Of a stretch of DNA of 64,000 nucleotides, positions 1 to 64,000 are shown one piece after another. The stretch is taken from NCBI GenBank assembly GCA_965221955.1, contig CBDCTA010000022.1, forward strand, positions 288,001 to 352,000, given 5' to 3'. Numbering within the stretch: the first letter of the stretch is position 1; the number at the start of each line of letters is the position of its first letter. The notes under the pieces were generated by a model, which was not told the origin of the DNA, did no database searches, and saw only the letters and a program-made list of their open reading frames with translations. This DNA is from Gammaproteobacteria bacterium. Its GTDB lineage: Bacteria > Pseudomonadota > Gammaproteobacteria > UBA4575. Made by a program: the position numbers and the translations under genes.

Positions 1-147
1 CTAGTGAAAGAAAGATGCAAGATTGAGATATCAATAAATTTTCATTGTCCTGGCCCTTATGATAATAAGGTTTAGAAGATACTCCTCCCCCTAACTCCCT
101 CTTATCCTTCTTAGCCAGGACAGTGTTTTTTCAATGCTAAGTATGAC

Positions 148-732
148 TTAATGAATAATATCTAAGAACTCTAAAATCTCATGCGCAGTCGCACGGTCGC
201 CATGGTTATCACTCACTTTAGCGTACTGAATATAGCCATCATGATCGATAACAAAAGCAGCTGGATATGCAGTTTCTTTTGGATTATCCCAACGAAGGTT
301 TAATTGATTAGTGATTTTAAAATCTTGATCAAGAAGAAATATAAAATTGCTGGGTAAATCTACTTCTTTTTCTAGTGGAGCAGTGAATTCTTTTGCTCGT
401 TTTTGCAAATTATTTACCTTGCCAGGATAAATAAAAACTACCGGTGTATTTCTTTGTTTTTCAAACTCTTCTGCTTTAGCAATATAACCTGCAACTTGAG
501 TGGAACAAACTGGGCATTGTGCATCTGGAAAACCTCGCAACATCACCAATACAACAGAACCTTTTTCTACATGTTTTGAAAGATGGAAGTCTGCACCATT
601 TATGGTTGTGCCTTCAATCTCGCCAATTTTACTGCCTTCTTTAGGACCGATATTTATTTTCTCAGCAAATATAGAATGAGAAAAAAGTAAAAAACATATA
701 TAAAAGAAAAATACGATTTTTATAGATTTCAT
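148..732 (-). CDS. Exported peroxiredoxin-like (AhpC/TSA, thioredoxin-fold) protein
   Basis: CPVC motif after VVLVMLRG and a C-terminal YPAAFVID.DG.I segment typical of redoxins. The hydrophobic signal peptide starts at MKSIK (732); the ORF is open from 774. Confidence 0.75.
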   Translation of the reverse strand: MKSIKIVFFFYICFLLFSHSIFAEKINIGPKEGSKIGEIEGTTINGADFHLSKHVEKGSVVLVMLRGFPDAQCPVCSTQVAGYIAKAEEFEKQRNTPVVFIYPGKVNNLQKRAKEFTAPLEKEVDLPSNFIFLLDQDFKITNQLNLRWDNPKETAYPAAFVIDHDGYIQYAKVSDNHGDRATAHEILEFLDIIH

Positions 733-816
733 ATCTATTCCTGATGTGAAATTCGTGTCTTGCTTAGTATTCATTTCAGCAACAAAGTTCCTATCATTTA
801 CTCAAATTGATAACGG

Positions 817-1407
817 TTATGCTTTATCAATAGTCATTTTACGTAATGTCCGATCTTTTTTTATAAAATGATGATACAGCGCTGCGAGAATATGTCCTGC
901 AATCAATAAAAGTACAATGAGTTCTCCGCCTAACTCCTTATGTATGTAGTCAATCGGTTCTTCAAATTCCTTAAAACTTATGTTTAAACCATTTGTGACT
1001 ATAGTCGAAAAAACTTGAGTGTTTTCAAATTTAGTAATGTCAAAAAGAAAAAAGTATTCGGTATTCACACCTGTGCCAATATATCCCGTTAAAGGCATCA
1101 CTATCATCATCGCATAAAGCGCATAGTGTCCTAATTTTGCTGCGAGATGTGCCACTCTGGAGCCTGGCTCTTCATCTGGGACACGATTCATTAAACGCCA
1201 AATGATACGTAGTAAAACTAGCACAGCTATAGTGATACCAACCGAAAGATGTAGCTGTAAAGCTGTCCAGTTTTCAGGGGTATCTTTTACTGTAAACCAA
1301 TGGCGATATTTTACGGTGACATAAGAACACAAAAATAGTGCCGCAATGCTCCAGTGAAGCCATTTGGCAATCGAGCCATATGCGAATTGAGAATTTTTAA
1401 GCGCCAT
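817..1407 (-). CDS. Cytochrome b561 family (YceJ/CybB-like) di-heme membrane protein
   Basis: YG.IAKWLHW, LHLSVG, GHYALY...MPLTGY and HILAALYHHF..KD.TL.KM motifs; four TM segments with His ligands. Confidence 0.9.
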   Translation of the reverse strand: MALKNSQFAYGSIAKWLHWSIAALFLCSYVTVKYRHWFTVKDTPENWTALQLHLSVGITIAVLVLLRIIWRLMNRVPDEEPGSRVAHLAAKLGHYALYAMMIVMPLTGYIGTGVNTEYFFLFDITKFENTQVFSTIVTNGLNISFKEFEEPIDYIHKELGGELIVLLLIAGHILAALYHHFIKKDRTLRKMTIDKA

Positions 1408-1467
1408 TTATTAATTATAGAACGCTAAAGGTTCTGATAATACTTACTGTTTTATTACAAGCGTGAA

Positions 1468-3297
1468 TTATTCGACTGTAACCGATTTAGCTAGATTGCG
1501 GGGCTGATCCACATCGGTACCTTTTAGAATAGCGACGTGATAGGAAAGAATTTGTAGTGGTATGGTAAAGATAATCGGTGCTACAGCATTATCCGGTGCA
1601 TCCACTTCAATTACGATAGTGTCGGGTTCCGAAACAAATCCTGAACTGGCATCTGCAAATACATGTAGCACACCGCCACGTGCACGCACCTCTTCTAAGT
1701 TGGATTTTAGTTTTTCCAGCAACTCATCATTAGGTGCAACAGTGATGACTGGAATTTTATCATCCACTAATGCAATAGGGCCGTGCTTGAGCTCGCCTGC
1801 AGGATAGGCTTCAGCATGAATGTATGAAATTTCTTTTAATTTTAATGCTCCTTCCATAGCAACTGGATGGTGAATACCGCGCCCTAAGAACAGTGCGTGG
1901 TTTTTATCGCCATAATGTTTAGCCAGTTTTTTAATAGTAGGGTCAAGCTCCAATACTTTATTGATGCGTGTGGGCAAATTTAACAACTGTTCAACTACAA
2001 TTTTTTCCAATTCGTCATGCATACCATGACGACGGCCTGCTGTGATCACCAGTAATAACAACGCCACTAACTGGGTAGTAAACGCTTTAGTCGATGCCAC
2101 ACCAATTTCAGGGCCGGCGTGTGTCATCAAAACAAGATCAGACTCCCTAACCAATGAACTTTCTGGCACATTACAAATTACCAGTGATCCTACATAGTCT
2201 TCTTGTTTTGCTTGTTGTAATGCCGCAAGCGTATCAGCGGTTTCACCTGACTGAGATATCGTTACAAATAAGGTTCCCGGTTGTACAACATGTTTACGAT
2301 AACGAAACTCACTGGCCACATCTACAAAACAAGGAATACCGGCGAGCTCTTCAAACCAAAACTTTGCAATTAAGCCTGCGTGGTAGCTCGTGCCACATGC
2401 AATAATTTGAATGACTTTCGTTTGATCTAAAATTTCTTTTGCTTGTGGGCCTAAAATTTGTTCCGCCACGCGGCCATTAATGAGCCTACCCTCTAAAGTG
2501 TCAGATACCGCTTGCGGTTGCTCATAAATTTCTTTAAGCATGAAATGTGGGTAACCGCCTTTCTCCGCGGCATCCGCTGATAATTTACTTTTAGTGACAG
2601 GCCGTTCGGCCTTTGCGCCATTATCATCAAATATAGTAATTGCATTACGGCTTATTTCTGCGATGTCACCATTCTCTAAAAAAATAAAATCTTGAGTTTC
2701 TTTTAATAATGCTTGCACATCTGAAGCGATAAAGTTTTCTTTTTCACCAATACCAATCACTAACGGGCTACCGTGTCTAGCTGCAATTAGTTTTTCAGGA
2801 TCATTTTTATCGATCACTCCCAATGCATATGCACCTTTAATATCGTTTAAAGTTCTTTGTACCGACTCGAACAAGTTTGAGCCTTTATCAAGATAAAAAA
2901 CAATTTGATGCGCGATGACTTCAGTATCTGTATCCGAAGTAAAACTAAAGCCATGCTCAATTTGTTGTTTCTTAAGTTCCTCAAAATTTTCAATAATGCC
3001 ATTGTGAACAATAGCTACTTTGTTATTACATATATGAGGGTGTGCATTGTTTTCTGCTGGTGCGCCATGTGTGGCCCAGCGAGTATGCGCAATACCAAGT
3101 TGTCCGATAAGAGCAGATTCATCTAATGCCAAACCAAGCTCGTTGACTTTGCCAGTTTTACGAATGCGTTTTAATTCTCCATCGGTAAGCACAGCCATGC
3201 CTGCCGAATCATAGCCACGGTACTCAAGACGACGTAAGCCCTCTAATAAAACTGGAGAGACATCTCTATTTGCGATTGCACCAACTATTCCGCACAT
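1468..3297 (-). CDS. glmS: Glutamine--fructose-6-phosphate aminotransferase
   Basis: MCGIVG N-terminus, HTRWATHG, C-terminal PRNLAKSVTVE. Confidence 0.99.
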   Translation of the reverse strand: MCGIVGAIANRDVSPVLLEGLRRLEYRGYDSAGMAVLTDGELKRIRKTGKVNELGLALDESALIGQLGIAHTRWATHGAPAENNAHPHICNNKVAIVHNGIIENFEELKKQQIEHGFSFTSDTDTEVIAHQIVFYLDKGSNLFESVQRTLNDIKGAYALGVIDKNDPEKLIAARHGSPLVIGIGEKENFIASDVQALLKETQDFIFLENGDIAEISRNAITIFDDNGAKAERPVTKSKLSADAAEKGGYPHFMLKEIYEQPQAVSDTLEGRLINGRVAEQILGPQAKEILDQTKVIQIIACGTSYHAGLIAKFWFEELAGIPCFVDVASEFRYRKHVVQPGTLFVTISQSGETADTLAALQQAKQEDYVGSLVICNVPESSLVRESDLVLMTHAGPEIGVASTKAFTTQLVALLLLVITAGRRHGMHDELEKIVVEQLLNLPTRINKVLELDPTIKKLAKHYGDKNHALFLGRGIHHPVAMEGALKLKEISYIHAEAYPAGELKHGPIALVDDKIPVITVAPNDELLEKLKSNLEEVRARGGVLHVFADASSGFVSEPDTIVIEVDAPDNAVAPIIFTIPLQILSYHVAILKGTDVDQPRNLAKSVTVE

Positions 3298-3314
3298 ATA
3301 TATTTGTTATTTCT

Positions 3315-4742
3315 TTACTTGTTAATTTTTTTCTGAGGACGCTGCCACCCATCCAGAGTGATTTGTTTGCTGCGCGCCAGAGTTAATTTATCTTTAGGGG
3401 CATCTTTGGTTATGGTTGATCCAGCTCCGATTGTTGCGCCATCCCCTACTGTTACAGGAGCAACAAATTGTGTATCGGAACCTACAAATACATTATCACC
3501 AATCGTAGTACGGTGTTTGTTAGCCCCGTCATAATTACAGGTAATAGTTCCAGCACCTATGTTTACGTCTTTACCCAGCTCACTATCGCCGATATAGCTT
3601 AAGTGATTAATTTTACTGCCTGTTTTGACCTTGGCTTTTTTGATTTCGACAAAATTACCAACCTTAACGTTCTCGGCTAACATTGTATCTGGTCGTATAC
3701 GCGCAAATGGACCAAGTTCACATTGCGAACCAATATTGGCGTTTTCAATATGACAGTTCGCATGAATTTTAGTGCCTGCTTTGATCTGCGAGTTAATAAT
3801 CACGGCATTAGCACCAATGCTTACCCCATCGCCTAGAGTATTGTTACCGACAAACACACCGTTTATATCAATTTCAACATCTTTACCCGTAGACAACTTT
3901 CCACGTACATCAATACGTGAGGGGTCAATGAGTGTGACGCCATTTTCCATGAGCTGCTCAGCAATGCGAGTTTGAAAAATTCGCTCAACTTGAGCCAGGT
4001 GCTGTTTGTTATTTACGCCAAGAATCTCTTCTTCACTTTCACAAACGATTGCTTCTACTTTTTGACCTTGTTGTACTGCCAAAGCTATACAGTCTGTTAA
4101 ATAATATTCTTGTTGCGCATTATTGTTATTAACTTTTGCCAACCAAGCTTTTAGGTCACTTGCTTGAGCTGCAAGTATTCCTGAGTTAATTTCTTTAATA
4201 TGTAAAGTTGCAGAATCTGCATCTTTTTGCTCAACAATAGCTTGAACATTGTTTGCACTCTTTTCACTATTAGAATTTTTTTGTGCTTCACTCTGTGAAT
4301 AGGTTTCATTTGAATTTTTACGAACAATTCGGCCATAGCCTGTAGGGTCTTCTAAAATAGCTGACAACAGTACTAGCTGTTTATTCGATAAGCCGCTAAC
4401 TAGCTGTTGTAAAGTTTCTGTTTTTAATAAAGGTACATCACCATACAAAATCAAAACGTTTTGCGTATCATCGATGTTAGGTAAGGCTTGTTGTACGGCA
4501 TGCCCGGTACCAAGTTGTTCGCTCTGCATACACCAATTTACTTTTTCATTTGCAAGTGTAGCTTCAATAAGTTCAGCGCCATGTCCAATAACCACATGAA
4601 TCGCATCAGGAGATAACTCATTTGCACAATCTACAACGTGCGCCAACATAGGTTTGCCAGCAACTTTATGCAGTACCTTTGGCAAGTCGCTATTCATGCG
4701 TGTACCTTTGCCTGCTGCAAGGATAATGATCTCAAGTCCCAT
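3315..4742 (-). CDS. glmU: Bifunctional UDP-GlcNAc pyrophosphorylase / glucosamine-1-P acetyltransferase
   Basis: LAAGKGTRM, EQLGTGHAV, hexapeptide repeats, NYDGANKH; adjacent to glmS. Confidence 0.99.
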   Translation of the reverse strand: MGLEIIILAAGKGTRMNSDLPKVLHKVAGKPMLAHVVDCANELSPDAIHVVIGHGAELIEATLANEKVNWCMQSEQLGTGHAVQQALPNIDDTQNVLILYGDVPLLKTETLQQLVSGLSNKQLVLLSAILEDPTGYGRIVRKNSNETYSQSEAQKNSNSEKSANNVQAIVEQKDADSATLHIKEINSGILAAQASDLKAWLAKVNNNNAQQEYYLTDCIALAVQQGQKVEAIVCESEEEILGVNNKQHLAQVERIFQTRIAEQLMENGVTLIDPSRIDVRGKLSTGKDVEIDINGVFVGNNTLGDGVSIGANAVIINSQIKAGTKIHANCHIENANIGSQCELGPFARIRPDTMLAENVKVGNFVEIKKAKVKTGSKINHLSYIGDSELGKDVNIGAGTITCNYDGANKHRTTIGDNVFVGSDTQFVAPVTVGDGATIGAGSTITKDAPKDKLTLARSKQITLDGWQRPQKKINK

Positions 4743-4856
4743 AATTACGTTGAATATTTTCTTCGATTATTTTTTTATAGCTACACGATACAGAATATGA
4801 TTACAGTTTATGCCAACGTAGCCTATAAAAGAAAAGCATAATTTGAATAGGAGGGG

Positions 4857-4882
4857 AAAACAGCAGATAGATACCACTGCTG
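4857..4882 (-). terminator. Probable intrinsic terminator of the atp operon
   Basis: Minus strand reads CAGCAG-10 nt-CTGCTG followed by TTTT, about 55 nt after the atpC stop. Confidence 0.5.
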
Positions 4883-4936
4883 GGGGCTTAAAAGCTTGTT
4901 TTACTAGGGAATTTTCTAAAAATTTTATTAGATAAC

Positions 4937-5359
4937 TTATTTACGTATCTTGCGCATGCGTTCAATCATACGCAATTGTTCCGCAGCACGAACCAATTCA
5001 ATTTGCGCTTTCGCAGCATCAAAATCACTTGCCTTGTCTTTCATTGCTTCTTCAGCTCGTTGCTTGGCTTCTAGTGCTTTGGCTTCATCTAGATCTTCAG
5101 CACGAATCGCTGTATCGGAAAGTACCGTCACTACATGCGGCTGCACCTCTAAAATGCCTCCAGAAACATATAGATATTGATCTTCCTTGCCTTCAATTTC
5201 GATCTTCAATTCGCCTGGACGTAGTCCAGTTACCAGTGGAGTGTGGCGTGGGTAGATGCCTACATCACCCATTTGTGCCGGTGCAAACACAGCACTAATG
5301 GTGCCAGAGAAAAGCTCTTTCTCAGCACTCACCACATCGAGATGCATGGTCATTGCCAT
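4937..5359 (-). CDS. atpC: ATP synthase F1 epsilon subunit
   Basis: [30 protein letters not shown]; operon position. Confidence 0.98.
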
Positions 5360-5361
5360 GT

Positions 5362-6745
<1,384 letters not shown>

Positions 6746-6781
6746 TTATCCTCTTAACTATATAATATTTAAAATAAACTA

Positions 6782-7645
6782 TTAAACTGCAGCGGCACCG
6801 CCAACAATTTCTGAAATTTCTTGTGTGATCGCAGCTTGGCGTGCTTTGTTATAAGCAAGCTGCAATTCTGAAATAAGATCGCCTGCATTATCTGATGCAC
6901 TTTTCATTGCAATCATTCTAGCTGCCATTTCACAAGCCACATTTTCAACTACGGCTTGGTATACGATCGATTCTGCATAACGTGTTAGCAAACCGTCTAA
7001 CACTTCTTTTGCATCGGGTTCGTAAATGTAATCCCAGTGATGCTTTAATTCGTCATTGTCTTCAGGTTCTAAAGGCAGCAATGCTGAAACTTTTGGTTTT
7101 TGCGTCATGGTATTCACAAATTCATTTTCAACTAGAAATACTCGATCTACTTTGCCTTCTGTATACGCATCCAGCATAGTTTTAACTGTTCCAATCAGTT
7201 CGCTTAAATGCACCTCATCACCTAAATGCGAAACTTGAGAAATCACATTTGTAGCGAACTTTTTGAAAAACTGCGTGCCTTTCGCACCAATTAGACAAAA
7301 ATCAATTTCTACATTTTTTTCTTGCCACTGCTGCATGTCTTTTAATGCAGCTTTGAACGCATTAATGTTTAAACCACCACACAAACCACGGTCACTGGAA
7401 ACGATGATATAACCCACACGTTTCACTTCTTCGCGTGGCAATAAAAATGGATGACTATACTCAGTATTCGCATTTGCTAAATGTCCGATTACATTTAACA
7501 TTTTTCTAGAATACGGTCGCGTAGCACTCATGCGGTCTTGCGCTTTACGCATCTTGCTTGCCGCCACCATTTCCATTGCTTTGGTGATCTTTTGAGTATT
7601 TTTAATACTCGCGATCTGCGTGCGTATTTCTTTCTCGTTTGCCAT
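6782..7645 (-). CDS. atpG: ATP synthase F1 gamma subunit
   Basis: [32 protein letters not shown]. Confidence 0.99.
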
Positions 7646-7672
7646 TTATGTTTTGTTTATATATATCAGGTT

Positions 7673-9214
7673 CTACCAGGTTCCCTTGGCTTTAAAATCT
7701 TCAACCGCTTTGGCTAAACCGGCTTCAATGTCATCATTGAAGTCGCCTGTATTGTTGATGTTATCGAGCAAGTCTTTATGTTGTGAACGCATAAAGTCAT
7801 GCATAGCGTGCTCAAAATCTACCACTTTGTTAACTTCAACATCATCGACATAACCTTTGTCTACCGCAAATAGCGACACCGCCATTTCGGCAATGGTTAA
7901 TGGTGAATACTGCAGCTGTTTCATCAATTCCATTACACGCTCACCACGTTCTAATTGTTTACGTGTTTGCTCATCAAGATCAGAAGCAAACTGTGAGAAT
8001 GCGGCAAGTTCGCGATATTGCGCAAGCGCTAAACGTACACCGCCACCTAACTTTTTAATAATCTTGGTTTGCGCCGCACCACCTACACGTGAAACGGACA
8101 AGCCCGCGTTAATCGCTGGACGGAAACCTGAGTTGAACAAATCACTTTCTAAGAAAATTTGTCCGTCAGTAATTGAAATTACGTTGGTCGGTACGAATGC
8201 AGATACGTCACCAGCTTGTGTTTCAATAATCGGAAGTGCAGTAAGCGATCCCGTTTGGCCCTTGACTTCACCGTTGGTAAACTGCTCTACATAATCAGCA
8301 TTCACACGTGATGCTCGCTCTAATAAACGAGAGTGTAAGTAGAAAACATCACCCGGATAAGCTTCACGACCTGGCGGACGTCTTAATAACAAAGAAACTT
8401 GGCGATACGCCCAAGCCTGTTTAGTTAAGTCATCATAAATAATGAGTGCGTCTTCACCACGATCACGGAAATACTCACCCATGGAACAACCTGAATACGG
8501 TGCGATGTATTGCATAGCCGCTGATTCAGAAGCACTCGCCGATACGATAATGGTGTGCTCCATTGCATTGTGTTCTTCTAACTTACGCACAACGTTGGCA
8601 ACCGATGAGTTCTTTTGCCCAATCGCAACGTAGATACACTTTATGCCGGTACCTTTTTGGTTAATGATGGCATCGATCGCAACCGCAGTTTTACCCGTTT
8701 GACGATCACCAATAATCAATTCGCGTTGACCGCGACCGATTGGTACCATGGAATCAATCGACTTCAAACCAGTCTGCACAGGCTGATCGACTGATTGACG
8801 TTCAATTACACCCGGTGCAATTTTTTCAATCGGTGATGATAGAGAGGTATTAACAGGGCCTTTACCATCGATGGGCTCACCCAATGAATTCACAACCCGG
8901 CCCAACATTTCAGTACCCACAGGTACTTCAAGAATACGCCCGGTACAAGAAACTTTATCGCCTTCAACGATGTGTTTGTAATCGCCCAGTACTACCGCAC
9001 CAACGGAGTCACGCTCAAGGTTAAGCGCCATACCAAATGTGTTTTGTGGAAACTCCAACATTTCGCCCGCCATCACGTCGGCTAAACCATGAACACGCAC
9101 AATACCGTCGGTTACACCGACTACCGTGCCTTCAGTGCGAGCTTCTGCAACCGCATCAAAGTTTTCAATGCGGCTTTTTATGAGTTCACTAATTTCTGTT
9201 GGGTTAAGTTGCAT
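7673..9214 (-). CDS. atpA: ATP synthase F1 alpha subunit
   Basis: GDRQTGKT and [21 protein letters not shown]. Confidence 0.99.
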
Positions 9215-9263
9215 TTTCTATTCCTCTTTTGTACCCAAGTACTAAGTAAATATTTAAATCTTT

Positions 9264-9800
9264 TTAATTAACAAGTGTTGTTGAAAGCTTATCTAGTCGC
9301 CCACTTACAGATCCATCAATCACCATGTCACCAGCTCGAATAATAGCGCCACCAATTAAGCTAGCATCTACTTTAGATGTCAGGCGTACTTCTTTACCAA
9401 GACGGGTTTTTAATGATGCCGCTATTTTTGCAAGTTGGGCTTCGCTAACTTCTTGTGCAGAAATTACTTCAGCATCCACAGTGCCCTCGGCTTCGGCGCG
9501 GTAATGCTCATATAAAGCGGTAATTTCTGGAAGTAATTTAATTCGATCGTTCTCGGCTAATAACTTGATGAAATTCTTGCCTCGCTGGTCAATTTTATCT
9601 TCACACACTTTAATAAACATTTCTGCAGATTGGCCTTGTGACAATCTTGGGCTATCTAACACCGCAAGCATTGTCGGATCATTCGCTACTGCAGCCATAA
9701 ATCCCAACATGTCGGTCCATTTTTGCTGTTCGCCATGAGCGTTCGCAATATCAAATGCGGCTCTTGCGTAAGGTCGTGCGGCGGTAGTGAGTTCAGACAT
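9264..9800 (-). CDS. atpH: ATP synthase delta subunit
   Basis: ARPYARAAF and LIGGAIIRAGDMVIDGS. Confidence 0.98.
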   Translation of the reverse strand: MSELTTAARPYARAAFDIANAHGEQQKWTDMLGFMAAVANDPTMLAVLDSPRLSQGQSAEMFIKVCEDKIDQRGKNFIKLLAENDRIKLLPEITALYEHYRAEAEGTVDAEVISAQEVSEAQLAKIAASLKTRLGKEVRLTSKVDASLIGGAIIRAGDMVIDGSVSGRLDKLSTTLVN

Positions 9801-9810
9801 ATGTGTGCGT

Positions 9811-10281
9811 TTAAATTTGTGAAGCTAAATCATCGAGGATATCTTGATGTGAGCTAGCATTAATCTCTTTCTTTAGAATACGCTCAGCACCCGCTACTGC
9901 AATACTAGAAACTTGTGTGCGTAAGGTTTCTTTTGCACGGTTTACTTCTTTTTCTACCTCAGCCTGGGCGGCTTCTTTAATACGGTTACCTTCTTCAACC
10001 GCTACGGATTTTGCGTCTTCAACAATTTCATTCGCGCGCTTTTGTGCTTGGCCCAAAATGTCAGAAGCTTGCTGTTTTGCTTCAGCTAATTTCTTTTCCG
10101 CACCTTGTTCAGCAAGCTCTTGTTGCTTCATGCCACGCTCAGCTTCTGCTAAGCCATCTGCAATTTTCTTTTTGCGTTCATCAAGCATGGCTATTATCGG
10201 TGGCCACACAAACTTCATGCAAAAGAATACAAACAACACAAACGCAATCGTCTGTCCGAAAAGAGTGAGATTAATATTCAT
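9811..10281 (-). CDS. atpF: ATP synthase F0 subunit b
   Basis: [25 protein letters not shown] followed by a coiled coil. Confidence 0.98.
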
Positions 10282-10320
10282 GCCTAAACTATCTCTGTTT
10301 TATATGAATGACTTAACGTT

Positions 10321-10581
<261 letters not shown>

Positions 10582-10604
10582 TTACAAAAACGTAAATTAA
10601 ATGA

Positions 10605-11477
<873 letters not shown>

Positions 11478-11879
11478 TTAATGAATTTGCTTAAGTGTTG
11501 GTTTACTAAAAGATTGTGTAATTAAAGGCACAGCCCACATGCACGAATGTGTAATCAAGTACGCTGCAAATAATGTAATTGGATGAACGTCCTTATAATT
11601 TATCAATACAATCGCAAACAGTGCGACAGCTAAACCCAGTTTTATAAACTCCGCTACATATACAGATCGAAGTAATGCTCCTGCTTCTGCAATTCTGCAT
11701 TTAAATAACTGGCGTGCAAAATACATGTTCGGCAATACACAAATTACTCCGCCCAAAAAAGCTGACAACGCAAGCTCAGGTTTTACGATAAATAAAATTA
11801 CTGCGATGCAAAAAGTGATTAACCATTGCCAAACCAGGATATGATTTATTTGCGTCGGTATTGTTAGTTTTTGAACCAA
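11478..11879 (-). CDS. atpI: ATP synthase protein I
   Basis: Hydrophobic 133 aa with SAFLGG...PN.YFA and E..K motifs; first gene of the atp operon. Confidence 0.85.
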   Translation of the reverse strand: MVQKLTIPTQINHILVWQWLITFCIAVILFIVKPELALSAFLGGVICVLPNMYFARQLFKCRIAEAGALLRSVYVAEFIKLGLAVALFAIVLINYKDVHPITLFAAYLITHSCMWAVPLITQSFSKPTLKQIH

Positions 11880-12065
11880 TTTTATATATTATTTGTTGTT
11901 CGGTTCTTAATTAATGTCTTGTTCAATCACTACGCTCAATTACTATCGAACCAAGACGCTACGCAATCCATATCATGCCTTGACAGAGCTGCGAAGTATA
12001 AATTTTAGACCGTGAAATCTCAATAGAAACTAATGCATACACCTTTCGGCTTAGTACAAAATTAA

Positions 12066-12971
12066 CTACTTTGATTCACCCATTAATTTATTGACGATTC
12101 CCTCAAATTCATCGAGGTTAGTATATCTAATCTGCATACGTCCAGTGCCATTCTGACTATGCTGAATGGATACGCTTGCACCTAAACGATCCGATAACTT
12201 GTGTTCCATGCGTGATACGTCAGGATCTTGATGGCTAACGCTACTGCTTTTCTTTTTATTGCCGCCTTGCAGAAATTGTTTCACCAGCGCTTCTGCACCT
12301 CGAACCGAAAGCTGGCGTTGCACGATAGCTTGCGCACATTGGATTTGTTGATTTTCTTTAAGTGCCAGCAAGGCACGGGCATGACCCATTTCCAACTCGC
12401 TTTGGTTAAGCATATCTTTAACCGGTTCGGCTAGTTCTAATAAACGTAGACTGTTACTCACCGCTGAACGCGAACGCGACACGACTTCGCCAATTTCTTG
12501 ATGGGTAAGGCCAAATTTATCGATCAAATTAGCAAACGCTTGTGCTTCCTCTAATGGATTGAGGTCTTCACGCTGTAAATTTTCGATGATCGCGATCGCA
12601 GCTGCTTCTTGATCATTAACACTTTTTATTACAGCTGGAATTTCTTGTAAGCCTGCTTGTTGTGCTGCACGCCACCGACGTTCGCCTGCGATGAGTTCAT
12701 ATTCATCCGCGTTTTTTCGCACCACAATTGGCTGTACCACGCCTTGTTGGCGTATCGACTGCGCTAAAGCCTCGAGGGCTTCGGGCTCCATGATTTGCCT
12801 TGGTTGGTAAGGGCTTTGACGAATTAACTCGATGGGTAAATTTTGTAGCGATCGGTCGGAATTTGTTTGCGCTTCACTATTACTGATTGCACTTTCTGTT
12901 TTCGCTGCACTCAGTAAAACGTCTACTCCGAGTGAGCCTAAACCACGTTTTTTCTTAACCATACTCATCAC
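12066..12971 (-). CDS. parB: Chromosome partitioning protein ParB
   Basis: RGLG N-terminus, PYQPR, IAGERRWRAA, ENLQREDL, HTH. Confidence 0.98.
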   Translation of the reverse strand: MMSMVKKKRGLGSLGVDVLLSAAKTESAISNSEAQTNSDRSLQNLPIELIRQSPYQPRQIMEPEALEALAQSIRQQGVVQPIVVRKNADEYELIAGERRWRAAQQAGLQEIPAVIKSVNDQEAAAIAIIENLQREDLNPLEEAQAFANLIDKFGLTHQEIGEVVSRSRSAVSNSLRLLELAEPVKDMLNQSELEMGHARALLALKENQQIQCAQAIVQRQLSVRGAEALVKQFLQGGNKKKSSSVSHQDPDVSRMEHKLSDRLGASVSIQHSQNGTGRMQIRYTNLDEFEGIVNKLMGESK

Positions 12972-12994
12972 CTGAAGCTCTGATTAATTGATAT

Positions 12995-13795
12995 TTAGTT
13001 TGCCATTGCTGGCGATAATGCCTTCGCTCGGCCTTCATCGCGACGCAGCATCTCGCCGGCTAGCGCTAAATAGGCCAAAGCTCCTCGTGATCGCTTATCA
13101 TAAAGCAGCACCGGCAATCCATGGCTGGGGGCTTCAGCAAGCGTCACATTGCGCGGAATAATGGTGCGGTACACACTATCGCCAAAATGCGAGGTTAGTT
13201 GCGCTGACACGTCATTAGCTAAATTATTACGCGGGTCGAACATGGTACGTAATAAGCCTTCAATTTTTAATTCTGGATTAGCCGACATGCGAATGCGCTC
13301 GATGGTTTGCGTTAAAGCCGAAAGACCTTCTAGTGCATAATATTCACACTGTGTAGGAATGATGACACTGTTTGCTGCGACCAAGCCATTTACGGTGAGC
13401 ATATTTAATGACGGTGGACAATCAATAAAGATGTAGTCGTAATCTTGGTGGACTTGCTCCAATGCTCTGCGCAATTTAAATTCACGTCCCTTCGCTTCTA
13501 ATAATTGCACTTCAGCAGTCGTGAGTTGTTCATTAGCAGGTAATAAGTCATAGCCCCCTTTACTACCATGAATAATACATTCGCTGATAGAAGCTTGTTC
13601 TAGCAATACATGTGCAGTGGTTTTTTCTATCGTGCGCTTATCTACACCTGAGCCCATGGTGGCATTACCTTGAGGATCCAAATCAACCAATAGCACACTG
13701 CGATTCGTTGCCGACATTGAGGCCGCTAAATTCACCGTAGTAGTGGTTTTACCTACTCCACCTTTTTGATTGGTTACTGAAATAATTTTAGTCAT
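12995..13795 (-). CDS. parA: Chromosome partitioning ATPase ParA/Soj
   Basis: NQKGGVGKTT, DLDPQGNAT, DCPPSL, EYYALEG. Confidence 0.98.
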   Translation of the reverse strand: MTKIISVTNQKGGVGKTTTTVNLAASMSATNRSVLLVDLDPQGNATMGSGVDKRTIEKTTAHVLLEQASISECIIHGSKGGYDLLPANEQLTTAEVQLLEAKGREFKLRRALEQVHQDYDYIFIDCPPSLNMLTVNGLVAANSVIIPTQCEYYALEGLSALTQTIERIRMSANPELKIEGLLRTMFDPRNNLANDVSAQLTSHFGDSVYRTIIPRNVTLAEAPSHGLPVLLYDKRSRGALAYLALAGEMLRRDEGRAKALSPAMAN

Positions 13796-13804
13796 GTTTT
13801 GAAA

Positions 13805-14431
13805 TTATATTTTTTCAACAATGGCGATGTGACGTTGAGCCTCAAGCTGTGGAATGTTCACACTAAATATGCCTCGCACATTATATCTTTTTGGCAGTGC
13901 TTCGAGTTGCTTTTGTTTACCAAGCATAAAAATTATTCTTCCTTCTTCATCTAGATTCTCAAGCATGCGCTCGCAGGCGGCTAACAGCTTGGAACTGCTT
14001 GCATACGCACGGCTGACGAGAGTATCGATGGTTTGATTGGGTGAATATTGCTCAACGCGTTGTTGCACGACTTGGGCATTTTTTAACCCAAGCTCAATGC
14101 TAACTTGTTGGATAAATCGGGTTTTCTTAGCGTTGCTATCTAAAAGAGTGAAAATTTTTTCTGGACACATGATTGCCAGCGGTATCCCAGGTAAACCAGC
14201 GCCACTGCCTATATCGAGAATGTATTCTCCTCGCAGATGTTCAAGTACAGAAAGGCTATCCAAAATATGTTTGCTGATGATCTCTTGTGGTTCAGCAATG
14301 GCCGTTAGGTTGTAGGCCTTGTTCCATTTTTGCAGTAACTGCACAAACAGAAGTAGCTGATCGATTTGAGCTTCACTTACAGTTAGCCCTAACTGCTGCA
14401 CACCGCTGCGAAGTCGCTGTGTGAGATCCAT
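13805..14431 (-). CDS. rsmG: 16S rRNA m7G527 methyltransferase
   Basis: WNKAYNLT, HILDSL, LDIGSGAGLPGIPLA. Confidence 0.97.
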   Translation of the reverse strand: MDLTQRLRSGVQQLGLTVSEAQIDQLLLFVQLLQKWNKAYNLTAIAEPQEIISKHILDSLSVLEHLRGEYILDIGSGAGLPGIPLAIMCPEKIFTLLDSNAKKTRFIQQVSIELGLKNAQVVQQRVEQYSPNQTIDTLVSRAYASSSKLLAACERMLENLDEEGRIIFMLGKQKQLEALPKRYNVRGIFSVNIPQLEAQRHIAIVEKI

Positions 14432-14449
14432 GAATAGAATAAAAAACCT

Positions 14450-16339
14450 TTAAGCGCTTTTTCTTGAAGATTTTGCTTTTAGGTGCACCATTAACAAGGA
14501 AATAGCAGAAGGTGTGATGCCAGAAATTCTCGCCGCCTGTCCAATCGTTACCGGTTTAATTTCCATTAACTTTTGCTTGGCTTCATTTGATAAACCAGAA
14601 ATAGCCGCATAATTAAAATCTTCAGGTAGCTTAACTTCTTCTTGTTGCGCCAAACGCTCAACTTGTGCATTTTGACGTTCGATGTAGCCTGCGTACTTAG
14701 CTTGAATTTCCAGTTGCTCACAAATTTCCACGGGAATATCACTTAGATCTTGTCGGCTAAGCTTTTGCAAATTATCAAAGTTAACTTCTGGCCTGCGTAA
14801 TAGTTCATACATACTGTATTCATGTTTTAACTGCGTGCCTAAAATTTCTTGAGCGACTTCTTCATCGACATCACTTGCTTGTACATAAGTGCTCTGTAAA
14901 CGTTGTTGCTGTTGCTCTAAGGTTTCGCGTTTTTCGCTAAAGACTTGCCATTGTTTTTCCGGCAAACATCCTAGCTCATGTGCAATTTCGCTTAAGCGCA
15001 AATCAGCATTGTCCTGGCGCAGCAATAATCTAAATTCAGCACGACTAGTAAACATGCGATAGGGCTCTAGCGTGCCGCGTGTAACAAGATCATCAATCAT
15101 CACACCGATATACGCCTGGTCACGTTGCGGCACCCATGCTTCTTGTTGCTGTGTGTGTCGTACAGCGTTAATGCCTGCGACCAAACCTTGCGCAGCCGCT
15201 TCTTCATAACCTGTAGTGCCATTGATTTGTCCGGCGAAAAACAAACCTTCAATAGCTTTGATTTCTAAACTGGGCTTTAAGTCACGAGGATCAAAATAAT
15301 CATATTCGATTGCATAACCTGGTCGAGTGATGTGCGCGTTTTCAAAACCTTTTATACTGCGTACAAATTTTTGTTGTGTTTCATATGGCAGACTGGTGGA
15401 AATGCCGTTGGGATAAACTTCATGGGTTTGTAAACCTTCAGGCTCGATAAAAATTTGATGTTTGTCGCGTTCCGCAAAGCGCGTTATTTTATCTTCAATT
15501 GAAGGGCAATAACGTGGCCCCGTACTATCGATGTTGCCGTTATACATTGGCGACAATGCTAAATCTTGCTGAATGATTTCGTGAGTAGAAGTGTTCGTAT
15601 AAGTGATATAGCAGTTCACTTGATCAGGATGTAGCGCAGTAGCACCCATGAAGGAAAACACAGGTGTAGGAGTGTCGCCCGGCTGAACTTCTGTTTGCAA
15701 ATAATCGATGGTGCGGCCATCAATCCTTGGTGGTGTGCCAGTCTTTAAACGTCCAACACGTAAGTCTAAATCGCGTAAACGTTGTGCCAATGTTATCGCT
15801 GGAGGATCCCCCGCACGCCCAGCAGCATAATTATCATTTCCGATATGGATTTTACCGCCCAAGAATGTACCGGTAGTCAGTACCACAGATTCTGCGTAGA
15901 AGGTCAGACCGCTTTGGGTCATTACGCCACAAATACGATCTTTCTCAATTAATAAATCATCAACCGCTTGTTGAAAAAGTTGTAAGTTGGCTTGATTCTC
16001 TACTTGCTCACGAATTGCGGCTTTATAAAGAACCCGATCTGCTTGCGCGCGTGTCGCACGTACTGCAGGTCCTTTACGTGAATTGAGCACGCGAAATTGA
16101 ATGCCTCCCATATCTGCTGCCAAGGCCATCGCGCCACCCATGGCATCAATTTCTTTAACTAAATGGCTTTTACCAATACCGCCAATCGCGGGGTTACAAC
16201 TCATTTGGCCAATGGTTTCGATGTTATGGGTAATCAGCAAGGTGCTTGCACCCATACGGGCTGCGGCTAAGGCCGCCTCGGTACCTGCATGGCCACCACC
16301 AATGACAATGACTTCATAACGTTGAGTATTCTTATTCAT
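14450..16339 (-). CDS. mnmG: tRNA uridine-5-carboxymethylaminomethyl modification enzyme GidA
   Basis: [42 protein letters not shown]. Confidence 0.99.
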
Positions 16340-16400
16340 GGTTACTTATTGTACTGAAGCACAGGAGATTACTCGACACCCCGAAAGTGTCATCACAAGC

Positions 16401-17750
16401 TTATTTCCCTATACAAAACTCTGAGAAGATCTTGCCTAGTAGGTCATCAGAGGTAAATTCACCCGTGATCTCATTTAAATACTGTTGCGCAGAACGCAAG
16501 TCTTCAGCGGCTAGCTCAAGTGTCTCGGTATTAACCAAACGTTGTGATGCAAGTTGAATATTTTGCAACGCTTGTTGTAAAGCGATCACGTGGCGGCTTC
16601 TGGCTAAGAAAGGAGTTTCACCAGTCTCCTGCTTGCCAAGGTGTTCCCCAATAAAATGGATTAACTCCTTTATTCCCTGCTCTGTAGTTGCGGAGATACA
16701 AAGATGCTCACTGTCTTGTTGCTTGGTAACTAAATCAATTTTATTAAAAACCGTTACAACTTTATTTACATCTAATTCTTTTGGGAGATCGTATTGTTGG
16801 TCATTGCTTTGTTTACCTTCACTGGCATCAATAAGCCATAAAATAAGATCAGCTTGTTGTAATTCTTGTTGCGCACGCTCGATGCCTTTGCTTTCTACTA
16901 TATCTTGCGTCTCGCGAAGACCTGCTGTATCGATTAAACGCACAGGAATACCACAAATCTCAATGTCTGCGGTTAATGGATCACGCGTGGTGCCTGGTAT
17001 TTCGGTCACGATCGCAACATCGCTCTGTGCTAACACATTTAACAAACTTGATTTACCCGCGTTGGGTCTTCCCGCAATGGCAATCGTAGCGCCTTGTTGC
17101 ATGCGTGCTCCAAGTTTGGCTTGATCTAACAACTCTTTTAGCTTTGTATGTAATTCTTTTAGTTGCTTTTGCACGTGTGTTAATTGCTGACGGTCTATTT
17201 CTTCGTCAGGAAAATCTAGATGGGCTTCTATATGCATACGTATTTGAATCAAGCGAGTAAGCACTTCTGAAACACGTTGTGAAAACGCGCCCTGCATAGA
17301 TTTTGTCGCAGTGCGTACAGCTTGTTCAGTGGTACTGTTGATTAAGTCGGCTATCGCTTCGGCTTGCGTTAAGTCGATTTTATTATTTAAAAACGCGCGC
17401 AAACTAAATTCACCCGCTGTTGCCAAACGCGCACCGTGATCACAAAGTGTTTTTAACAGTGCTTCTGCTACCAGTGGATTGCCATGGCAATGAAACTCAA
17501 CAACATCTTCGCCCGTAAACGATGCGGGTGCTTGAAAATAAATTGCGATACCTTGATCAATTAGTGTGTCCTCACGAGTAAAAAAATTTGTGAAGCTAGC
17601 TTGGCGCGCAGGGAGCATTGCATGCGTAAGTTTTTCAGCAACTTCAAGTGCGCCTTTGCCTGACAAACGAACAATAGCAAGTGCGCTGCGCCCTGGAGGG
17701 GTGGCAACTGCACAGATCAATTCTTTTTGTGGGTTGTTTACGTCGGGCAT
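16401..17750 (-). CDS. mnmE: tRNA modification GTPase TrmE
   Basis: SFTGEDVVE, GRPNAGKSS, GTTRD, DTAG, NKID, C-terminal FCIGK. Confidence 0.99.
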   Translation of the reverse strand: MPDVNNPQKELICAVATPPGRSALAIVRLSGKGALEVAEKLTHAMLPARQASFTNFFTREDTLIDQGIAIYFQAPASFTGEDVVEFHCHGNPLVAEALLKTLCDHGARLATAGEFSLRAFLNNKIDLTQAEAIADLINSTTEQAVRTATKSMQGAFSQRVSEVLTRLIQIRMHIEAHLDFPDEEIDRQQLTHVQKQLKELHTKLKELLDQAKLGARMQQGATIAIAGRPNAGKSSLLNVLAQSDVAIVTEIPGTTRDPLTADIEICGIPVRLIDTAGLRETQDIVESKGIERAQQELQQADLILWLIDASEGKQSNDQQYDLPKELDVNKVVTVFNKIDLVTKQQDSEHLCISATTEQGIKELIHFIGEHLGKQETGETPFLARSRHVIALQQALQNIQLASQRLVNTETLELAAEDLRSAQQYLNEITGEFTSDDLLGKIFSEFCIGK

Positions 17751-17775
17751 CAGCGCGCCCTTTTAAATAGCTATA

Positions 17776-19473
17776 TTAGTAAGCTTCGTTTTCGATACGT
17801 TTGGTGATGACATACTGTTGAATAATCGACAAAATATTATTCACTAACCAATACAATACTAAACCAGCCGGGAAGAACGCCATAAAAATAGACATCATAA
17901 TTGGCATCATGGCAAATATTTTTGCCTGCATAGGGTCAGGTGGTGCTGGGTTCAATTTAAATTGCACATACATGCTGATGCCCATTAGTAACGGCAACAC
18001 AAAAATAGGGTCGCGCACGGATAAATCCTGAATCCAAAACATAAATGGCGCTTGTCGTAACTCTACACTTTCAATTAACACCCAATATAAAGCCAAGAAC
18101 ACAGGCATTTGAATCAAAATGGGCAAACAACCTTTTGCTGGGTTGACCTTTTCTTTGCGGTATAAGTCCCAAGTGGCTTGACCAAGTTTTTGTTTGTCGT
18201 CTACATAGCGTTCTTGCAAGGCTTTAATACGTGGTTGCAATTTGCGCATACGCGCCATTGACTTGTAACTGGTTTCAGACAACTTATAAAAAATAAGTTT
18301 AATCACTACGGTGACCAAAATAATCGCCCAACCCCAGTTGCCTACCAACTTGTGGAACCACTGTAGCAACCAAAACAATGGTTTTGACAAAATGGAAAAC
18401 ATGCCGTAGTCGACGCTTAACTCTAAACCTTTGGCAAGGTCTTTCATGTCATCTTGAATTTTCGGGCCCACATACAAACGTCGATTGAATTCAGCACTTG
18501 AAGTAGGAGCAATCGTTTTTGCTTCTGAAAGCATACCAATCAATAACTGTTTCTCGCCCGCAGCTTTTACTTCTTTACTGTAAAAACGATTTTGCTCATC
18601 TTGTTCAGGTATCCATGCAGACACAAAGTAGTGTTGCAACACTGCAATCCAACCACCATCCACCGGCATATTGATAGGTTCATCTTGCACATCATCGAAA
18701 GCATGTTTGTGATACGCGCCATCAAAATAAGCGGTGCCCGTATAGGTTGGTAAACGTAACCAGCTGCGATTTTCTGGAACCGGACTATGGCGCAATTGTT
18801 GATATTGTCGACCCACCCAAGTTGTGTCGCCTTGATTCATTACGTGATGTTTAACATCAAAAACAAAGGACCCGCGATAAAAAGTGTAGCTTTTTTCAAC
18901 CTCTATTCCATTTTCACCCGTCCACAAAAGCTTTACCTGCAATTCATCTTCACCCTCGCCCAACTGATACTCGGTTTTATCAACGCGATATATTTCATGA
19001 TGTGTTGGTGCTGCGCCACGAATAGCTTGGCCATTGATTTTATCGTGCTGTAAACCGGATTGAGCAATATAGATACGCGCATCACTACGCATGAGTCGAA
19101 ACGCTTGGTCTTTTTGCTGTAAAGAAACTGGGTAGGTAGGTAGCTCCACTTGGCGAACATCACCACCGCGAGTATCAATAATCAGATCTAATACATCTGT
19201 ACGCACATGAATCTTTTTGCTTTTACTTTGTGGCTGATTCGTTTCGTTTACATTATTCGTTGTAGACGCCTGCGACTGTGGGGTATTTACTGCTTCGGGA
19301 ATATCATCTGAGCTTTCGCTGTAACTATTGCTATCAATAGCTTCGCCTATTTGCTGGCTGTTTACATCTTGTTGTGCAACGGATGGTGGCGTCTGTTCTT
19401 GTTGCCAGGTAAGCCAGATAATGTATAGCAAAAAAACGAGCGCTAAATACAAAAAGAATCTTTGGTTTTCCAT
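17776..19473 (-). CDS. yidC: Membrane protein insertase YidC
   Basis: VDYG, GNWGWAII, GCLPILIQMP, GLVLYW. Confidence 0.98.
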   Translation of the reverse strand: MENQRFFLYLALVFLLYIIWLTWQQEQTPPSVAQQDVNSQQIGEAIDSNSYSESSDDIPEAVNTPQSQASTTNNVNETNQPQSKSKKIHVRTDVLDLIIDTRGGDVRQVELPTYPVSLQQKDQAFRLMRSDARIYIAQSGLQHDKINGQAIRGAAPTHHEIYRVDKTEYQLGEGEDELQVKLLWTGENGIEVEKSYTFYRGSFVFDVKHHVMNQGDTTWVGRQYQQLRHSPVPENRSWLRLPTYTGTAYFDGAYHKHAFDDVQDEPINMPVDGGWIAVLQHYFVSAWIPEQDEQNRFYSKEVKAAGEKQLLIGMLSEAKTIAPTSSAEFNRRLYVGPKIQDDMKDLAKGLELSVDYGMFSILSKPLFWLLQWFHKLVGNWGWAIILVTVVIKLIFYKLSETSYKSMARMRKLQPRIKALQERYVDDKQKLGQATWDLYRKEKVNPAKGCLPILIQMPVFLALYWVLIESVELRQAPFMFWIQDLSVRDPIFVLPLLMGISMYVQFKLNPAPPDPMQAKIFAMMPIMMSIFMAFFPAGLVLYWLVNNILSIIQQYVITKRIENEAY

Positions 19474-19485
19474 ACTATTTTGTTT

Positions 19486-19725
19486 TTAATTATGTGTATG
19501 GTTTTCCGGAACCGGGTCTACACCGCCAGCATGCCATGGATGACAACTAGCAAGACGTTTTAAAGTAAGCCAACTGCCGCGATAGGCACCGTGTTTTTGC
19601 AATGCCTCTAATGCATACTGTGAACAGGTTGGATGGAACCTGCATTGTTGACCCAACCACGGGCTTAATACCAACCGATAAACCTTAACCAATACAATAA
19701 GAACTTTGCTAATTACTCTGTTCAT
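19486..19725 (-). CDS. yidD: Membrane protein insertion efficiency factor
   Basis: CRFHPTCSQY and CHPW..GG.DPVP. Confidence 0.97.
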   Translation of the reverse strand: MNRVISKVLIVLVKVYRLVLSPWLGQQCRFHPTCSQYALEALQKHGAYRGSWLTLKRLASCHPWHAGGVDPVPENHTHN

Positions 19726-19735
19726 AGTGGCCTAG

Positions 19736-20092
19736 TTAGTATTGTTCCCACAACGATTCCATTTGTAGTCTGAGCCTGTGTTTATACTTTGGTCTGTTAA
19801 TTGCTTTAATGGGCCGCTTTAAAATTACAATAAAGTCGTTTGCAGGTAATGACGTTTTAGCCAATCGAAAACTTTCTCGAATAATTCGCTTAATTATGTT
19901 TCGATCTACAGCACGTTTAGCGTGACGTTTTGCAACGATGACTCCTAGGCGCGGTTGCCCTATCTCATTTTCTCTAGATAGTATTGTAAAAAATTCGCTG
20001 CTCGATTTTGTTGCCTGATCAAAGACTCGAGTAAATTGGCTTGCGTTCTGTAGCCGATCCCGATGTGTGTACGCGTTAACTTTTGCTTGCAA
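19736..20092 (-). CDS. rnpA: Ribonuclease P protein component
   Basis: RLG..VAK....AV.RN.IKR..RE.FR motif; lies between rpmH and yidD. Confidence 0.95.
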   Translation of the reverse strand: MQAKVNAYTHRDRLQNASQFTRVFDQATKSSSEFFTILSRENEIGQPRLGVIVAKRHAKRAVDRNIIKRIIRESFRLAKTSLPANDFIVILKRPIKAINRPKYKHRLRLQMESLWEQY

Positions 20093-20125
20093 GAATTCTT
20101 TGTCAAAAAATCTAAAGCAAAATAA

Positions 20126-20260
20126 TTACGGAGCTAAACGTGCGCGTCCGCGTGCACGACGAGCATTGATTACTGCACGACCACCTTTTGTTTTCATTCT
20201 AGCTCTAAAGCCGTGTGTGCGTGCGCGCTTTAAGTTGCTAGGTTGATAAGTGCGTTTCAT
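20126..20260 (-). CDS. rpmH: 50S ribosomal protein L34 (below the ORF-track size cutoff)
   Basis: Manual translation: [44 protein letters not shown]. Confidence 0.98.
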
Positions 20261-20440
20261 GATATTCCAATTTAATTTTTAACTAATTTAAATCTTATTA
20301 ATTTAATTATTCTATTTTAGACTCCTAAGCCAAGTTTTAACTTAGCCCTACAATTAAATACTTAGAATAATTATTTAATAAGGTGCGCAAAAATAGTCGC
20401 GCTACTTACATTTGTCAACGGCTATTGTCTGCCATTAAAC

Positions 20441-20449
20441 AGTGGATAA
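20441..20449 (-). promoter_or_regulatory. DnaA box (1 mismatch) in the dnaA promoter region
   Basis: AGTGGATAA, reverse complement TTATCCACT, about 75 bp upstream of dnaA. Confidence 0.6.
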
Positions 20450-20524
20450 CAATCCTATTACTGGATAGACTGATCTACCCCATAACGATTTTACAATAAT
20501 TATAAGCATACTGGAGTAAGCTGC

Positions 20525-21871
20525 GTGTCTACTATTCTCTGGAAATCCTGTGTCCACAAACTCGAGTCTGAATTATCCGAGCAACAACTCAATACTTGGA
20601 TTCGGCCACTACATGCAATCGAGGAAAAAGGTGAACTCACCCTATTAGCACCGAATCGTTTTGTGCTCGATTGGGTACAAGATCATTTTCTTGCTCGTAT
20701 TGATGAGCTCATAGCTAGTGATAGTGCTACAAGTGGCCATAAGGTCAACCTCGAAATTGGTAGCAGTGAACGTAAAGTAGTTTCTCAAAGTAATGAACAG
20801 GCTGAGAAAATCCAGGCAGTAAAATCAACCACTGCCAAACTACAAAACTTCAGTCATAACCTTAATCCGAATTTCACTTTTGACACTTTTGTTGAAGGTA
20901 AATCTAACCAACTACCAAAAGCGGCAGCTCTACAAGTGGCTAATCACCCTGGTGAAGCCTACAACCCACTACTTATTTACGGTGGTGTAGGTCTTGGTAA
21001 AACACACTTATTGCATGCTGTTGGTAACCAAATGCTGGTACAAAACCCAGCTGCAAAAATTCTATATCTACACTCCGAGCGTTTTGTAGCCGACATGGTT
21101 AAGGCCTTGCAACATAATGCCATTAGTGAATTCAAACGTTTTTATCGCTCTGTAGATGCATTGCTTATTGATGACATCCAGTTCTTTGCAGGCAAGGAAC
21201 GTTCCCAAGAGGAATTTTTCCACACATTTAATACTCTCCTCGAAGGCCAGCGCCAAGTAATTTTGACTTGTGACCGCTATCCAAAAGAAGTTGAAGATTT
21301 ACAAGAGCGTTTAAAGTCGCGTTTTGGCTGGGGCTTAACACAATCTATTGAGCCTCCGGAACTAGAGACTCGTGTTGCTATCATGCAGCGCAAAGCTGAA
21401 TTACTACATATTGAGCTACCCAGTGAGGTCGCGTTTTTCATCGGTAAACGCATTCGTTCTAACATCCGCGAACTCGAAGGTGCGTTACGTAGAGTCATCG
21501 CAAATGCACAATTTACAGGCTCTGCCATCACTTTAGATTTTGCTAAGGAAGCACTACACGATTTACTAGCACTACAAGATAAGTTGGTAACGATTGATAA
21601 TATTCAAAAAACTGTTGCGGAGTATTTCAAAATCCGAGTTTCAGATCTGTTATCCGCACGACGCAGTCGCTCCATTACGCGCCCGCGACAAATTGCAATG
21701 TCTCTAGCAAAAGAATTAACCAACCACAGCCTGCCAGAAATTGGCGATGCGTTTGGTGGTAGAGATCATACGACCGTATTGCATGCATGCAGAAAAATTA
21801 CATGCTTGCGTGAAAGTGATACGCGTATTAGCGATGATTACATTAATTTATTGCGTAGCTTAAGCAGTTAA
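20525..21871 (+). CDS. dnaA: Chromosomal replication initiator DnaA
   Basis: [33 protein letters not shown]; GTG start. Confidence 0.99.
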
Positions 21872-22096
21872 TACATAACAAATTCACTTTCATGTTGATT
21901 GGCTGTGCATAAAAAGTGATATAGTTTGAACAACTTTTCTGTTACAGATTTATACCTCTGGTATTCAGCACAAAAGATCATATGTTGAACTGCTTTCACT
22001 CAAGTAATATTTTTATAAGGTGTTGACTTTAAAGTATTAATTAATGTTATCCACAGAAAAATAGTCGCTCTATAACAACTACTAAATATATATAAA
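21872..22096. other. Probable oriC (dnaA-dnaN intergenic region)
   Basis: TGTGCATAA (21904-21912, reverse complement TTATGCACA). Perfect TTATCCACA (22047-22055), then a spacer and DnaA-trio-like TAT AAC AAC TAC TAA (22071-22085). AT-rich. Confidence 0.7.
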
Positions 22097-23197
22097 ATGC
22101 AGTTATCTATAACACGCGAAGATCTCCTAAAACCTCTTCAACAGATCATTGGTGCAGTGGAACGTAGACAAACGATGCCTGCGCTAAGTAACCTTCTTCT
22201 TCGTGGTAATGATAAAGATCTGACCATAACGGCTACCGATCTAGAAGTAGAATTGGTTGCTAATTTGGAAATTGGTCTGGAAGAACAAGGCACGACTACA
22301 ATTCCAGCAAGAAAACTTTTAGATATTTGTCGTTCTTTACCAGATCAAGCAAAAATTGCGATTCAATCCAGTAGTGAAAAAGTTAAAGTGAGTTCAGGGC
22401 GCAGTCGCTTTTCATTAGCCACATTGCCCGCAGAAGATTTTCCAACCATTGATGATTTAGAACTTGATCAAAATGTAGTAATTAGCGAAGCTGAATTTAA
22501 AGCTCTAATTGATAAAACCGCTTTTGCCATGGCGCAGCAAGATGTTCGTTATTATTTGAATGGATTGTTGCTCGAGGTCGATGCTGAGCAAGTTCGTACT
22601 GTTGCAACGGATGGGCATCGTTTAGCTCTCTCACAGCTAGATCATAAGTCTGATATTGAAGGTTCACGACAAATTATCTTGCCACGCAAAGGCGTGCAGG
22701 AGTTGCAGCGATTGTTGACCAACGAAGACAACAAGATAACCATTGCTTTAGGTAAAAATCACATGCGGGTGAATTTAGCTAATTTGCAATTTACTTCTAA
22801 GCTGATTGATGGCCGTTTCCCGGAGTATCAGCGTGTCTTGCCAGAAGAGTGTGACAACCGAGCAAAAATCGATAAGGTTCAACTCAAACAAGCACTTACA
22901 AGAGCTTCAATTTTATCGAATGAGAAGTACAAAGGTATTCGTTTAATTTTGGATGACAACACATTAGTCATTCAGGCGCACAATCCAGAACACGAAGAAG
23001 CTGAAGATGAGATTGAAATTGAGTACCAAGGTGACCGTTTAGAAGTGGGCTTCAATGTTGTGTATCTTTTAGATGTACTTAATGCATTGGAATCCGATGC
23101 ATTGGAAGTCATTATTCAAGATGCTAATAGCAGCGCACTTATCGTGTCTCCAGGTTCTCAAGCCAGCCGCTACGTTGTAATGCCAATGCGACTCTAA
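22097..23197 (+). CDS. dnaN: DNA polymerase III beta clamp
   Basis: ATDLE, QQDVRYYLNG, ATDGHRLA, SKLIDGRFPEY, YVVMPMRL. Confidence 0.99.
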   Translation: MQLSITREDLLKPLQQIIGAVERRQTMPALSNLLLRGNDKDLTITATDLEVELVANLEIGLEEQGTTTIPARKLLDICRSLPDQAKIAIQSSSEKVKVSSGRSRFSLATLPAEDFPTIDDLELDQNVVISEAEFKALIDKTAFAMAQQDVRYYLNGLLLEVDAEQVRTVATDGHRLALSQLDHKSDIEGSRQIILPRKGVQELQRLLTNEDNKITIALGKNHMRVNLANLQFTSKLIDGRFPEYQRVLPEECDNRAKIDKVQLKQALTRASILSNEKYKGIRLILDDNTLVIQAHNPEHEEAEDEIEIEYQGDRLEVGFNVVYLLDVLNALESDALEVIIQDANSSALIVSPGSQASRYVVMPMRL

Positions 23198-23211
23198 GGC
23201 ATAAGTTAGCC

Positions 23212-24288
23212 TTGGCGCTGCAAACACTCCTGATTCAAAACTTACGCATTATTAATCAGCTAGAAATTACTCTGGCTGCAGATGCCAATTTATTTATTGG
23301 TGAAAACGGAGCGGGTAAAACTAGTATTCTGGAGGCAATCGATATTCTAAGCCGCGGACGTTCTTTTCGAGAACGCCGCACACACCCTTTATTACGGAAA
23401 CAGGCCAGTAGTATCATTGTCAGCAGCAAGCTAAATACGGCTGATGGCAGTATTCATCTTGGGATTCAGAAATCCGCTAAACAAACCTTGCTGCATGTAA
23501 ACCAAGAAAAAGTAAGCTCAGTCTCTGAACATGCGAGTCATCTCCCTGTAGTCAGCATGCATCCGGATTCGCACCAACTGATCCAAGGAGGGAGTAAGCA
23601 GCGCAGAAACTATCTGGACTGGTCTGCGTTTCACGTGAAACCAACTTTCCTACAGCATTGGCGAAATTACAATAAAAGTCTGCGTCAGCGTAACCAAGCC
23701 TTGCGAGATCAGCGTCCAACGGAGGAAATAAACGTGTGGGCTAAGAAGTTAAGTGAGCATGCAGAATGCGTAGATCGCGAAAGATCGGAGATTTTCGGCC
23801 AACTTAACCCTATTATCGAAGGATATAGCCGAAGATTACTGCCAGAGGCCGAAATTAACGTAAAATATGCTAGAGGTTGGCCAGAAGAGCAGAATTTAGA
23901 GCAAACGCTAAACGAGCTACTTGATCAAGAGCGCAAGCTAAAATCCACACGTGCTGGTGCTCATCGAGCAGAACTGAAACTACTCCTAAATGAGCAAGAT
24001 GCCGCCGCTACGGCTTCGAGAGGGCAGCAGAAACTCATCGCAGCGTGTTTGTTGCTGGCACAGATTGAGCATGTTCAGCAGCTCAGCGCGCAAAAATGTG
24101 TTGTGTTGTTAGATGATGTACGAGCAGAACTCGACCAAGAACATGCGCATGCATTAATCACTGCGTTACAAGACCTAGGTTGCCAAGTGTTTATCACAGC
24201 AATTGAACGGGAACAAATCGAGCTGACTGGTTGGCAGGACACTAAGGTGTTTCACGTGAAACAAGGGTACTGTAAGCCAATGAACTGA
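23212..24288 (+). CDS. recF: DNA replication/repair protein RecF
   Basis: GENGAGKTSILEA, SRGQQK, LLDDV..ELD; TTG start. Confidence 0.97.
   Translation: MALQTLLIQNLRIINQLEITLAADANLFIGENGAGKTSILEAIDILSRGRSFRERRTHPLLRKQASSIIVSSKLNTADGSIHLGIQKSAKQTLLHVNQEKVSSVSEHASHLPVVSMHPDSHQLIQGGSKQRRNYLDWSAFHVKPTFLQHWRNYNKSLRQRNQALRDQRPTEEINVWAKKLSEHAECVDRERSEIFGQLNPIIEGYSRRLLPEAEINVKYARGWPEEQNLEQTLNELLDQERKLKSTRAGAHRAELKLLLNEQDAAATASRGQQKLIAACLLLAQIEHVQQLSAQKCVVLLDDVRAELDQEHAHALITALQDLGCQVFITAIEREQIELTGWQDTKVFHVKQGYCKPMN
23627..23642. promoter_or_regulatory. parS site (14/16) inside recF
   Basis: CGTTTCACGTGAAACC versus consensus TGTTTCACGTGAAACA. Confidence 0.75.
24248..24263. promoter_or_regulatory. parS site (perfect) at the recF 3' end
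   Basis: TGTTTCACGTGAAACA is an exact consensus palindrome, near oriC and parAB. Confidence 0.92.
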
Positions 24289-24342
24289 TAAATAAAAATG
24301 AGCTCTTTGAGCAAGGATTTACAAGCTCTTCAAGCCTATGCT

Positions 24343-24351
24343 TGATATAAT
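24343..24351 (+). promoter_or_regulatory. Extended -10 sigma70 promoter for gyrB
   Basis: TGATATAAT (TGn-TATAAT) ends 30 bp before the gyrB ATG. Confidence 0.55.
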
Positions 24352-24374
24352 AAATGGTTAATTGATTACACTAA

Positions 24375-26831
<2,457 letters not shown>

Positions 26832-26986
26832 AAAAGAACAAAAAAGCACCTGAGAGTATTTGGTTAGTCAGGTTTAAATCAGCTTTAGTCCACGTTTAGC
26901 TAGCGTATATTGTTGATTTTAAAGAAAATGTCCCCATATTGATTTAGTAATTGAAAAATTCAATCTAGACAACTAGGGAGTTATTT

Positions 26987-27559
26987 ATGGGAATCGGCAG
27001 CATCATATTTTTAGCCATCGTTGTAGTGTTAGCGGGGTACTTCATTGTTATTTATAACAGCCTAGTTAATTTAAAACATGCCGTAAGTAAGGCTTGGTCA
27101 AATATCGACGTGTTGCTCAAACAGCGCCATGACGAAATTCCAAAGCTGGTCGAAGTGTGTAAGCAATACATGGGTTTTGAACAAGAAACTTTAACCAAAG
27201 TCATGGAAGCACGTTCAAGAGTTTCCAATGCGCAACAATCTGGTGATATGAACGCATTAGGTTCTGCGGAAGGAATGTTACGCATGGGATTAGGTAATTT
27301 ATTCGCAGTTGCAGAAGATTATCCTGAGCTTAAAGCCAACGAAACGTTTAGACATTTGCAAGAAAGAATTTCTGGCTTAGAAAATTCGATTGCTGATCGT
27401 CGAGAGTTCTATAACGAAAGTGTAAATCGCAACAATGTTCGCATTGAACAATTCCCAGATATTATCGTAGCCAGAATGATGGCGTTTAAGGCATTTGACT
27501 TGCTTGAGTTTGCTGAATCAGAAACGCAAGACGTAGACGTTAAAGCGTTATTTAGTTAA
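26987..27559 (+). CDS. lemA: LemA family protein
   Basis: N-terminal TM, YN.LV, AWSNIDVLLKQRHD.IP.LV, VAE.YPELKA, RREFYN..V. Confidence 0.95.
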   Translation: MGIGSIIFLAIVVVLAGYFIVIYNSLVNLKHAVSKAWSNIDVLLKQRHDEIPKLVEVCKQYMGFEQETLTKVMEARSRVSNAQQSGDMNALGSAEGMLRMGLGNLFAVAEDYPELKANETFRHLQERISGLENSIADRREFYNESVNRNNVRIEQFPDIIVARMMAFKAFDLLEFAESETQDVDVKALFS

Positions 27560-27593
27560 CCGCGTTTAACTGCAAACTTATCTCGAGTAAGCA

Positions 27594-28502
27594 TTGACAA
27601 ACTTTAGTCAAGGCGACTGGTTTTTACTAACCGTTCTATTTGTTGGCGCACTGATTTGTTTATTTGCTGCGTTGCGCATGTTCCATCGTGCGCGCTTAAT
27701 CGAAGACATGCCGACTTCAAAAATTCGTTCCTGTCCACAAGGTTATGTTGAACTTTTTGGTACGGCAAAGTGGATGGAAGGGCCTGAAATTCATGCGCCC
27801 TTGAGTGGGCTACCTTGTGTTTGGTATTCCTTTACAGTGGAAGAATACGTTGAGCACTCCAAGCAAAAATGGCGTCGCATTAACAGTGGTGTAAGTGATG
27901 AGCTTTTTATTCTCGAAGATGATACCGGAGCTTGTGTAATCGATCCTGAAGACGCAGAAGTTACGCCAAGCTCAAACAGTACTTGGTATGGAAAAGAAAG
28001 ACTTGGTCCAAGGACGCATACCTCACCGTTAGATGTTTTAAGTGGCGCACTTTTTCAAAGTGGGCAAAAATATCGTTATTCCGAAAGACGTTTAGATGTA
28101 TATGAATCTCTATACGCAATAGGCGAATTTTGTTCGATAGGCACCGATTATCGACAAGATATAAAAGATGCTGCGTTAGAGAGATTACGAGAATTGAAGC
28201 GTGATAAAGACGAGCTTGCTAAGTATGACGTGAATAATGATGGGAATATTGATGCAGAAGAGTGGGAGCAAGCCCGTAAGGATGCTAAGCAAGCGGCGAT
28301 TGAAGAACAGCTCGCGAAGCCTTTACCTAAACGTATGCATATACTAAAAAAACCACAAACAAAAAAATACCAACCGTTTTTACTTTCTTCAAAAACCGAG
28401 ACTCATATGTCTAGAAATAGCCGTATTTTTTCTGCAGGACTTGCCTCATTGTTTATTATTTTTACCGCCAGCGTTTTTTTGAAATTAACAGGAGCCTTTT
28501 AG
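27594..28502 (+). CDS. GIDE-domain-like membrane protein with EF-hand loop (LemA partner)
   Basis: PTSKIRS..QGYVEL.G, APLSG.PCVWY, F.LEDDTG.C.IDP; EF-hand DVNNDGNIDAEE; TM segments at both ends. Confidence 0.75.
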   Translation: MTNFSQGDWFLLTVLFVGALICLFAALRMFHRARLIEDMPTSKIRSCPQGYVELFGTAKWMEGPEIHAPLSGLPCVWYSFTVEEYVEHSKQKWRRINSGVSDELFILEDDTGACVIDPEDAEVTPSSNSTWYGKERLGPRTHTSPLDVLSGALFQSGQKYRYSERRLDVYESLYAIGEFCSIGTDYRQDIKDAALERLRELKRDKDELAKYDVNNDGNIDAEEWEQARKDAKQAAIEEQLAKPLPKRMHILKKPQTKKYQPFLLSSKTETHMSRNSRIFSAGLASLFIIFTASVFLKLTGAF

Positions 28503-28553
28503 CGCAATAAAAAACTAAGTTGTAAGAATAAAGTTCAGGCATAATGCCGGGCC

Positions 28554-29201
28554 ATGAATAAAAAGATCATTACATTTCTTTTGTTAGTCTTCTTTGAACC
28601 TCTTTGTGCACAGGAATTTGCTTATGTAACCGATTCTCTTAAACTACGTTTATATTCTGAACCCACCAGCAACAGCGATGTATTACTAACAATAGAAAGT
28701 GGGGACTCGGTTGAAGTCTTTGAGAAGCAAGAAGGATTCAGTCGGGTGATCACGAACGATGGTATAGAAGGCTGGGTGAAATCTGCTTTTTTAGTTGAAG
28801 ATCCACCCGAAAAATTACTTTATTACTCAGTAAGTGAACAGAATAAAGAGTTACAAGCTGAAATAGCAGCGTTGCAAAACAATTCGTCTGCGGTAACTTC
28901 TGCAAGTAATGAAGCGGATCTGAATCAAATCGCTGAGCTACAAGCTGAGCTCGCTAAACAGCAAGAAGTCAATCAAAGGCTAAGAGAGCAAATTGCAGAT
29001 GCTGGAAGTGTTCAACCAGTAGTAATTGAAAACAGCCTTACAAATTTACATACAAAAGCTGGCGAAACATCTAGTAAAGAAGTTAACAAATTGTTTTTAA
29101 TTGGGGTTCCATTTGCACTGGCTCTGCTAGGATTTTTATTAGGTATTAAACTTTCTGCAATACGCATGCGCAAACGCTTGCACGGCTTCAGTTTTAAATA
29201 A
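28554..29201 (+). CDS. SH3 domain protein (TIGR04211/YgiM-like)
   Basis: Signal peptide, YVTD.L.LRLY, EGWV, coiled coil, C-terminal TM and basic tail. Confidence 0.85.
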   Translation: MNKKIITFLLLVFFEPLCAQEFAYVTDSLKLRLYSEPTSNSDVLLTIESGDSVEVFEKQEGFSRVITNDGIEGWVKSAFLVEDPPEKLLYYSVSEQNKELQAEIAALQNNSSAVTSASNEADLNQIAELQAELAKQQEVNQRLREQIADAGSVQPVVIENSLTNLHTKAGETSSKEVNKLFLIGVPFALALLGFLLGIKLSAIRMRKRLHGFSFK

Positions 29202-29212
29202 GTAATTCATTC

Positions 29213-29977
29213 ATGAAAATAGCTTCTTGGAATGTAAATTCTTTGCGTGTTCGTTTACCGCAAGTGTTGGAATGGCTGCAAGACAATCCGGTGGATGTGT
29301 TGGCTTTGCAAGAAACTAAAATGGTGGATGAAGATTTCCCAGTAGACGAAATTCAACAAGCCGGTTACCAAGTGCAGTATTCCGGGCAAAAAACCTATAA
29401 CGGCGTAGCAGTGCTATCAAAGCAGGAAGCCAGTGATGTAGTGACGGATGTACCAAACTTAGAGGATCCGCAGCGCAGAATTTTAGCGGTGACGGTAGAC
29501 GATGTTCGAGTGCTGAATCTCTATGTGGTGAACGGCAAAGAAGTAGGTTCGGATAAATATGACTACAAACTCGATTGGTTGAAAAAAGTAACCGCTTTTA
29601 TTGAGAAAGACTTAAAAAAATATCCAAGCTATGTAGTGCTAGGAGATTTTAATATTGCACCAGAAGATGCGGATGTGCACGACCCTGTAGCTTGGAAAGA
29701 TAAAATTCTTTGTAGTGACAAAGAACGTAAAGCATTACAAGCCATCACTGATCTCGGTTTTGTCGATACCTTTAGACTATTTGACCAAGAAGAAAATACG
29801 TTTAGTTGGTGGGATTACCGTGCTGCAGGTTTTCGCCGCAATCTTGGTTTACGCATCGATTTGATCTTGGCAAGTACTGCACTAGAGGGCAGTTGCGCTT
29901 TCAGCGTGGTGGATAAAGCCCCTAGAAGCAATGAAAGACCTTCTGACCATGCACCAGTAATTGCGGAGTTTATGTAG
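29213..29977 (+). CDS. xth: Exodeoxyribonuclease III
   Basis: SWNVNS, LQETK, GDFNIAP, SWWDYR, RIDLIL, PSDHAP. Confidence 0.95.
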   Translation: MKIASWNVNSLRVRLPQVLEWLQDNPVDVLALQETKMVDEDFPVDEIQQAGYQVQYSGQKTYNGVAVLSKQEASDVVTDVPNLEDPQRRILAVTVDDVRVLNLYVVNGKEVGSDKYDYKLDWLKKVTAFIEKDLKKYPSYVVLGDFNIAPEDADVHDPVAWKDKILCSDKERKALQAITDLGFVDTFRLFDQEENTFSWWDYRAAGFRRNLGLRIDLILASTALEGSCAFSVVDKAPRSNERPSDHAPVIAEFM

Positions 29978-30235
29978 CGATTTGTGTCCAATTTCTTTTA
30001 AAAGTCAGTAAAATGCTGCGATCATGCTGAATAACGTTGACTAAACTGTAATGCTTGTTAGAACTAGAGAAATACAACTCGCTCTGGTTAATTAAATAAC
30101 ATGGTCAACCCCTCTTCTTTTAACAATCTTCTTCCATCTGTCTTCTTTTCATAACAATAAGATTCACACTTGGCATCGATGATGAGTTAGGACAAACTCC
30201 GTGCTACCAATCCACATACGTGAGGTGTTAAAAAA

Positions 30236-30874
30236 ATGCGCAACATTATGGTGATTAACTCTAAAGGTGGTTCAGGTAAGTCCACCGTAGCGACCAATTT
30301 GGCCTCCTATTTTGCTTCTCAAGGTAAAAGCGTCGTCATGATGGATTATGACCCTCAAGGCAGTAGCATGGCGTGGTTAGCGGCTCGTTCTTCAGCGCGT
30401 CCACCCATTCAAGGAATTGCTGCCTATAAAAAAAGCTCAAAACGTCCTAGTCGAAAAACTGATTTTGTGATTCATGATGCACCGGCAGGAAAGCATGGTG
30501 GCGACTTGAGCAAAATGTTGAATAAAGCGCAGACGATTCTTATTCCTGTATTGCCTTCACCCATCGATATGCGTGCAGTAATCGATTTTATTGCAGAAGT
30601 TAAGAAATCAGCACCTGTACAACGTAAAAGAGCTAAATTGGCATTAGTCGCAAATCGATCCCGTGATTATACAAATATTTACTGGGAACTGGATGACTTG
30701 TTAAGCAAACAACGCATTCCATTTTTAACCATGTTGCGTGATAGTCAAAATTACATCAAAGCCGCTGAACGCGGTTTGGGTATTTTTGAGATGGCACCTG
30801 CTGCCACCGAGCTTGACCGCGAAATGTGGGAGCCCATCATAAAATGGGTGAAAAGCAAACGCAGTCAGCCGTAA
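30236..30874 (+). CDS. Orphan ParA-family ATPase
   Basis: Deviant Walker A NSKGGSGKST, DYDPQGS, D.PAG, PVLPSPID. Confidence 0.9.
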   Translation: MRNIMVINSKGGSGKSTVATNLASYFASQGKSVVMMDYDPQGSSMAWLAARSSARPPIQGIAAYKKSSKRPSRKTDFVIHDAPAGKHGGDLSKMLNKAQTILIPVLPSPIDMRAVIDFIAEVKKSAPVQRKRAKLALVANRSRDYTNIYWELDDLLSKQRIPFLTMLRDSQNYIKAAERGLGIFEMAPAATELDREMWEPIIKWVKSKRSQP

Positions 30875-30940
30875 ACTTAATAGGTTGGCAACATTGTTTT
30901 GCCACACTTTCTTTACAAAAGTTAACTAGAGAGTACGTCT

Positions 30941-31483
30941 GTGAGTCGTTCTTTAAAACTATCATATCTAATTCGTTTCATTATTAGTTGTGTGTTTTGT
31001 ATGGCGATATTTACTAATAGCACTGCAACCGCTTCTCCAGAATTGCATGTTGAGGATAAAGCCGATTACGTAGTGGTTAAAAAAGCAGAACGTAAACTTT
31101 ATCTTTATCGTGGAATGGAAATTTTAAAAACTTACCGCATCGCCTTAGGCAAACAACCTGATGGGCATAAAATTCGTGAAGGTGATTCGCGCACACCAGA
31201 AGGTATTTACACATTAGATTGGCGTAACCCAAATAGTAAGTTTTACCGCTCCATTCATATTTCCTACCCAAGTAAATCTGATAATCGCGATGCACGCGAA
31301 CGAGGTGATTCACCGGGTGGTGCCATTATGATTCATGGCCAACCCAGTAACTGGGTAGAAAAAACCAAACTATTATTCAATCAAGATGATTGGACAGAAG
31401 GTTGCATTGCAGTGCAAGATCATGAAATGGATGAAATTTGGAATGCTGTGGAAGATGGCACGCCGATAGAGATTATTCCTTGA
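30941..31483 (+). CDS. L,D-transpeptidase (YkuD domain) family protein
   Basis: V.KAERKL.L, GD.RTPEG.Y, IMIHG...WTEGCIAV. Confidence 0.92.
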   Translation: MSRSLKLSYLIRFIISCVFCMAIFTNSTATASPELHVEDKADYVVVKKAERKLYLYRGMEILKTYRIALGKQPDGHKIREGDSRTPEGIYTLDWRNPNSKFYRSIHISYPSKSDNRDARERGDSPGGAIMIHGQPSNWVEKTKLLFNQDDWTEGCIAVQDHEMDEIWNAVEDGTPIEIIP

Positions 31484-31509
31484 ACCCATAGGTGCGCGAA
31501 TATGATGTC

Positions 31510-31523
31510 CATCAGGGATGATG
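31510..31523 (+). promoter_or_regulatory. GGGA-loop hairpin (possible CsrA/RsmA site)
   Basis: CATCA-GGGA-TGATG, a perfect 5-bp stem. Confidence 0.3.
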
Positions 31524-31583
31524 CATCTGATTAAAGACAAGCTTTAATTAATTTACAGGTTGGAAAATTTAGATACTTACCAT

Positions 31584-31613
31584 TTTGACTGCTAACGACC
31601 CAAAGCGGGCATT
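31584..31613 (+). repeat. 30-bp cassette-flanking inverted-arm site, copy 1 (core class A)
   Basis: TTTGACTGCT-AACGACCCAA-AGCGGGCATT, 28 bp upstream of the globin gene. Confidence 0.8.
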
Positions 31614-31641
31614 CTGCTGTGTAAAATCTAGAGACAATTAA

Positions 31642-32049
31642 ATGGATAATTTAAAGGCAAAAGATCAATTCTTACAGAGTCTTGAGCGTTGTGAAGAAGA
31701 CGAGTCATTTATTCCTTCATTCTATAAGCGATTTTTATCTACATCAGATGAAATTAAGGATAAATTTCGGCATACAGATTTTGAGAAGCAGAATAAAATG
31801 TTAATTCGCTCTCTTAAACTTGCTGCTGGAGCGACCATTGGAGAGCCTGAGGCGTTGCAAGAGCTTAGAGATCGCGCAGAAACCCATGATCGTCATCACC
31901 TCAATATTAAACCAGAATTATATGATGCTTGGTTAAATGCGGTTATTGAGACTGCGCGTGAATATGATGCTCAGTGGAATGACAATATTGAGTCTATTTG
32001 GCGAAGTATACTCGGACATGTGATTAACCATATGATCAAGTTTTATTAA
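31642..32049 (+). CDS. Single-domain globin
   Basis: S..RC....F...FY.RFL, F..TDF..Q..ML, H....LNI.P.LY..W and W..W patterns; 135 aa. Confidence 0.88.
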   Translation: MDNLKAKDQFLQSLERCEEDESFIPSFYKRFLSTSDEIKDKFRHTDFEKQNKMLIRSLKLAAGATIGEPEALQELRDRAETHDRHHLNIKPELYDAWLNAVIETAREYDAQWNDNIESIWRSILGHVINHMIKFY

Positions 32050-32078
32050 ATGACCGCTATTGGCCGAAAACGGACATT
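32049..32078 (+). repeat. 30-bp cassette-flanking site, copy 2 (core class B)
   Basis: AATGACCGCT-ATTGGCCGAA-AACGGACATT; overlaps the globin stop codon by 1 nt. Confidence 0.88.
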
Positions 32079-32115
32079 CAAATATGTTAATAAAAAATTG
32101 AAAAAGAGTAATCAG

Positions 32116-32724
32116 ATGGCTAGATCAATTCAAAGGTTTTTCATATTAACTGCATCAATACTTACTGTTTATTTTCTTTATTTACCTATAATTCAAGTTG
32201 TACAAGCAGATGTTGGTGCAGAGCTTCGTAAAAAAGGGGAACAGTGTAGGAGTTGGGTCGAGGCAGGAGACCTCATGCGTCATCAAGCCAGTAGATGTTT
32301 AGCTGCGTGCGAAAGATATGGCCATGCAGTACAAAAGCATCCAGATATGTTATCAGATGCAGGTGTTCAGGGCTGTAAAGATATTTTTTTAAGAACGAAG
32401 AACAAAGTTCTTGGAACGAAATCTAAAACATCCTCTTCAGAAATAACAAAGTCCACACTATCTTCAATGCCCGATGTTGAAGGAATCTATATGCAAGCTA
32501 TGCAAGGAAAACTTCGAGTACAAGTAGAAGGACGTGACGACTGGGATACAATTTGCAATGGATTTATAAGAATCAAAGACCGAAAAGGTGAATATGCTCG
32601 CAAACTAAAAGGTCGTGATCGTGTGCGTCTTATCGGCATTACCTACAATCCTGACGAGCCCAGTGGGCGGCCGCGTGGCATATGTTCAGCGGAACGCATT
32701 GAAATACTTGGACAGAGTCAGTAG
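32116..32724 (+). CDS. Hypothetical exported Cys-containing protein
   Basis: Signal peptide MARSIQRFFILTASILTVYFLYLPIIQVVQA with AAGAG upstream. The ORF-track start at 32050 (MTAIGRKRTF) is only the translated repeat. Confidence 0.7.
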   Translation: MARSIQRFFILTASILTVYFLYLPIIQVVQADVGAELRKKGEQCRSWVEAGDLMRHQASRCLAACERYGHAVQKHPDMLSDAGVQGCKDIFLRTKNKVLGTKSKTSSSEITKSTLSSMPDVEGIYMQAMQGKLRVQVEGRDDWDTICNGFIRIKDRKGEYARKLKGRDRVRLIGITYNPDEPSGRPRGICSAERIEILGQSQ

Positions 32725-32742
32725 TTATTCATGACAGATTTC

Positions 32743-32772
32743 AATGTCTGCTTTTGGCCGAAAGCGGATACT
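32743..32772 (+). repeat. 30-bp cassette-flanking site, copy 3 (core class B)
   Basis: AATGTCTGCT-TTTGGCCGAA-AGCGGATACT; overlaps the stop of the convergent DUF4197 gene. Confidence 0.88.
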
Positions 32773-33502
32773 ATTTGCTAAATACCTTTTTCAATAAATC
32801 TGTAGTTCTTGCAACAGGGTCAGTGCGGATTTTAGCTTCTTCTATAGCCAAGTAATGAAAAATCCCATCCATTCCTTTTTCCACCACGTAACTGCTCAAG
32901 TCTGATTTTACATCGGGCACTAATGGAAATTTTTTGTATTGCCCAATTGCGTTGTCATAACTTTTAATCGCACCAGCTTCCGCTAAGCTGTCATTCACTA
33001 TTGGGGTAAATTCTTTTACTAAGTCAGGCGTCATTTTAGATTGAAAGTAACGTGTTGCGGCATCATTTTCTCCAGCTAGAATGTTGCGTGCATCGTCTAA
33101 TGTCATCGCTTGAATAGCATTAATAAATAATTCTTTGGCTTTCGGTGTAGCGATTTCAGCCGCTCTGTTCAGTCTGGTTTCTAAATCATCCAGCATGCCG
33201 CTCATGCCCACTTTATCTAGAGTAGATTGCACTTTTTGCAAGCTGTTTGGTAAAGGGATATGGATATTGGGGTCCGCATTGAATCCGTCTGTAGCCCCTA
33301 GCTGATTGATGACTAGATCTGAACCAACTTGTAGGGCCTCTTTTAAACCAGAGGCGATTTCACCATCTGTAAGAGAACTTGCAGTGGAGGAAGTAATTCC
33401 AGAATCTTCTAAAAATTCTTTGGCTTTATCAAACCAACCTGCATGTAATGAACTTGCAAGTAAGAATATAAAAAACGTAATAGTTATAAACTTTAATTTC
33501 AT
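32771..33502 (-). CDS. DUF4197 family exported protein
   Basis: EIASGLKEAL.VG, I.IPLP, LNRAAE.A.P, EEAKIR.DP.ARTT.LLKKVF. Confidence 0.9.
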   Translation of the reverse strand: MKLKFITITFFIFLLASSLHAGWFDKAKEFLEDSGITSSTASSLTDGEIASGLKEALQVGSDLVINQLGATDGFNADPNIHIPLPNSLQKVQSTLDKVGMSGMLDDLETRLNRAAEIATPKAKELFINAIQAMTLDDARNILAGENDAATRYFQSKMTPDLVKEFTPIVNDSLAEAGAIKSYDNAIGQYKKFPLVPDVKSDLSSYVVEKGMDGIFHYLAIEEAKIRTDPVARTTDLLKKVFSK

Positions 33503-33523
33503 GTATTCCTCCCAAATAAATGC

Positions 33524-34912
33524 TTATTTTTTATTTTGATTCTCTGTCGCTAGATTCGTTCCAAATAGAAGACCGCTTTTACGCCATAAATAAATCGCTA
33601 ACAAAATTGCAGGCACACCTAGCAAACCAGCATAAATGAAAAAGTGGATATAACCATATCCGTCGACAATTTTGCCTGAAAAGCCGCCAATGAATTTGGC
33701 TGGAAGTAGCATTAATGAACTAAACAAAGCATATTGAGTAGCAGTGTACGCACGATTCGTAAGACTGGATAAATACGCGATGAAAGCAGAGCCTGCGATA
33801 CCTCCACTTAAATTGTCCGCAGTAATCACCAAAGCAAGTAAAACAATTTCAGGTCCTTGAGTGGCTAACCAGGCAAATATTAAATTAGTTATAACAACCA
33901 GAATAGCGGAGACAATCAGCATACGCATTACGCCATAACGCATGACGAATACGCCACCTAGTAGTGCGCCAATGATAGTTACAATTACGCCAAACGTTTT
34001 AGACACTAACCCAATTTGTGTTTCAGTGTAGCCCATGTCTGCATAAAAAGGGCCTGACATCACGCCCATTGTGATATCACTAATTCGAAACAATCCGATA
34101 AACAATAAAATTAAAATCGCAGCAGCACCATTACGTGAGAAGAAATCAACAAACGGGCAGATAACCGCGCCGATTATCCATGCAATGAATTTACGAATGC
34201 CGTTAGGTAAATGAGAAGAGCCTTCTAAAAACTGTATAACACGTTTTTCTTGTTGCCAGGTTTGTTGAGAAACGTGTCTGGTAGGTTCTGCAATCAGTAA
34301 AGTGGTAACCATACCAATTAACATTGCACAACCCATTACGAAATAAGCGGTACTCCATGAATAACTACCGGCAATTAAAAATGCACCGCCCCCAGCTAAA
34401 ATTAAACCGAGTCGATAACCAAGCTGATAAGTACCTGCCATTGCGCCTTGTAGATCCACATCGACAGCTTCAATACGCCATGCATCAATACTGATGTCTT
34501 GTGTGGCAGAGGAAAATGCGACGAGTAATGCTGCCAAAACTAATATCGGAAGTTGTGAACTGGGGCTATTGCTCGCCATCATCCATAGCCCCACTAACAC
34601 ACCAATTTGTGCCAGCAACATCCAACTGCGTCGTTGTCCTAGCCAGTTTGTTAATAAAGGAAGCTGTAGGCGATCAACTAAAGGTGCCCAAATAAATTTA
34701 AAGCCATAAAGAATAGCAACCCAAGAAATGTAGCCAATTGTAGTTCGATCAATGCCTTCTTTTCGCAACCAAAAAGATAAGGTGCCAAATACTAAGGATA
34801 ATGGAAGGCCGGCGGAGAAACCAAGAAACAACATGGCAAACACACGCGGATGCAAATAAACACGAAAAGATTGCAACCAAGAGTGGTTTTCAGATGTTTC
34901 TAGTTCATTCAC
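33524..34912 (-). CDS. ampG: AmpG muropeptide MFS permease
   Basis: LGFSAGLP, KFIWAPLVD, GQRRSWML, SATQDISIDAWRIE, YTATQYALFSSL. Confidence 0.95.
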   Translation of the reverse strand: MNELETSENHSWLQSFRVYLHPRVFAMLFLGFSAGLPLSLVFGTLSFWLRKEGIDRTTIGYISWVAILYGFKFIWAPLVDRLQLPLLTNWLGQRRSWMLLAQIGVLVGLWMMASNSPSSQLPILVLAALLVAFSSATQDISIDAWRIEAVDVDLQGAMAGTYQLGYRLGLILAGGGAFLIAGSYSWSTAYFVMGCAMLIGMVTTLLIAEPTRHVSQQTWQQEKRVIQFLEGSSHLPNGIRKFIAWIIGAVICPFVDFFSRNGAAAILILLFIGLFRISDITMGVMSGPFYADMGYTETQIGLVSKTFGVIVTIIGALLGGVFVMRYGVMRMLIVSAILVVITNLIFAWLATQGPEIVLLALVITADNLSGGIAGSAFIAYLSSLTNRAYTATQYALFSSLMLLPAKFIGGFSGKIVDGYGYIHFFIYAGLLGVPAILLAIYLWRKSGLLFGTNLATENQNKK

Positions 34913-35685
34913 ATTGATAATGTATAGTCGATGCTTAAAGGCGCATGATCAGAAAAACGCTGGGTTTTATAAATACTAACTTTTTTAGCAGCATTTTTAA
35001 GTTTTGGTGATGCAATATGGTAGTCGATACGCCAACCTACGTTTTTTGCCCAGGCTTGCCCACGATTCGACCACCAGGTGTATTGATCTTCTTTTTGATT
35101 AATTTCTCGAAATACATCAATATAACCAACTTCATCAAACAAAGCATCTAACCAAGCACGTTCTTCAGGTAAGAAACCGGAGTTTTTCTGGTTGCCACGC
35201 CAGTTTTTTAAATCGATTTCTTTATGTGCAATGTTCCAGTCTCCACAAATTATATAATCTTTACGACGACGCTTTAGGTTTTTTAAATGCTGCATAAATG
35301 AATCCATAAAACGAAACTTAGCTTGTTGACGCTCCTCGCTAGAAGAACCTGAAGGTGCATATAGAGACACAACGGCTAATTTGGCGAACTGTAGTTCCAA
35401 GTAGCGACCTTCATTATCAAATTCATCATCACCGTATTTGCGGATAATTTTTTTAGGTTCGTGCTTGCTATAAACCGCAACACCGCTATAGCCTTTTTTT
35501 TCAGCGTCCACATAATAACAGTGATAACCCTTGGGGAAATATATAGGATCTTCTTCGAGTTGGTGTATTTGTGCTTTAGTTTCTTGCACACACACCACAT
35601 CTGCCTTTTGTTTTTTTAACCAGTCGAAAAAGCCTTTACGTGCAGCAGCACGGATACCATTAACGTTGATGGTAATAATGCGCAT
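34909..35685 (-). CDS. Exodeoxyribonuclease III family protein (Crc-locus paralog)
   Basis: N.NGIRAA, VQETK, GDWNIAH, YTWWS.R, GWRIDY, FSDHAP; divergent from pyrE. Confidence 0.92.
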   Translation of the reverse strand: MRIITINVNGIRAAARKGFFDWLKKQKADVVCVQETKAQIHQLEEDPIYFPKGYHCYYVDAEKKGYSGVAVYSKHEPKKIIRKYGDDEFDNEGRYLELQFAKLAVVSLYAPSGSSSEERQQAKFRFMDSFMQHLKNLKRRRKDYIICGDWNIAHKEIDLKNWRGNQKNSGFLPEERAWLDALFDEVGYIDVFREINQKEDQYTWWSNRGQAWAKNVGWRIDYHIASPKLKNAAKKVSIYKTQRFSDHAPLSIDYTLSM

Positions 35686-35772
35686 AGTCAAAACAGATTA
35701 GTCCAAATGAAGATAGTTTTTAGTACACTAGCAAAGATCAATCGAGAAAAATATCCAGCTAGAAAGTTCAGT

Positions 35773-36432
35773 ATGAAAAATAGTTCTAAGTTTATTCAGT
35801 TTGCAGTTGAGCATGGTGTATTACAGTTTGGCGAGTTTACACTTAAATCAGGACGGGTAAGCCCTTATTTTTTTAATGCTGGGTTATTTAATGATGGTCA
35901 AGCATTGGATCACTTGAGCCGGTTTTATGCGCAAGCCATTGTAGATGCGAAGTTAGATTTTGATATGTTGTTCGGGCCTGCCTATAAAGGCATTCCACTT
36001 GTAACGGCGGTAGCGATGACCTTATCGCGCGATCATGGAAAAAATTATCCCTATGCGTTTAATCGCAAAGAAGTAAAAAAACACGGCGATGGCGGCCAAA
36101 TTGTGGGCGCACCTCTCGCAGGAAAAATACTCATCATTGACGATGTCATCACAGCCGGTACTGCTATCAACGAAGCAGCAGAAATCATTGCTCAAGTAGA
36201 TGTCACTGCTGAGATTCAAGGTGTCGTGATTGCCTTTGACCGACAAGAAATGGGCAAGAATCTATCTTTATCAGCTGTGCAACAAGTTGAGCAGGATTTG
36301 GGTATTTCTGTATTCTCTGTCGCAAGTGCTGGAGAATTAATCGAATATGCTGAGACGAATAATGTGTATGGCGAGCACCTCGTCTCATTGAAAAGCTACC
36401 TAAACAAATACCAAGCTAAAACCATACAATAA
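35773..36432 (+). CDS. pyrE: Orotate phosphoribosyltransferase
   Basis: FTLKSGR.SPYFFN, FGPAYKGIP, NRKE.K.HG.GG, IIDDVITAGT. Start placed at MKNSSK; the ORF is open from 35707. Confidence 0.97.
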   Translation: MKNSSKFIQFAVEHGVLQFGEFTLKSGRVSPYFFNAGLFNDGQALDHLSRFYAQAIVDAKLDFDMLFGPAYKGIPLVTAVAMTLSRDHGKNYPYAFNRKEVKKHGDGGQIVGAPLAGKILIIDDVITAGTAINEAAEIIAQVDVTAEIQGVVIAFDRQEMGKNLSLSAVQQVEQDLGISVFSVASAGELIEYAETNNVYGEHLVSLKSYLNKYQAKTIQ

Positions 36433-36612
36433 TCATGGTTATTGGTTTGGGATAATCCCCTTATTTGTCGTCATGTCTATATGACGAGTGAGCAAAGTTT
36501 GGCGATTAAATTATCGTTTAAGCCTCAAAGTAATTACCAATTGATAGTAAAATTTCTTGTAAGTATAAAGTACTGACTTACATACAAGTCAGCAAAACAG
36601 CTATACAAAAAT

Positions 36613-37239
36613 ATGTTGCAATCGAAAATACTCATCGGTTTATTATCCATCCTTAGTTTGGCTGGCATAGCGAATGCCGAGTTTTACCGTTGGGTCGATG
36701 ATACCGGTACGATCCACTATAGCGATAAGCTCCCTCCCACTGAATCACAACGAGAACAAGATTTATTGAATGACCATGGCCGAGTAGTGAAGAATATCCC
36801 TGCACCAAAAACCATGGGCGAGATCGAAGAAGAAAAGCGTCTTGCAAAATTAGCTGAGGAAAAACGTAAAAAAGTCGAAGAAGCTGAGCGTCGTGATCGA
36901 GTCTTAATGGCAATGTATTTGACGGTTGAGGATATAGAGCTTGTGCGTGATGAGAGAATCGAAACGGTAGATTCAGCAATTCGAATTACCCAATTACGTA
37001 AAGATAAATTTACTAAAAAACTTAATGAGTTAGATGAGTCTGAGCAAAGATTATTAGCAAACGGGAATGACACCCCTCCATGGTTAATTAAAAGCCGTAA
37101 ACATTATCAAGAACAACTTGCAAATGTTGAAGACATTCTTGCTATAAAAGAACGAGAAAAGTTAAAGATTAAGAAACGCTTTGCGGGCGATATTAATCGC
37201 TATTTGGAATTAAAAGACCCTGAATTAGCGGCTGATTAG
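36613..37239 (+). CDS. DUF4124 domain exported protein
   Basis: Signal peptide, then YRWVDD.G.IHYSD..P and coiled coils. Confidence 0.85.
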
Positions 37240-38085
37240 AGTGCCTACACCTTGGTCGGTGAGCAATTCCAATAAAACAGCATGCTGTACACGCCCATCA
37301 ATAATGTGGGCAGCATTCACTCCCGATGAAATCGCATCCCACGCACACCTTACTTTTGGCAGCATCCCACCTTTAATCACTTCATTTGCGATCAAAGTTT
37401 CAATTTCCTGATATTTAAGCCCAGTTAAAAGCTCACCATCATTTTGCACACCAGGTGTGTTAGTAAGCAATATTAATTTTTCTGCTTGCAAGGCCATTGC
37501 TATATGTCCAGCGACAAGATCAGCGTTGATATTTAATGATTCATTATTTTCACCTGCACCGATGGGCGCAATCACGGGAATTAATTGCTCTTTGTTTAAG
37601 TGTGTAAATATATCTGTGGCGACTTTGCGGATTTCGCCCACATGACCTAGATCCGCCGAACTATTTTCAAGCTGCATGCGTTTGGCAGAAATCAAATTAT
37701 TATCTTTTCCTGAAATGCCCTTTGCGGTACCACCATGTTGGTGAATTAGATCTACGATCTCTTTATTTACTACATTACATAGTACCTCTTCAACGATGCG
37801 CATTGCCTCGTCATCTGTAACACGCATGCCTTGGATAAATTCAGATTTTTTACCTTGTTTTTCTAAGGCTTGACCAATTTGTGGGCCACCACCATGCACG
37901 ACGATAGGATTAATGCCGACTTGCTTGAGTAACACCATGTCACGCGCAAAACTGCTTTTTAAATCCTCATCTACCATTGCGTTACCGCCATATTTAATGA
38001 CGATGGCTTTACCAGAAAATTTTTGAATATAAGGCAAAGCCTCAGTTAACACTCTGGCAATAGTTTCTGCATTGCTTGATTTCAT
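37225..38085 (-). CDS. argB: Acetylglutamate kinase
   Basis: [28 protein letters not shown]. Confidence 0.98.
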
Positions 38086-38125
38086 GTTTTGGGTTTTATA
38101 TTTAGAAAGTTAAACTGAAGACGAA

Positions 38126-39496
38126 TTAAAATGGAAGCTGAATGCTAGCATCAGTCTTCGCCATTTGCTGGCGAAAATCATTTTTAATTTCTTCAATTAT
38201 ATTTTCATCATCTGCTTCAAAGCGAATAACCAAAGACGGAGTGGTGTTAGATGCGCGCACTAAACCCCAACCATTATCATAATCTGCACGAATGCCATCA
38301 ATCTTCGTAATCTGAGCGTTAGGAAAGTTTGCAGTCCTTGCAAACTTCTCGATAAAAGAATGTTGTGCACCGTCTTCATCAAAATGCACATTGATTTCAG
38401 GGGTGCTGAGAGAATTTGGCAAGATTGCAAACAGCTCGCTACTCGATAATTCTTGTTTAGTAATGATTTCTAGTAAGCGAGCGGCACTGTAGAGTGCATC
38501 GTCAAACCCATACCATCTTTCTTTGAAAAAGATGTGCCCACTCATTTCTCCGGCTAATTCAGCACCTGTTTCTAGCATTTTGTTTTTGATAAAAGAGTGT
38601 CCGGTTTTCCACATAATCGCTTCACCACCAGCTTCATCAATCACTTTGGCTAAATTTCTGGAAGATTTCACATCAAAGATAATTTTTGCGCCAGGCTTTC
38701 TGGATAAAACATCTTGTGCATACAACATCATTTGCCTATCTGCCCAAAGGATTTCGCCTTTGTTATCAATGACTCCCACACGATCACCGTCGCCGTCAAA
38801 CGCTAAACCTAACTCTAGATTATTTTCCAGCACACAAGTGATTAAATCTTGCAGATTTTTAGGTTCACTAGGATTTGGATGGTGGTTTGGGAAATTACCA
38901 TCTACATCGCAATATAAAGGAAAAAGAGTACAGCCGAGTTTTTCAAATATCTTTACTGCAGTAGGCCCTGCAACACCGTTGCCACAGTCAATTGCGATAT
39001 TTAATGTACGCGATAGTTTTACATCATCACAAATTCTTGTGATGTATTGGTCTAAGAGACCTTGTTGTTGAATGCTACCCGTACCCGTTTTTAGTTGTTC
39101 ACTTATAATGCACTGGTAAATAGCTTGGATGTCTTCGCCATGTAAGGTTTTACCATCCATAACCATTTTCAGGCCGTTATATTCAGGTGGGTTGTGACTA
39201 CCCGTAACCATTACACCTGCACCAGTGTTGAGTTGATGTGTGGCGTAATACAATACTGGAGTGGGCACTTCTCCAATATCAATGACCTCGCAACCACTGG
39301 CTTTTAAGCCTTGACTCAAGCTTTCGACTAATGCTTGACTGGAGTTTCTGCCATCCCTACCGACTACGACAGTTTTGCTATTTGGATATAGGCTCCCTAG
39401 TGCTTGCCCAACTAAGCTCACTACTTCGGGTCTTAAAGCGGTTTCAACCACTCCGCGAATATCATAGGCACGGAAAATATGTGGGTCTATGTTCAT
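38126..39496 (-). CDS. algC: Phosphomannomutase/phosphoglucomutase (AlgC-like)
   Basis: FRAYDIRG, TGSHNP, FDGDGDR, GEMSGH, RASNT. Confidence 0.93.
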   Translation of the reverse strand: MNIDPHIFRAYDIRGVVETALRPEVVSLVGQALGSLYPNSKTVVVGRDGRNSSQALVESLSQGLKASGCEVIDIGEVPTPVLYYATHQLNTGAGVMVTGSHNPPEYNGLKMVMDGKTLHGEDIQAIYQCIISEQLKTGTGSIQQQGLLDQYITRICDDVKLSRTLNIAIDCGNGVAGPTAVKIFEKLGCTLFPLYCDVDGNFPNHHPNPSEPKNLQDLITCVLENNLELGLAFDGDGDRVGVIDNKGEILWADRQMMLYAQDVLSRKPGAKIIFDVKSSRNLAKVIDEAGGEAIMWKTGHSFIKNKMLETGAELAGEMSGHIFFKERWYGFDDALYSAARLLEIITKQELSSSELFAILPNSLSTPEINVHFDEDGAQHSFIEKFARTANFPNAQITKIDGIRADYDNGWGLVRASNTTPSLVIRFEADDENIIEEIKNDFRQQMAKTDASIQLPF

Positions 39497-39543
39497 AGAG
39501 TTTTATGCAATTGAACTTGAAAGAGCCGTAAAGATAGCAAAAA

Positions 39544-40017
39544 CTATCCAGTACCTGTGTGACCAAAGCCACCTTCGCCTCGATCCGATGCAGTAAATTC
39601 TTCTACAATTTCAAATTCAGTTTGCACAATGGGCACTATCACTAGTTGCGCAATGCGATCACCGACATTGATTTCAAAACTTTCAGTGCCACGATTCCAA
39701 AGCGAAACCATTAACGGACCTTGATAATCTGAATCGATTAAACCTACAAGATTACCAAGCACGATACCGTGCTTATGTCCTAAACCAGAACGTGGCAAGA
39801 TTGTTGCAGCAAGATTTGGATCTTGAATGTAAATTGAAATACCCGTTGGTATGAGAATGGTTTCTCCAGGTTTAATCTGTAAAGTGTTTTCCACGCAAGC
39901 ACGCAAATCCATACCGGCTGAACCGGCGGTTGCATAAGTGGGTAGTGGTATTTCTTTGCCGATTCGGCTATCGAGTATTTTGACTTCGGTCTTTTGTATT
40001 TTTAAGGACTGTGACAT
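39544..40017 (-). CDS. dut: dUTP diphosphatase
   Basis: [32 protein letters not shown]. Start placed at MSQS. Confidence 0.97.
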
Positions 40018-41227
40018 TGCTTCTCTTATGTGTGTTTGCGTAACGTTCAGCAATCAGGCTGACTAGCCTGCGTGCAATTTTTGTTTTTGTATCACGCTCA
40101 AGTGAGCAATGTCCACCTGGCCAGTACACTTCTAAAGCATTTTCTTTACTATCGAAACCAATGTTGTGATCAGAAACATCATTGCCAGCAATCATATCAA
40201 GGCGTTTGCGTTGTAATTTTTGTACCGCGTATTTTTCTAGCTCACGCGTTTCAGCAGCAAAACCCACTACAAACGGTTTATTCTTTGATTTAGCGACTTC
40301 AGCAATAATGTCAGGATTACGTACCAGCTCAACAGATAAATCATCATGTAGCTTTTTTATTTTTTCTGGTTGTTTTGTCACCGGCCGGTAATCTGCAACG
40401 GCAGCACAGCTAATAAAAATTTGTTGTGCTTCAACATTGTCTTGCACGGCATTAAACATGTCTTGCGCAGTCGCAACAGAAATACATTCGATTCCTTCAG
40501 GCTGTGCTAAGGCCACTGGGCCAGAAATCAATTGCACAAGTGCTCCTGCATCATGTGCAGCTTCAGCGATAGCATAACCCATCCGCCCTGAACTGCGATT
40601 ACTGATAAAACGTACGGGATCAATTGGTTCTTGAGTGGGTCCTGCAGTAACCATGACATTGAGACCCGTGAGCTCGCCGGTATTAAATAAATTACTTAAA
40701 GAAAGCAGTAACTGATGAGGTTCAAACATTCGTCCTTCACCTACATCTCCACAAGCTTGTGAACCTGCAGCCGGTCCAAAAAATAATATTCCACGTTTTT
40801 CTAAGATTTCAACATTGTCTTGTGTGGCATGGTTTGACCACATGACTTGATTCATTGCAGGAGCTAAAGTAATAGGTGCCTGCGTTGCAAGACATATTGT
40901 ACTGAGTAAATCGTCTGCATCACCGTGAGTGAGTTTGGCAATGGTGTTGGCACTTGCGGGTGCAATTAGTATGACATCCGCCCAACGCGCTAGTGCGATA
41001 TGATCCATACCATTAGCTGCCTCTGTCTGCTCGAATTCATCTGATAAAACAGCATTTCCAGATAAAGCTTGAAAGGTGAGAGGTGTGACAAACTCTTTGG
41101 CAGAGCGCGTCATCACAACACGCACATTGGCATGTGCACGCACCAGTTCACGCACGAGTTCTGCGCTTTTATAAGCTGCAATACCACCGCTTATACCTAG
41201 TAGAATATTTTTATTGCCTAAAGACAT
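39968..41227 (-). CDS. coaBC: Phosphopantothenoylcysteine decarboxylase/ligase
   Basis: [49 protein letters not shown]. Confidence 0.98.
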
Positions 41228-41368
41228 AGCAATTAGTCTACCAAAGATAGTCTTGAAGATGGTTTAATTCTAACCACATTTTACCAAGTGCTTACAGCCA
41301 TTGGTCAAGATCGGCTTATTAATATCAAAGGTTTATAAAAAACCGTTAGGAATAACAAAGGGTAAACT

Positions 41369-42040
41369 ATGGGGATTTCAGATTGGCCAGAGGGAGAAAG
41401 ACCTCGTGAACGGTTATTGCAACAAGGCGCTGATGTGCTTTCCGATGCAGAGCTGTTAGCCATTTTTTTGCGCACAGGTGTTAAAGGTAAGTCTGCGGTT
41501 GATTTAGCGCGTGATCTGCTAAACGAATTTGGCGATTTGCGGCATTTACTATGCGCAGATGAAAAAACCTTTTGCCTCGCAAAAGGTTTGGGGCAGGCTA
41601 AATATGTACAGCTACAAGCTAGTCTTGAAATGTCACGACGATTTTTGCGTGAGTCAATCGATAGGGAAGGACCTCTATCAAATCCTGATGATGCTAAAGA
41701 ATTTTTATTAATGAAAATGCGTGATTATGAAAAAGAAGTGTTTGCTTGTTTATTTTTAGATACTAAAAATTGTGTTATTGAGTTTGAAGAATTATTTGCT
41801 GGAAGTTTGCATAGTGCAGAAGTACATTCACGAGAAGTGGTTAAGCAAGCATTAAAACACAATGCAAACGCAATTATCCTTGCGCATAATCATCCTTCAG
41901 GTGACGCTAAACCTAGCCAAGCGGATATTGAAATCACGCATACCCTTAATGACGCCTTAGCACTTATGGAAATTAAGGTGTTAGATCATTTAATTATTGG
42001 CAATGATGTTACGTCACTTGCCGAATTAGGCTATTTTTAA
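41369..42040 (+). CDS. radC: RadC/JAB-domain protein
   Basis: PRERL...G...LSDAELLA, AHNHPSG...PS.AD, LDH; divergent from coaBC. Confidence 0.96.
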   Translation: MGISDWPEGERPRERLLQQGADVLSDAELLAIFLRTGVKGKSAVDLARDLLNEFGDLRHLLCADEKTFCLAKGLGQAKYVQLQASLEMSRRFLRESIDREGPLSNPDDAKEFLLMKMRDYEKEVFACLFLDTKNCVIEFEELFAGSLHSAEVHSREVVKQALKHNANAIILAHNHPSGDAKPSQADIEITHTLNDALALMEIKVLDHLIIGNDVTSLAELGYF

Positions 42041-42056
42041 AGAAGCTACAGACAAA

Positions 42057-42088
42057 AAAGCCTGCACATTTAAAAATGTGCAGGCTTT
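42057..42088. terminator. Bidirectional intrinsic terminator between radC and mscL
   Basis: AAAGCCTGCACATTT-AA-AAATGTGCAGGCTTT, a perfect 15-bp stem between convergent genes. Confidence 0.85.
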
Positions 42089-42123
42089 ATAAACTGAAAA
42101 TTAATTCGGACTATTATTTTAGT

Positions 42124-42504
42124 TTATTTTTTTAAGCTGTCACGAATCTCACGTAGCAAAACAATATCTTCTGGTGGCGCCGCAGGCTTTTCTTCTTCTT
42201 TTTTCTTCATGCTATTCACCGCTTTGATAATCATGAAAATTACAAAAGAAATAATTAAGAAATTAATTAATGCTTGAATAAATGCGCCGTAACCAAATTT
42301 TGCTGCATCTTCACCTTCACCTAGTGGAACAGCAAGATGAGTGAAATCGATGCCGCCGGTAAACAGACCAATGATCGGCATAATGAGATCATCAACCATT
42401 GATCCCACTACTGCGGTTACGGCTGCGCCGATGATAATGCCGGTGGCCATATCCATCATGTTGCCTTTAGTAACGAATTCCTTAAATTCACTTACCATAC
42501 CCAT
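42124..42504 (-). CDS. mscL: Large-conductance mechanosensitive channel
   Basis: EFKEF..KGN..D.A.G.IIG.A, YG.FI...INF, LL.EIRD.L. Confidence 0.97.
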
Positions 42505-42619
42505 GATTATCCTCCTGAGTTTATTATTGTTATATGAGTGCTAGGCACTGTAATCAGCAATACCAGTAAATGCAAGTTAAGGCTATTGAAGCCTATATTG
42601 TTGATTACACAGAACTTAA

Positions 42620-43762
42620 TTATGAAAGTAGTTGTTCAAGCGCAATTATTAACTGATCAATATGGGCTTTAGTGTGTGTCGCACAAAGACTGATTCTTAG
42701 GCGCGCAGAATTTTTTGCAACGGTGGGTGGACGAATAGCGGGTACTAATATTCCAGTCTTTAGTAACTCATCGCTGATGGTAAGTGCTATTTCGCTGTTG
42801 CCCAGTATGATTGGCTGAATAGGTGTATTTGATTCAGTAACTGGTATTCCAGCCTCAACACATTGCTCATGAAAATATTGAGTTATTTCTTGTAATGCTT
42901 GTCTGCGCCAAACTTCTGTATGAATTAATTTCAAACTAGCACGTGTGGCTTCTGCAATAGCTGGCGGAAAAGCCGTTGTGTAAATATAACTATGCGCACG
43001 TTGTATTAACCATTCAATAATTTCTTGTTTTGCCGCAACGAAAGCGCCAAATGTACCAAATGCTTTACCAAGTGTGCCGACTAAAATAGTGTCGTCATCA
43101 AGTATGCGTTCGGTACAACCTTTGCCGTGTTTTCCTAAGACACCAACGCCATGCGCATCGTCGATGATAAGTCTTGCGTGGTACTTCTTTGAGATCGATT
43201 GTAGTTTACTTACTGGTGTGACAGTTCCATCCATACTAAATACACCATCAGATAAAATAATTTTACTAGTGGCATTACTGCCAGCAAGAAGTTTTTCTAA
43301 TTGCTCAATATTTAGATGCTCGTAGCGTTTTAATTTTGCGCGAGATAGAATTGCAGCGTCGTTTAACGATGCATGATTGAGCTTATCTGCAAAGATTGCG
43401 CTGTTGCGAGAAGCAAAAGAACTCACTACACCAAGATTGGCCATGTAACCCGTAGAAAATAACAATACTCTTTCGCAGCTTAAAAAGTCTGCAAGTTCCT
43501 TTTCTAAAGCAGCATGACTTTCGTGGTGTCCTGTTATTAAATGTGAGGCACCGGCGCCAACTCCATATTTTTTTAAAGCGTCTTGAAAGCGTTCTTTAAC
43601 TTTCGGGTGGTTGGCTAAGCCAAGATAATCATTACTGCAGAAAGATAAAACTTTTTTGCCGTCAATGATTGGCTCAATTTCTTGAGGAGATGATAATAAC
43701 CTGCGTGAACGAAAAAGGTTTTTTTCTTTCAGGCTATCTAGCTCGAGTGCTAGATCTTTCAT
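42620..43762 (-). CDS. bioF: 8-amino-7-oxononanoate synthase
   Basis: SNDYLGL, NHASL, DGVFSMDG, DDAHG, GTLGKAFG, AIRPPTV. Confidence 0.97.
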   Translation of the reverse strand: MKDLALELDSLKEKNLFRSRRLLSSPQEIEPIIDGKKVLSFCSNDYLGLANHPKVKERFQDALKKYGVGAGASHLITGHHESHAALEKELADFLSCERVLLFSTGYMANLGVVSSFASRNSAIFADKLNHASLNDAAILSRAKLKRYEHLNIEQLEKLLAGSNATSKIILSDGVFSMDGTVTPVSKLQSISKKYHARLIIDDAHGVGVLGKHGKGCTERILDDDTILVGTLGKAFGTFGAFVAAKQEIIEWLIQRAHSYIYTTAFPPAIAEATRASLKLIHTEVWRRQALQEITQYFHEQCVEAGIPVTESNTPIQPIILGNSEIALTISDELLKTGILVPAIRPPTVAKNSARLRISLCATHTKAHIDQLIIALEQLLS

Positions 43763-43773
43763 CTTAAAATTGA

Positions 43774-44763
43774 TTAATTTATGCTTGCGGTTTGTTGGTC
43801 TGGTGAATTTACTTGATCTGCTTGGATGCCAAGTTTATTAAATAAATTTTGGTCTTTAATGGTTGCGGGATTTTTTGCGGTTAATAAAGTTTCACCATAA
43901 AAAATAGAATTTGCGCCGGCAAAAAAGCACAAGGCTTGAGTTTGTTCATTCATATCTTCTCGTCCAGCAGATAAACGCACATAAGTTTTTGGCATAAGGA
44001 TGCGCGCAATGGCAATAGTGCGAATAAACTCAAATGGATCGAGTTTTTCAATGCCATCTAAAGGTGTACCCTTAATTTGAATCAGCATATTAATTGGCAC
44101 GGACTCTGGGTGTTGGGGCAAATTGGCAAGTTGCAATAATAAGCCTGCTCGGTCTTCGCGAGATTCGCCCATTCCCAAGATCCCGCCACTGCAAACATTA
44201 ATACCCGCATTACGCACATGTTCTAAAGTATCTAAACGATCTTGGTATGTGCGTGTAGTTATCACATTGCCGTAAAACTCAGGAGACGTGTCCAAATTAT
44301 GATTGTAATAATCCAAACCTGCTTGGCGTAAACGTTGTGCTTGCGACTTGGTTAACATGCCAATAGTGACACAGGATTCGAGTCCAAGGTCTTTTACGAG
44401 CTCGATCATCTGCACAATCAGTTCTAAATTTTTATCAGAAGGGTTGCGCCAAGCTGCACCCATACAAAACCGTGAAGCACCATTTTGTTTAGCGGCTTCA
44501 GCATGTTCTTTCACTTCTTCCAGGGGTAGTAAACGCTCTTTTTCTATGTCTGTGTCATAGTGTCCACTTTGTGGACAATAGGCACAGTCTTCTGAACAGG
44601 AACCAGTTTTGACTGAAAGCAATGTGCTGACTTGCACTTTATTTGGGTCATGGTGCTCACGAAAAATACGGTGAGCGATATACAGCAAGTCATTAAAAGG
44701 TAGCTGATATAGATCTAATACTTCATGTCTTTTCCAGTCGTTACGTATGGTTTCAGTTAGCAT
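43774..44763 (-). CDS. bioB: Biotin synthase
   Basis: Radical-SAM [33 protein letters not shown]. Start placed at MLTET. Confidence 0.98.
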
Positions 44764-44809
44764 AATTTGATTCGGTATAATGATTGAGAATTCTTCAAGG
44801 GCTGGGGCC

Positions 44810-44837
44810 AGTCTAATCTTTTGCAGAGGGGTGTCAA
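44810..44837 (-). promoter_or_regulatory. Putative sigma70 promoter for bioB
   Basis: Minus strand TTGACA-16 nt-TAGACT, about 47 nt upstream of the ATG. Confidence 0.45.
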
Positions 44838-44844
44838 TAAAAGC

Positions 44845-45573
44845 ATGGCTTCTACAACACAATACTTTCAGTCTGCCATGAAAAAAGTAGGGCAGTTCAT
44901 TTATCCCAATATGTGTTTACAGTGCGATGCTATTGGTGAGAACGGAATCGATCTTTGTGAGCGTTGTCACCAAGGTTTACCATGGATTAAATATGCCTGT
45001 CAGCAATGTGCGTTACCGTTAGCAAGTATGGATACAAAGCTATGCGGATCATGTAGTAATCGTGAATTCCATTTTGATCAGGCTCACGCACCATTTCAGT
45101 TTGCAGGATTCATCCGTGATGCAGTTTATCAGTTCAAATTTAATCAAAAACTAAATCAAGGGAAACTTTTAGCGCAATTGCTGTTACAACATATTGAAAA
45201 ACAGCAGCTAACAATTCCAGAAATCATTATTCCTGTACCTCTACATAAAAAACGTTTACGTAAACGTGGTTATAATCAAGCGTTAGAAATTGCAAGAATT
45301 CTTAGTAATGCTCTCAATTGTGAATGTACTTATAACAATGTTTATCGTAGCCGAGATACCAGTGTACAAATGGAATTACCTGCCAAACAGCGCTATAAAA
45401 ATGTTAAAGATGCATTTTCGATAAAAGAAAGCGCTACTGTTTTTAAAAACAAACATGTTTGTATTGTTGATGATGTCATGACGACGGGGAATACTGTCAA
45501 CGAAGTTGCAAAATGCTTAAAAAAAGTCGGAACTGCTAAAATTGATGTTTGGTGTATAGCGCGTGTTGCTTAA
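44845..45573 (+). CDS. comF: ComF family amidophosphoribosyltransferase-like competence protein
   Basis: N-terminal CxxC zinc ribbons, [21 protein letters not shown]; start codon uncertain. Confidence 0.93.
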
Positions 45574-45600
45574 GGCCGGTTTTTAGCTTTAAATGGACAA

Positions 45601-45888
45601 TCAATCTATAAGAACTGGGTTGATATGTCTTTCAAAGAAACCTGACGCTAGATCATTACAAAAATCTCTAGAGAAATTTTCGTTTTCCCCAAGAACATAG
45701 CTCTTTTCAATTCCAGTGCTGATACGTGATGCGTACACAATGGCCTTAGGATCAAGAATGCCTTTTTTATATCCTTGTGTCCGCTGAGTAGAAAATTCAA
45801 AGTCTTCTACTGTATACCCATGCTTTTCTATACATGTGATTACTGCAATTAAGTAATTGTCGGTGAGTAATGTGCGATCAAATTCCAT
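45601..45888 (-). CDS. Hypothetical protein (95 aa)
   Basis: Sole ORF filling the comF-ubiA gap, ATG start; no family recognised. Confidence 0.6.
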   Translation of the reverse strand: MEFDRTLLTDNYLIAVITCIEKHGYTVEDFEFSTQRTQGYKKGILDPKAIVYASRISTGIEKSYVLGENENFSRDFCNDLASGFFERHINPVLID

Positions 45889-46041
45889 TTTGATGTCTGA
45901 GTGATCTGATTACAGACTCTAAGTATATAGCGATTTTGAATTTTGATTCAAATATAAATGATTTAGGCTTTTACAGAGTAGTTAAGCAAAGCCGTTGCAA
46001 TAGATTTAAAGCTTTCTACTTTTAGTCAATAGTAGAACTTA

Positions 46042-46944
46042 TCAATTAGTATTAGAAAACAAATAATGAACAAAGATTCCTAAAAATACCAACATGCCAA
46101 AATAATTGTTATTTAAAAAAGCATAAAAACATCGATCAGGTAATCGGTGTTTAATCAGTATTTGTTGATATACAAAACACATACTCGCTAATGCGATACC
46201 TACATAAAATAACCAACCCAGCTCAGCGTTTATTCCAACCAGCACTAAACAAATAATTACTAATACTTGTAGCATACCGACAGCGACTTTATCCATCGGA
46301 CCAAACAATATGGCTGTGGACTTTACGCCAATTTTTATATCATCTTCCCGATCCACCATTGCATATAAAGTGTCATAAGCTGTAGTCCAAATGACAGCCG
46401 CAGTGAATAACAACCAGGCTATGGGCGGTGGAAATTCATTCGTGATTGCAGCGAAGGCCATTGGTATTGAAAATGCGAATGCAATGCCAAGGTGCACTTG
46501 TGGTAAAAAATGAAAACGTTTCATAAACGGATAAGTCGCTGCAAAAAATGCAGCACCAACAGCAAACAATATTGTCAGTTGATTTAAGAAGACCAACGCA
46601 ATTAGAAGAGCTATTATTGCCAACACGGCACAAACCATCAGAGCTTCTTTAGGTTGTACGAGCCCAGCAGCAACAGGACGGTCTCGGGTGCGGCCTATAA
46701 ACCGATCGATATTTCGATCTGCATAATCATTGATAGCACAACCTGCAGAGCGAGTAAGCACAACGCCAATAATAAACACTAATAAAATTTTAATGTCTGG
46801 AATACCATTCGCTGCAATAAAAAGCGCCCATAGAGTGGGCCAAAGTAATAGAAGAATTCCGATTGGTTTATCTAGACGAACCAACTTTGCATATAAAGTT
46901 AAACGATTTATATCTATAGGTGATTTGTTTAAATGCTGAATCAT
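46042..46944 (-). CDS. ubiA: 4-hydroxybenzoate octaprenyltransferase
   Basis: RLDKPIG.LLLLWP, GCAINDYADR, YDTLYAMVDREDD.KIGVKSTA. Confidence 0.97.
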   Translation of the reverse strand: MIQHLNKSPIDINRLTLYAKLVRLDKPIGILLLLWPTLWALFIAANGIPDIKILLVFIIGVVLTRSAGCAINDYADRNIDRFIGRTRDRPVAAGLVQPKEALMVCAVLAIIALLIALVFLNQLTILFAVGAAFFAATYPFMKRFHFLPQVHLGIAFAFSIPMAFAAITNEFPPPIAWLLFTAAVIWTTAYDTLYAMVDREDDIKIGVKSTAILFGPMDKVAVGMLQVLVIICLVLVGINAELGWLFYVGIALASMCFVYQQILIKHRLPDRCFYAFLNNNYFGMLVFLGIFVHYLFSNTN

Positions 46945-46991
46945 GATTACGTTTACAAATTGTGTTTTATAAACATTGAATTACAGGCCAC

Positions 46992-47837
46992 TTAAAGACT
47001 CGGTTTTGGTGCGAGGTCTGGACGAAAGTAATGATAGGCCATACCCGTGTCAGGTCGTTTGCCGTGCCACAAATAAAAGGCTTCTGCTGCTTGTTCTAAT
47101 AGCATACCGAAACCATCGACCACCTGTTTTGCACCTTGTTGTTTAGCCCATTGCATAAAAGGTGTGTCTTGATTACTGTACAAAAGATCATAGCAACAGG
47201 TATTAAGACTGATGATTTCGATAGGAAGTTCAACATTGTTGTCTTGTAGGCCCGCAGAGGTGGCGTGTAGAACTAAATCAAAGTTTTGTTTTGGAATATC
47301 GCCCAACGCACAGCTAGCAATATTTCCAAACTTGTTAAATTGATTGGCAATAGCATCTGCTTTGCTCACAGTACGATTCGCAATGATTAATTCAGCTGGG
47401 CTTTCTTGTAACAAGGGTTCAACGATTCCTTGCGTTGCGCCTCCGGCTCCGACGATAAGAATTTTTTTATCCGATAATTGTAAGCGTAAAGTTTTTTTCA
47501 AATCGCGTAGTAACCCAATACCATCAGTATTTGCGCCTACAAATTTTCCAGAACTGTTTTTATAAATTGTATTCACAGCACCAGCATGTTCAGCATATTC
47601 ACTTAGCTCATCAACAAATTTACAAGCAGCATTTTTAAACGGCACGGTTACATTTAATCCTTTACCGCCACGATTGAAAAAATCGTTCACTGTATCGTTG
47701 AACTCATTTTCTTCAGCCAATATTTTTTCATAACTAAGCATTTCGCCTGTTTGATCTGCAAATAAAAGGTGAATGTCAGGAGATTTGCTGTGTTCGATGG
47801 GGTTGCCGATTACAGCATAACGATCAACGTTACTCAC
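46992..47837 (-). CDS. aroE: Shikimate dehydrogenase
   Basis: GNPI.HSKSP, G.NVTVPFK, GAVNT, NTDG.G, GAGGA, GML.EQAA. Confidence 0.97.
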   Translation of the reverse strand: MSNVDRYAVIGNPIEHSKSPDIHLLFADQTGEMLSYEKILAEENEFNDTVNDFFNRGGKGLNVTVPFKNAACKFVDELSEYAEHAGAVNTIYKNSSGKFVGANTDGIGLLRDLKKTLRLQLSDKKILIVGAGGATQGIVEPLLQESPAELIIANRTVSKADAIANQFNKFGNIASCALGDIPKQNFDLVLHATSAGLQDNNVELPIEIISLNTCCYDLLYSNQDTPFMQWAKQQGAKQVVDGFGMLLEQAAEAFYLWHGKRPDTGMAYHYFRPDLAPKPSL

Positions 47838-47846
47838 AACTAAGAC

Positions 47847-48863
<1,017 letters not shown>

Positions 48864-48915
48864 CTAGATTACTGAATTGAAAGCTTAACGGGGCAATATT
48901 GAGAATGGGTTGTGA

Positions 48916-48959
48916 GCATAGGGATATGCGAATAAGAGTAGCAACAGGGATGTTGCTAC
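48916..48959 (+). ncRNA. Tandem GGGA-loop hairpins, candidate Csr/Rsm-binding RNA element
   Basis: GCATA-GGGA-TATGC (48916-48929) and GTAGCAACA-GGGA-TGTTGCTAC (48938-48959). Confidence 0.4.
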
Positions 48960-48983
48960 AGAATAAAGTAAGGTGATTTTAAT

Positions 48984-49013
48984 AATGTCTGCTTTCGGCC
49001 AATAGCGGTCATT
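48984..49013 (-). repeat. 30-bp cassette-flanking site, copy 4 (core class B)
   Basis: Minus strand AATGACCGCT-ATTGGCCGAA-AGCAGACATT; 28/30 identical to copy 2. Confidence 0.88.
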
Positions 49014-49041
49014 CGCCACCATACTTACGAATCAATGATTC

Positions 49042-49236
49042 TTAATCTATATTAAAAACTTGCAAAGGCTTTGCCTTATCGTCCTTTGAGCTTTCCATTT
49101 CATATAGCCAAGGAGGTTTGTCTTTTATATAAGTAAGATATGGATATCTTCTTATTACCTCATAAGGATCATTGGCATTTATATAAAGCCAAAGACCTCC
49201 CATTCCATAGTCATGACAAAATAAATATTTTTGCAT
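49042..49236 (-). CDS. Small hypothetical protein with DYGMGGLW motif (possibly truncated)
   Basis: 64-aa AT-rich ORF exactly bracketed by repeat copies 5 and 4. The reading frame stays open for 10 codons past the TAA. Confidence 0.6.
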   Translation of the reverse strand: MQKYLFCHDYGMGGLWLYINANDPYEVIRRYPYLTYIKDKPPWLYEMESSKDDKAKPLQVFNID

Positions 49237-49251
49237 TTATCTTAAATGTAT

Positions 49252-49282
49252 AATGTCCGGCTTTGGATCGTTAGCGGACATT
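49252..49282 (-). repeat. Cassette-flanking site, copy 5 (core class A, 31 bp)
   Basis: Minus strand AATGTCCGCT-AACGATCCAA-AGCCGGACATT. The arms are perfect inverted repeats apart from one extra base, and the core is 9/10 identical to copy 1. Confidence 0.88.
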
Positions 49283-49390
49283 TTGAAAATTTGTCAACTT
49301 GCTTTTAATAATCAGTGCACCTAAAGCTTTGAAATGGTCTTTTTCATTCCTCGATGGATAGCATGATTCGCACATTAAACGTGTGCCCAC

Positions 49391-49406
49391 GCTTTGGTTC
49401 GTTAGC
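49391..49406 (-). repeat. Partial cassette-flanking site, copy 6 (inner arms plus class A core)
   Basis: GCTTTGGTTCGTTAGC is 15/16 identical to 49260-49275; 9 bp past the hemF stop. Confidence 0.6.
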
Positions 49407-49415
49407 ATGTGATAT

Positions 49416-50327
49416 TTAGATCCATTCTCGTACTGGTAAAAACTCCGTATACAGTTTTTCTTCTTCACTGCTTGGTTCTGGATGGTAATCATATTCCCAA
49501 CGCACATTGGGAGGTAGTGACATTAAAATCGATTCCGTGCGCCCACCAGATTGCAAGCCAAATAAGGTGCCACGGTCATAGACCAAGTTAAATTCCACAT
49601 AACGGCCACGACGATAGAGTTGAAAATTTCGTTGTCTTTCATTAAATTTGTGATCTTTGCGTTTTTCAACGATAGGTAAGTACGCTTTGGTAAAATGATC
49701 TCCGACACTTTTGATTAGATTAAAATTTTTTTCAAAGCCACCTTCATTGATGTCATCAAAAAATAAACCACCTACACCACGTGCTTCGTTGCGATGTTTA
49801 ATATAAAAATATTCATCACACCATTGTTTAAATCTTGGGTAATAACTTTCATCTACCGCATCGCAGGCTTGTTTTGCAGTTTGGTGCCAAAATACGGTAT
49901 CTTCTTTAAAACCGTAATAGGGCGTGAGATCAAACCCGCCACCAAACCACCACACCGGTTCTTCACCTTCTTTTTCGGCAATGAAAAACCGCACATTGCA
50001 ATGTGAGGTGGGCACGAAAGGATTGTTTGGGTGAATAACTAAAGACACGCCCATTGCCTGGAAGTTACGTCCAGCTAATTCGGGTCGTTGTGTAGTTGCG
50101 GCAGGAGGAAGATTGTTGCCAAAAACATGTGAAAACCCTACTCCTGCTTGCTCGAATACTCCACCATTTTGCAATACACGTGTCCGCCCTCCACCGCCAT
50201 CTGGTCGTTCCCAATCGTCTTGCTTAAATTTTGCAACGGCATCGAGGTTTTCAACTTCTGTGCAAATGTTGTCTTGTAGGTTTTTTAGATAATCTAAAAC
50301 CTTATCGGTATTGGGTTGCATTGTCAT
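49416..50327 (-). CDS. hemF: Oxygen-dependent coproporphyrinogen III oxidase
   Basis: [61 protein letters not shown]. Confidence 0.98.
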
Positions 50328-50339
50328 AGTTATTTTTTA

Positions 50340-50885
50340 TTAATTTGAACGCAGAATTTTCCCACTTAGTAAATCGCATATCTGGCTAGGTGTACCTGAT
50401 CCAGCGCAATCAATGAGGACATAGTCTACGTGAGGACCAAACCAATCTCGAATTTCACTTTGTGAAGCGAGTGTTTTATAAGATGAAATGTTTGCACTGG
50501 TAGAGATAATTCCATTTGCCACAATCGCTAATGGAGTGGCTATAGGGTGATTCGTAATTCGAACCGCTACTTTGTTATGCGCCCCTGTGACCCAGTTGGG
50601 CACGGTATCGTTTTTTGGAACCAGCCAAGTTGTTTTTTCTTTTTCAGTGATGTTAGTGATCTGCTCTTTACTGAGGGGCTGTGAATAGTGTTGCAGTGTT
50701 GCAATGCTCTCAACAACTACAATCAGACCATTTTCAATTGCACGGTTTTTCAACCATAAGATCCGATGAACTGCTTCTTGGTTATATGGATCACAACCCA
50801 AACCTAAAACGGTTTCAGTTGAGTAGGCGATTACACCGCCATGTTGAAGGATGTTTTGTGCTTGAGAAACTTGATTATTTAGCAC
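50340..50885 (-). CDS. tsaC: Threonylcarbamoyl-AMP synthase (Sua5/YrdC)
   Basis: GGVIAYSTETVLGLGCDP, K.R, AVRIT.HP, STSANIS. Confidence 0.93.
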   Translation of the reverse strand: MLNNQVSQAQNILQHGGVIAYSTETVLGLGCDPYNQEAVHRILWLKNRAIENGLIVVVESIATLQHYSQPLSKEQITNITEKEKTTWLVPKNDTVPNWVTGAHNKVAVRITNHPIATPLAIVANGIISTSANISSYKTLASQSEIRDWFGPHVDYVLIDCAGSGTPSQICDLLSGKILRSN

Positions 50886-50887
50886 AT

Positions 50888-53356
50888 TTATTCGCTGGAG
50901 CTGCTGTCGTCACCTGTAGCAGTTTTTTTGCTAGTCGTTTTCTTTGTAGCAGTTTTCTTTTTTGTGGATGCTTTTTTCTTCTTAGGCGCAGCCTTCTTTT
51001 TCTTCGCAGGGGCTTTCTTCTTAGTAGCTGTTTTTTTCTTTGGTGCGGCTTTCTTTTTACGACCCCATTTTTTCTCAGGAGCTTCTTCGATCATCTTCTT
51101 GCATTCTTCAAGGCTATAGCCTTTAGGGTCGGTGTCTTTAGGGATCTTCACATTCTTATTGCCATCCGTCATATACGGACCATAACGCCCATTTAGAATT
51201 TGAATGCCTTCTTCTTCCCAGTTGCGAATGATTTTTTCTGCATCGGCTTTTTTCTTCTCGGCAACAAGCACCAATGCCTCATCAAGCTTAATTGTGTAAG
51301 GGTCGAGACCGCTATCTTTTTTGATCGATACATATTTACTGCCGTATTTAACATACGGACCAAAGCGACCAATACTAGCAGAAACTTTTTCACCTTCTTC
51401 TGTTTCACCCAAATCTCTAGGTAATTTGAATAACTCCATCGCTTCTTCGAAAGTGATGTCTGCCATTTTTTGACCAGGCAATAATCCCGCAAACTTAGGT
51501 TTTTCTTCGTCATCACGTGTGCCAATTTGTACAAAGGGCCCATACCGGCCCATGCGTACACTTACAGGTTTGCCAGATTTTGGATCAGTACCTAATTCTC
51601 TTGCCTGAACCGCTTCTTCACGTGTGACACTTTCTTCTTTATCTGCAACTAGTGTATTAAAAGGTTTCCAAAACTTGTGCATCACCGGCACCCAGTCTTT
51701 TTCACCTCGCGAGATTTCATCTAGATCATCCTCTAAGCGTGCAGTGAAATCGTAATCCACATATTGAGTGAAATGCTTGGTTAAAAAGTCATTTACGATG
51801 CGGCCCATTTCAGTAGGGGTAAAACGACGATTTTCTACTTCTGCATATTCACGATACTGCAAAGTCGAAATGATACTTGCATAAGTAGATGGACGACCAA
51901 TGCCATACTCTTCGAGTGTTTTAACTAGACTCGCTTCAGTAAATCTTGGTGGCGGCTCGGTAAAGTGTTGTTCGGCACGAATTTGATTAAGTTTAACTTT
52001 CTCACCAATGTCGAAATTAGGCAGCATCTTTTCATCTGGCTCATCTTTTTTATCATCTGTGCCTTCCAAGTAAAGCTGCATGAAGCCTGGCGTTTTAATT
52101 GATGAACCCGTGGCGCGGAAAATATTGCCCTCACCACAAGAAAATTCAACGGCAACCATGTCCAAAGTTGCATGTATCATTTGACTGGCAACCGCTCGTT
52201 TCCAAATTAAGGTGTAGAGTTTTTGTTGATCAGTGCTTAAAAACTTTTTGACTTCATCCGGGGTGCGCATGAATGAAGTGGGGCGAATCGCTTCATGTGC
52301 CTCTTGTGCGTTTTTAGATTTGGTTTTAAAAGTTCGAACTTCATCCGGTAAATTTTCTTTGCCGTATTTATCCGTTATAAATGAACGTAATTCATCAATG
52401 GCTTCTTGGGCTAGTACCACAGAGTCGGTACGCATATAGGTGATTAATCCTATCGGGCCATCACCCAAGTCGATGCCTTCATATAATTGCTGTGCAACAC
52501 GCATAGTTTTCTGTGCAGAGAAACGCAGCTTACGCACTGCTTCTTGTTGCATGGTTGAAGTAATAAACGGTGCTGCAGGGTTGCGCACACGTTCTTTTTT
52601 ATCAACCGTCTTTACGATTAATTGACCATTGGCATTCTTTTCTAATAATTCTTTTGCTTCTGTGGCATCTTTTTCATTATTAATATCAAATTGTTTGAGC
52701 TTGTTGTCTTTATAGATTGAAAGCTTTGATAAAAATTCTTGTTTGTCTTTTTCGCAGTCTCCCTCAATGGTCCAATATTCCTGTGGGACAAATTTTTCTA
52801 TTTCAGCTTCACGTTCACATAAAAGCCGTAACGCAGGACTTTGTACACGGCCCGCGGAGAGTCCGCGTTTAATTTTTTTCCAAAGTAGTGGAGAGAGGTT
52901 AAAGCCAACTAAATAATCTAATGCGCGACGTGCAAGCTGTGCATTAATAAGGTCATCAGATAGTTTGCGAGGGTTTTCTACGGCATGGTTTACTGCGCTT
53001 TTAGTAATCTCATGGAACACGACTCGATATACTTCTTTATCATCCAATAAACCGCGGTCTTTTAATAATTCATAAAGATGCCATGAAATAGCCTCTCCTT
53101 CGCGATCCGGGTCAGTGGCTAAATATAAAGCATCAGACTTTTTCAATGCTTTGGTGATGGCATTAACGTGCTTTTCATTCTTTTCGATGATTTCATATTT
53201 CATCTCAAAGTCATTTTCAGGATCAACAGCTCCTTCTTTAGGCACTAAGTCGCGTACGTGACCATAGGATGCGAGCACACCAAAGTCTTTACCAAGATAT
53301 TTTTCAATCGTTTTGGCTTTCGCTGGAGATTCTACAATGACTAAATTTTTACTCAT
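50888..53356 (-). CDS. topA: DNA topoisomerase I
   Basis: LVIVESPAKAKTI, ATDPDREGE, SAGRVQS, ITYMRTDS, EAHEAIRPT; C-terminal GRYGPY repeats and a Lys-rich tail. Confidence 0.99.
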   Translation of the reverse strand: MSKNLVIVESPAKAKTIEKYLGKDFGVLASYGHVRDLVPKEGAVDPENDFEMKYEIIEKNEKHVNAITKALKKSDALYLATDPDREGEAISWHLYELLKDRGLLDDKEVYRVVFHEITKSAVNHAVENPRKLSDDLINAQLARRALDYLVGFNLSPLLWKKIKRGLSAGRVQSPALRLLCEREAEIEKFVPQEYWTIEGDCEKDKQEFLSKLSIYKDNKLKQFDINNEKDATEAKELLEKNANGQLIVKTVDKKERVRNPAAPFITSTMQQEAVRKLRFSAQKTMRVAQQLYEGIDLGDGPIGLITYMRTDSVVLAQEAIDELRSFITDKYGKENLPDEVRTFKTKSKNAQEAHEAIRPTSFMRTPDEVKKFLSTDQQKLYTLIWKRAVASQMIHATLDMVAVEFSCGEGNIFRATGSSIKTPGFMQLYLEGTDDKKDEPDEKMLPNFDIGEKVKLNQIRAEQHFTEPPPRFTEASLVKTLEEYGIGRPSTYASIISTLQYREYAEVENRRFTPTEMGRIVNDFLTKHFTQYVDYDFTARLEDDLDEISRGEKDWVPVMHKFWKPFNTLVADKEESVTREEAVQARELGTDPKSGKPVSVRMGRYGPFVQIGTRDDEEKPKFAGLLPGQKMADITFEEAMELFKLPRDLGETEEGEKVSASIGRFGPYVKYGSKYVSIKKDSGLDPYTIKLDEALVLVAEKKKADAEKIIRNWEEEGIQILNGRYGPYMTDGNKNVKIPKDTDPKGYSLEECKKMIEEAPEKKWGRKKKAAPKKKTATKKKAPAKKKKAAPKKKKASTKKKTATKKTTSKKTATGDDSSSSE

Positions 53357-53507
53357 CGACAGTACAAATTTCTGAATATAAATGCCTGTTGCTTATTAAT
53401 AAGACTTATGGCGGCGAACTATTACGCGTTTCTTGGGCATTTGTAAATGCTTATTCAATTATTCTTTTTATAAATTTTCGCAAAGACTGCGTTTTTTCAG
53501 ACAAAAT

Positions 53508-54662
53508 TTAACTATGGGTAGGTGTTTCTCGATCGATGTGGGTGCGAATATATACGCCGTTACCATGGTGTATAACTTGGTTATTCAGCTCTAAAATCAA
53601 AAGGATAGATGACACCACCTCTACTGCTAAGCCACTACGCTCGATGATTTCATCTATATTGATGGGTTCAAAATCCATGCAATGTAAAATTTTTGCATGT
53701 TGTGGGTCTAAAGAAGGAGTTTCATCTATTGCATTGTTATCAACAGTGCGGTTTGGAGATATTTGCAGAGCGTTTAAGTCTATAAGATGTTTAAACTCTT
53801 CTAAGATATCTTCTACAGTTTCTACGAGTTTTGCACCGTTACGAATTAGAGTATGACAACCTTTTGCAAGTGGATTATGAATTGATCCAGGAATGGCAAA
53901 TACTTCACGACCTTGCTCGGTAGCTAAGCGTGCAGTAATGAGTGAACCACTTTTCATCGAAGCCTCGATAACCAATACACCCAAACTTAAGCCACTAATA
54001 ATGCGATTGCGCCGTGGGAAATGACCAGGTGTGGGTGATGTGCCAATTGGGAATTCGGAAATAATTAAGCCACGCTCAGCAATTTGTTCAGCAAGCCGAC
54101 GGTGTTCTGCAGGGTAGACACGATCTAGACCACAGGCAGCAACCGCAATCGTACTACCAATATCTGCCTGCAGCGCACCGCGATGTGCGGCACCATCAAT
54201 ACCACTTGCTAAGCCGCTAGTAATCACTAATCCGCTCTGTGCTAATTGCTCGGCAAAACAGTTAGCTAGTTCTTTACCTTGAGCACTGGCATTGCGACTA
54301 CCTACGATTCCTAGTTGAGGGTCAGACAGCAAGTCTTTTGCATGTGATGGTTTTCCCAACGCATATAAAACATAAGGAGGGTTAGCAATTTGTTTGAGTA
54401 ATTCTGGATAGGCGTTATCTTGTATGCTAATTAAATGATGATTTTCATGTTCTAACCAAAGTAAATCTTTTTGGATGGCGACTTCATTAGGAGCTTGCAA
54501 ACCGTTAATAACAGCTTGATTAATGCCTAATGATTGCAACTCACTGCGGCATGCATTAAGCACAGCATTGGGTGAATCAAAGTGCTGAAATAGTTTATGT
54601 AATGTAGCAGGCCCAAGTTTGTTGACATGGGTTAAGCTCAGCCAAGCTTCGGTTTGTTGCAT
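53508..54662 (-). CDS. dprA: DNA-processing protein DprA
   Basis: IVGSR, SGLA.GIDGAAH, FPRRNRIISGLS, SGSLITA, GREVFAIPGSI. Start placed at MQQTE. Confidence 0.97.
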   Translation of the reverse strand: MQQTEAWLSLTHVNKLGPATLHKLFQHFDSPNAVLNACRSELQSLGINQAVINGLQAPNEVAIQKDLLWLEHENHHLISIQDNAYPELLKQIANPPYVLYALGKPSHAKDLLSDPQLGIVGSRNASAQGKELANCFAEQLAQSGLVITSGLASGIDGAAHRGALQADIGSTIAVAACGLDRVYPAEHRRLAEQIAERGLIISEFPIGTSPTPGHFPRRNRIISGLSLGVLVIEASMKSGSLITARLATEQGREVFAIPGSIHNPLAKGCHTLIRNGAKLVETVEDILEEFKHLIDLNALQISPNRTVDNNAIDETPSLDPQHAKILHCMDFEPINIDEIIERSGLAVEVVSSILLILELNNQVIHHGNGVYIRTHIDRETPTHS

Positions 54663-54727
54663 TGATGTCGCTATGATCGTTTTGTCCCTGCTACGGATTG
54701 TAGCGATAAACAAGCAAAGCACAAACG

Positions 54728-54760
54728 AAAAGAATCCCTTAAGACGTAAAGTCTTAAGGG
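54728..54760 (-). terminator. Intrinsic terminator after the LysM gene
   Basis: CCCTTAAGAC-5 nt-GTCTTAAGGG followed by ATTCTTTT on the minus strand. Confidence 0.65.
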
Positions 54761-54787
54761 TTGTTATTCTTAGTATTAAAGAATGTT

Positions 54788-56005
54788 TTAAGGGCTGGTA
54801 GCCGAATCGCCTACTTGGATTGAGCGCGTGGTTTCCATTACCAAGGCATAGCTTACTTTTTCAAAAGTTCGAAATACCATCGCGCGGCCCGCGGTTTCTT
54901 CTGGTAACTCAACATCAACGAGTGAGCCAGGTTTTTCAAATGGATCTGCCACTACACGGCCGGCTTGATTAATGTCTAGGACATGCCCTTTTTGAATACC
55001 ATTGCGTTCGCCAAGACTTAAGGTGATAACTTGGTAAGTACCTACTTGGCTAATGGCATCAAATAAAGAAATTACATGACCATGGGTATCTGCAGGTGCG
55101 GCTCGTGGTACAAATTCTGTATCAATTTCACCAAAATTAACTGGTAACAAACGATCACCACGTAAAGCTTCACGTTTGGTTTGAGTTAAATCAAATGTAG
55201 CAGGGTCATCAGAACGGATGACTTCACCGTCACCAACAATAATCGCTTCATAGCCGAGTAGTTCGTCACTAACGGGGTCATGTAAGGCTTCGCCTTTACG
55301 GAAAACAGTATATTGGCCTTGCGGGTCGCCATTAAATCCACGCGCATAAACGCGATCACCGGCACCGAAAGCTAAACGTTCTTCAATAGAACTTAAAATA
55401 TAAGGTGCAGTATCTAGCGTTTCTTCACTGACTACTCGTGGACGAATAATAAATTGCTGAATCGCAGGTATCGCAATGCCATAGGTTTGTGCATCGATGT
55501 CTTCAGCGCGGACTTTAGGGGAAAGTTTAGTGACTCTTGGGCCACCTCCAACGGTTAAATAAGGTTTACCACCAACGTAAAAGATGGAGATGACATCACC
55601 CGGATAAATTAAATGCGGGTTTTCTATTTGTGGGTTGAGATACCAAATTTCCGGCCAATACCAAGGTTGAACTAAAAAGCGATTCGACAAATCCCATAGG
55701 GTATCGCCAGGCACTACAGTGTATTGTTCAGGCGCTGAAGCTTTAAACTCAACATTGTGATGATCAGGAGAAACGGGCAGATCTTCTAAGCGTGGCTCGC
55801 TAGAAGTATCCAATGCTTGGGTTTCGGGGCCGTCGATTTCAACTGCAGGTTCACCTACTTCGATATCCGTATCACTGGCAGATGCATCATCCCCAACATC
55901 AGAGGTCGTGGTACAAGATGTAAGCAGCCCTGCCAACAACATGGCAGAAAAAATGCTAATTAACTGTGTAATGAATGTGCCGTGATGGTTGAATTTCCCC
56001 AGCAT
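54788..56005 (-). CDS. LysM-domain lipoprotein (TsaP-like, type IV pilus secretin-associated)
   Basis: Lipobox LLTSC, YTVVPGDTLWD...W..NPQIENPHLIYPGD LysM; conserved position between dprA and def. Confidence 0.88.
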   Translation of the reverse strand: MLGKFNHHGTFITQLISIFSAMLLAGLLTSCTTTSDVGDDASASDTDIEVGEPAVEIDGPETQALDTSSEPRLEDLPVSPDHHNVEFKASAPEQYTVVPGDTLWDLSNRFLVQPWYWPEIWYLNPQIENPHLIYPGDVISIFYVGGKPYLTVGGGPRVTKLSPKVRAEDIDAQTYGIAIPAIQQFIIRPRVVSEETLDTAPYILSSIEERLAFGAGDRVYARGFNGDPQGQYTVFRKGEALHDPVSDELLGYEAIIVGDGEVIRSDDPATFDLTQTKREALRGDRLLPVNFGEIDTEFVPRAAPADTHGHVISLFDAISQVGTYQVITLSLGERNGIQKGHVLDINQAGRVVADPFEKPGSLVDVELPEETAGRAMVFRTFEKVSYALVMETTRSIQVGDSATSP

Positions 56006-56172
56006 ATTGATCCTTATCCGTTGTTAAAGATGATTTTTTGCTAAACTAGTTGTCAATACTTTATATATTGAGGTATGCCCTTATTAAACCCAAGGTAATC
56101 CAGTAATGGCTACCTTATGAACACGGGCCGAAATGGCAATACTAAATTAATTTATAACTATTGTGTAACTTA

Positions 56173-56715
56173 ATGGCGCTTCTACAAATTTTACACTTTC
56201 CAGACCCTAGGTTGAGAAAAAAGGCTCTTCCAGTCGATGAGGTGAATGATCAGGTCCGACAGACGGTGGAGGACATGTTTGAGACTATGTATGACGCGCC
56301 TGGCATTGGCCTTGCGGCGACTCAGGTCAATATTCAGCAGCAAATTATCGTCCTTGATGTCTCAGAAGATCGGTCAGCTCCGATATGCCTTATCAACCCT
56401 GAGATCATTGCTAAAGAGGGTGAAGAAGAAATGCAGGAGGGGTGTTTGTCGGTTCCTGGGATTTTCGAGAATGTTAAGCGCTATGAAAACGTTACCGTAC
56501 GCGCTTTAGACAAAGATGGTGTTGAATACACTCGAGAAGCGGATGACTTATTGGCGGTGTGCATCCAGCATGAAATGGATCATTTAGAAGGTAAATTGTT
56601 TGTAGATTATTTGTCGCCACTTAAAATGCAACGCATTAAGAAAAAAATGCTTAAGCTAAAAAAACATGAAACTACTGAATCTGATGCAACACCTCAGTCT
56701 GCCAGTATCATTTAA
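56173..56715 (+). CDS. def: Peptide deformylase
   Basis: [21 protein letters not shown]. Confidence 0.98.
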
Positions 56716-56805
56716 GGATATGCTTTAGTTTATCGCTGTAATCCTCAGCTTTTGGCAGCAATGCCATACTTTCTATGTAACGCCACATGTTTATGATCTA
56801 TTTCG

Positions 56806-57778
56806 ATGAGTAAAGATCTAAACATCATTTTTGCAGGTACGCCAGAGTTTGCGGCAGCAGCATTGCAAGCTTGTATAACCAGTCCACACAATGTGGTTGC
56901 AGTGTATTGTCAACCTGATCGTCCAGCAGGCCGTGGTCGAAAAATTCAATACGGGCCAGTTAAGCGATTAGCCCTTGAAGCAGGTATTCCAGTTTTTCAA
57001 CCACAACGCTTAGAGCAAAAACAATTTGCTGAACTAAAAAAATTAAATGCTGATGTGATGTTAGTAAGTGCTTATGGTTTGTTGCTTCCCAAACAAGTTT
57101 TAAGAATTCCGAAGTTAGGCTGCATCAATATTCACGCATCATTGTTACCTAAGTGGCGTGGTGCAGCGCCGATTCAACGCGCAATTATTGCTGGTGACCC
57201 ACAAAGTGGCATCAGCATTATGCAGATGGTAGAGGAGCTTGATGCTGGCCCTGTACTGAAAACCTTTGCATGCGATATCCAAGCCAACGATACAGGCACG
57301 AAGTTTACATGACCGCCTCGCAAAAATAGCAGCGGATGAAATTGTTGGGGTACTAGAGAGTTTGCAAAAACAAGAGTTGGATGTAACTGAGCAAGACGAA
57401 ACCCAAGTGAGTTATGCACATAAACTGAGCAAACAAGAAGCGAATATTGATTGGCAACAAAGTGCCGTGGAGATTGAGCGTAAAATACGCGCATTTAATG
57501 CATGGCCCGTTGCGTATACTTATTTAGACGAGCAACGTTTGCGAGTTTGGCAAGCCGAAATATGCGCTCCAGTAGAAAATAAAGCACCTGGTCAAATTGT
57601 TACGGCTGATAAACAAGGCATTCAAGTTGCTACCGGTGCTGGCACAATTAACCTTATTTCTGTGCAACTTGCAGGTGGTAAAGTGATTCGTGCACAAGAC
57701 TTTATCAATGCGCATGATGTGCAGGGAAAATGTTTTTCTGCGAAACCTACTAAAAACCGAGTTAGAGCTTCGGCATGA
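56806..57778 (+). CDS. fmt: Methionyl-tRNA formyltransferase, split by a +1 frameshift near 57295-57302
   Basis: The first ORF has [33 protein letters not shown] and LDAG. The second continues SLHDRLA...YAHKLSK.EA.IDW...IRAFN.WP. Confidence 0.95.
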
Positions 57779-58341
57779 ATAGAATAGCTTTGAAATATAC
57801 AACGCTGTTTTTTCTGTTTTTGGTTGTGATGAGTGTTAATTTTGTACTGGCTAGAACCAGTGCTATCGAAGTGAATTATTTAAATATTACTGAGCTCGAT
57901 GATGAACTGCGTTTGGATGCGGAAATCGCATATGAATTAAATAGTGAAGTGAGAGAAGCATTAGTTAATGGAATCCCATTAGTATTTCAAGTTGAAGTGC
58001 AGGTTGTAAGCTTAAAAGAATGGCTTTTAGATAAAGTTGTTTCTTCTGTAGTGAAAACATACACGTTAAGATATCACGCGCTGAGTAAGCAGTATGTGTT
58101 AGAAAGTCATGAGACAGGTGATAGTGATAGTTTTCCAGATCTAGAGTCTGCGCTTATTCAACAAGGTAGAGTTTCAGCAATGTATATTGTTGAAACGCAG
58201 TTCTTAAAGGAGCAAGACAAACATAGCGTGTTGCTGCGTTCGCAGTTGTTAAGTAATAAATTACCTTTGCCATTAAGAATGAAAAGTTACTTTTCTCCTA
58301 AGTGGCGTCTTAATAGTGGGTGGCATGAATGGCCGCTATAG
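57775..58341 (+). CDS. DUF4390 family periplasmic protein
   Basis: Signal peptide, EAL.NGIPL.F, L.YHAL..QY, LPLPLR; usual gene upstream of ntrY-like kinases. Confidence 0.85.
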   Translation: MNRIALKYTTLFFLFLVVMSVNFVLARTSAIEVNYLNITELDDELRLDAEIAYELNSEVREALVNGIPLVFQVEVQVVSLKEWLLDKVVSSVVKTYTLRYHALSKQYVLESHETGDSDSFPDLESALIQQGRVSAMYIVETQFLKEQDKHSVLLRSQLLSNKLPLPLRMKSYFSPKWRLNSGWHEWPL

Positions 58342-60569
58342 AAAAACAAACTGTTCTGCGCATTTGGCCGATCATTTTGCTATTTGCATTATTGATGGGG
58401 TCTTTATACTTGCTAGCAGATGCCACTCGAAGCGAGACTAGTTTTGAGCAACTACATTATTGGTTGTTTCCCTTTAATGTTTTATTGCTGGCCATATTTT
58501 TAATTTTAATTGTTGTAAATATTGCTCGTTTAGGAATGCAGGTGGTAAAGCGTCAGCCAGGCTCACGTTTAACCCTGCGTTTATTACTCATGTTTGTATT
58601 ATTAGCAATGGTACCAGTGGGTATTGTATACACTTTTTCTATGTGGCTGATTCAAGAAGGAGTGGATAGTTGGTTTGATGCAGATGTTGAACAAGCCTTA
58701 CAGGATTCGGTTGATCTGAGTCGCTCATCTTTAGATTTACACATGCGCAAATTGCGGCAACAAACCGAACCAATGGTAAGGGAGCTTGCTCAAACTACAC
58801 CACTAGATGCACCTTTGGTGATTAATGACTTATTACGCCGTAGCGGTGCAGCAGAAATTGTTATTTTTAATCGCAGTAGTCGCATCATTGCATCGGGTGG
58901 AGAAGTCGGTGCGGAGGTATTACCACGTTTGCCTGGTGAAACGGTAATGCGTCTGGTCGGCCAAGGGCAAACTTATGTGGGGCTCGATCCGATTAAGGAT
59001 TCTGGTTTACATGTGAGGCTCGTGTTTCCAATGAGTCTTGGTCGCACCTCGACTGAAAAACGTATGGTACAGGTGTTGTATCCGATCTCAGATCGAATTA
59101 GTGATTTAGCACTGAGTGTTCAGGAAGGTTTTGGTAAATACAATGAATTGGTTTATTTGCGTACACCTTTAAAGCAAAATTTTGCACTCATTATCACATT
59201 GGTTTTATTGCTGGGTATTTTATTCGCGGTGTGGGCCGCTTTTTACTCTGCTCGTAGATTAGTTGAGCCGATTAAAGACCTCGCACAAGGTACCAAATCG
59301 GTAGCGGAGGGACAATATAATAAAAAAATTCCAGTTGAGCGTAATGATGATTTAGGCATGCTAGTCGCTTCATTTAATCAGATGACCGAGCGTTTATCTC
59401 TAGCACGTGATAAAGCAAAGTTAAGCCAACGTCTTATTGATAGTCAACGTAACTACTTACAAACGATCTTAGAAAATCTTTCTTCAGGTGTAATAAGTCT
59501 TGATCAACATCTAGTAATTAAAACGGCTAATGCAACGGCTTCACAAATTTTAAATATAGACATCAATGAATACATTGGCCGTGATGTGGCACAACTTTCC
59601 ATGGTCAATGAAAATTTAAAAAGTTTTTGTGACCAAATTGTACCGCTGATTCAAGGAAGAGATACACAATGGCAGACCGAAATAAAACTGTTTGGCGCAA
59701 ATCTTAATAAAACCTTAATGTGCCGTGGTGTGAAACTTCCAGATGATGCTGAGCAAACGGGAGGTTACACATTGGTGTTTGATGACATTACAGAGCTGAT
59801 CAGTGCGCAGCGTGATTCTGCGTGGGGAGAAGTTGCACGGAGATTAGCGCATGAAATTAAAAACCCACTAACACCGATTCAACTTTCGGCTGAACGTTTA
59901 CAACGTAAAATATTACCTGAGCTTAATGAACATGATGGTAGTATTTTAGATCGTGCAACGGCCACGATTGTTGAACAAGTGGAATCAATGAAAGAAATGG
60001 TAAATGATTTTGCCGATTATGCACGTGTGCCGCAAATTGAAAAAACTCCTTTGGATTTAAACAAATTAATTGCTGAAGTAGTCGAGTTATATCAAAACAA
60101 TGCACAAAATTATGCAGTGCATACTTCATTTGATGAATACCCGCCTTTAATTTTGGGCGATAGCACGCGGCTACGTCAGTTAATGCATAACTTAATCAAA
60201 AATGCGTTTGAAGCAATGCCGAGTAATGCAAAAGAGGATGATCCATTGCAGGTGCAAATCACCACACGCTGTTTTGAAATTAGTGGTGTGCCTTTTGTAA
60301 GTCTGGTAATAGTGGATGATGGCCCAGGCTTTCCTGAAGAAGTGCTTGAACGATTATTTGAGCCCTATGTCACTACTAAAAATACGGGTAACGGTTTAGG
60401 GCTAGCGATTGTGAAGAAGATTGTTGAAGAACATGGCGGTACTATACGTGCAGAGAACTCTCCAGATAAGGGAGCTCGTATTAAGATTCGTATACCATTG
60501 AGTGTTGCACAATTGAGCGGTACACAAAGTGGTGATATACCCGTGCGTAGCCAGGGAGATGCGGCATGA
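58329..60569 (+). CDS. ntrY: NtrY-like HAMP/PAS sensor histidine kinase
   Basis: AWGEVARRLAHEIKNPLTPIQLSAERL H-box, NLIKNA, DDGPG, FEPYVTTK, GLGLAIV. Confidence 0.88.
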   Translation: MAAIEKQTVLRIWPIILLFALLMGSLYLLADATRSETSFEQLHYWLFPFNVLLLAIFLILIVVNIARLGMQVVKRQPGSRLTLRLLLMFVLLAMVPVGIVYTFSMWLIQEGVDSWFDADVEQALQDSVDLSRSSLDLHMRKLRQQTEPMVRELAQTTPLDAPLVINDLLRRSGAAEIVIFNRSSRIIASGGEVGAEVLPRLPGETVMRLVGQGQTYVGLDPIKDSGLHVRLVFPMSLGRTSTEKRMVQVLYPISDRISDLALSVQEGFGKYNELVYLRTPLKQNFALIITLVLLLGILFAVWAAFYSARRLVEPIKDLAQGTKSVAEGQYNKKIPVERNDDLGMLVASFNQMTERLSLARDKAKLSQRLIDSQRNYLQTILENLSSGVISLDQHLVIKTANATASQILNIDINEYIGRDVAQLSMVNENLKSFCDQIVPLIQGRDTQWQTEIKLFGANLNKTLMCRGVKLPDDAEQTGGYTLVFDDITELISAQRDSAWGEVARRLAHEIKNPLTPIQLSAERLQRKILPELNEHDGSILDRATATIVEQVESMKEMVNDFADYARVPQIEKTPLDLNKLIAEVVELYQNNAQNYAVHTSFDEYPPLILGDSTRLRQLMHNLIKNAFEAMPSNAKEDDPLQVQITTRCFEISGVPFVSLVIVDDGPGFPEEVLERLFEPYVTTKNTGNGLGLAIVKKIVEEHGGTIRAENSPDKGARIKIRIPLSVAQLSGTQSGDIPVRSQGDAA

Positions 60570-61927
60570 GTCAAGAGAACATTTTAGTCGTAGATGATGA
60601 ACCAGATATTCGTAATTTGGTTCAAGAGATATTGGTTGATGAAGGTTACAAAGTAAGTGTAGCTGAAAATACTAAAGTGGCGCGAAAACATGCAAGCAGT
60701 AAACAACCTGATTTAGTACTACTCGATATTTGGATGCCTGGTGAAGATGGCATCAGTTTACTAAAAGATTGGCAAAATACAGGGAGCTTGCAGTGTCCAG
60801 TTGTGATGATGTCAGGACACGGCACGGTGGAAACTGCAGTAGAAGCTACTCGTCTTGGTGCATATGATTTTATTGAAAAGCCGCTTACGATGGCTAAATT
60901 ATTAGTTAGTGTTAAACGTGCGTTAGAAGCCGCAGAACAAGCTCAAGACTCCACTAAGCCTGATGAATTAGTTGAAGCACCCGTCGGTTCAAGCTTGCCT
61001 ATTCAGTCGTTGCGGGATCAAGCTAAAAAGTTGGCTGCACATGATAATGTTTTGTTTATTAAAGGCGAGGCAGGTGTAGGTAAAAAAACTTTTGCTAATT
61101 ATGTGCATTCACTCAGTGAAAGAAAAACTAAGCGCTTTGTTACCTTAAATGAAGATAACTTTAATTCACGCGAAGCTGCAAAACAGTTATTTGGCTCTGA
61201 AGAAGATGATGTTATCACGCCTGGAATTTTTGAACTATGTAAGGGCGGTACAGTATTTATTAGTGATGTGGCAAAAATCAATTCTCACGGACAAAAATTA
61301 CTGTTACATCTAATGCAGAGAAAACAGTTCAACCGTATTGATGGAGGCACCGCACAAAAATTTGACGCACGCATAATGGTTGCCACGCAATACAATCTAC
61401 AAGCTGAAGTTAAAGCAAATCGTTTTGACGATGAGTTATATTTTTTATTAAACGTCGTACCAGTACGCATTCCTGCGTTACGTGAACACTTACAAGATGT
61501 ACCCGAGCTGTTGCGTTATTACATCGATTTCTATTGTTCAAAAGATAACTACCCATACCGAAATTTTGCCATAGCTGCACAAAACCGTTTGTTGCATTAC
61601 ACTTGGCCTGGGAATGTTCGTGAACTAAAAAATTTAGTACAGAGATTGTTAATTTTAAGTTCTGCAGATGAGGTTTCAGCGGATGAAGTTGAGCAAGCTC
61701 TTGAAGAACAAAGCACGGAAAGTCAAAGCGATGCCGCTGGATATGAAAAATTATTTAAATTACCGCTTAGAGAAGCGCGTGAGTCTTTTGAGCGCAGCTA
61801 TTTTATGCACCAGCTAAAACAAGTCGATGGCAATATCAGTAAACTCTCGGAACGTGTTGGCTTGGAACGCACCCACCTATACCGCAAACTACGCGCTTTG
61901 GGGATTAATACCAAAGAACCGCAATAG
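60566..61927 (+). CDS. ntrX: NtrX-like response regulator (REC-AAA-Fis HTH)
   Basis: LLDIWMPG.DG, MMSGHGT.ETAV, WPGNVRELKN, ERTHLYRKL. Confidence 0.88.
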   Translation: MSQENILVVDDEPDIRNLVQEILVDEGYKVSVAENTKVARKHASSKQPDLVLLDIWMPGEDGISLLKDWQNTGSLQCPVVMMSGHGTVETAVEATRLGAYDFIEKPLTMAKLLVSVKRALEAAEQAQDSTKPDELVEAPVGSSLPIQSLRDQAKKLAAHDNVLFIKGEAGVGKKTFANYVHSLSERKTKRFVTLNEDNFNSREAAKQLFGSEEDDVITPGIFELCKGGTVFISDVAKINSHGQKLLLHLMQRKQFNRIDGGTAQKFDARIMVATQYNLQAEVKANRFDDELYFLLNVVPVRIPALREHLQDVPELLRYYIDFYCSKDNYPYRNFAIAAQNRLLHYTWPGNVRELKNLVQRLLILSSADEVSADEVEQALEEQSTESQSDAAGYEKLFKLPLREARESFERSYFMHQLKQVDGNISKLSERVGLERTHLYRKLRALGINTKEPQ

Positions 61928-62043
61928 CCATCTACCATTCATACACCTTAGTAGAAAAGGGCTTGCAAGTGCCTAGCAACACGCCTATTCTGCGCCGGCT
62001 TAATATGACTGGGCCTAAAACGCAGGTTTGGTAAATAAATGCT

Positions 62044-63417
62044 ATGAAAATCATAATCTTAGGTGCAGGTCAAGTAGGCGGATCATTAGCGCTAAGCTTG
62101 GCAAATGAGAACAACGATATCACTGTTGTGGATACTGATGCGCTAATTCTGCAAGACATTCAGGATCGCGCAGATTTACGTACCATTATTGGTGAGGCTT
62201 CGCATCCGTCCGTTCTCGCACAAGCGGGCGCTAAAGATGCAGATATGATTATTGCACTTACCAATAGCGACGAAACCAATATGGTGGCCTGCCAGGTCGC
62301 TTATACACTTTTTCATACACCCACCAAGATTGCACGAATTCGAGCCGTTGAATATCTCACTTATAGTGATCTATTTGTGCAAGAAGCCTTGCCGGTAGAT
62401 GTGTTAATCAGTCCTGAACATTTAATCTCACAATACATTCAACGCTTAATCGAACATCCGGGTTCATTGCAAGTTCTAGATTTTGCCAATGGCCAAATTA
62501 AATTGTTAGCCATGCGCGCCGAAGCAGGTGGTCCTTTGATAGGTAAACGTTTGGATGATATTTGGGAGGCGATGCCTGAAACGGAAGCTAATGTAGTTGC
62601 GGTTTATCGCAATAATGACTCTATTACATTAAATGCTGACACCATTATCGAAGCAGAAGATGAAGTATTTTTTCTGGCGTCTTCTGCAAATGCGGTTGCA
62701 ATGACCACGCAACTGCGTGGTGCGGATAAGCCATATAAACGTGTATTGATTGCAGGTGGTGGTAATATTGGTTTGCACCTTGCTAAGTCACTAGAAAGTA
62801 AATATCAAGTTAAAATAATTGAGCGCTCTCCTGAGCGCGCAAATTATTTGTCTGAATCTCTTGATAAAACGATTGTTTTACAAGGTGATGCAGCGGATCA
62901 AGACATGCTGCTAGAAGAGAATATTGAAAACATGGATGTGTTTTGTGCGCTTACTAATGATGATGAGGCAAATATTCTTTCTGCAATGTTAACAAAGCGC
63001 TTAGGTGCGAATAAAGTCATGTCGCTGATTAATCGCCCTAGCTATGTAGATTTAGTAGAAAGCGGCATGATCGACATCGCGATTTCTCCACAGCAAGTTA
63101 CTTTAGGCACATTGTTGGCGCATGTGCGTAAAGGCGACATTGTTGCGGTACATTCTTTACGTCGTGGTGCCGCAGAGGCCATCGAAGCGGTAGCACATGG
63201 CGATAAAAAGACTTCTAAAGTGGTAGGGCGTAATATAGAGCAAATTAGTCTTCCAAGTGGTGCGACCATAGGTGCAATTGCGAGAGGTGAGGAGGTCATG
63301 ATGGCACAAGCTGATATCACGATTGAATCAGAAGACCATGTCATTATCTTTTTAGCGGATAAGACAGCGGTTAAAGATATAGAGAAATTGTTCCAAGTTT
63401 CTGCAACCTTTATATAA
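62044..63417 (+). CDS. trkA: Trk potassium uptake NAD-binding subunit
   Basis: MKIIILGAGQVG, second GGGNIG RCK domain, SLRRGAAEAIE. Confidence 0.98.
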   Translation: MKIIILGAGQVGGSLALSLANENNDITVVDTDALILQDIQDRADLRTIIGEASHPSVLAQAGAKDADMIIALTNSDETNMVACQVAYTLFHTPTKIARIRAVEYLTYSDLFVQEALPVDVLISPEHLISQYIQRLIEHPGSLQVLDFANGQIKLLAMRAEAGGPLIGKRLDDIWEAMPETEANVVAVYRNNDSITLNADTIIEAEDEVFFLASSANAVAMTTQLRGADKPYKRVLIAGGGNIGLHLAKSLESKYQVKIIERSPERANYLSESLDKTIVLQGDAADQDMLLEENIENMDVFCALTNDDEANILSAMLTKRLGANKVMSLINRPSYVDLVESGMIDIAISPQQVTLGTLLAHVRKGDIVAVHSLRRGAAEAIEAVAHGDKKTSKVVGRNIEQISLPSGATIGAIARGEEVMMAQADITIESEDHVIIFLADKTAVKDIEKLFQVSATFI

Positions 63418-63500
63418 CTTTGGTTAATCTTCATCGCGGTTTAAAACGCAGTATTCGTTAAATATTTTTTAATATTTACAAACCAGCCATCTTTTAATTC

Positions 63501-64000
63501 ATGCAAAGACAAGTCATTCAGCGTGTACTAGGAATTTTGTTAGCGTGGTTTAGCGTTACCATGCTGCCACCTATTTTGGTAGACCAGCTTTACGCAGAAC
63601 AAGCCTATTTCCCATTTGTAATGGCATTTGTGATTACTTTGGTTACAGGTTTGTTGATGTGGTACCCAGTTCGTCATCACCGGGATGACCTTCGTTTACG
63701 AGATGGATTTTTAATTGTTGTATTGTTTTGGACAGTATTGGGTATTTTTGGCTCTCTACCACTACTATTAAGTAACTCGCTCTCTATAGGTGTTACAGAT
63801 GCGATCTTCGAATCCGTTTCAGGGTTAACTACTACGGGCGCAACGGTAGTCATTAATTTAGATGATTTACCAAAATCAATTTTGTTTTACAGGCAATCAC
63901 TGCAATGGTTAGGAGGTATGGGGATAATTGTATTAGCTGTTGCTATTCTTCCTATGCTGGGTGTCGGCGGTATGCAGCTTTATCGCGCGGAAACACCTGG
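63501..64000 (+). CDS. trkH: Trk potassium uptake membrane subunit (partial, runs off the window)
   Basis: Manual translation [11 protein letters not shown]...[11 protein letters not shown]...[13 protein letters not shown]...[31 protein letters not shown]. Confidence 0.97.

Follow-up and report, generated by a model that had tools for sequence, protein, structure and literature searches.

Single-gene cassettes bounded by two types of 30-bp site in a gammaproteobacterial genome

Results

Gene arrangement at two cassette loci

Within the window (the whole 64,000-nt stretch of DNA that was analyzed), a globin gene and a gene for a secreted-looking protein are enclosed and separated by three 30-bp sites, TTTGACTGCTAACGACCCAAAGCGGGCATT (31584–31613), AATGACCGCTATTGGCCGAAAACGGACATT (32049–32078), and AATGTCTGCTTTTGGCCGAAAGCGGATACT (32743–32772). 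All three had been claimed in an earlier reading made from the letters alone (the sequence-only reading), and all three are present. The genes and the spacings of 28, −1, 37, and 18 nt are also as described there: 28 nt separate the first site from the ATG of the globin gene (31642), the globin stop codon shares 1 nt with the second site, the ATG of the secreted-looking protein (32116) follows after 37 nt, and its stop codon lies 18 nt before the third site. The globin call agrees with Pfam (PF00042, 27 bits against a cut-off of 22), and no Pfam family was matched by the protein termed exported in that reading (32116..32724) or by the 64-aa orphan of the second locus. No DNA match to the globin gene was found among 14 same-genus genomes. 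The sole DNA-level homologue of the second cassette gene in the genus is at 1859507–1860438 of genome G001, which is a different locus, the syntenic one being at 2.085 Mb. The first site proved to be the 3' part of a larger unit, preceded by a 44-nt linker with GGTTGGAA and, further upstream, by a partial copy (31484–31539) of a 75-nt repeat, O. The features of this locus are listed with their basis in brackets.

31484..31539, + strand: partial left O element, consisting of the second hairpin and the tail, with the first hairpin truncated against the stop codon of a ykuD-like gene (nhmmer match of the O_L-linker-B model at C22:319469-319612; aligned to 48 further O copies)
31540..31583, + strand: linker of 44 nt with the conserved GGTTGGAA motif at 31558–31565; possible promoter, its −10 completed by the first bases of site B (sequence)
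31584..31613, + strand: site B, the 5' cassette boundary; a degenerate copy with 9 mismatches to the palindromic consensus and an intact B core (site scan; a contig of run X3 departs from the window sequence exactly after 31613)
31642..32049, + strand: cassette gene 1, a 135-aa globin (Pfam PF00042, 27 bits; replaced by 257 other nt in run X3)
32049..32078, + strand: site A, the 3' boundary of the globin cassette and the 5' boundary of the next cassette (site scan; the X3 contig rejoins the window at 32047)
32116..32724, + strand: cassette gene 2, a 202-aa protein with a signal-peptide-like N terminus and no known family (ORF call; Pfam)
32743..32772, + strand: site A, the 3' end of the array, abutting the stop codon of a convergent DUF4197-like gene; no right O element (site scan)

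A second pair of sites, reported about 17 kb away around an unrelated orphan gene, is also real (48984–49013 and 49252–49282) and has the following features.

48906..48980, + strand: O element on the hemB side (nhmmer match C22:336906-337012)
48984..49013, − strand: site A of the orphan cassette (site scan)
49042..49236, − strand: orphan ORF of 64 aa, the cassette gene (ORF call; without a Pfam family; missing from the hemB–hemF spacer of the relatives inspected)
49252..49282, − strand: site B of the same cassette, 31 nt long owing to an additional base (sequence)
49283..49375, − strand: linker and degenerate O element on the hemF side (nhmmer match C22:337375-337253)

The statement that no sites occur between housekeeping genes does not stand, as the cassettes do sit between ykuD-like and ampG-side genes at the first locus and between hemB and hemF at the second. 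When the window was scanned with the site pattern of the sequence-only reading at up to 3 mismatches, 7 matches were obtained at four places, three of them on both strands, against a mean of 0.03 in 100 shuffles, none of which reached 7. Rfam gave no relevant match in window positions 30500–50500 or in the C5 array, another array of the same genome.

A site family with common arms, two cores, and strict polarity

A scan of the 2.69-Mb genome (G000), a check proposed in the sequence-only reading, places the window sites in a family that counts 173 copies when up to 9 mismatches are allowed, and the mismatch histogram is bimodal. By type and strand, there are 40 A+, 47 A−, 38 B+, and 48 B− sites; they group in 46 clusters, the largest of 24 sites, with most copies clustered in arrays. 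The first window site has the B core (AACGACCCAA), and the second and third have the A core (ATTGGCCGAA). Site A resembles an inverted site B with a different 10-nt core, the arms being common to both types. The original picture of one kind of site with an asymmetric core is thus correct as to the shared arms but not as to the core, since there are two core types and that of A is itself nearly palindromic. Of 109 occurrences of the arm 10-mer, 102 fall within the sites, which speaks against a DNA uptake sequence.

The sites are intergenic in 162 of 173 cases, in a genome that is 90% ORF. Just 3' of a B site, 62 of 72 ORFs are co-oriented with it at a median distance of 29.5 nt; likewise, 69 of the 74 ORFs just 5' of an A site are co-oriented with A (median distance, 12 nt). 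The cassette layout is polar and reads (linker)-B-~30 nt-ORF-~12 nt-A, and the counts and array layouts bear out that the sites bound single co-oriented accessory genes. The 62 ORFs flanked by sites on both sides have a median length of 120 aa, compared with 227 aa genome-wide. Pfam families in the cassettes include GNAT (two), SnoaL, DUF1428, globins, a flavodoxin-like reductase, and OsmC, which is integron-like cargo. No inversions were found, the arrays being co-oriented, as expected in the absence of recombination between A and B.

Along an array, the A site of one cassette and the B site of the next form an A-linker-B doublet of 89 to 113 nt, with two size classes of spacing (73 and 83 nt, start to start). 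We analyzed 30 such doublets, each consisting of two inverted copies with a spacer. The outer stem, formed by the left arm of A with the right arm of B, is Watson–Crick paired in 22 to 29 of the 30 doublets at each of 10 positions and pairs better than the local A hairpin, and a long hairpin was obtained in four of six single-stranded DNA folds of three doublets (z-scores, −2.8 to −3.9). No U-tract was seen after the hairpins. Many arrays lie between inward-facing (inverted) copies of O, a structured 75-nt element; of the 46 site clusters, 8 have such copies on both sides and 16 on a single side, whereas 22 have none, some of these lying at contig ends. The 30-bp sites are real, but the unit is not the single site, as had been assumed; it is a polar B/A pair, from which A-linker-B doublets of REPIN-like layout arise, enclosed by inverted O elements.

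The motif G[GT]TGG[AG] is present in 28 of the 30 doublet linkers, and the linker may give each cassette its own promoter. A conserved 17-nt spacing, judged by eye, is the ground for this idea. In a generic promoter scan of the C5 array, which weakens it, only 1 of 11 linkers passed, and the region contained 26 promoter-like sites, fewer than the 38.9 in its shuffles. An integration host factor (IHF) site was dropped as a candidate, its consensus matching 3 of 30 linkers.

Cassettes are gained, lost, and replaced at the sites

In line with the proposal that the sites flank variable genes, content changes exactly at them between 99%-identical haplotypes (C14/C23 and C10/C29) and in the X3 contig. 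In the C14/C23 pair (flank identity, 99.0–99.4%), one copy has a 1034-nt cassette between two A sites and the other a single A site; moreover, 1.5 kb of content in one copy stands opposite 11 kb of unrelated cassettes in the other, the differing stretch starting 3 nt after B and ending 2 nt before A. The C10/C29 pair has two cassettes against five unrelated ones, with breaks that coincide with the outer B site on one side and lie no more than about 11 nt from the outer A site on the other. The X3 contig (1066 nt, from another study) comprises window positions 31210–31613, 257 other nt, and window positions 32047–32450, so the globin cassette is swapped exactly between B and A. Further joints with a short side below 30 nt (31612/31613 to 32739/32743; 49013 to 49261) were left out, as they probably stem from other copies of the repeats.

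Empty alleles in relatives, which the sequence-only reading had suggested looking for, were found at the ykuD, hemB–hemF, and lptG–RDD loci. Among 14 relatives, the ykuD locus holds at most 56 nt in six, remnants in two, and other DNA in four, with two not assessable. The hemB–hemF spacer is 37 nt long in G011 and G014 and contains a different ORF between sites in G010. Similarly, the lptG–RDD locus is empty in G001 and G019 and carries arrays in G010 and G014. The closed genome G019 contains a site-ORF-site segment twice, in 100% identical form and 42 kb apart, with the identity running to the outer edge of the 30-mer at either end. As the flanking sites of the two copies are identical too, the segment more plausibly moved as a whole, sites included, than by two separate integrations, each at another resident site. 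In addition, G000 has at least five short dispersed duplications with ends no more than 2 nt from a site edge. The sites are the boundaries of mobile single-gene cassettes, and these are gained, lost, and replaced at the sites within a population and between species, with one cassette occurring in different arrays.

The sites recur across phyla

Arms and cores are nearly invariant in 13 of 14 genomes of the genus and in 7 of 10 other genera of the family. The closed genomes G001, G010, G014, and G019 are rich in sites, and G013, G016, G018, and G023 are family members that have none. The B site is also present, nearly invariant, in other phyla; near-identity of the sites spans Alpha-, Beta-, and Gammaproteobacteria and Nitrospinota, with the same 22–24-mer across phyla. 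This near-invariance across genera, the recurrence in distant taxa, and the confinement of the arm to the sites would favor sequence-specific recognition. The sequence-only reading had itself named copies scattered regardless of gene turnover as evidence against a cassette system, and this is partly what is seen, as sites adjoin ordinary genes in a sister genus and in other phyla: many do so in G019, an Emcibacteraceae metagenome-assembled genome (MAG), and a Sphingomonas isolate that carries six copies, as with REP elements. Carriage by phages or plasmids was not borne out, with no stretch containing sites in the viral contig collection and no site match in the plasmid collection. The B core string was not found on either strand in literature text, and a literature search for integron-like cassettes without an integrase returned only ordinary integron work.

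Proposed mechanism and search for a recombinase

We propose a cassette system that resembles an integron but operates independently of IntI and has two types of site incompatible with one another, a reading to which we assign a probability of roughly 0.45. A and B would be two putative heterospecific recombination sites with common protein-binding arms and different central cores, and exchange would be limited to A-with-A and B-with-B, a restriction that would keep gene orientation fixed. A single exchange would insert or excise a circle consisting of the ORF and one site, whereas a paired exchange (B with B, A with A) would swap a cassette in one step, as in cassette exchange with variant lox or FRT sites. 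The enzyme would act in trans and would be other than an integron integrase, and the linker would possibly provide a promoter for each cassette. Recombinase-mediated cassette exchange with heterospecific lox or FRT variants is a laboratory technique in which sites with the same arms and different spacers permit exchange without inversion or loss. The proposed working, and only this, is alike in that two same-arm, different-spacer sites flank the cassette; in contrast, the system described here is natural and has no known recombinase.

A recombinase acting in trans was the expectation of the sequence-only reading, but no candidate emerged among the classes tested, and none co-occurs with the sites, closed genomes included. 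The only site-specific tyrosine recombinases of G000 are XerC, two alleles of XerD, and a phage-type integrase located in an island; the closed genome G010 likewise has XerC, XerD, and one phage-type integrase. A likeness of the half-sites to those of resolvases prompted a test for a serine recombinase (resolvase or invertase), which was disfavored because PF00239 does not co-occur with the sites, being found in G000 and only 5 of 24 other family genomes and absent from the site-rich closed genomes G001 and G014. In other genomes, where ORFs of 120 aa or longer adjoining the sites of 80 loci were clustered and judged by eye from sequence starts, no recurrent neighbor gene was found, and the site neighbors in a Nitrospinaceae MAG have no common gene. 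Finally, a miniature element (MITE) or mobile insertion cassette would be expected to have terminal inverted repeats, a target-site duplication, and a cognate transposase. Inverted O copies enclose some of the clusters, as counted above, and B and A are inverted repeats as well; no target-site duplication was seen by eye at the ykuD or hemB–hemF junctions or at the identical G019 copies, and no multicopy protein family was found in G000.

Competing explanations

The main rival to this mechanism is RecA-mediated exchange at REPIN-like repeats. The sites would then be extragenic palindromes of the REP/REPIN kind with a structural or regulatory role, as mRNA-end hairpins or in host-protein binding, and turnover would be a by-product of RecA acting on DNA taken up from relatives at doublets, O elements, or core flanks, direct repeats leading to deletions. 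We regard this as possible but, on balance, doubtful. The sites are indeed extragenic, palindromic, and of high copy number, no dedicated recombinase was found, and a double crossover gives content replacement between fixed sites of the kind seen in C14/C23, C10/C29, and X3, for which the doublets offer about 100 nt of homology; the sites beside ordinary genes in G019 and other taxa point the same way. ComEC and DprA are present, although most bacteria carry both, which makes them too common to weigh. However, boundaries formed by single sites are exact, although such a site offers no more than 30 nt of homology. Conservation of loop and core far exceeds the needs of a hairpin, also across phyla; REPs do not typically show so strict a polarity, with B ahead of the gene and A behind it, or so constant a spacing from start and stop codons; and the hairpins are not followed by a U-tract. 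All turnover events seen could arise by RecA between repeats, and the two mechanisms are thus not separable on these events.

As outlined for REP, BIME, and REPIN sequences (PMC3116915, PMC3337134), the sites are 30-nt extragenic palindromes of high copy number with two subtypes, and the doublets have the REPIN layout (PMC3337134), namely inverted copies with a spacer in two size classes (here 73 and 83 nt). Unlike the elements outlined there, ours have no RAYT, hold a strict polarity to genes, delimit variable genes in long arrays, and keep the same 22–24-mer across phyla. A further parallel is offered by Neisseria. Its intergenic mosaic elements (dRS3 repeats) and "minimal mobile elements" are thought to be exchanged via transformation and homologous recombination, and here too short repeats lie at fixed intergenic hotspots with different whole genes in each strain; in contrast, the sequences differ, and the Neisseria elements lack A/B polarity and long single-gene arrays.

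There is a slim chance that a HUH enzyme, of the Y1/RAYT type or related, moves the doublets as single-stranded REPINs, with cassettes as cargo between two ends, in the manner of IS200/IS605 "peel and paste," the enzyme being too diverged to be found or encoded elsewhere in the community. The unit has hairpins at both ends on the same strand, the identical G019 copies end exactly at the outer hairpin edge without target duplication by eye, and the long single-stranded hairpins and the better-pairing outer stem of the doublets would suit such an enzyme. However, the Y1 transposase family PF01797, whose cognate member usually has such repeats on its flanks in REP systems, had no match in ten genomes (G000, G010, G013, G014, G019, G038, and G041–G044, with G010, G014, and G019 closed), and the two matches in G001 have no site within 1.2 to 1.5 kb on either side. 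REP/RAYT systems have a conserved tetranucleotide of the GTAG type at the hairpin foot, and the A and B consensus has none, as the sequence-only reading had held. With no cognate RAYT found either, a RAYT/REP system was disfavored.

We consider it improbable to a still greater degree that host XerC and XerD recombine the sites, as is proposed for the dif modules of Acinetobacter plasmids, where site orientation alternates and no dedicated enzyme is needed. A site of this kind would consist of a XerC arm, a spacer of 6 to 8 nt, and a XerD arm resembling dif. XerC and XerD are present in all genomes checked and are the only site-specific recombinases common to all; the sites, about 30 bp long, have a spacer between two arms; orientation alternates along the array, since A corresponds to B inverted; and one hotspot array adjoins xerD in G000, G010, and G014. 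That hotspot is, however, empty in G001 and G019, G013 has XerC and XerD but no sites, and the sites are on no plasmid in the collection. Furthermore, G000 has an ordinary dif-like site at C4:59807, each of whose arms, compared by eye, shares only 3 of 11 positions with the A/B arms, in agreement with the earlier view that XerC/D arms are lacking; XerCD was disfavored accordingly. Discrete gene modules, two-arm sites of about 30 bp in alternating orientation, shuffling between replicons, and the absence of a dedicated recombinase nearby are likenesses to the dif modules as outlined in PMC6449649 and PMC13141974, whereas the latter have recognizable XerC/XerD sites on plasmids and our sites are chromosomal, have arms unlike the genome's own dif, and mark gene start and gene end with two core types.

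A canonical integron was also rejected. The best match to IntI (TIGR02249) in G000 is XerD, with 83 bits against a cut-off of 265, and none exceeded the cut-off in G000, G002, G004, G019, or G038. The attC ends RYYYAAC and GTTRRRY, which the sequence-only reading had noted as missing, occur in 0 of 30 doublets within 32 nt of the ends on either strand. The family member G015 does have a true IntI (483 bits), but its integron uses ordinary attC sites, one ending GTTAGAT, and inspection of 20 kb there showed no A or B site. Sedentary chromosomal integrons and CALINs, the latter being attC clusters without an integrase (Cury et al. 2016, PMC4889954), resemble our arrays, as far as they are outlined there, in several respects. 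Their accessory ORFs are co-oriented and mostly small, with a single ORF in each interval; their composite site is homogeneous throughout a species and forms an imperfect hairpin; their content varies greatly from strain to strain; and a genome may have several arrays without an adjacent integrase. They are unlike them in that ours have no AAC/GTT end motifs, lack IntI in most genomes, are bracketed by inverted O elements rather than attI/intI, and have a site made of two autonomous 30-bp halves that also occur singly (A-ORF-A, B-ORF-A) and are joined by a conserved linker. We therefore give hardly any credence to the arrays being divergent attC clusters left by, or served in trans by, an integron integrase, for which the array architecture, the cargo, the hairpin-forming 89–113-nt composite site with partly unpaired cores, and the IntI of G015 would speak, and against which stand the missing end motifs, the IntI searches, and the ordinary attC sites of the G015 integron.

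Discussion

Integrons are the textbook route by which bacteria stockpile and shuffle single genes. To our knowledge, no integron has been described that does without IntI and its attC sites. The IntI-independent cassette system proposed here concerns cassette arrays with population-level turnover that have different sites and no integrase found, in abundant uncultured marine bacteria, and software that searches for IntI and canonical attC motifs would presumably overlook such arrays. More tentatively, and with less than even chances, the arrays could represent a gene-capture system of a new class, with an inverted-O landing platform, heterospecific B (start) and A (end) sites, and an enzyme other than IntI, Xer, RAYT, or a known serine recombinase, or else a co-opted housekeeping protein.

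If a new recombinase or a housekeeping enzyme drives the turnover, it would be a second, independent solution to gene capture and a possible tool for cassette exchange. If RecA alone drives it, short portable repeats would suffice for integron-like gene libraries, and the reading of hypervariable regions in streamlined marine genomes would change. The conservation of a 30-mer across phyla without a known partner is unexplained in itself. Were the new capture class true, a single marine cassette pool would extend across phyla, given how nearly identical the sites are among Alpha-, Beta-, and Gammaproteobacteria and Nitrospinota.

Polar cassettes between two types of site

The assembly that holds the window (as C22:288001-352000; G000, GCA_965221955.1; 2.69 Mb, 29 contigs, GC 38.6%, completeness 96.6%, contamination 4.3%) contains polar gene cassettes bounded by short palindromic sites, and the cassettes turn over at these sites within populations and between species. 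A Hamming scan of G000 against the palindromic consensus revealed 173 copies at 2-9 mismatches, with a bimodal histogram. The copies are of two types with common arms, A being an inverted B with a different core.

Site type A (arm-core-arm): AATGTCCGCT-ATTGGCCGAA-AGCAGACATA
Site type B (arm-core-arm): AATGACTGCT-AACGACCCAA-AGCGGACATT

The sites (A+ 40, A- 47, B+ 38, B- 48) form 46 clusters, the top five of which hold 24, 23, 11, 11, and 9 sites, and 162 of the 173 are intergenic though predicted ORFs fill 90% of G000. B precedes genes and is co-oriented with 62 of 72 nearby downstream ORFs at a median distance of 29.5 nt. Likewise, A trails genes, with 69 of 74 nearby upstream ORFs co-oriented and a median distance of 12 nt. 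ORFs with a site on each side (n = 62) have a median length of 120 aa, compared with 227 aa genome-wide. In G000 the cassettes carry what integron cassettes typically do: two GNATs, SnoaL, DUF1428, a bacterial globin, a flavodoxin-like reductase, OsmC, and numerous small orphans that are membrane or secreted proteins.

The sequence-only reading had placed three sites and two genes, closely spaced, in one array and a pair of sites around an orphan gene at a second locus; the window sequence bears out these sites, genes, and spacings. Its site pattern, at ≤3 mismatches, occurs at 4 window positions (7 matches over both strands), against a mean of 0.03 matches in 100 shuffles of the window. The first cassette gene encodes a globin (PF00042, 27 bits); neither the second cassette protein nor the orphan matched a Pfam family. 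The orphan cassette has O, a structured repeat, on both sides.

31484-31583: linker and partial O, directly before the first site of the array
31584-32772: array of globin and secreted-protein cassettes
48906-48980: O
48984-49013 and 49252-49282: site and 31-nt copy bracketing the orphan ORF (64 aa) in the hemB-hemF spacer

Two other repeats were seen. At 50920-51076, a series of 15-21-nt direct repeats lies within the DNA topoisomerase I gene (ORF 50888-53356, minus strand) and codes for its lysine-rich C-terminal tail. The window's contig starts (C22:1-1926) with a tandem repeat that has a 339-nt period and is perfect (self-matches at 100% identity).

Turnover at the sites

G000 carries near-identical second copies of some regions (97-99.7% identity), probably from a second strain.

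Contig pairs with second copies: C14/C23, C10/C29, C8/C18, C19/C3, C24/C6, C11/C26

In two of the contig pairs the break coincides exactly with cassette arrays, which suggests that it is the arrays that fragment the assembly. Between C14 and C23 (flanks 99.0-99.4% identical), homology ends 3 nt past a B site, returns 2 nt short of an A site, and extends through the final base of another A site. Between two A sites, C14 then has a 1034-nt cassette for an HxlR-like regulator and a flavodoxin-like reductase, at a point where C23 shows a single A site; the remainder is 1.5 kb versus 11 kb of unrelated cassettes. C10 and C29 (98.7-99.7% identical) hold two cassettes versus five unrelated ones, with one break exactly at the outer B site and the other within ~11 nt of the outer A site. 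Moreover, a 1066-nt contig of X3, a sequencing run from another study, matches window 31210-31613 (3 differences) and 32047-32450 (2 differences) with 257 other letters between, the globin cassette being replaced exactly from the B end to the A start. The sites flank variable genes, a point that the sequence-only reading had suggested testing. The secreted protein of the window has its only DNA-level homologue in the genus at another locus, in G001.

In the closed genome G019, two 100% identical copies of a site-DUF488-like ORF-site unit lie 42 kb apart, and identity starts and stops at the outer edges of the 30-mers. G000 contains at least five short dispersed duplications that end ≤2 nt from a site edge.

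Empty alleles, which the sequence-only reading had suggested looking for, exist among relatives at the ykuD, hemB-hemF, and lptG-RDD loci. Among 14 same-genus genomes, six have ≤56 nt between the ykuD flanking genes: G002, G006, G008, and G010 without a site, G005 with a degenerate palindrome, and G001. A solo site or a linker plus one O is left in G007 and G014; other DNA of 0.5-2.4 kb occupies the locus in G003, G009, G011, and G013; the flanks lie on separate contigs in G004 and G012. The hemB-hemF spacer is 37 nt in G011 and G014, and holds O alone in G006, O and one B site in G007, and O-site-different ORF-site in G010. The lptG-RDD/xerD hotspot is empty in G001 and G019, carries arrays in G010 and G014, and has site-free other DNA in G013.

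Doublets and O repeats

In the larger arrays, the A site closing one cassette and the B site opening its neighbour make up a doublet (n = 30 in G000) with a start-to-start spacing of 73 nt in 12, 83 nt in 11, and 59-82 nt in the others; 28 of 30 linkers contain G[GT]TGG[AG]. At each of its ten positions, the A-left/B-right stem forms Watson-Crick pairs in 22-29 of the 30 doublets; it beats the local A hairpin at position 1 (23 versus 2) and position 7 (26 versus 15). Single-stranded DNA folds of three doublets, on both strands, gave a long hairpin in 4 of 6 (z-scores -2.8 to -3.9).

O (~75 nt, two hairpins, 49-56 copies in G000; another example is C29:575429-575623) often brackets single cassettes and arrays. 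Its stems covary, for example AU 19/GC 13/CG 7 at one pair and UA 22/AU 22 at another, and its GGA-containing loops (A-N-GGA-T) are reminiscent of CsrA/RsmA-binding hairpins. Of the 46 clusters, 8 have O at both ends and 16 have it at one, always oriented inward; 35 of 56 copies touch a cluster end and 21 lie away from any recognised site cluster. Gene-less elements of O-(linker)-one degenerate site-O also exist. A palindrome of ~41 nt with a CCACC...GGTGG core, which may be a third site type, replaces B after O_L and linker at three places.

C22:41330-41520: ~41-nt palindrome in B's place
C17:40320-40500: ~41-nt palindrome in B's place
C22:282700-282900: ~41-nt palindrome in B's place

Distribution

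Within the genus, the B 22-mer (≤2 mismatches) was found in 13 of the 14 other genomes; 7 of the family's 10 other genera and 1 of 16 sampled families beyond it also have it, with 0 hits for reversed-pattern controls. Of 398 genomes sampled evenly from the class outside the family, 6 carried it (≤1 mismatch) in 1-6 copies. The exact 24-mer was found in 81 genome_contigs stretches, mostly 'Thiotrichales' or Gammaproteobacteria MAGs, and also under the labels Emcibacteraceae, Thalassospiraceae, Nitrospinaceae, Arenicellales, Hahella, Nitrosomonadaceae, and others; one carrier is an isolate, Sphingomonas sp. LHG3443-2, with 6 copies in GC-rich DNA. A Nitrospinaceae MAG (G043) has 17 copies, and at its loci L138 and L139 A and B abut as a linker-less palindromic doublet of ~57 nt, which may be the minimal doublet form. 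In G019 and distant taxa, many sites adjoin ordinary genes, often right after stop codons. The viral contigs and plasmids searched held no site copy.

Mechanism and alternatives

Our leading interpretation, held at a probability of roughly 0.45, is that a recombinase acting in trans uses A and B as heterospecific sites. Because the arms are shared but the cores differ, only like sites would recombine; a single exchange would insert or excise a circle, and paired exchanges would swap a cassette without inversion. Such a scheme agrees with the strict co-orientation and with the replacements seen. Arms and cores are nearly invariant across genera and phyla, which points to a sequence that is recognised by a protein.

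The main rival, which we consider less likely though well ahead of the others, is that the sites are REPIN-like repeats with another primary role and that RecA exchange between 100-nt doublets, O elements, and flanking genes shuffles the cassettes. It is compatible with every turnover event seen, and it accords with the fact that no enzyme was found.

A hidden HUH enzyme is improbable. The RAYT family PF01797 is absent from G000, G010, G013, G014, G019, G038, and G041-G044, and neither of two copies in G001 is near sites. XerCD is slightly less probable still: XerC, XerD, and one phage-type integrase are the tyrosine recombinases of both G000 (where the integrase lies inside an island) and the closed G010, and the arms of the ordinary dif at C4:59807, compared by eye, are unlike those of the A/B sites, as had been claimed of XerC/D arms. 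IntI acting in trans is very improbable, with no IntI in G000, G002, G004, G019, or G038. Of the recombinase classes tested, none co-occurs with the sites.

Canonical integrons were rejected on the same IntI result and on attC end motifs, which occur in 0 of 30 doublets, in line with the initial description of the sites. A true integron exists in the sister-genus genome G015 (L008 4300-8018, on its contig C29; IntI 483 bits, cassettes on the opposite strand). Its attC sites are of the ordinary kind, one of them with the end GTTAGAT, and the 20 kb inspected held no A/B site; G015 carries 58 B-type sites elsewhere. A serine recombinase was set aside as well: besides G000, just 5 of the 24 other genomes of the family have PF00239, which is absent from G001 and G014, both closed and site-rich. 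An uptake sequence was rejected in that the arm 10-mer is almost confined to sites (102 of 109 occurrences).

Several neighbouring features were recorded.

C26:86441-86899: 544-aa large serine recombinase with homologues only in G010, G011, and G019; a B/A cassette (82357-82996) lies 3.5 kb away
C29:2613-13000: genomic island starting with a 431-aa phage-type integrase, with several large function-unassigned genes and one B-ORF-A cassette (10965-11303)
C4:59807, minus strand: canonical dif-like site; five A/B sites clustered 4-6 kb off (63651-65818)

Relation to known systems

A described repeat family had been raised as an alternative, and no relevant Rfam family was found for the sites in window 30500-50500 or the C5 array. 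Elsewhere in the window, 42048-42208 (minus strand) gave sub-gathering Rfam matches to CyaR (35.6 bits versus 47) and the L20 leader (26.8 versus 58.7), and may be a ribosomal-protein leader. At the level of listings and abstracts, the literature offered ordinary integron papers only and no account of such a system, and no paper contained the B core string. We assign the A/B system to the arrays of site-bounded gene cassettes. It has traits of integrons, of dif modules, and of REPINs, and a defining test of each tells against it; it may be categorically new should its enzyme prove new or the system need none.

What the first reader, a model, noticed from the sequence alone, without database searches (positions are those of the whole stretch)
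48984..49413. Second cassette array inserted between hemF and hemB
Seen on the minus strand: hemF stop > partial site (49391-49406) > about 100 bp holding a 34-codon ORF (49271-49375, ending NVR-stop inside the next site) > site (49252-49282) > 64-aa gene > site (48984-49013) > hemB upstream region. Copy 4 is 28/30 identical to copy 2 despite unrelated cargo and opposite strand. This independent recurrence within co-oriented heme genes supports repeated site-mediated insertion.
Basis: partly seen in the sequence, partly recalled or inferred. Interest (0 to 1): 0.78.

Follow-up and report, generated by a model that had tools for sequence, protein, structure and literature searches.

The report
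Palindromic repeat cluster between heme genes
The three "sites" between hemF and hemB are real copies of a 28-base palindromic repeat found between genes in many Proteobacteria, and they look more like a dispersed REP-type repeat than like the joints of an integron-style gene cassette array, although that reading is not excluded.

Summary
Three copies of one short site lie in the 576-bp hemF-hemB gap, around a 64-codon gene. Three more flank two genes at 31.6-32.8 kb (6 pattern matches against 0.09 expected).

The unit is 28 bp: 11-bp inverted arms around a 6-nt asymmetric centre. One scan of species-representative genomes found at least 159 stretches carrying it, mostly Alphaproteobacteria MAGs, plus Gamma- and Betaproteobacteria.

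- **Placement:** units sit mostly outside genes (107 of 120).
- **Arrangement:** they occur singly, in head-to-tail tandems with 17-55-nt linkers and no cargo, or in co-oriented runs (79 of 84 adjacent pairs).
- **Neighbours:** housekeeping or transporter genes. No recurrent recombinase was found.
- **Known families:** no match in Rfam, plasmids or the literature strings searched.

The 64-aa gene is real: 171 relatives, pLDDT 91, and 31% GC against 42-43% in its neighbours.

Best reading (0.5): a REP-like dispersed palindromic repeat of an apparently undescribed, co-oriented type. The cassette reading keeps about 0.2.

The parts
49416..50327 (-). hemF (oxygen-dependent coproporphyrinogen III oxidase), upstream flank of the interval
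   Evidence: Pfam PF01218, 1.1e-136
49391..49406 (-). Decayed A-type copy (c6). Only the 16-nt core is kept and both arms are degenerate. It starts 9 nt after the hemF stop.
   Evidence: Pattern match, alignment. It is weak alone in the profile search, E = 15.
49283..49390 (-). Linker between two A-type copies. It holds the 34-codon frame (49271-49375), which is probably non-coding.
   Evidence: No Pfam match. In relatives the DNA upstream of A-type units is a linker carrying a GGTTGGAA-like motif. Here that motif is only loosely kept.
49253..49281 (-). A-type copy (c5), 29 bp with one extra base in the right arm. It lies 16 nt upstream of the 64-aa gene's ATG.
   Evidence: E = 1.6e-6. It is the only window copy with a clearly stable hairpin, z = -3.7.
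49042..49236 (-). 64-aa gene of an unnamed small-protein family (conserved Y-D-Y-G-M-G-G-x-W core). Its composition looks foreign.
   Evidence: phmmer: 171 relatives at E <= 1e-3 and 5 at <= 1e-10. No Pfam family. AlphaFold2 pLDDT 91.2. GC 31.3%.
48985..49012 (-). B-type copy (c4), 29 nt after the stop of the 64-aa gene
   Evidence: 2 mismatches to the B consensus; E = 2.3e-10
48938..48959 (-). Separate terminator-like hairpin with a T-rich tail, between c4 and the hemB upstream region
   Evidence: pattern match only
47847..48839 (-). hemB (porphobilinogen synthase), downstream flank
   Evidence: Pfam PF00490, 1.1e-139
31585..31612 (+). First array, A-type copy (c1), preceded about 28 nt upstream by a CAGGTTGGAAA motif
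31642..32049 (+). First array, globin-like 135-aa gene
   Evidence: Pfam Globin 6.7e-6. 86 homologues, one at 74% identity on a 2.67-Mb contig.
32050..32077 (+). First array, B-type copy (c2). It starts directly after the globin stop codon.
32116..32724 (+). First array, 202-aa ORF whose N-terminus reads like a signal peptide (by eye, not tested with a tool)
   Evidence: No Pfam family. 7 homologues.
32744..32771 (+). First array, B-type copy (c3), between convergent genes. It scores as terminator-like.

Best explanation
The three sites are copies of a 28-bp palindromic intergenic repeat. One is fairly intact, one carries a 1-nt insertion and one has decayed. The unit has 11-bp inverted arms (ATGTCCGC plus three A/T positions) around a 6-nt asymmetric centre, and it is widespread in Proteobacteria.

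It behaves like a REP-type dispersed repeat. It lies in non-coding DNA, often just past a stop codon. It occurs singly, in head-to-tail tandem clusters, or in runs over neighbouring gaps.

Inferred mechanism:
- Copies are laid down in intergenic DNA by a sequence-specific enzyme encoded elsewhere in the genome.
- That enzyme reads both arms. Arm changes are almost all one-sided, so the sequence is what is kept, not the pairing.
- It acts on one strand or in one direction, which would give the strong local co-orientation.
- Copies then decay in place.

The 64-aa gene is a real, probably acquired small gene that lies between two copies. That it arrived through them is not shown.

Shown: the family, its architecture, its distribution, its placement and the lack of a linked recombinase. 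Inferred: the mode of spread and any role at RNA 3' ends.
For: - By my own arithmetic the pattern carries about 39 bits, so about 2 chance matches were expected.
- **Consensus:** 188 distinct copies give the consensus. An arm-based scan of the fetched loci finds 455 distinct units, 325 with a 12-nt middle and 107 with a 13-nt middle, in a few centre types.
- **Placement:** 107 of 120 oriented units lie outside ORFs of 150 aa or more. The flanking-gene classes are convergent 31, unidirectional 25 plus 12, divergent 22.
- **Tandem clusters without cargo:** periods of 59 nt (L050, L066, L006) and about 83 nt (L019, L129, L105) in Gammaproteobacteria. In Alphaproteobacteria the linkers are about 17 nt.
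- **Neighbours:** ordinary chromosomal genes. ABC_sub_bind has 26 members in 15 loci, and ABC_tran 13 in 11. Others include mraZ/mraW, trpC, PPK2, isocitrate lyase and arginase. No recombinase family recurs.
- **Window content:** no integrase or transposase among the 40 window ORFs scanned.
- **Arm changes:** in 219 copies found by their centre alone, changes are one-sided far more often than two-sided (91 vs 7, 29 vs 5, 14 vs 1, 18 vs 5, 50 vs 3).
- **Array 1 cargo:** the globin gene is 74% identical in a relative, close to core genes at 67-81%.
Against: - **Co-orientation:** adjacent units are co-oriented in 79 of 84 pairs, and in 26 of 26 units across four gamma loci. Described REP families are mostly paired in opposite orientation (PMC3733652, abstract and section 6).
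- **No REP tag:** there is no GTAG or CGTC end tag.
- **Clustering in Gammaproteobacteria:** units form islands. In L019, 8 lie within 4.5 kb of 16 kb. In L050, 7 lie within 6 kb. In the window, 6 lie in two clusters (P about 1e-4).
- **Low strict counts:** complete chromosomes gave few strict matches (8, 1 and 2 in OZ252002.1, OZ245331.1 and OY969102.1). The scan was cut short, so these are lower bounds.
- **Site architecture:** 11-6-11 is that of tyrosine-recombinase core sites.
- **Cross-class conservation:** near-identity of the unit across proteobacterial classes is unusual for REP families.
- **Foreign cargo:** the 64-aa gene has 31% GC.
- **No enzyme:** no spreading enzyme was identified.
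Confidence: 0.5

Rival explanations
1. Cassette reading (the first reader's, sharpened). The 28-bp units are core sites of a site-specific recombinase encoded elsewhere, probably a tyrosine recombinase. Circular DNA carrying one unit integrates at a resident unit. This gives co-oriented units around each insert, so arrays of accessory genes build up between core genes, like integron arrays without a linked integrase.
For: - 11-bp inverted arms plus a 6-nt asymmetric centre, with the sequence conserved rather than the pairing.
- 79 of 84 adjacent units are co-oriented, even where the genes between them face the other way (L050).
- Gamma arrays hold small, varied genes: GFA, DUF1330, RRM_1, a DksA/TraR-type zinc finger and unnamed ORFs.
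- The 64-aa gene has 31% GC against 42-43% in its neighbours.
- Synteny with the relative OZ252002.1 breaks exactly after ykuD, where array 1 begins.
- The clustering has P about 1e-4.
Against: - No recombinase next to any array, and none recurring in the flanked loci.
- Many singleton units between housekeeping genes.
- Tandem units 17-55 nt apart with no cargo.
- Segments between units can hold several genes or large ones, such as a 548-aa sulfatase or transporter operons.
- No cargo family recurs between units in different loci.
- Centre types differ within one array (A and B differ at 3 of 6 centre positions). By established knowledge of tyrosine recombinases, that should hinder exchange.
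- Arrays show no consistent GC offset.
- No match on 72,556 plasmids beyond one weak hit.
Confidence: 0.22
2. Protein-binding sites. The units are binding sites for a conserved dimeric DNA-binding protein, such as a regulator or a chromosome-organising protein. Their spread reflects selection for binding, not mobility.
For: - Both arms are conserved at the sequence level, with one-sided changes.
- Hairpin energies of the window copies are mostly no better than shuffles: 4 of 6 have |z| < 1 on the coding strand.
- The unit is conserved across classes.
- Some copies lie 16-40 nt upstream of a start codon (c1, c2, c5).
Against: - Copies also lie between convergent genes and right after stop codons (c3, c6).
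- Downstream genes show no orientation preference (47 same, 45 opposite).
- Tandem multi-copy clusters, decayed copies and several centre types fit a proliferating repeat better.
- The strong polarity of a site with palindromic arms is not expected for a simple operator.
Confidence: 0.1
3. RNA-level element. The units are kept because, once transcribed, the stem-loop ends or protects the 3' end of the upstream mRNA. This is a function that can coexist with the REP-like origin.
For: - Four of six window copies start 0-29 nt after a co-oriented stop codon.
- In L019, units follow the GFA and DUF1330 stops by 19 and 24 nt.
- c3 scores as terminator-like.
- The upstream gene runs the same way as the unit in 66 cases against 39.
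- Units often sit after ABC substrate-binding genes. By established knowledge, that is the classical place of REP stabilisers.
Against: - There is almost no compensatory change in the stem.
- No T-rich tail: after the first base downstream, no position is conserved.
- Weak folding for most window copies.
- No Rfam family matches.
- Orientation is independent of the neighbouring genes in L050.
Confidence: 0.1

Closest known systems
REP / BIME elements and REPINs (small palindromic intergenic repeats; in some lineages spread by RAYT transposases)
   Same: - A 20-40-bp imperfect palindrome.
- Intergenic, mostly downstream of genes.
- Occurs as singletons plus regularly spaced clusters, with several loop or centre variants in one family and decayed copies.
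- Frequent next to periplasmic binding-protein genes.
   Different: - Units are head-to-tail and co-oriented (79 of 84), not alternating or in inverted pairs.
- No GTAG tag.
- No RAYT was seen, and this could not be tested genome-wide.
- The unit is almost the same in Alpha-, Beta- and Gammaproteobacteria, whereas REP families are usually lineage-specific (PMC3733652 passages; search-listing abstract of the RAREFAN preprint 10.1101/2022.05.22.493013).
CGTC-tagged REPs, including Neisseria dRS3/NIME (Di Nocera et al. 2013, PMC3733652)
   Same: - Mostly alphaproteobacterial and found in several phyla.
- Not linked to transposase genes.
- The tag may read TGTC.
- Some members form large clusters (section 6 and passages read).
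   Different: - Those have 8-9-bp stems starting with A/T pairs, 4-5-nt loops, a CCA tail and mostly head-to-head dimers.
- Here the arms are 11 bp, the centre is 6-7 nt, there is no tail, TGTC is inside the paired arm, and the arrangement is head-to-tail.
- The paper's four supplementary files hold none of the three unit strings searched.
- Its consensus figures are not held, so the comparison rests on the text.
Integron attC sites and integrase-less attC clusters (CALINs)
   Same: Co-oriented sites follow small, varied, often unnamed genes between core genes. No integrase is nearby.
   Different: - The unit is 28 bp, not about 57-141 bp.
- It has one pair of arms, not two.
- The family consensus has no inverse-core/core boxes.
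- There are tandem units without cargo.
- Inter-site segments hold several genes, on either strand.
dif/Xer core sites and plasmid pdif modules
   Same: The 11-6-11 architecture with an asymmetric centre. In pdif modules, short sites bound small gene modules.
   Different: - There are many copies per chromosome, here close to the dnaA region, rather than one at the terminus.
- Units are in direct rather than alternating orientation.
- They are absent from the plasmid collection.
- As I recall the dif consensus, the sequence is unlike it. This was not tested.

Membership tests
REP-type dispersed palindromic repeats | Short (20-40 bp) imperfect palindrome repeated in one genome and across related genomes | tested here: met
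   A 28-bp unit. There are 6 copies in the window and 455 distinct units in the fetched loci.
REP-type dispersed palindromic repeats | Located in intergenic DNA, mainly downstream of genes | tested here: met
   107 of 120 units lie outside ORFs of 150 aa or more. Convergent plus unidirectional contexts number 68, against 22 divergent.
REP-type dispersed palindromic repeats | High copy number per genome (more than about 100) | not testable with these tools
   No whole genome was available. Complete chromosomes gave 8, 1 and 2 strict matches, which are lower bounds.
REP-type dispersed palindromic repeats | Terminal GTAG or CGTC tag (Di Nocera 2013) | tested here: not met
   The consensus has no such unpaired tag. 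Its TGTC lies inside the paired arm.
REP-type dispersed palindromic repeats | Clustered units in alternating or inverted orientation (BIME, REPIN, head-to-head dimers) | tested here: not met
   79 same-orientation against 5 opposite adjacent pairs. All units are co-oriented in L050, L019, L006 and L066.
REP-type dispersed palindromic repeats | Cognate RAYT (Y1 transposase) gene flanked by units | not testable with these tools
   Needs whole genomes. No protein family other than transporters recurs in the flanks.
Integron attC / cassette array | attC of about 57-141 bp with two pairs of inverted boxes, including inverse-core and core motifs | tested here: not met
   The unit is 28 bp with one pair of arms. 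Only the A-type copies carry a partial inverse-core-like hexamer, and no partner box is present.
Integron attC / cassette array | Integron integrase and attI at one end of the array | tested here: not met
   No integrase domain in the 40 window ORFs scanned, nor in L019, L050 and five other gamma loci.
Integron attC / cassette array | Variable cassette content between conserved sites in related genomes | not tested
No syntenic pairs exist among the fetched loci.
Tyrosine-recombinase core site (dif/Xer-like) | Two inverted binding arms of about 11 bp around a 6-8-bp asymmetric overlap region | tested here: met
   The consensus is 11-6-11, and a second class is 11-7-11.
Tyrosine-recombinase core site (dif/Xer-like) | A cognate recombinase, and recombination products bounded at the centre | not tested
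   No recombinase was found nearby. No presence/absence pairs were available.
pdif modules | Plasmid-borne modules bounded by sites in alternating orientation | tested here: not met
   Orientation is direct. The plasmid searches gave one weak hit and none.

The most novel reading that the evidence does not exclude
The 28-bp 11-6-11 unit is the core site of an unrecognised site-specific recombination system that works in trans and is spread across Proteobacteria. It would build co-oriented arrays of accessory genes between core genes, without a linked integrase. That would make it a second, integron-independent cassette system. The hemF-hemB and ykuD-downstream arrays would be two of its landing places.
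Probability: 0.2. Interest if true: 0.85.

Novelty: new variant of a known kind. Interest (0 to 1): 0.42.

Why it matters
If these are simply REP-like repeats, the 'cassette array' is an ordinary by-product. Repeats gather in neighbouring gaps around poorly conserved genes, and the finding mainly warns against reading site-gene-site patterns as integron-like.

The family itself still has some interest. The unit is nearly the same across Alpha-, Beta- and Gammaproteobacteria, it is strongly co-oriented, it has recombination-site architecture, and it has no match in Rfam. I found no description in the strings and papers I searched.

It would also explain a class of spurious small ORFs in alphaproteobacterial annotations (for example L032:7867-8046).

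If the cassette reading were right, it would be a new route of gene gain in chromosomes that carry no integron.

Tried and rejected
- **Stable hairpin (attC- or terminator-like):** DNA folds of the six copies on both strands show clear stability only for c5 (z -3.7 and -2.6), with c3 marginal on its coding strand only (z -1.95). The rest are within one SD of shuffles.
- **A longer, roughly 130-bp shared element upstream of A-type copies in both window arrays:** the alignment looked suggestive, but blastn gave only E 0.02-0.1 including the site itself. What survives is a short GGTTGGAA-like motif about 28 nt upstream of A-type units, in 5 of 7 aligned sequences.
- **Known RNA family:** none at gathering score in the window or in 8 loci, and none relevant at E <= 1 in 4 loci.
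- **Plasmid-borne modules:** one weak 38-nt hit and no hit.
- **Literature by sequence string and by topic:** only unrelated primer hits, nothing for the peptide strings, nothing relevant by taxon and topic. Br-REP1 and Br-REP2 of Bradyrhizobium are different sequences (PMC5082802 passages).
- **Presence/absence test among the fetched loci:** no syntenic pairs. The best is 2.6 kb at 73%.
- **Recurrent small cargo between units:** none.
- **A 2.1-kb duplication in L035:** not bounded by units.
- **Orientation against chromosome half in complete genomes:** inconclusive, because the chromosome start points are unknown. Units lie on the G-rich strand in 32 of 46 loci, but this is confounded with gene strand.
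- **GC offset of arrays:** not consistent.
- **The 64-aa gene as an ORFan:** the word-indexed search found only itself. The full phmmer search overturned this with 171 relatives.
- **Function of the 64-aa protein:** the best PDB fold match has E 0.26, and Atlas scores reach only 0.85.
- **tRNA genes as attachment sites:** none in the window.

Full report
**What is in the interval.** On the minus strand, hemF (49416-50327) and hemB (47847-48839) are clear (Pfam 1e-136 and 1e-139). They are separated by 576 bp. That gap holds, in order:
- a decayed site core at 49391-49406, 9 nt after the hemF stop;
- about 105 nt of linker;
- a full site at 49253-49281, 29 bp with one extra base;
- a 64-codon ORF at 49042-49236;
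- a full site at 48985-49012;
- a separate terminator-like hairpin at 48959-48938;
- the hemB upstream region.

Three more copies on the plus strand flank a globin-like gene and a 202-aa gene at 31585-32771.

**Is it more than chance?**
- The 16-nt core pattern occurs 6 times against 0.09 expected.
- A profile built from related genomes finds five copies at E 2e-10 to 2e-6. The hemF-side copy reaches only E = 15, so that copy rests on its core and its position.
- No other intergenic gap in the window has a copy.
- Six sites falling into at most two runs of adjacent gaps has P about 1e-4.

**Surroundings.** The window is ordinary chromosome around dnaA: the atp operon, gidAB and parAB homologues, dnaA/dnaN/recF/gyrB, and topA-tsaC-hemF...hemB-aroE-ubiA (names of the first groups assigned from ORF order and sizes, not all scanned). 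There are no tRNA genes and no Rfam match. None of the 40 ORFs scanned has an integrase, transposase or resolvase domain.

- By my arithmetic about two chance matches were expected.
- Most are Alphaproteobacteria MAGs: Pseudolabrys, Xanthobacteraceae, Hyphomicrobiales, Sphingomonas, Henriciella.
- There are also Gammaproteobacteria: two complete MAG chromosomes, Thiotrichales and Coxiellaceae MAGs, Lysobacter soli and Noviluteimonas gilva.
- Betaproteobacteria (Pigmentiphaga kullae) are present, plus a few contigs binned to other phyla, which may be mis-binned.
- From 188 distinct copies the consensus is a 28-bp unit. It has 11-bp perfectly inverted arms around a 6-nt asymmetric centre, and nothing is conserved outside it.
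- Searching by arms alone gives 455 distinct units in the fetched loci. Their middles are 12 nt (325) or 13 nt (107) and fall into a few centre types.
- In 219 copies found by their centre alone, the arms are 77-96% Watson-Crick paired at five of six positions (58% plus 28% G-T at the sixth). Changes are almost all one-sided (91 vs 7, 29 vs 5, 14 vs 1, 18 vs 5, 50 vs 3).
- So the sequence of both arms is what is kept, not the pairing. In line with this, most window copies do not fold better than shuffles.

**How the units are arranged elsewhere.**
- They are mostly outside long ORFs (107 of 120). The contexts are convergent 31, unidirectional 37 and divergent 22.
- In alphaproteobacterial MAGs they often stand in head-to-tail doublets with a conserved linker of about 17 nt. 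They frequently lie beside ABC substrate-binding genes (26 members in 15 loci) and ABC ATPase genes (13 in 11).
- In Gammaproteobacteria they occur as two centre types, A and B, the same two as in the window.
- They appear as singletons between housekeeping genes (mraZ/arginase, trpC, PPK2, isocitrate lyase).
- They appear in tandems with periods of 59 or about 83 nt and unrelated linkers.
- They also appear in islands of 5-8 units within 4-6 kb.
- A-type units are preceded about 28 nt upstream by a GGTTGGAA-like motif in 5 of 7 aligned cases, including window array 1.
- Adjacent units are co-oriented in 79 of 84 pairs. This holds even where the genes between them face the other way (L050).
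- Units lie on the G-rich strand in 32 of 46 loci, and both window arrays follow this. It is confounded with gene strand.

**A relative.** OZ252002.1 (locus L050) shares xthA, a parA-like gene and ykuD with the window at 76, 81 and 67% protein identity.
- Synteny ends right after ykuD, where window array 1 starts.
- The relative's own array lies 3.4 kb further on. It holds a 77-aa ORF, a DksA/TraR-type gene, a split molybdopterin oxidoreductase, a flavin reductase and a sulfatase.
- A second array in that genome (L019) holds GFA, RRM_1, DUF1330 and unnamed small ORFs, with an IS6-type transposase 3.4 kb away but no integrase.

This is suggestive of accessory islands, but it is not a clean insertion/empty-site pair.

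**The cargo.**
- The word-indexed search made the 64-aa protein look like an orphan. A full phmmer search found 171 relatives at E <= 1e-3 and five at <= 1e-10.
- Most relatives are 70-90 aa, share a Y-D-Y-G-M-G-G-x-W core and have no Pfam family. One relative is fused to an Imm53-like region.
- AlphaFold2 with 61 sequences gives pLDDT 91.2.
- No PDB fold match is significant (best E 0.26), and the Atlas gives only weak leads. So this is a real small gene of unknown function.
- Its GC is 31.3%, against 41.7% and 42.9% for hemF and hemB.
- The 34-codon frame has no support. It lies in what is linker DNA in relatives.
- In array 1, the globin has 86 homologues, including one at 74% on a 2.67-Mb contig and 66% in a planctomycete. 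The 202-aa protein has 7 homologues.

**Interpretation.** The balance favours a REP-like dispersed palindromic repeat. The points for this are:
- intergenic placement;
- singletons between housekeeping genes;
- regularly spaced tandem clusters without cargo;
- several centre variants and decayed copies;
- no linked recombinase.

It is not a typical member.
- It lacks the GTAG or CGTC tags, the short loops and the CCA tail of the families catalogued by Di Nocera et al. (PMC3733652; I read passages and section 6, and searched its four supplementary files for three unit strings without a hit).
- It is head-to-tail where those families are mostly head-to-head.
- It is nearly the same across proteobacterial classes.

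The cassette reading is not excluded. Four points all fit it:
- the 11-6-11 layout is that of tyrosine-recombinase core sites;
- the co-orientation is what integration at a resident site would give;
- the gamma islands hold integron-like cargo;
- the 64-aa gene looks foreign.

Against it stand the cargo-less tandems, the singletons, the multi-gene and large inter-site segments, mixed centre types within one array, the lack of any recombinase nearby, and the lack of recurring cargo.

I put the REP-like reading at 0.5 and the cassette reading at about 0.2. Binding-site and RNA-3'-end readings get about 0.1 each, and the RNA reading is compatible with the first.

**Limits.**
- Copy number per genome is unknown because the scan was cut short.
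- 'Not described' rests only, and the consensus figures of PMC3733652 are not held.

Noticed in passing
window 56806-57778: fmt (methionyl-tRNA formyltransferase) is split into two overlapping frames. Formyl_trans_N ends at 57312 and Formyl_trans_C is read from 57266. The frame change lies near 57290-57305. It is either a real frameshift or an assembly indel. An indel would also bear on the extra base in site copy c5.
   Followed up: partly
window about 12000-27000: The window spans the dnaA region (gidAB, parAB, mnmE, yidC, dnaA at 20525, dnaN, recF, gyrB; names assigned from ORF order and sizes, these ORFs were not scanned). Cumulative GC skew has its minimum near 21-22 kb. Further on, the sign of the skew follows blocks of gene orientation (33-41 kb and 46-53 kb are negative).
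   Followed up: partly
window 31544-31554; L019, L050, L105, L129 linkers: A conserved CAGGTTGGAAA-like motif lies about 28 nt upstream of A-type units in 5 of 7 aligned cases. Its spacing to an A/T-rich hexamer at the unit's edge loosely resembles a -35/-10 pair by eye. The promoter scan of 31300-32900 listed nothing there.
   Followed up: partly
L032:7867-8046 and L051:12003-12194 (also L013:146-370, L060:1018-1248): Translated tandem units in alphaproteobacterial MAGs give spurious small ORFs with recurring peptide motifs. Such repeats probably seed false 'hypothetical proteins' in annotations.
   Followed up: no
L050:9079-11053: Inside the relative's array, a molybdopterin oxidoreductase is split into two ORFs (Molybdopterin, then Molydop_binding). 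It is possibly a pseudogene.
   Followed up: no
L019:2388-3086: An IS6/IS240-type DDE transposase gene lies 3.4 kb from the start of the relative's second array. It is the only transposase seen near any gamma array.
   Followed up: no
P0119 (178 aa) and window 49042-49236: One relative of the 64-aa protein carries a C-terminal Imm53-like region (7e-5, below the Pfam cut-off). This hints that the family may be immunity-like. The window protein is shorter (64 aa) than most relatives (70-90 aa).
   Followed up: partly
window 15907-15924: A weak half-unit match (E = 0.04) lies inside the 629-aa ORF 14450-16339 (mnmG by position). It is probably chance.
   Followed up: no
window 47837-47847 and 46944-46992: hemB sits between hemF and aroE. 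From memory, hemF-aroE adjacency is common in Pseudomonas-like gene orders, so hemB itself may be a lineage-specific placement. This was not tested.
   Followed up: no
L035:2636-7037: A 2.1-kb segment is duplicated at 97.7% identity, the two copies 217 bp apart. It is not bounded by the palindromic units.
   Followed up: yes
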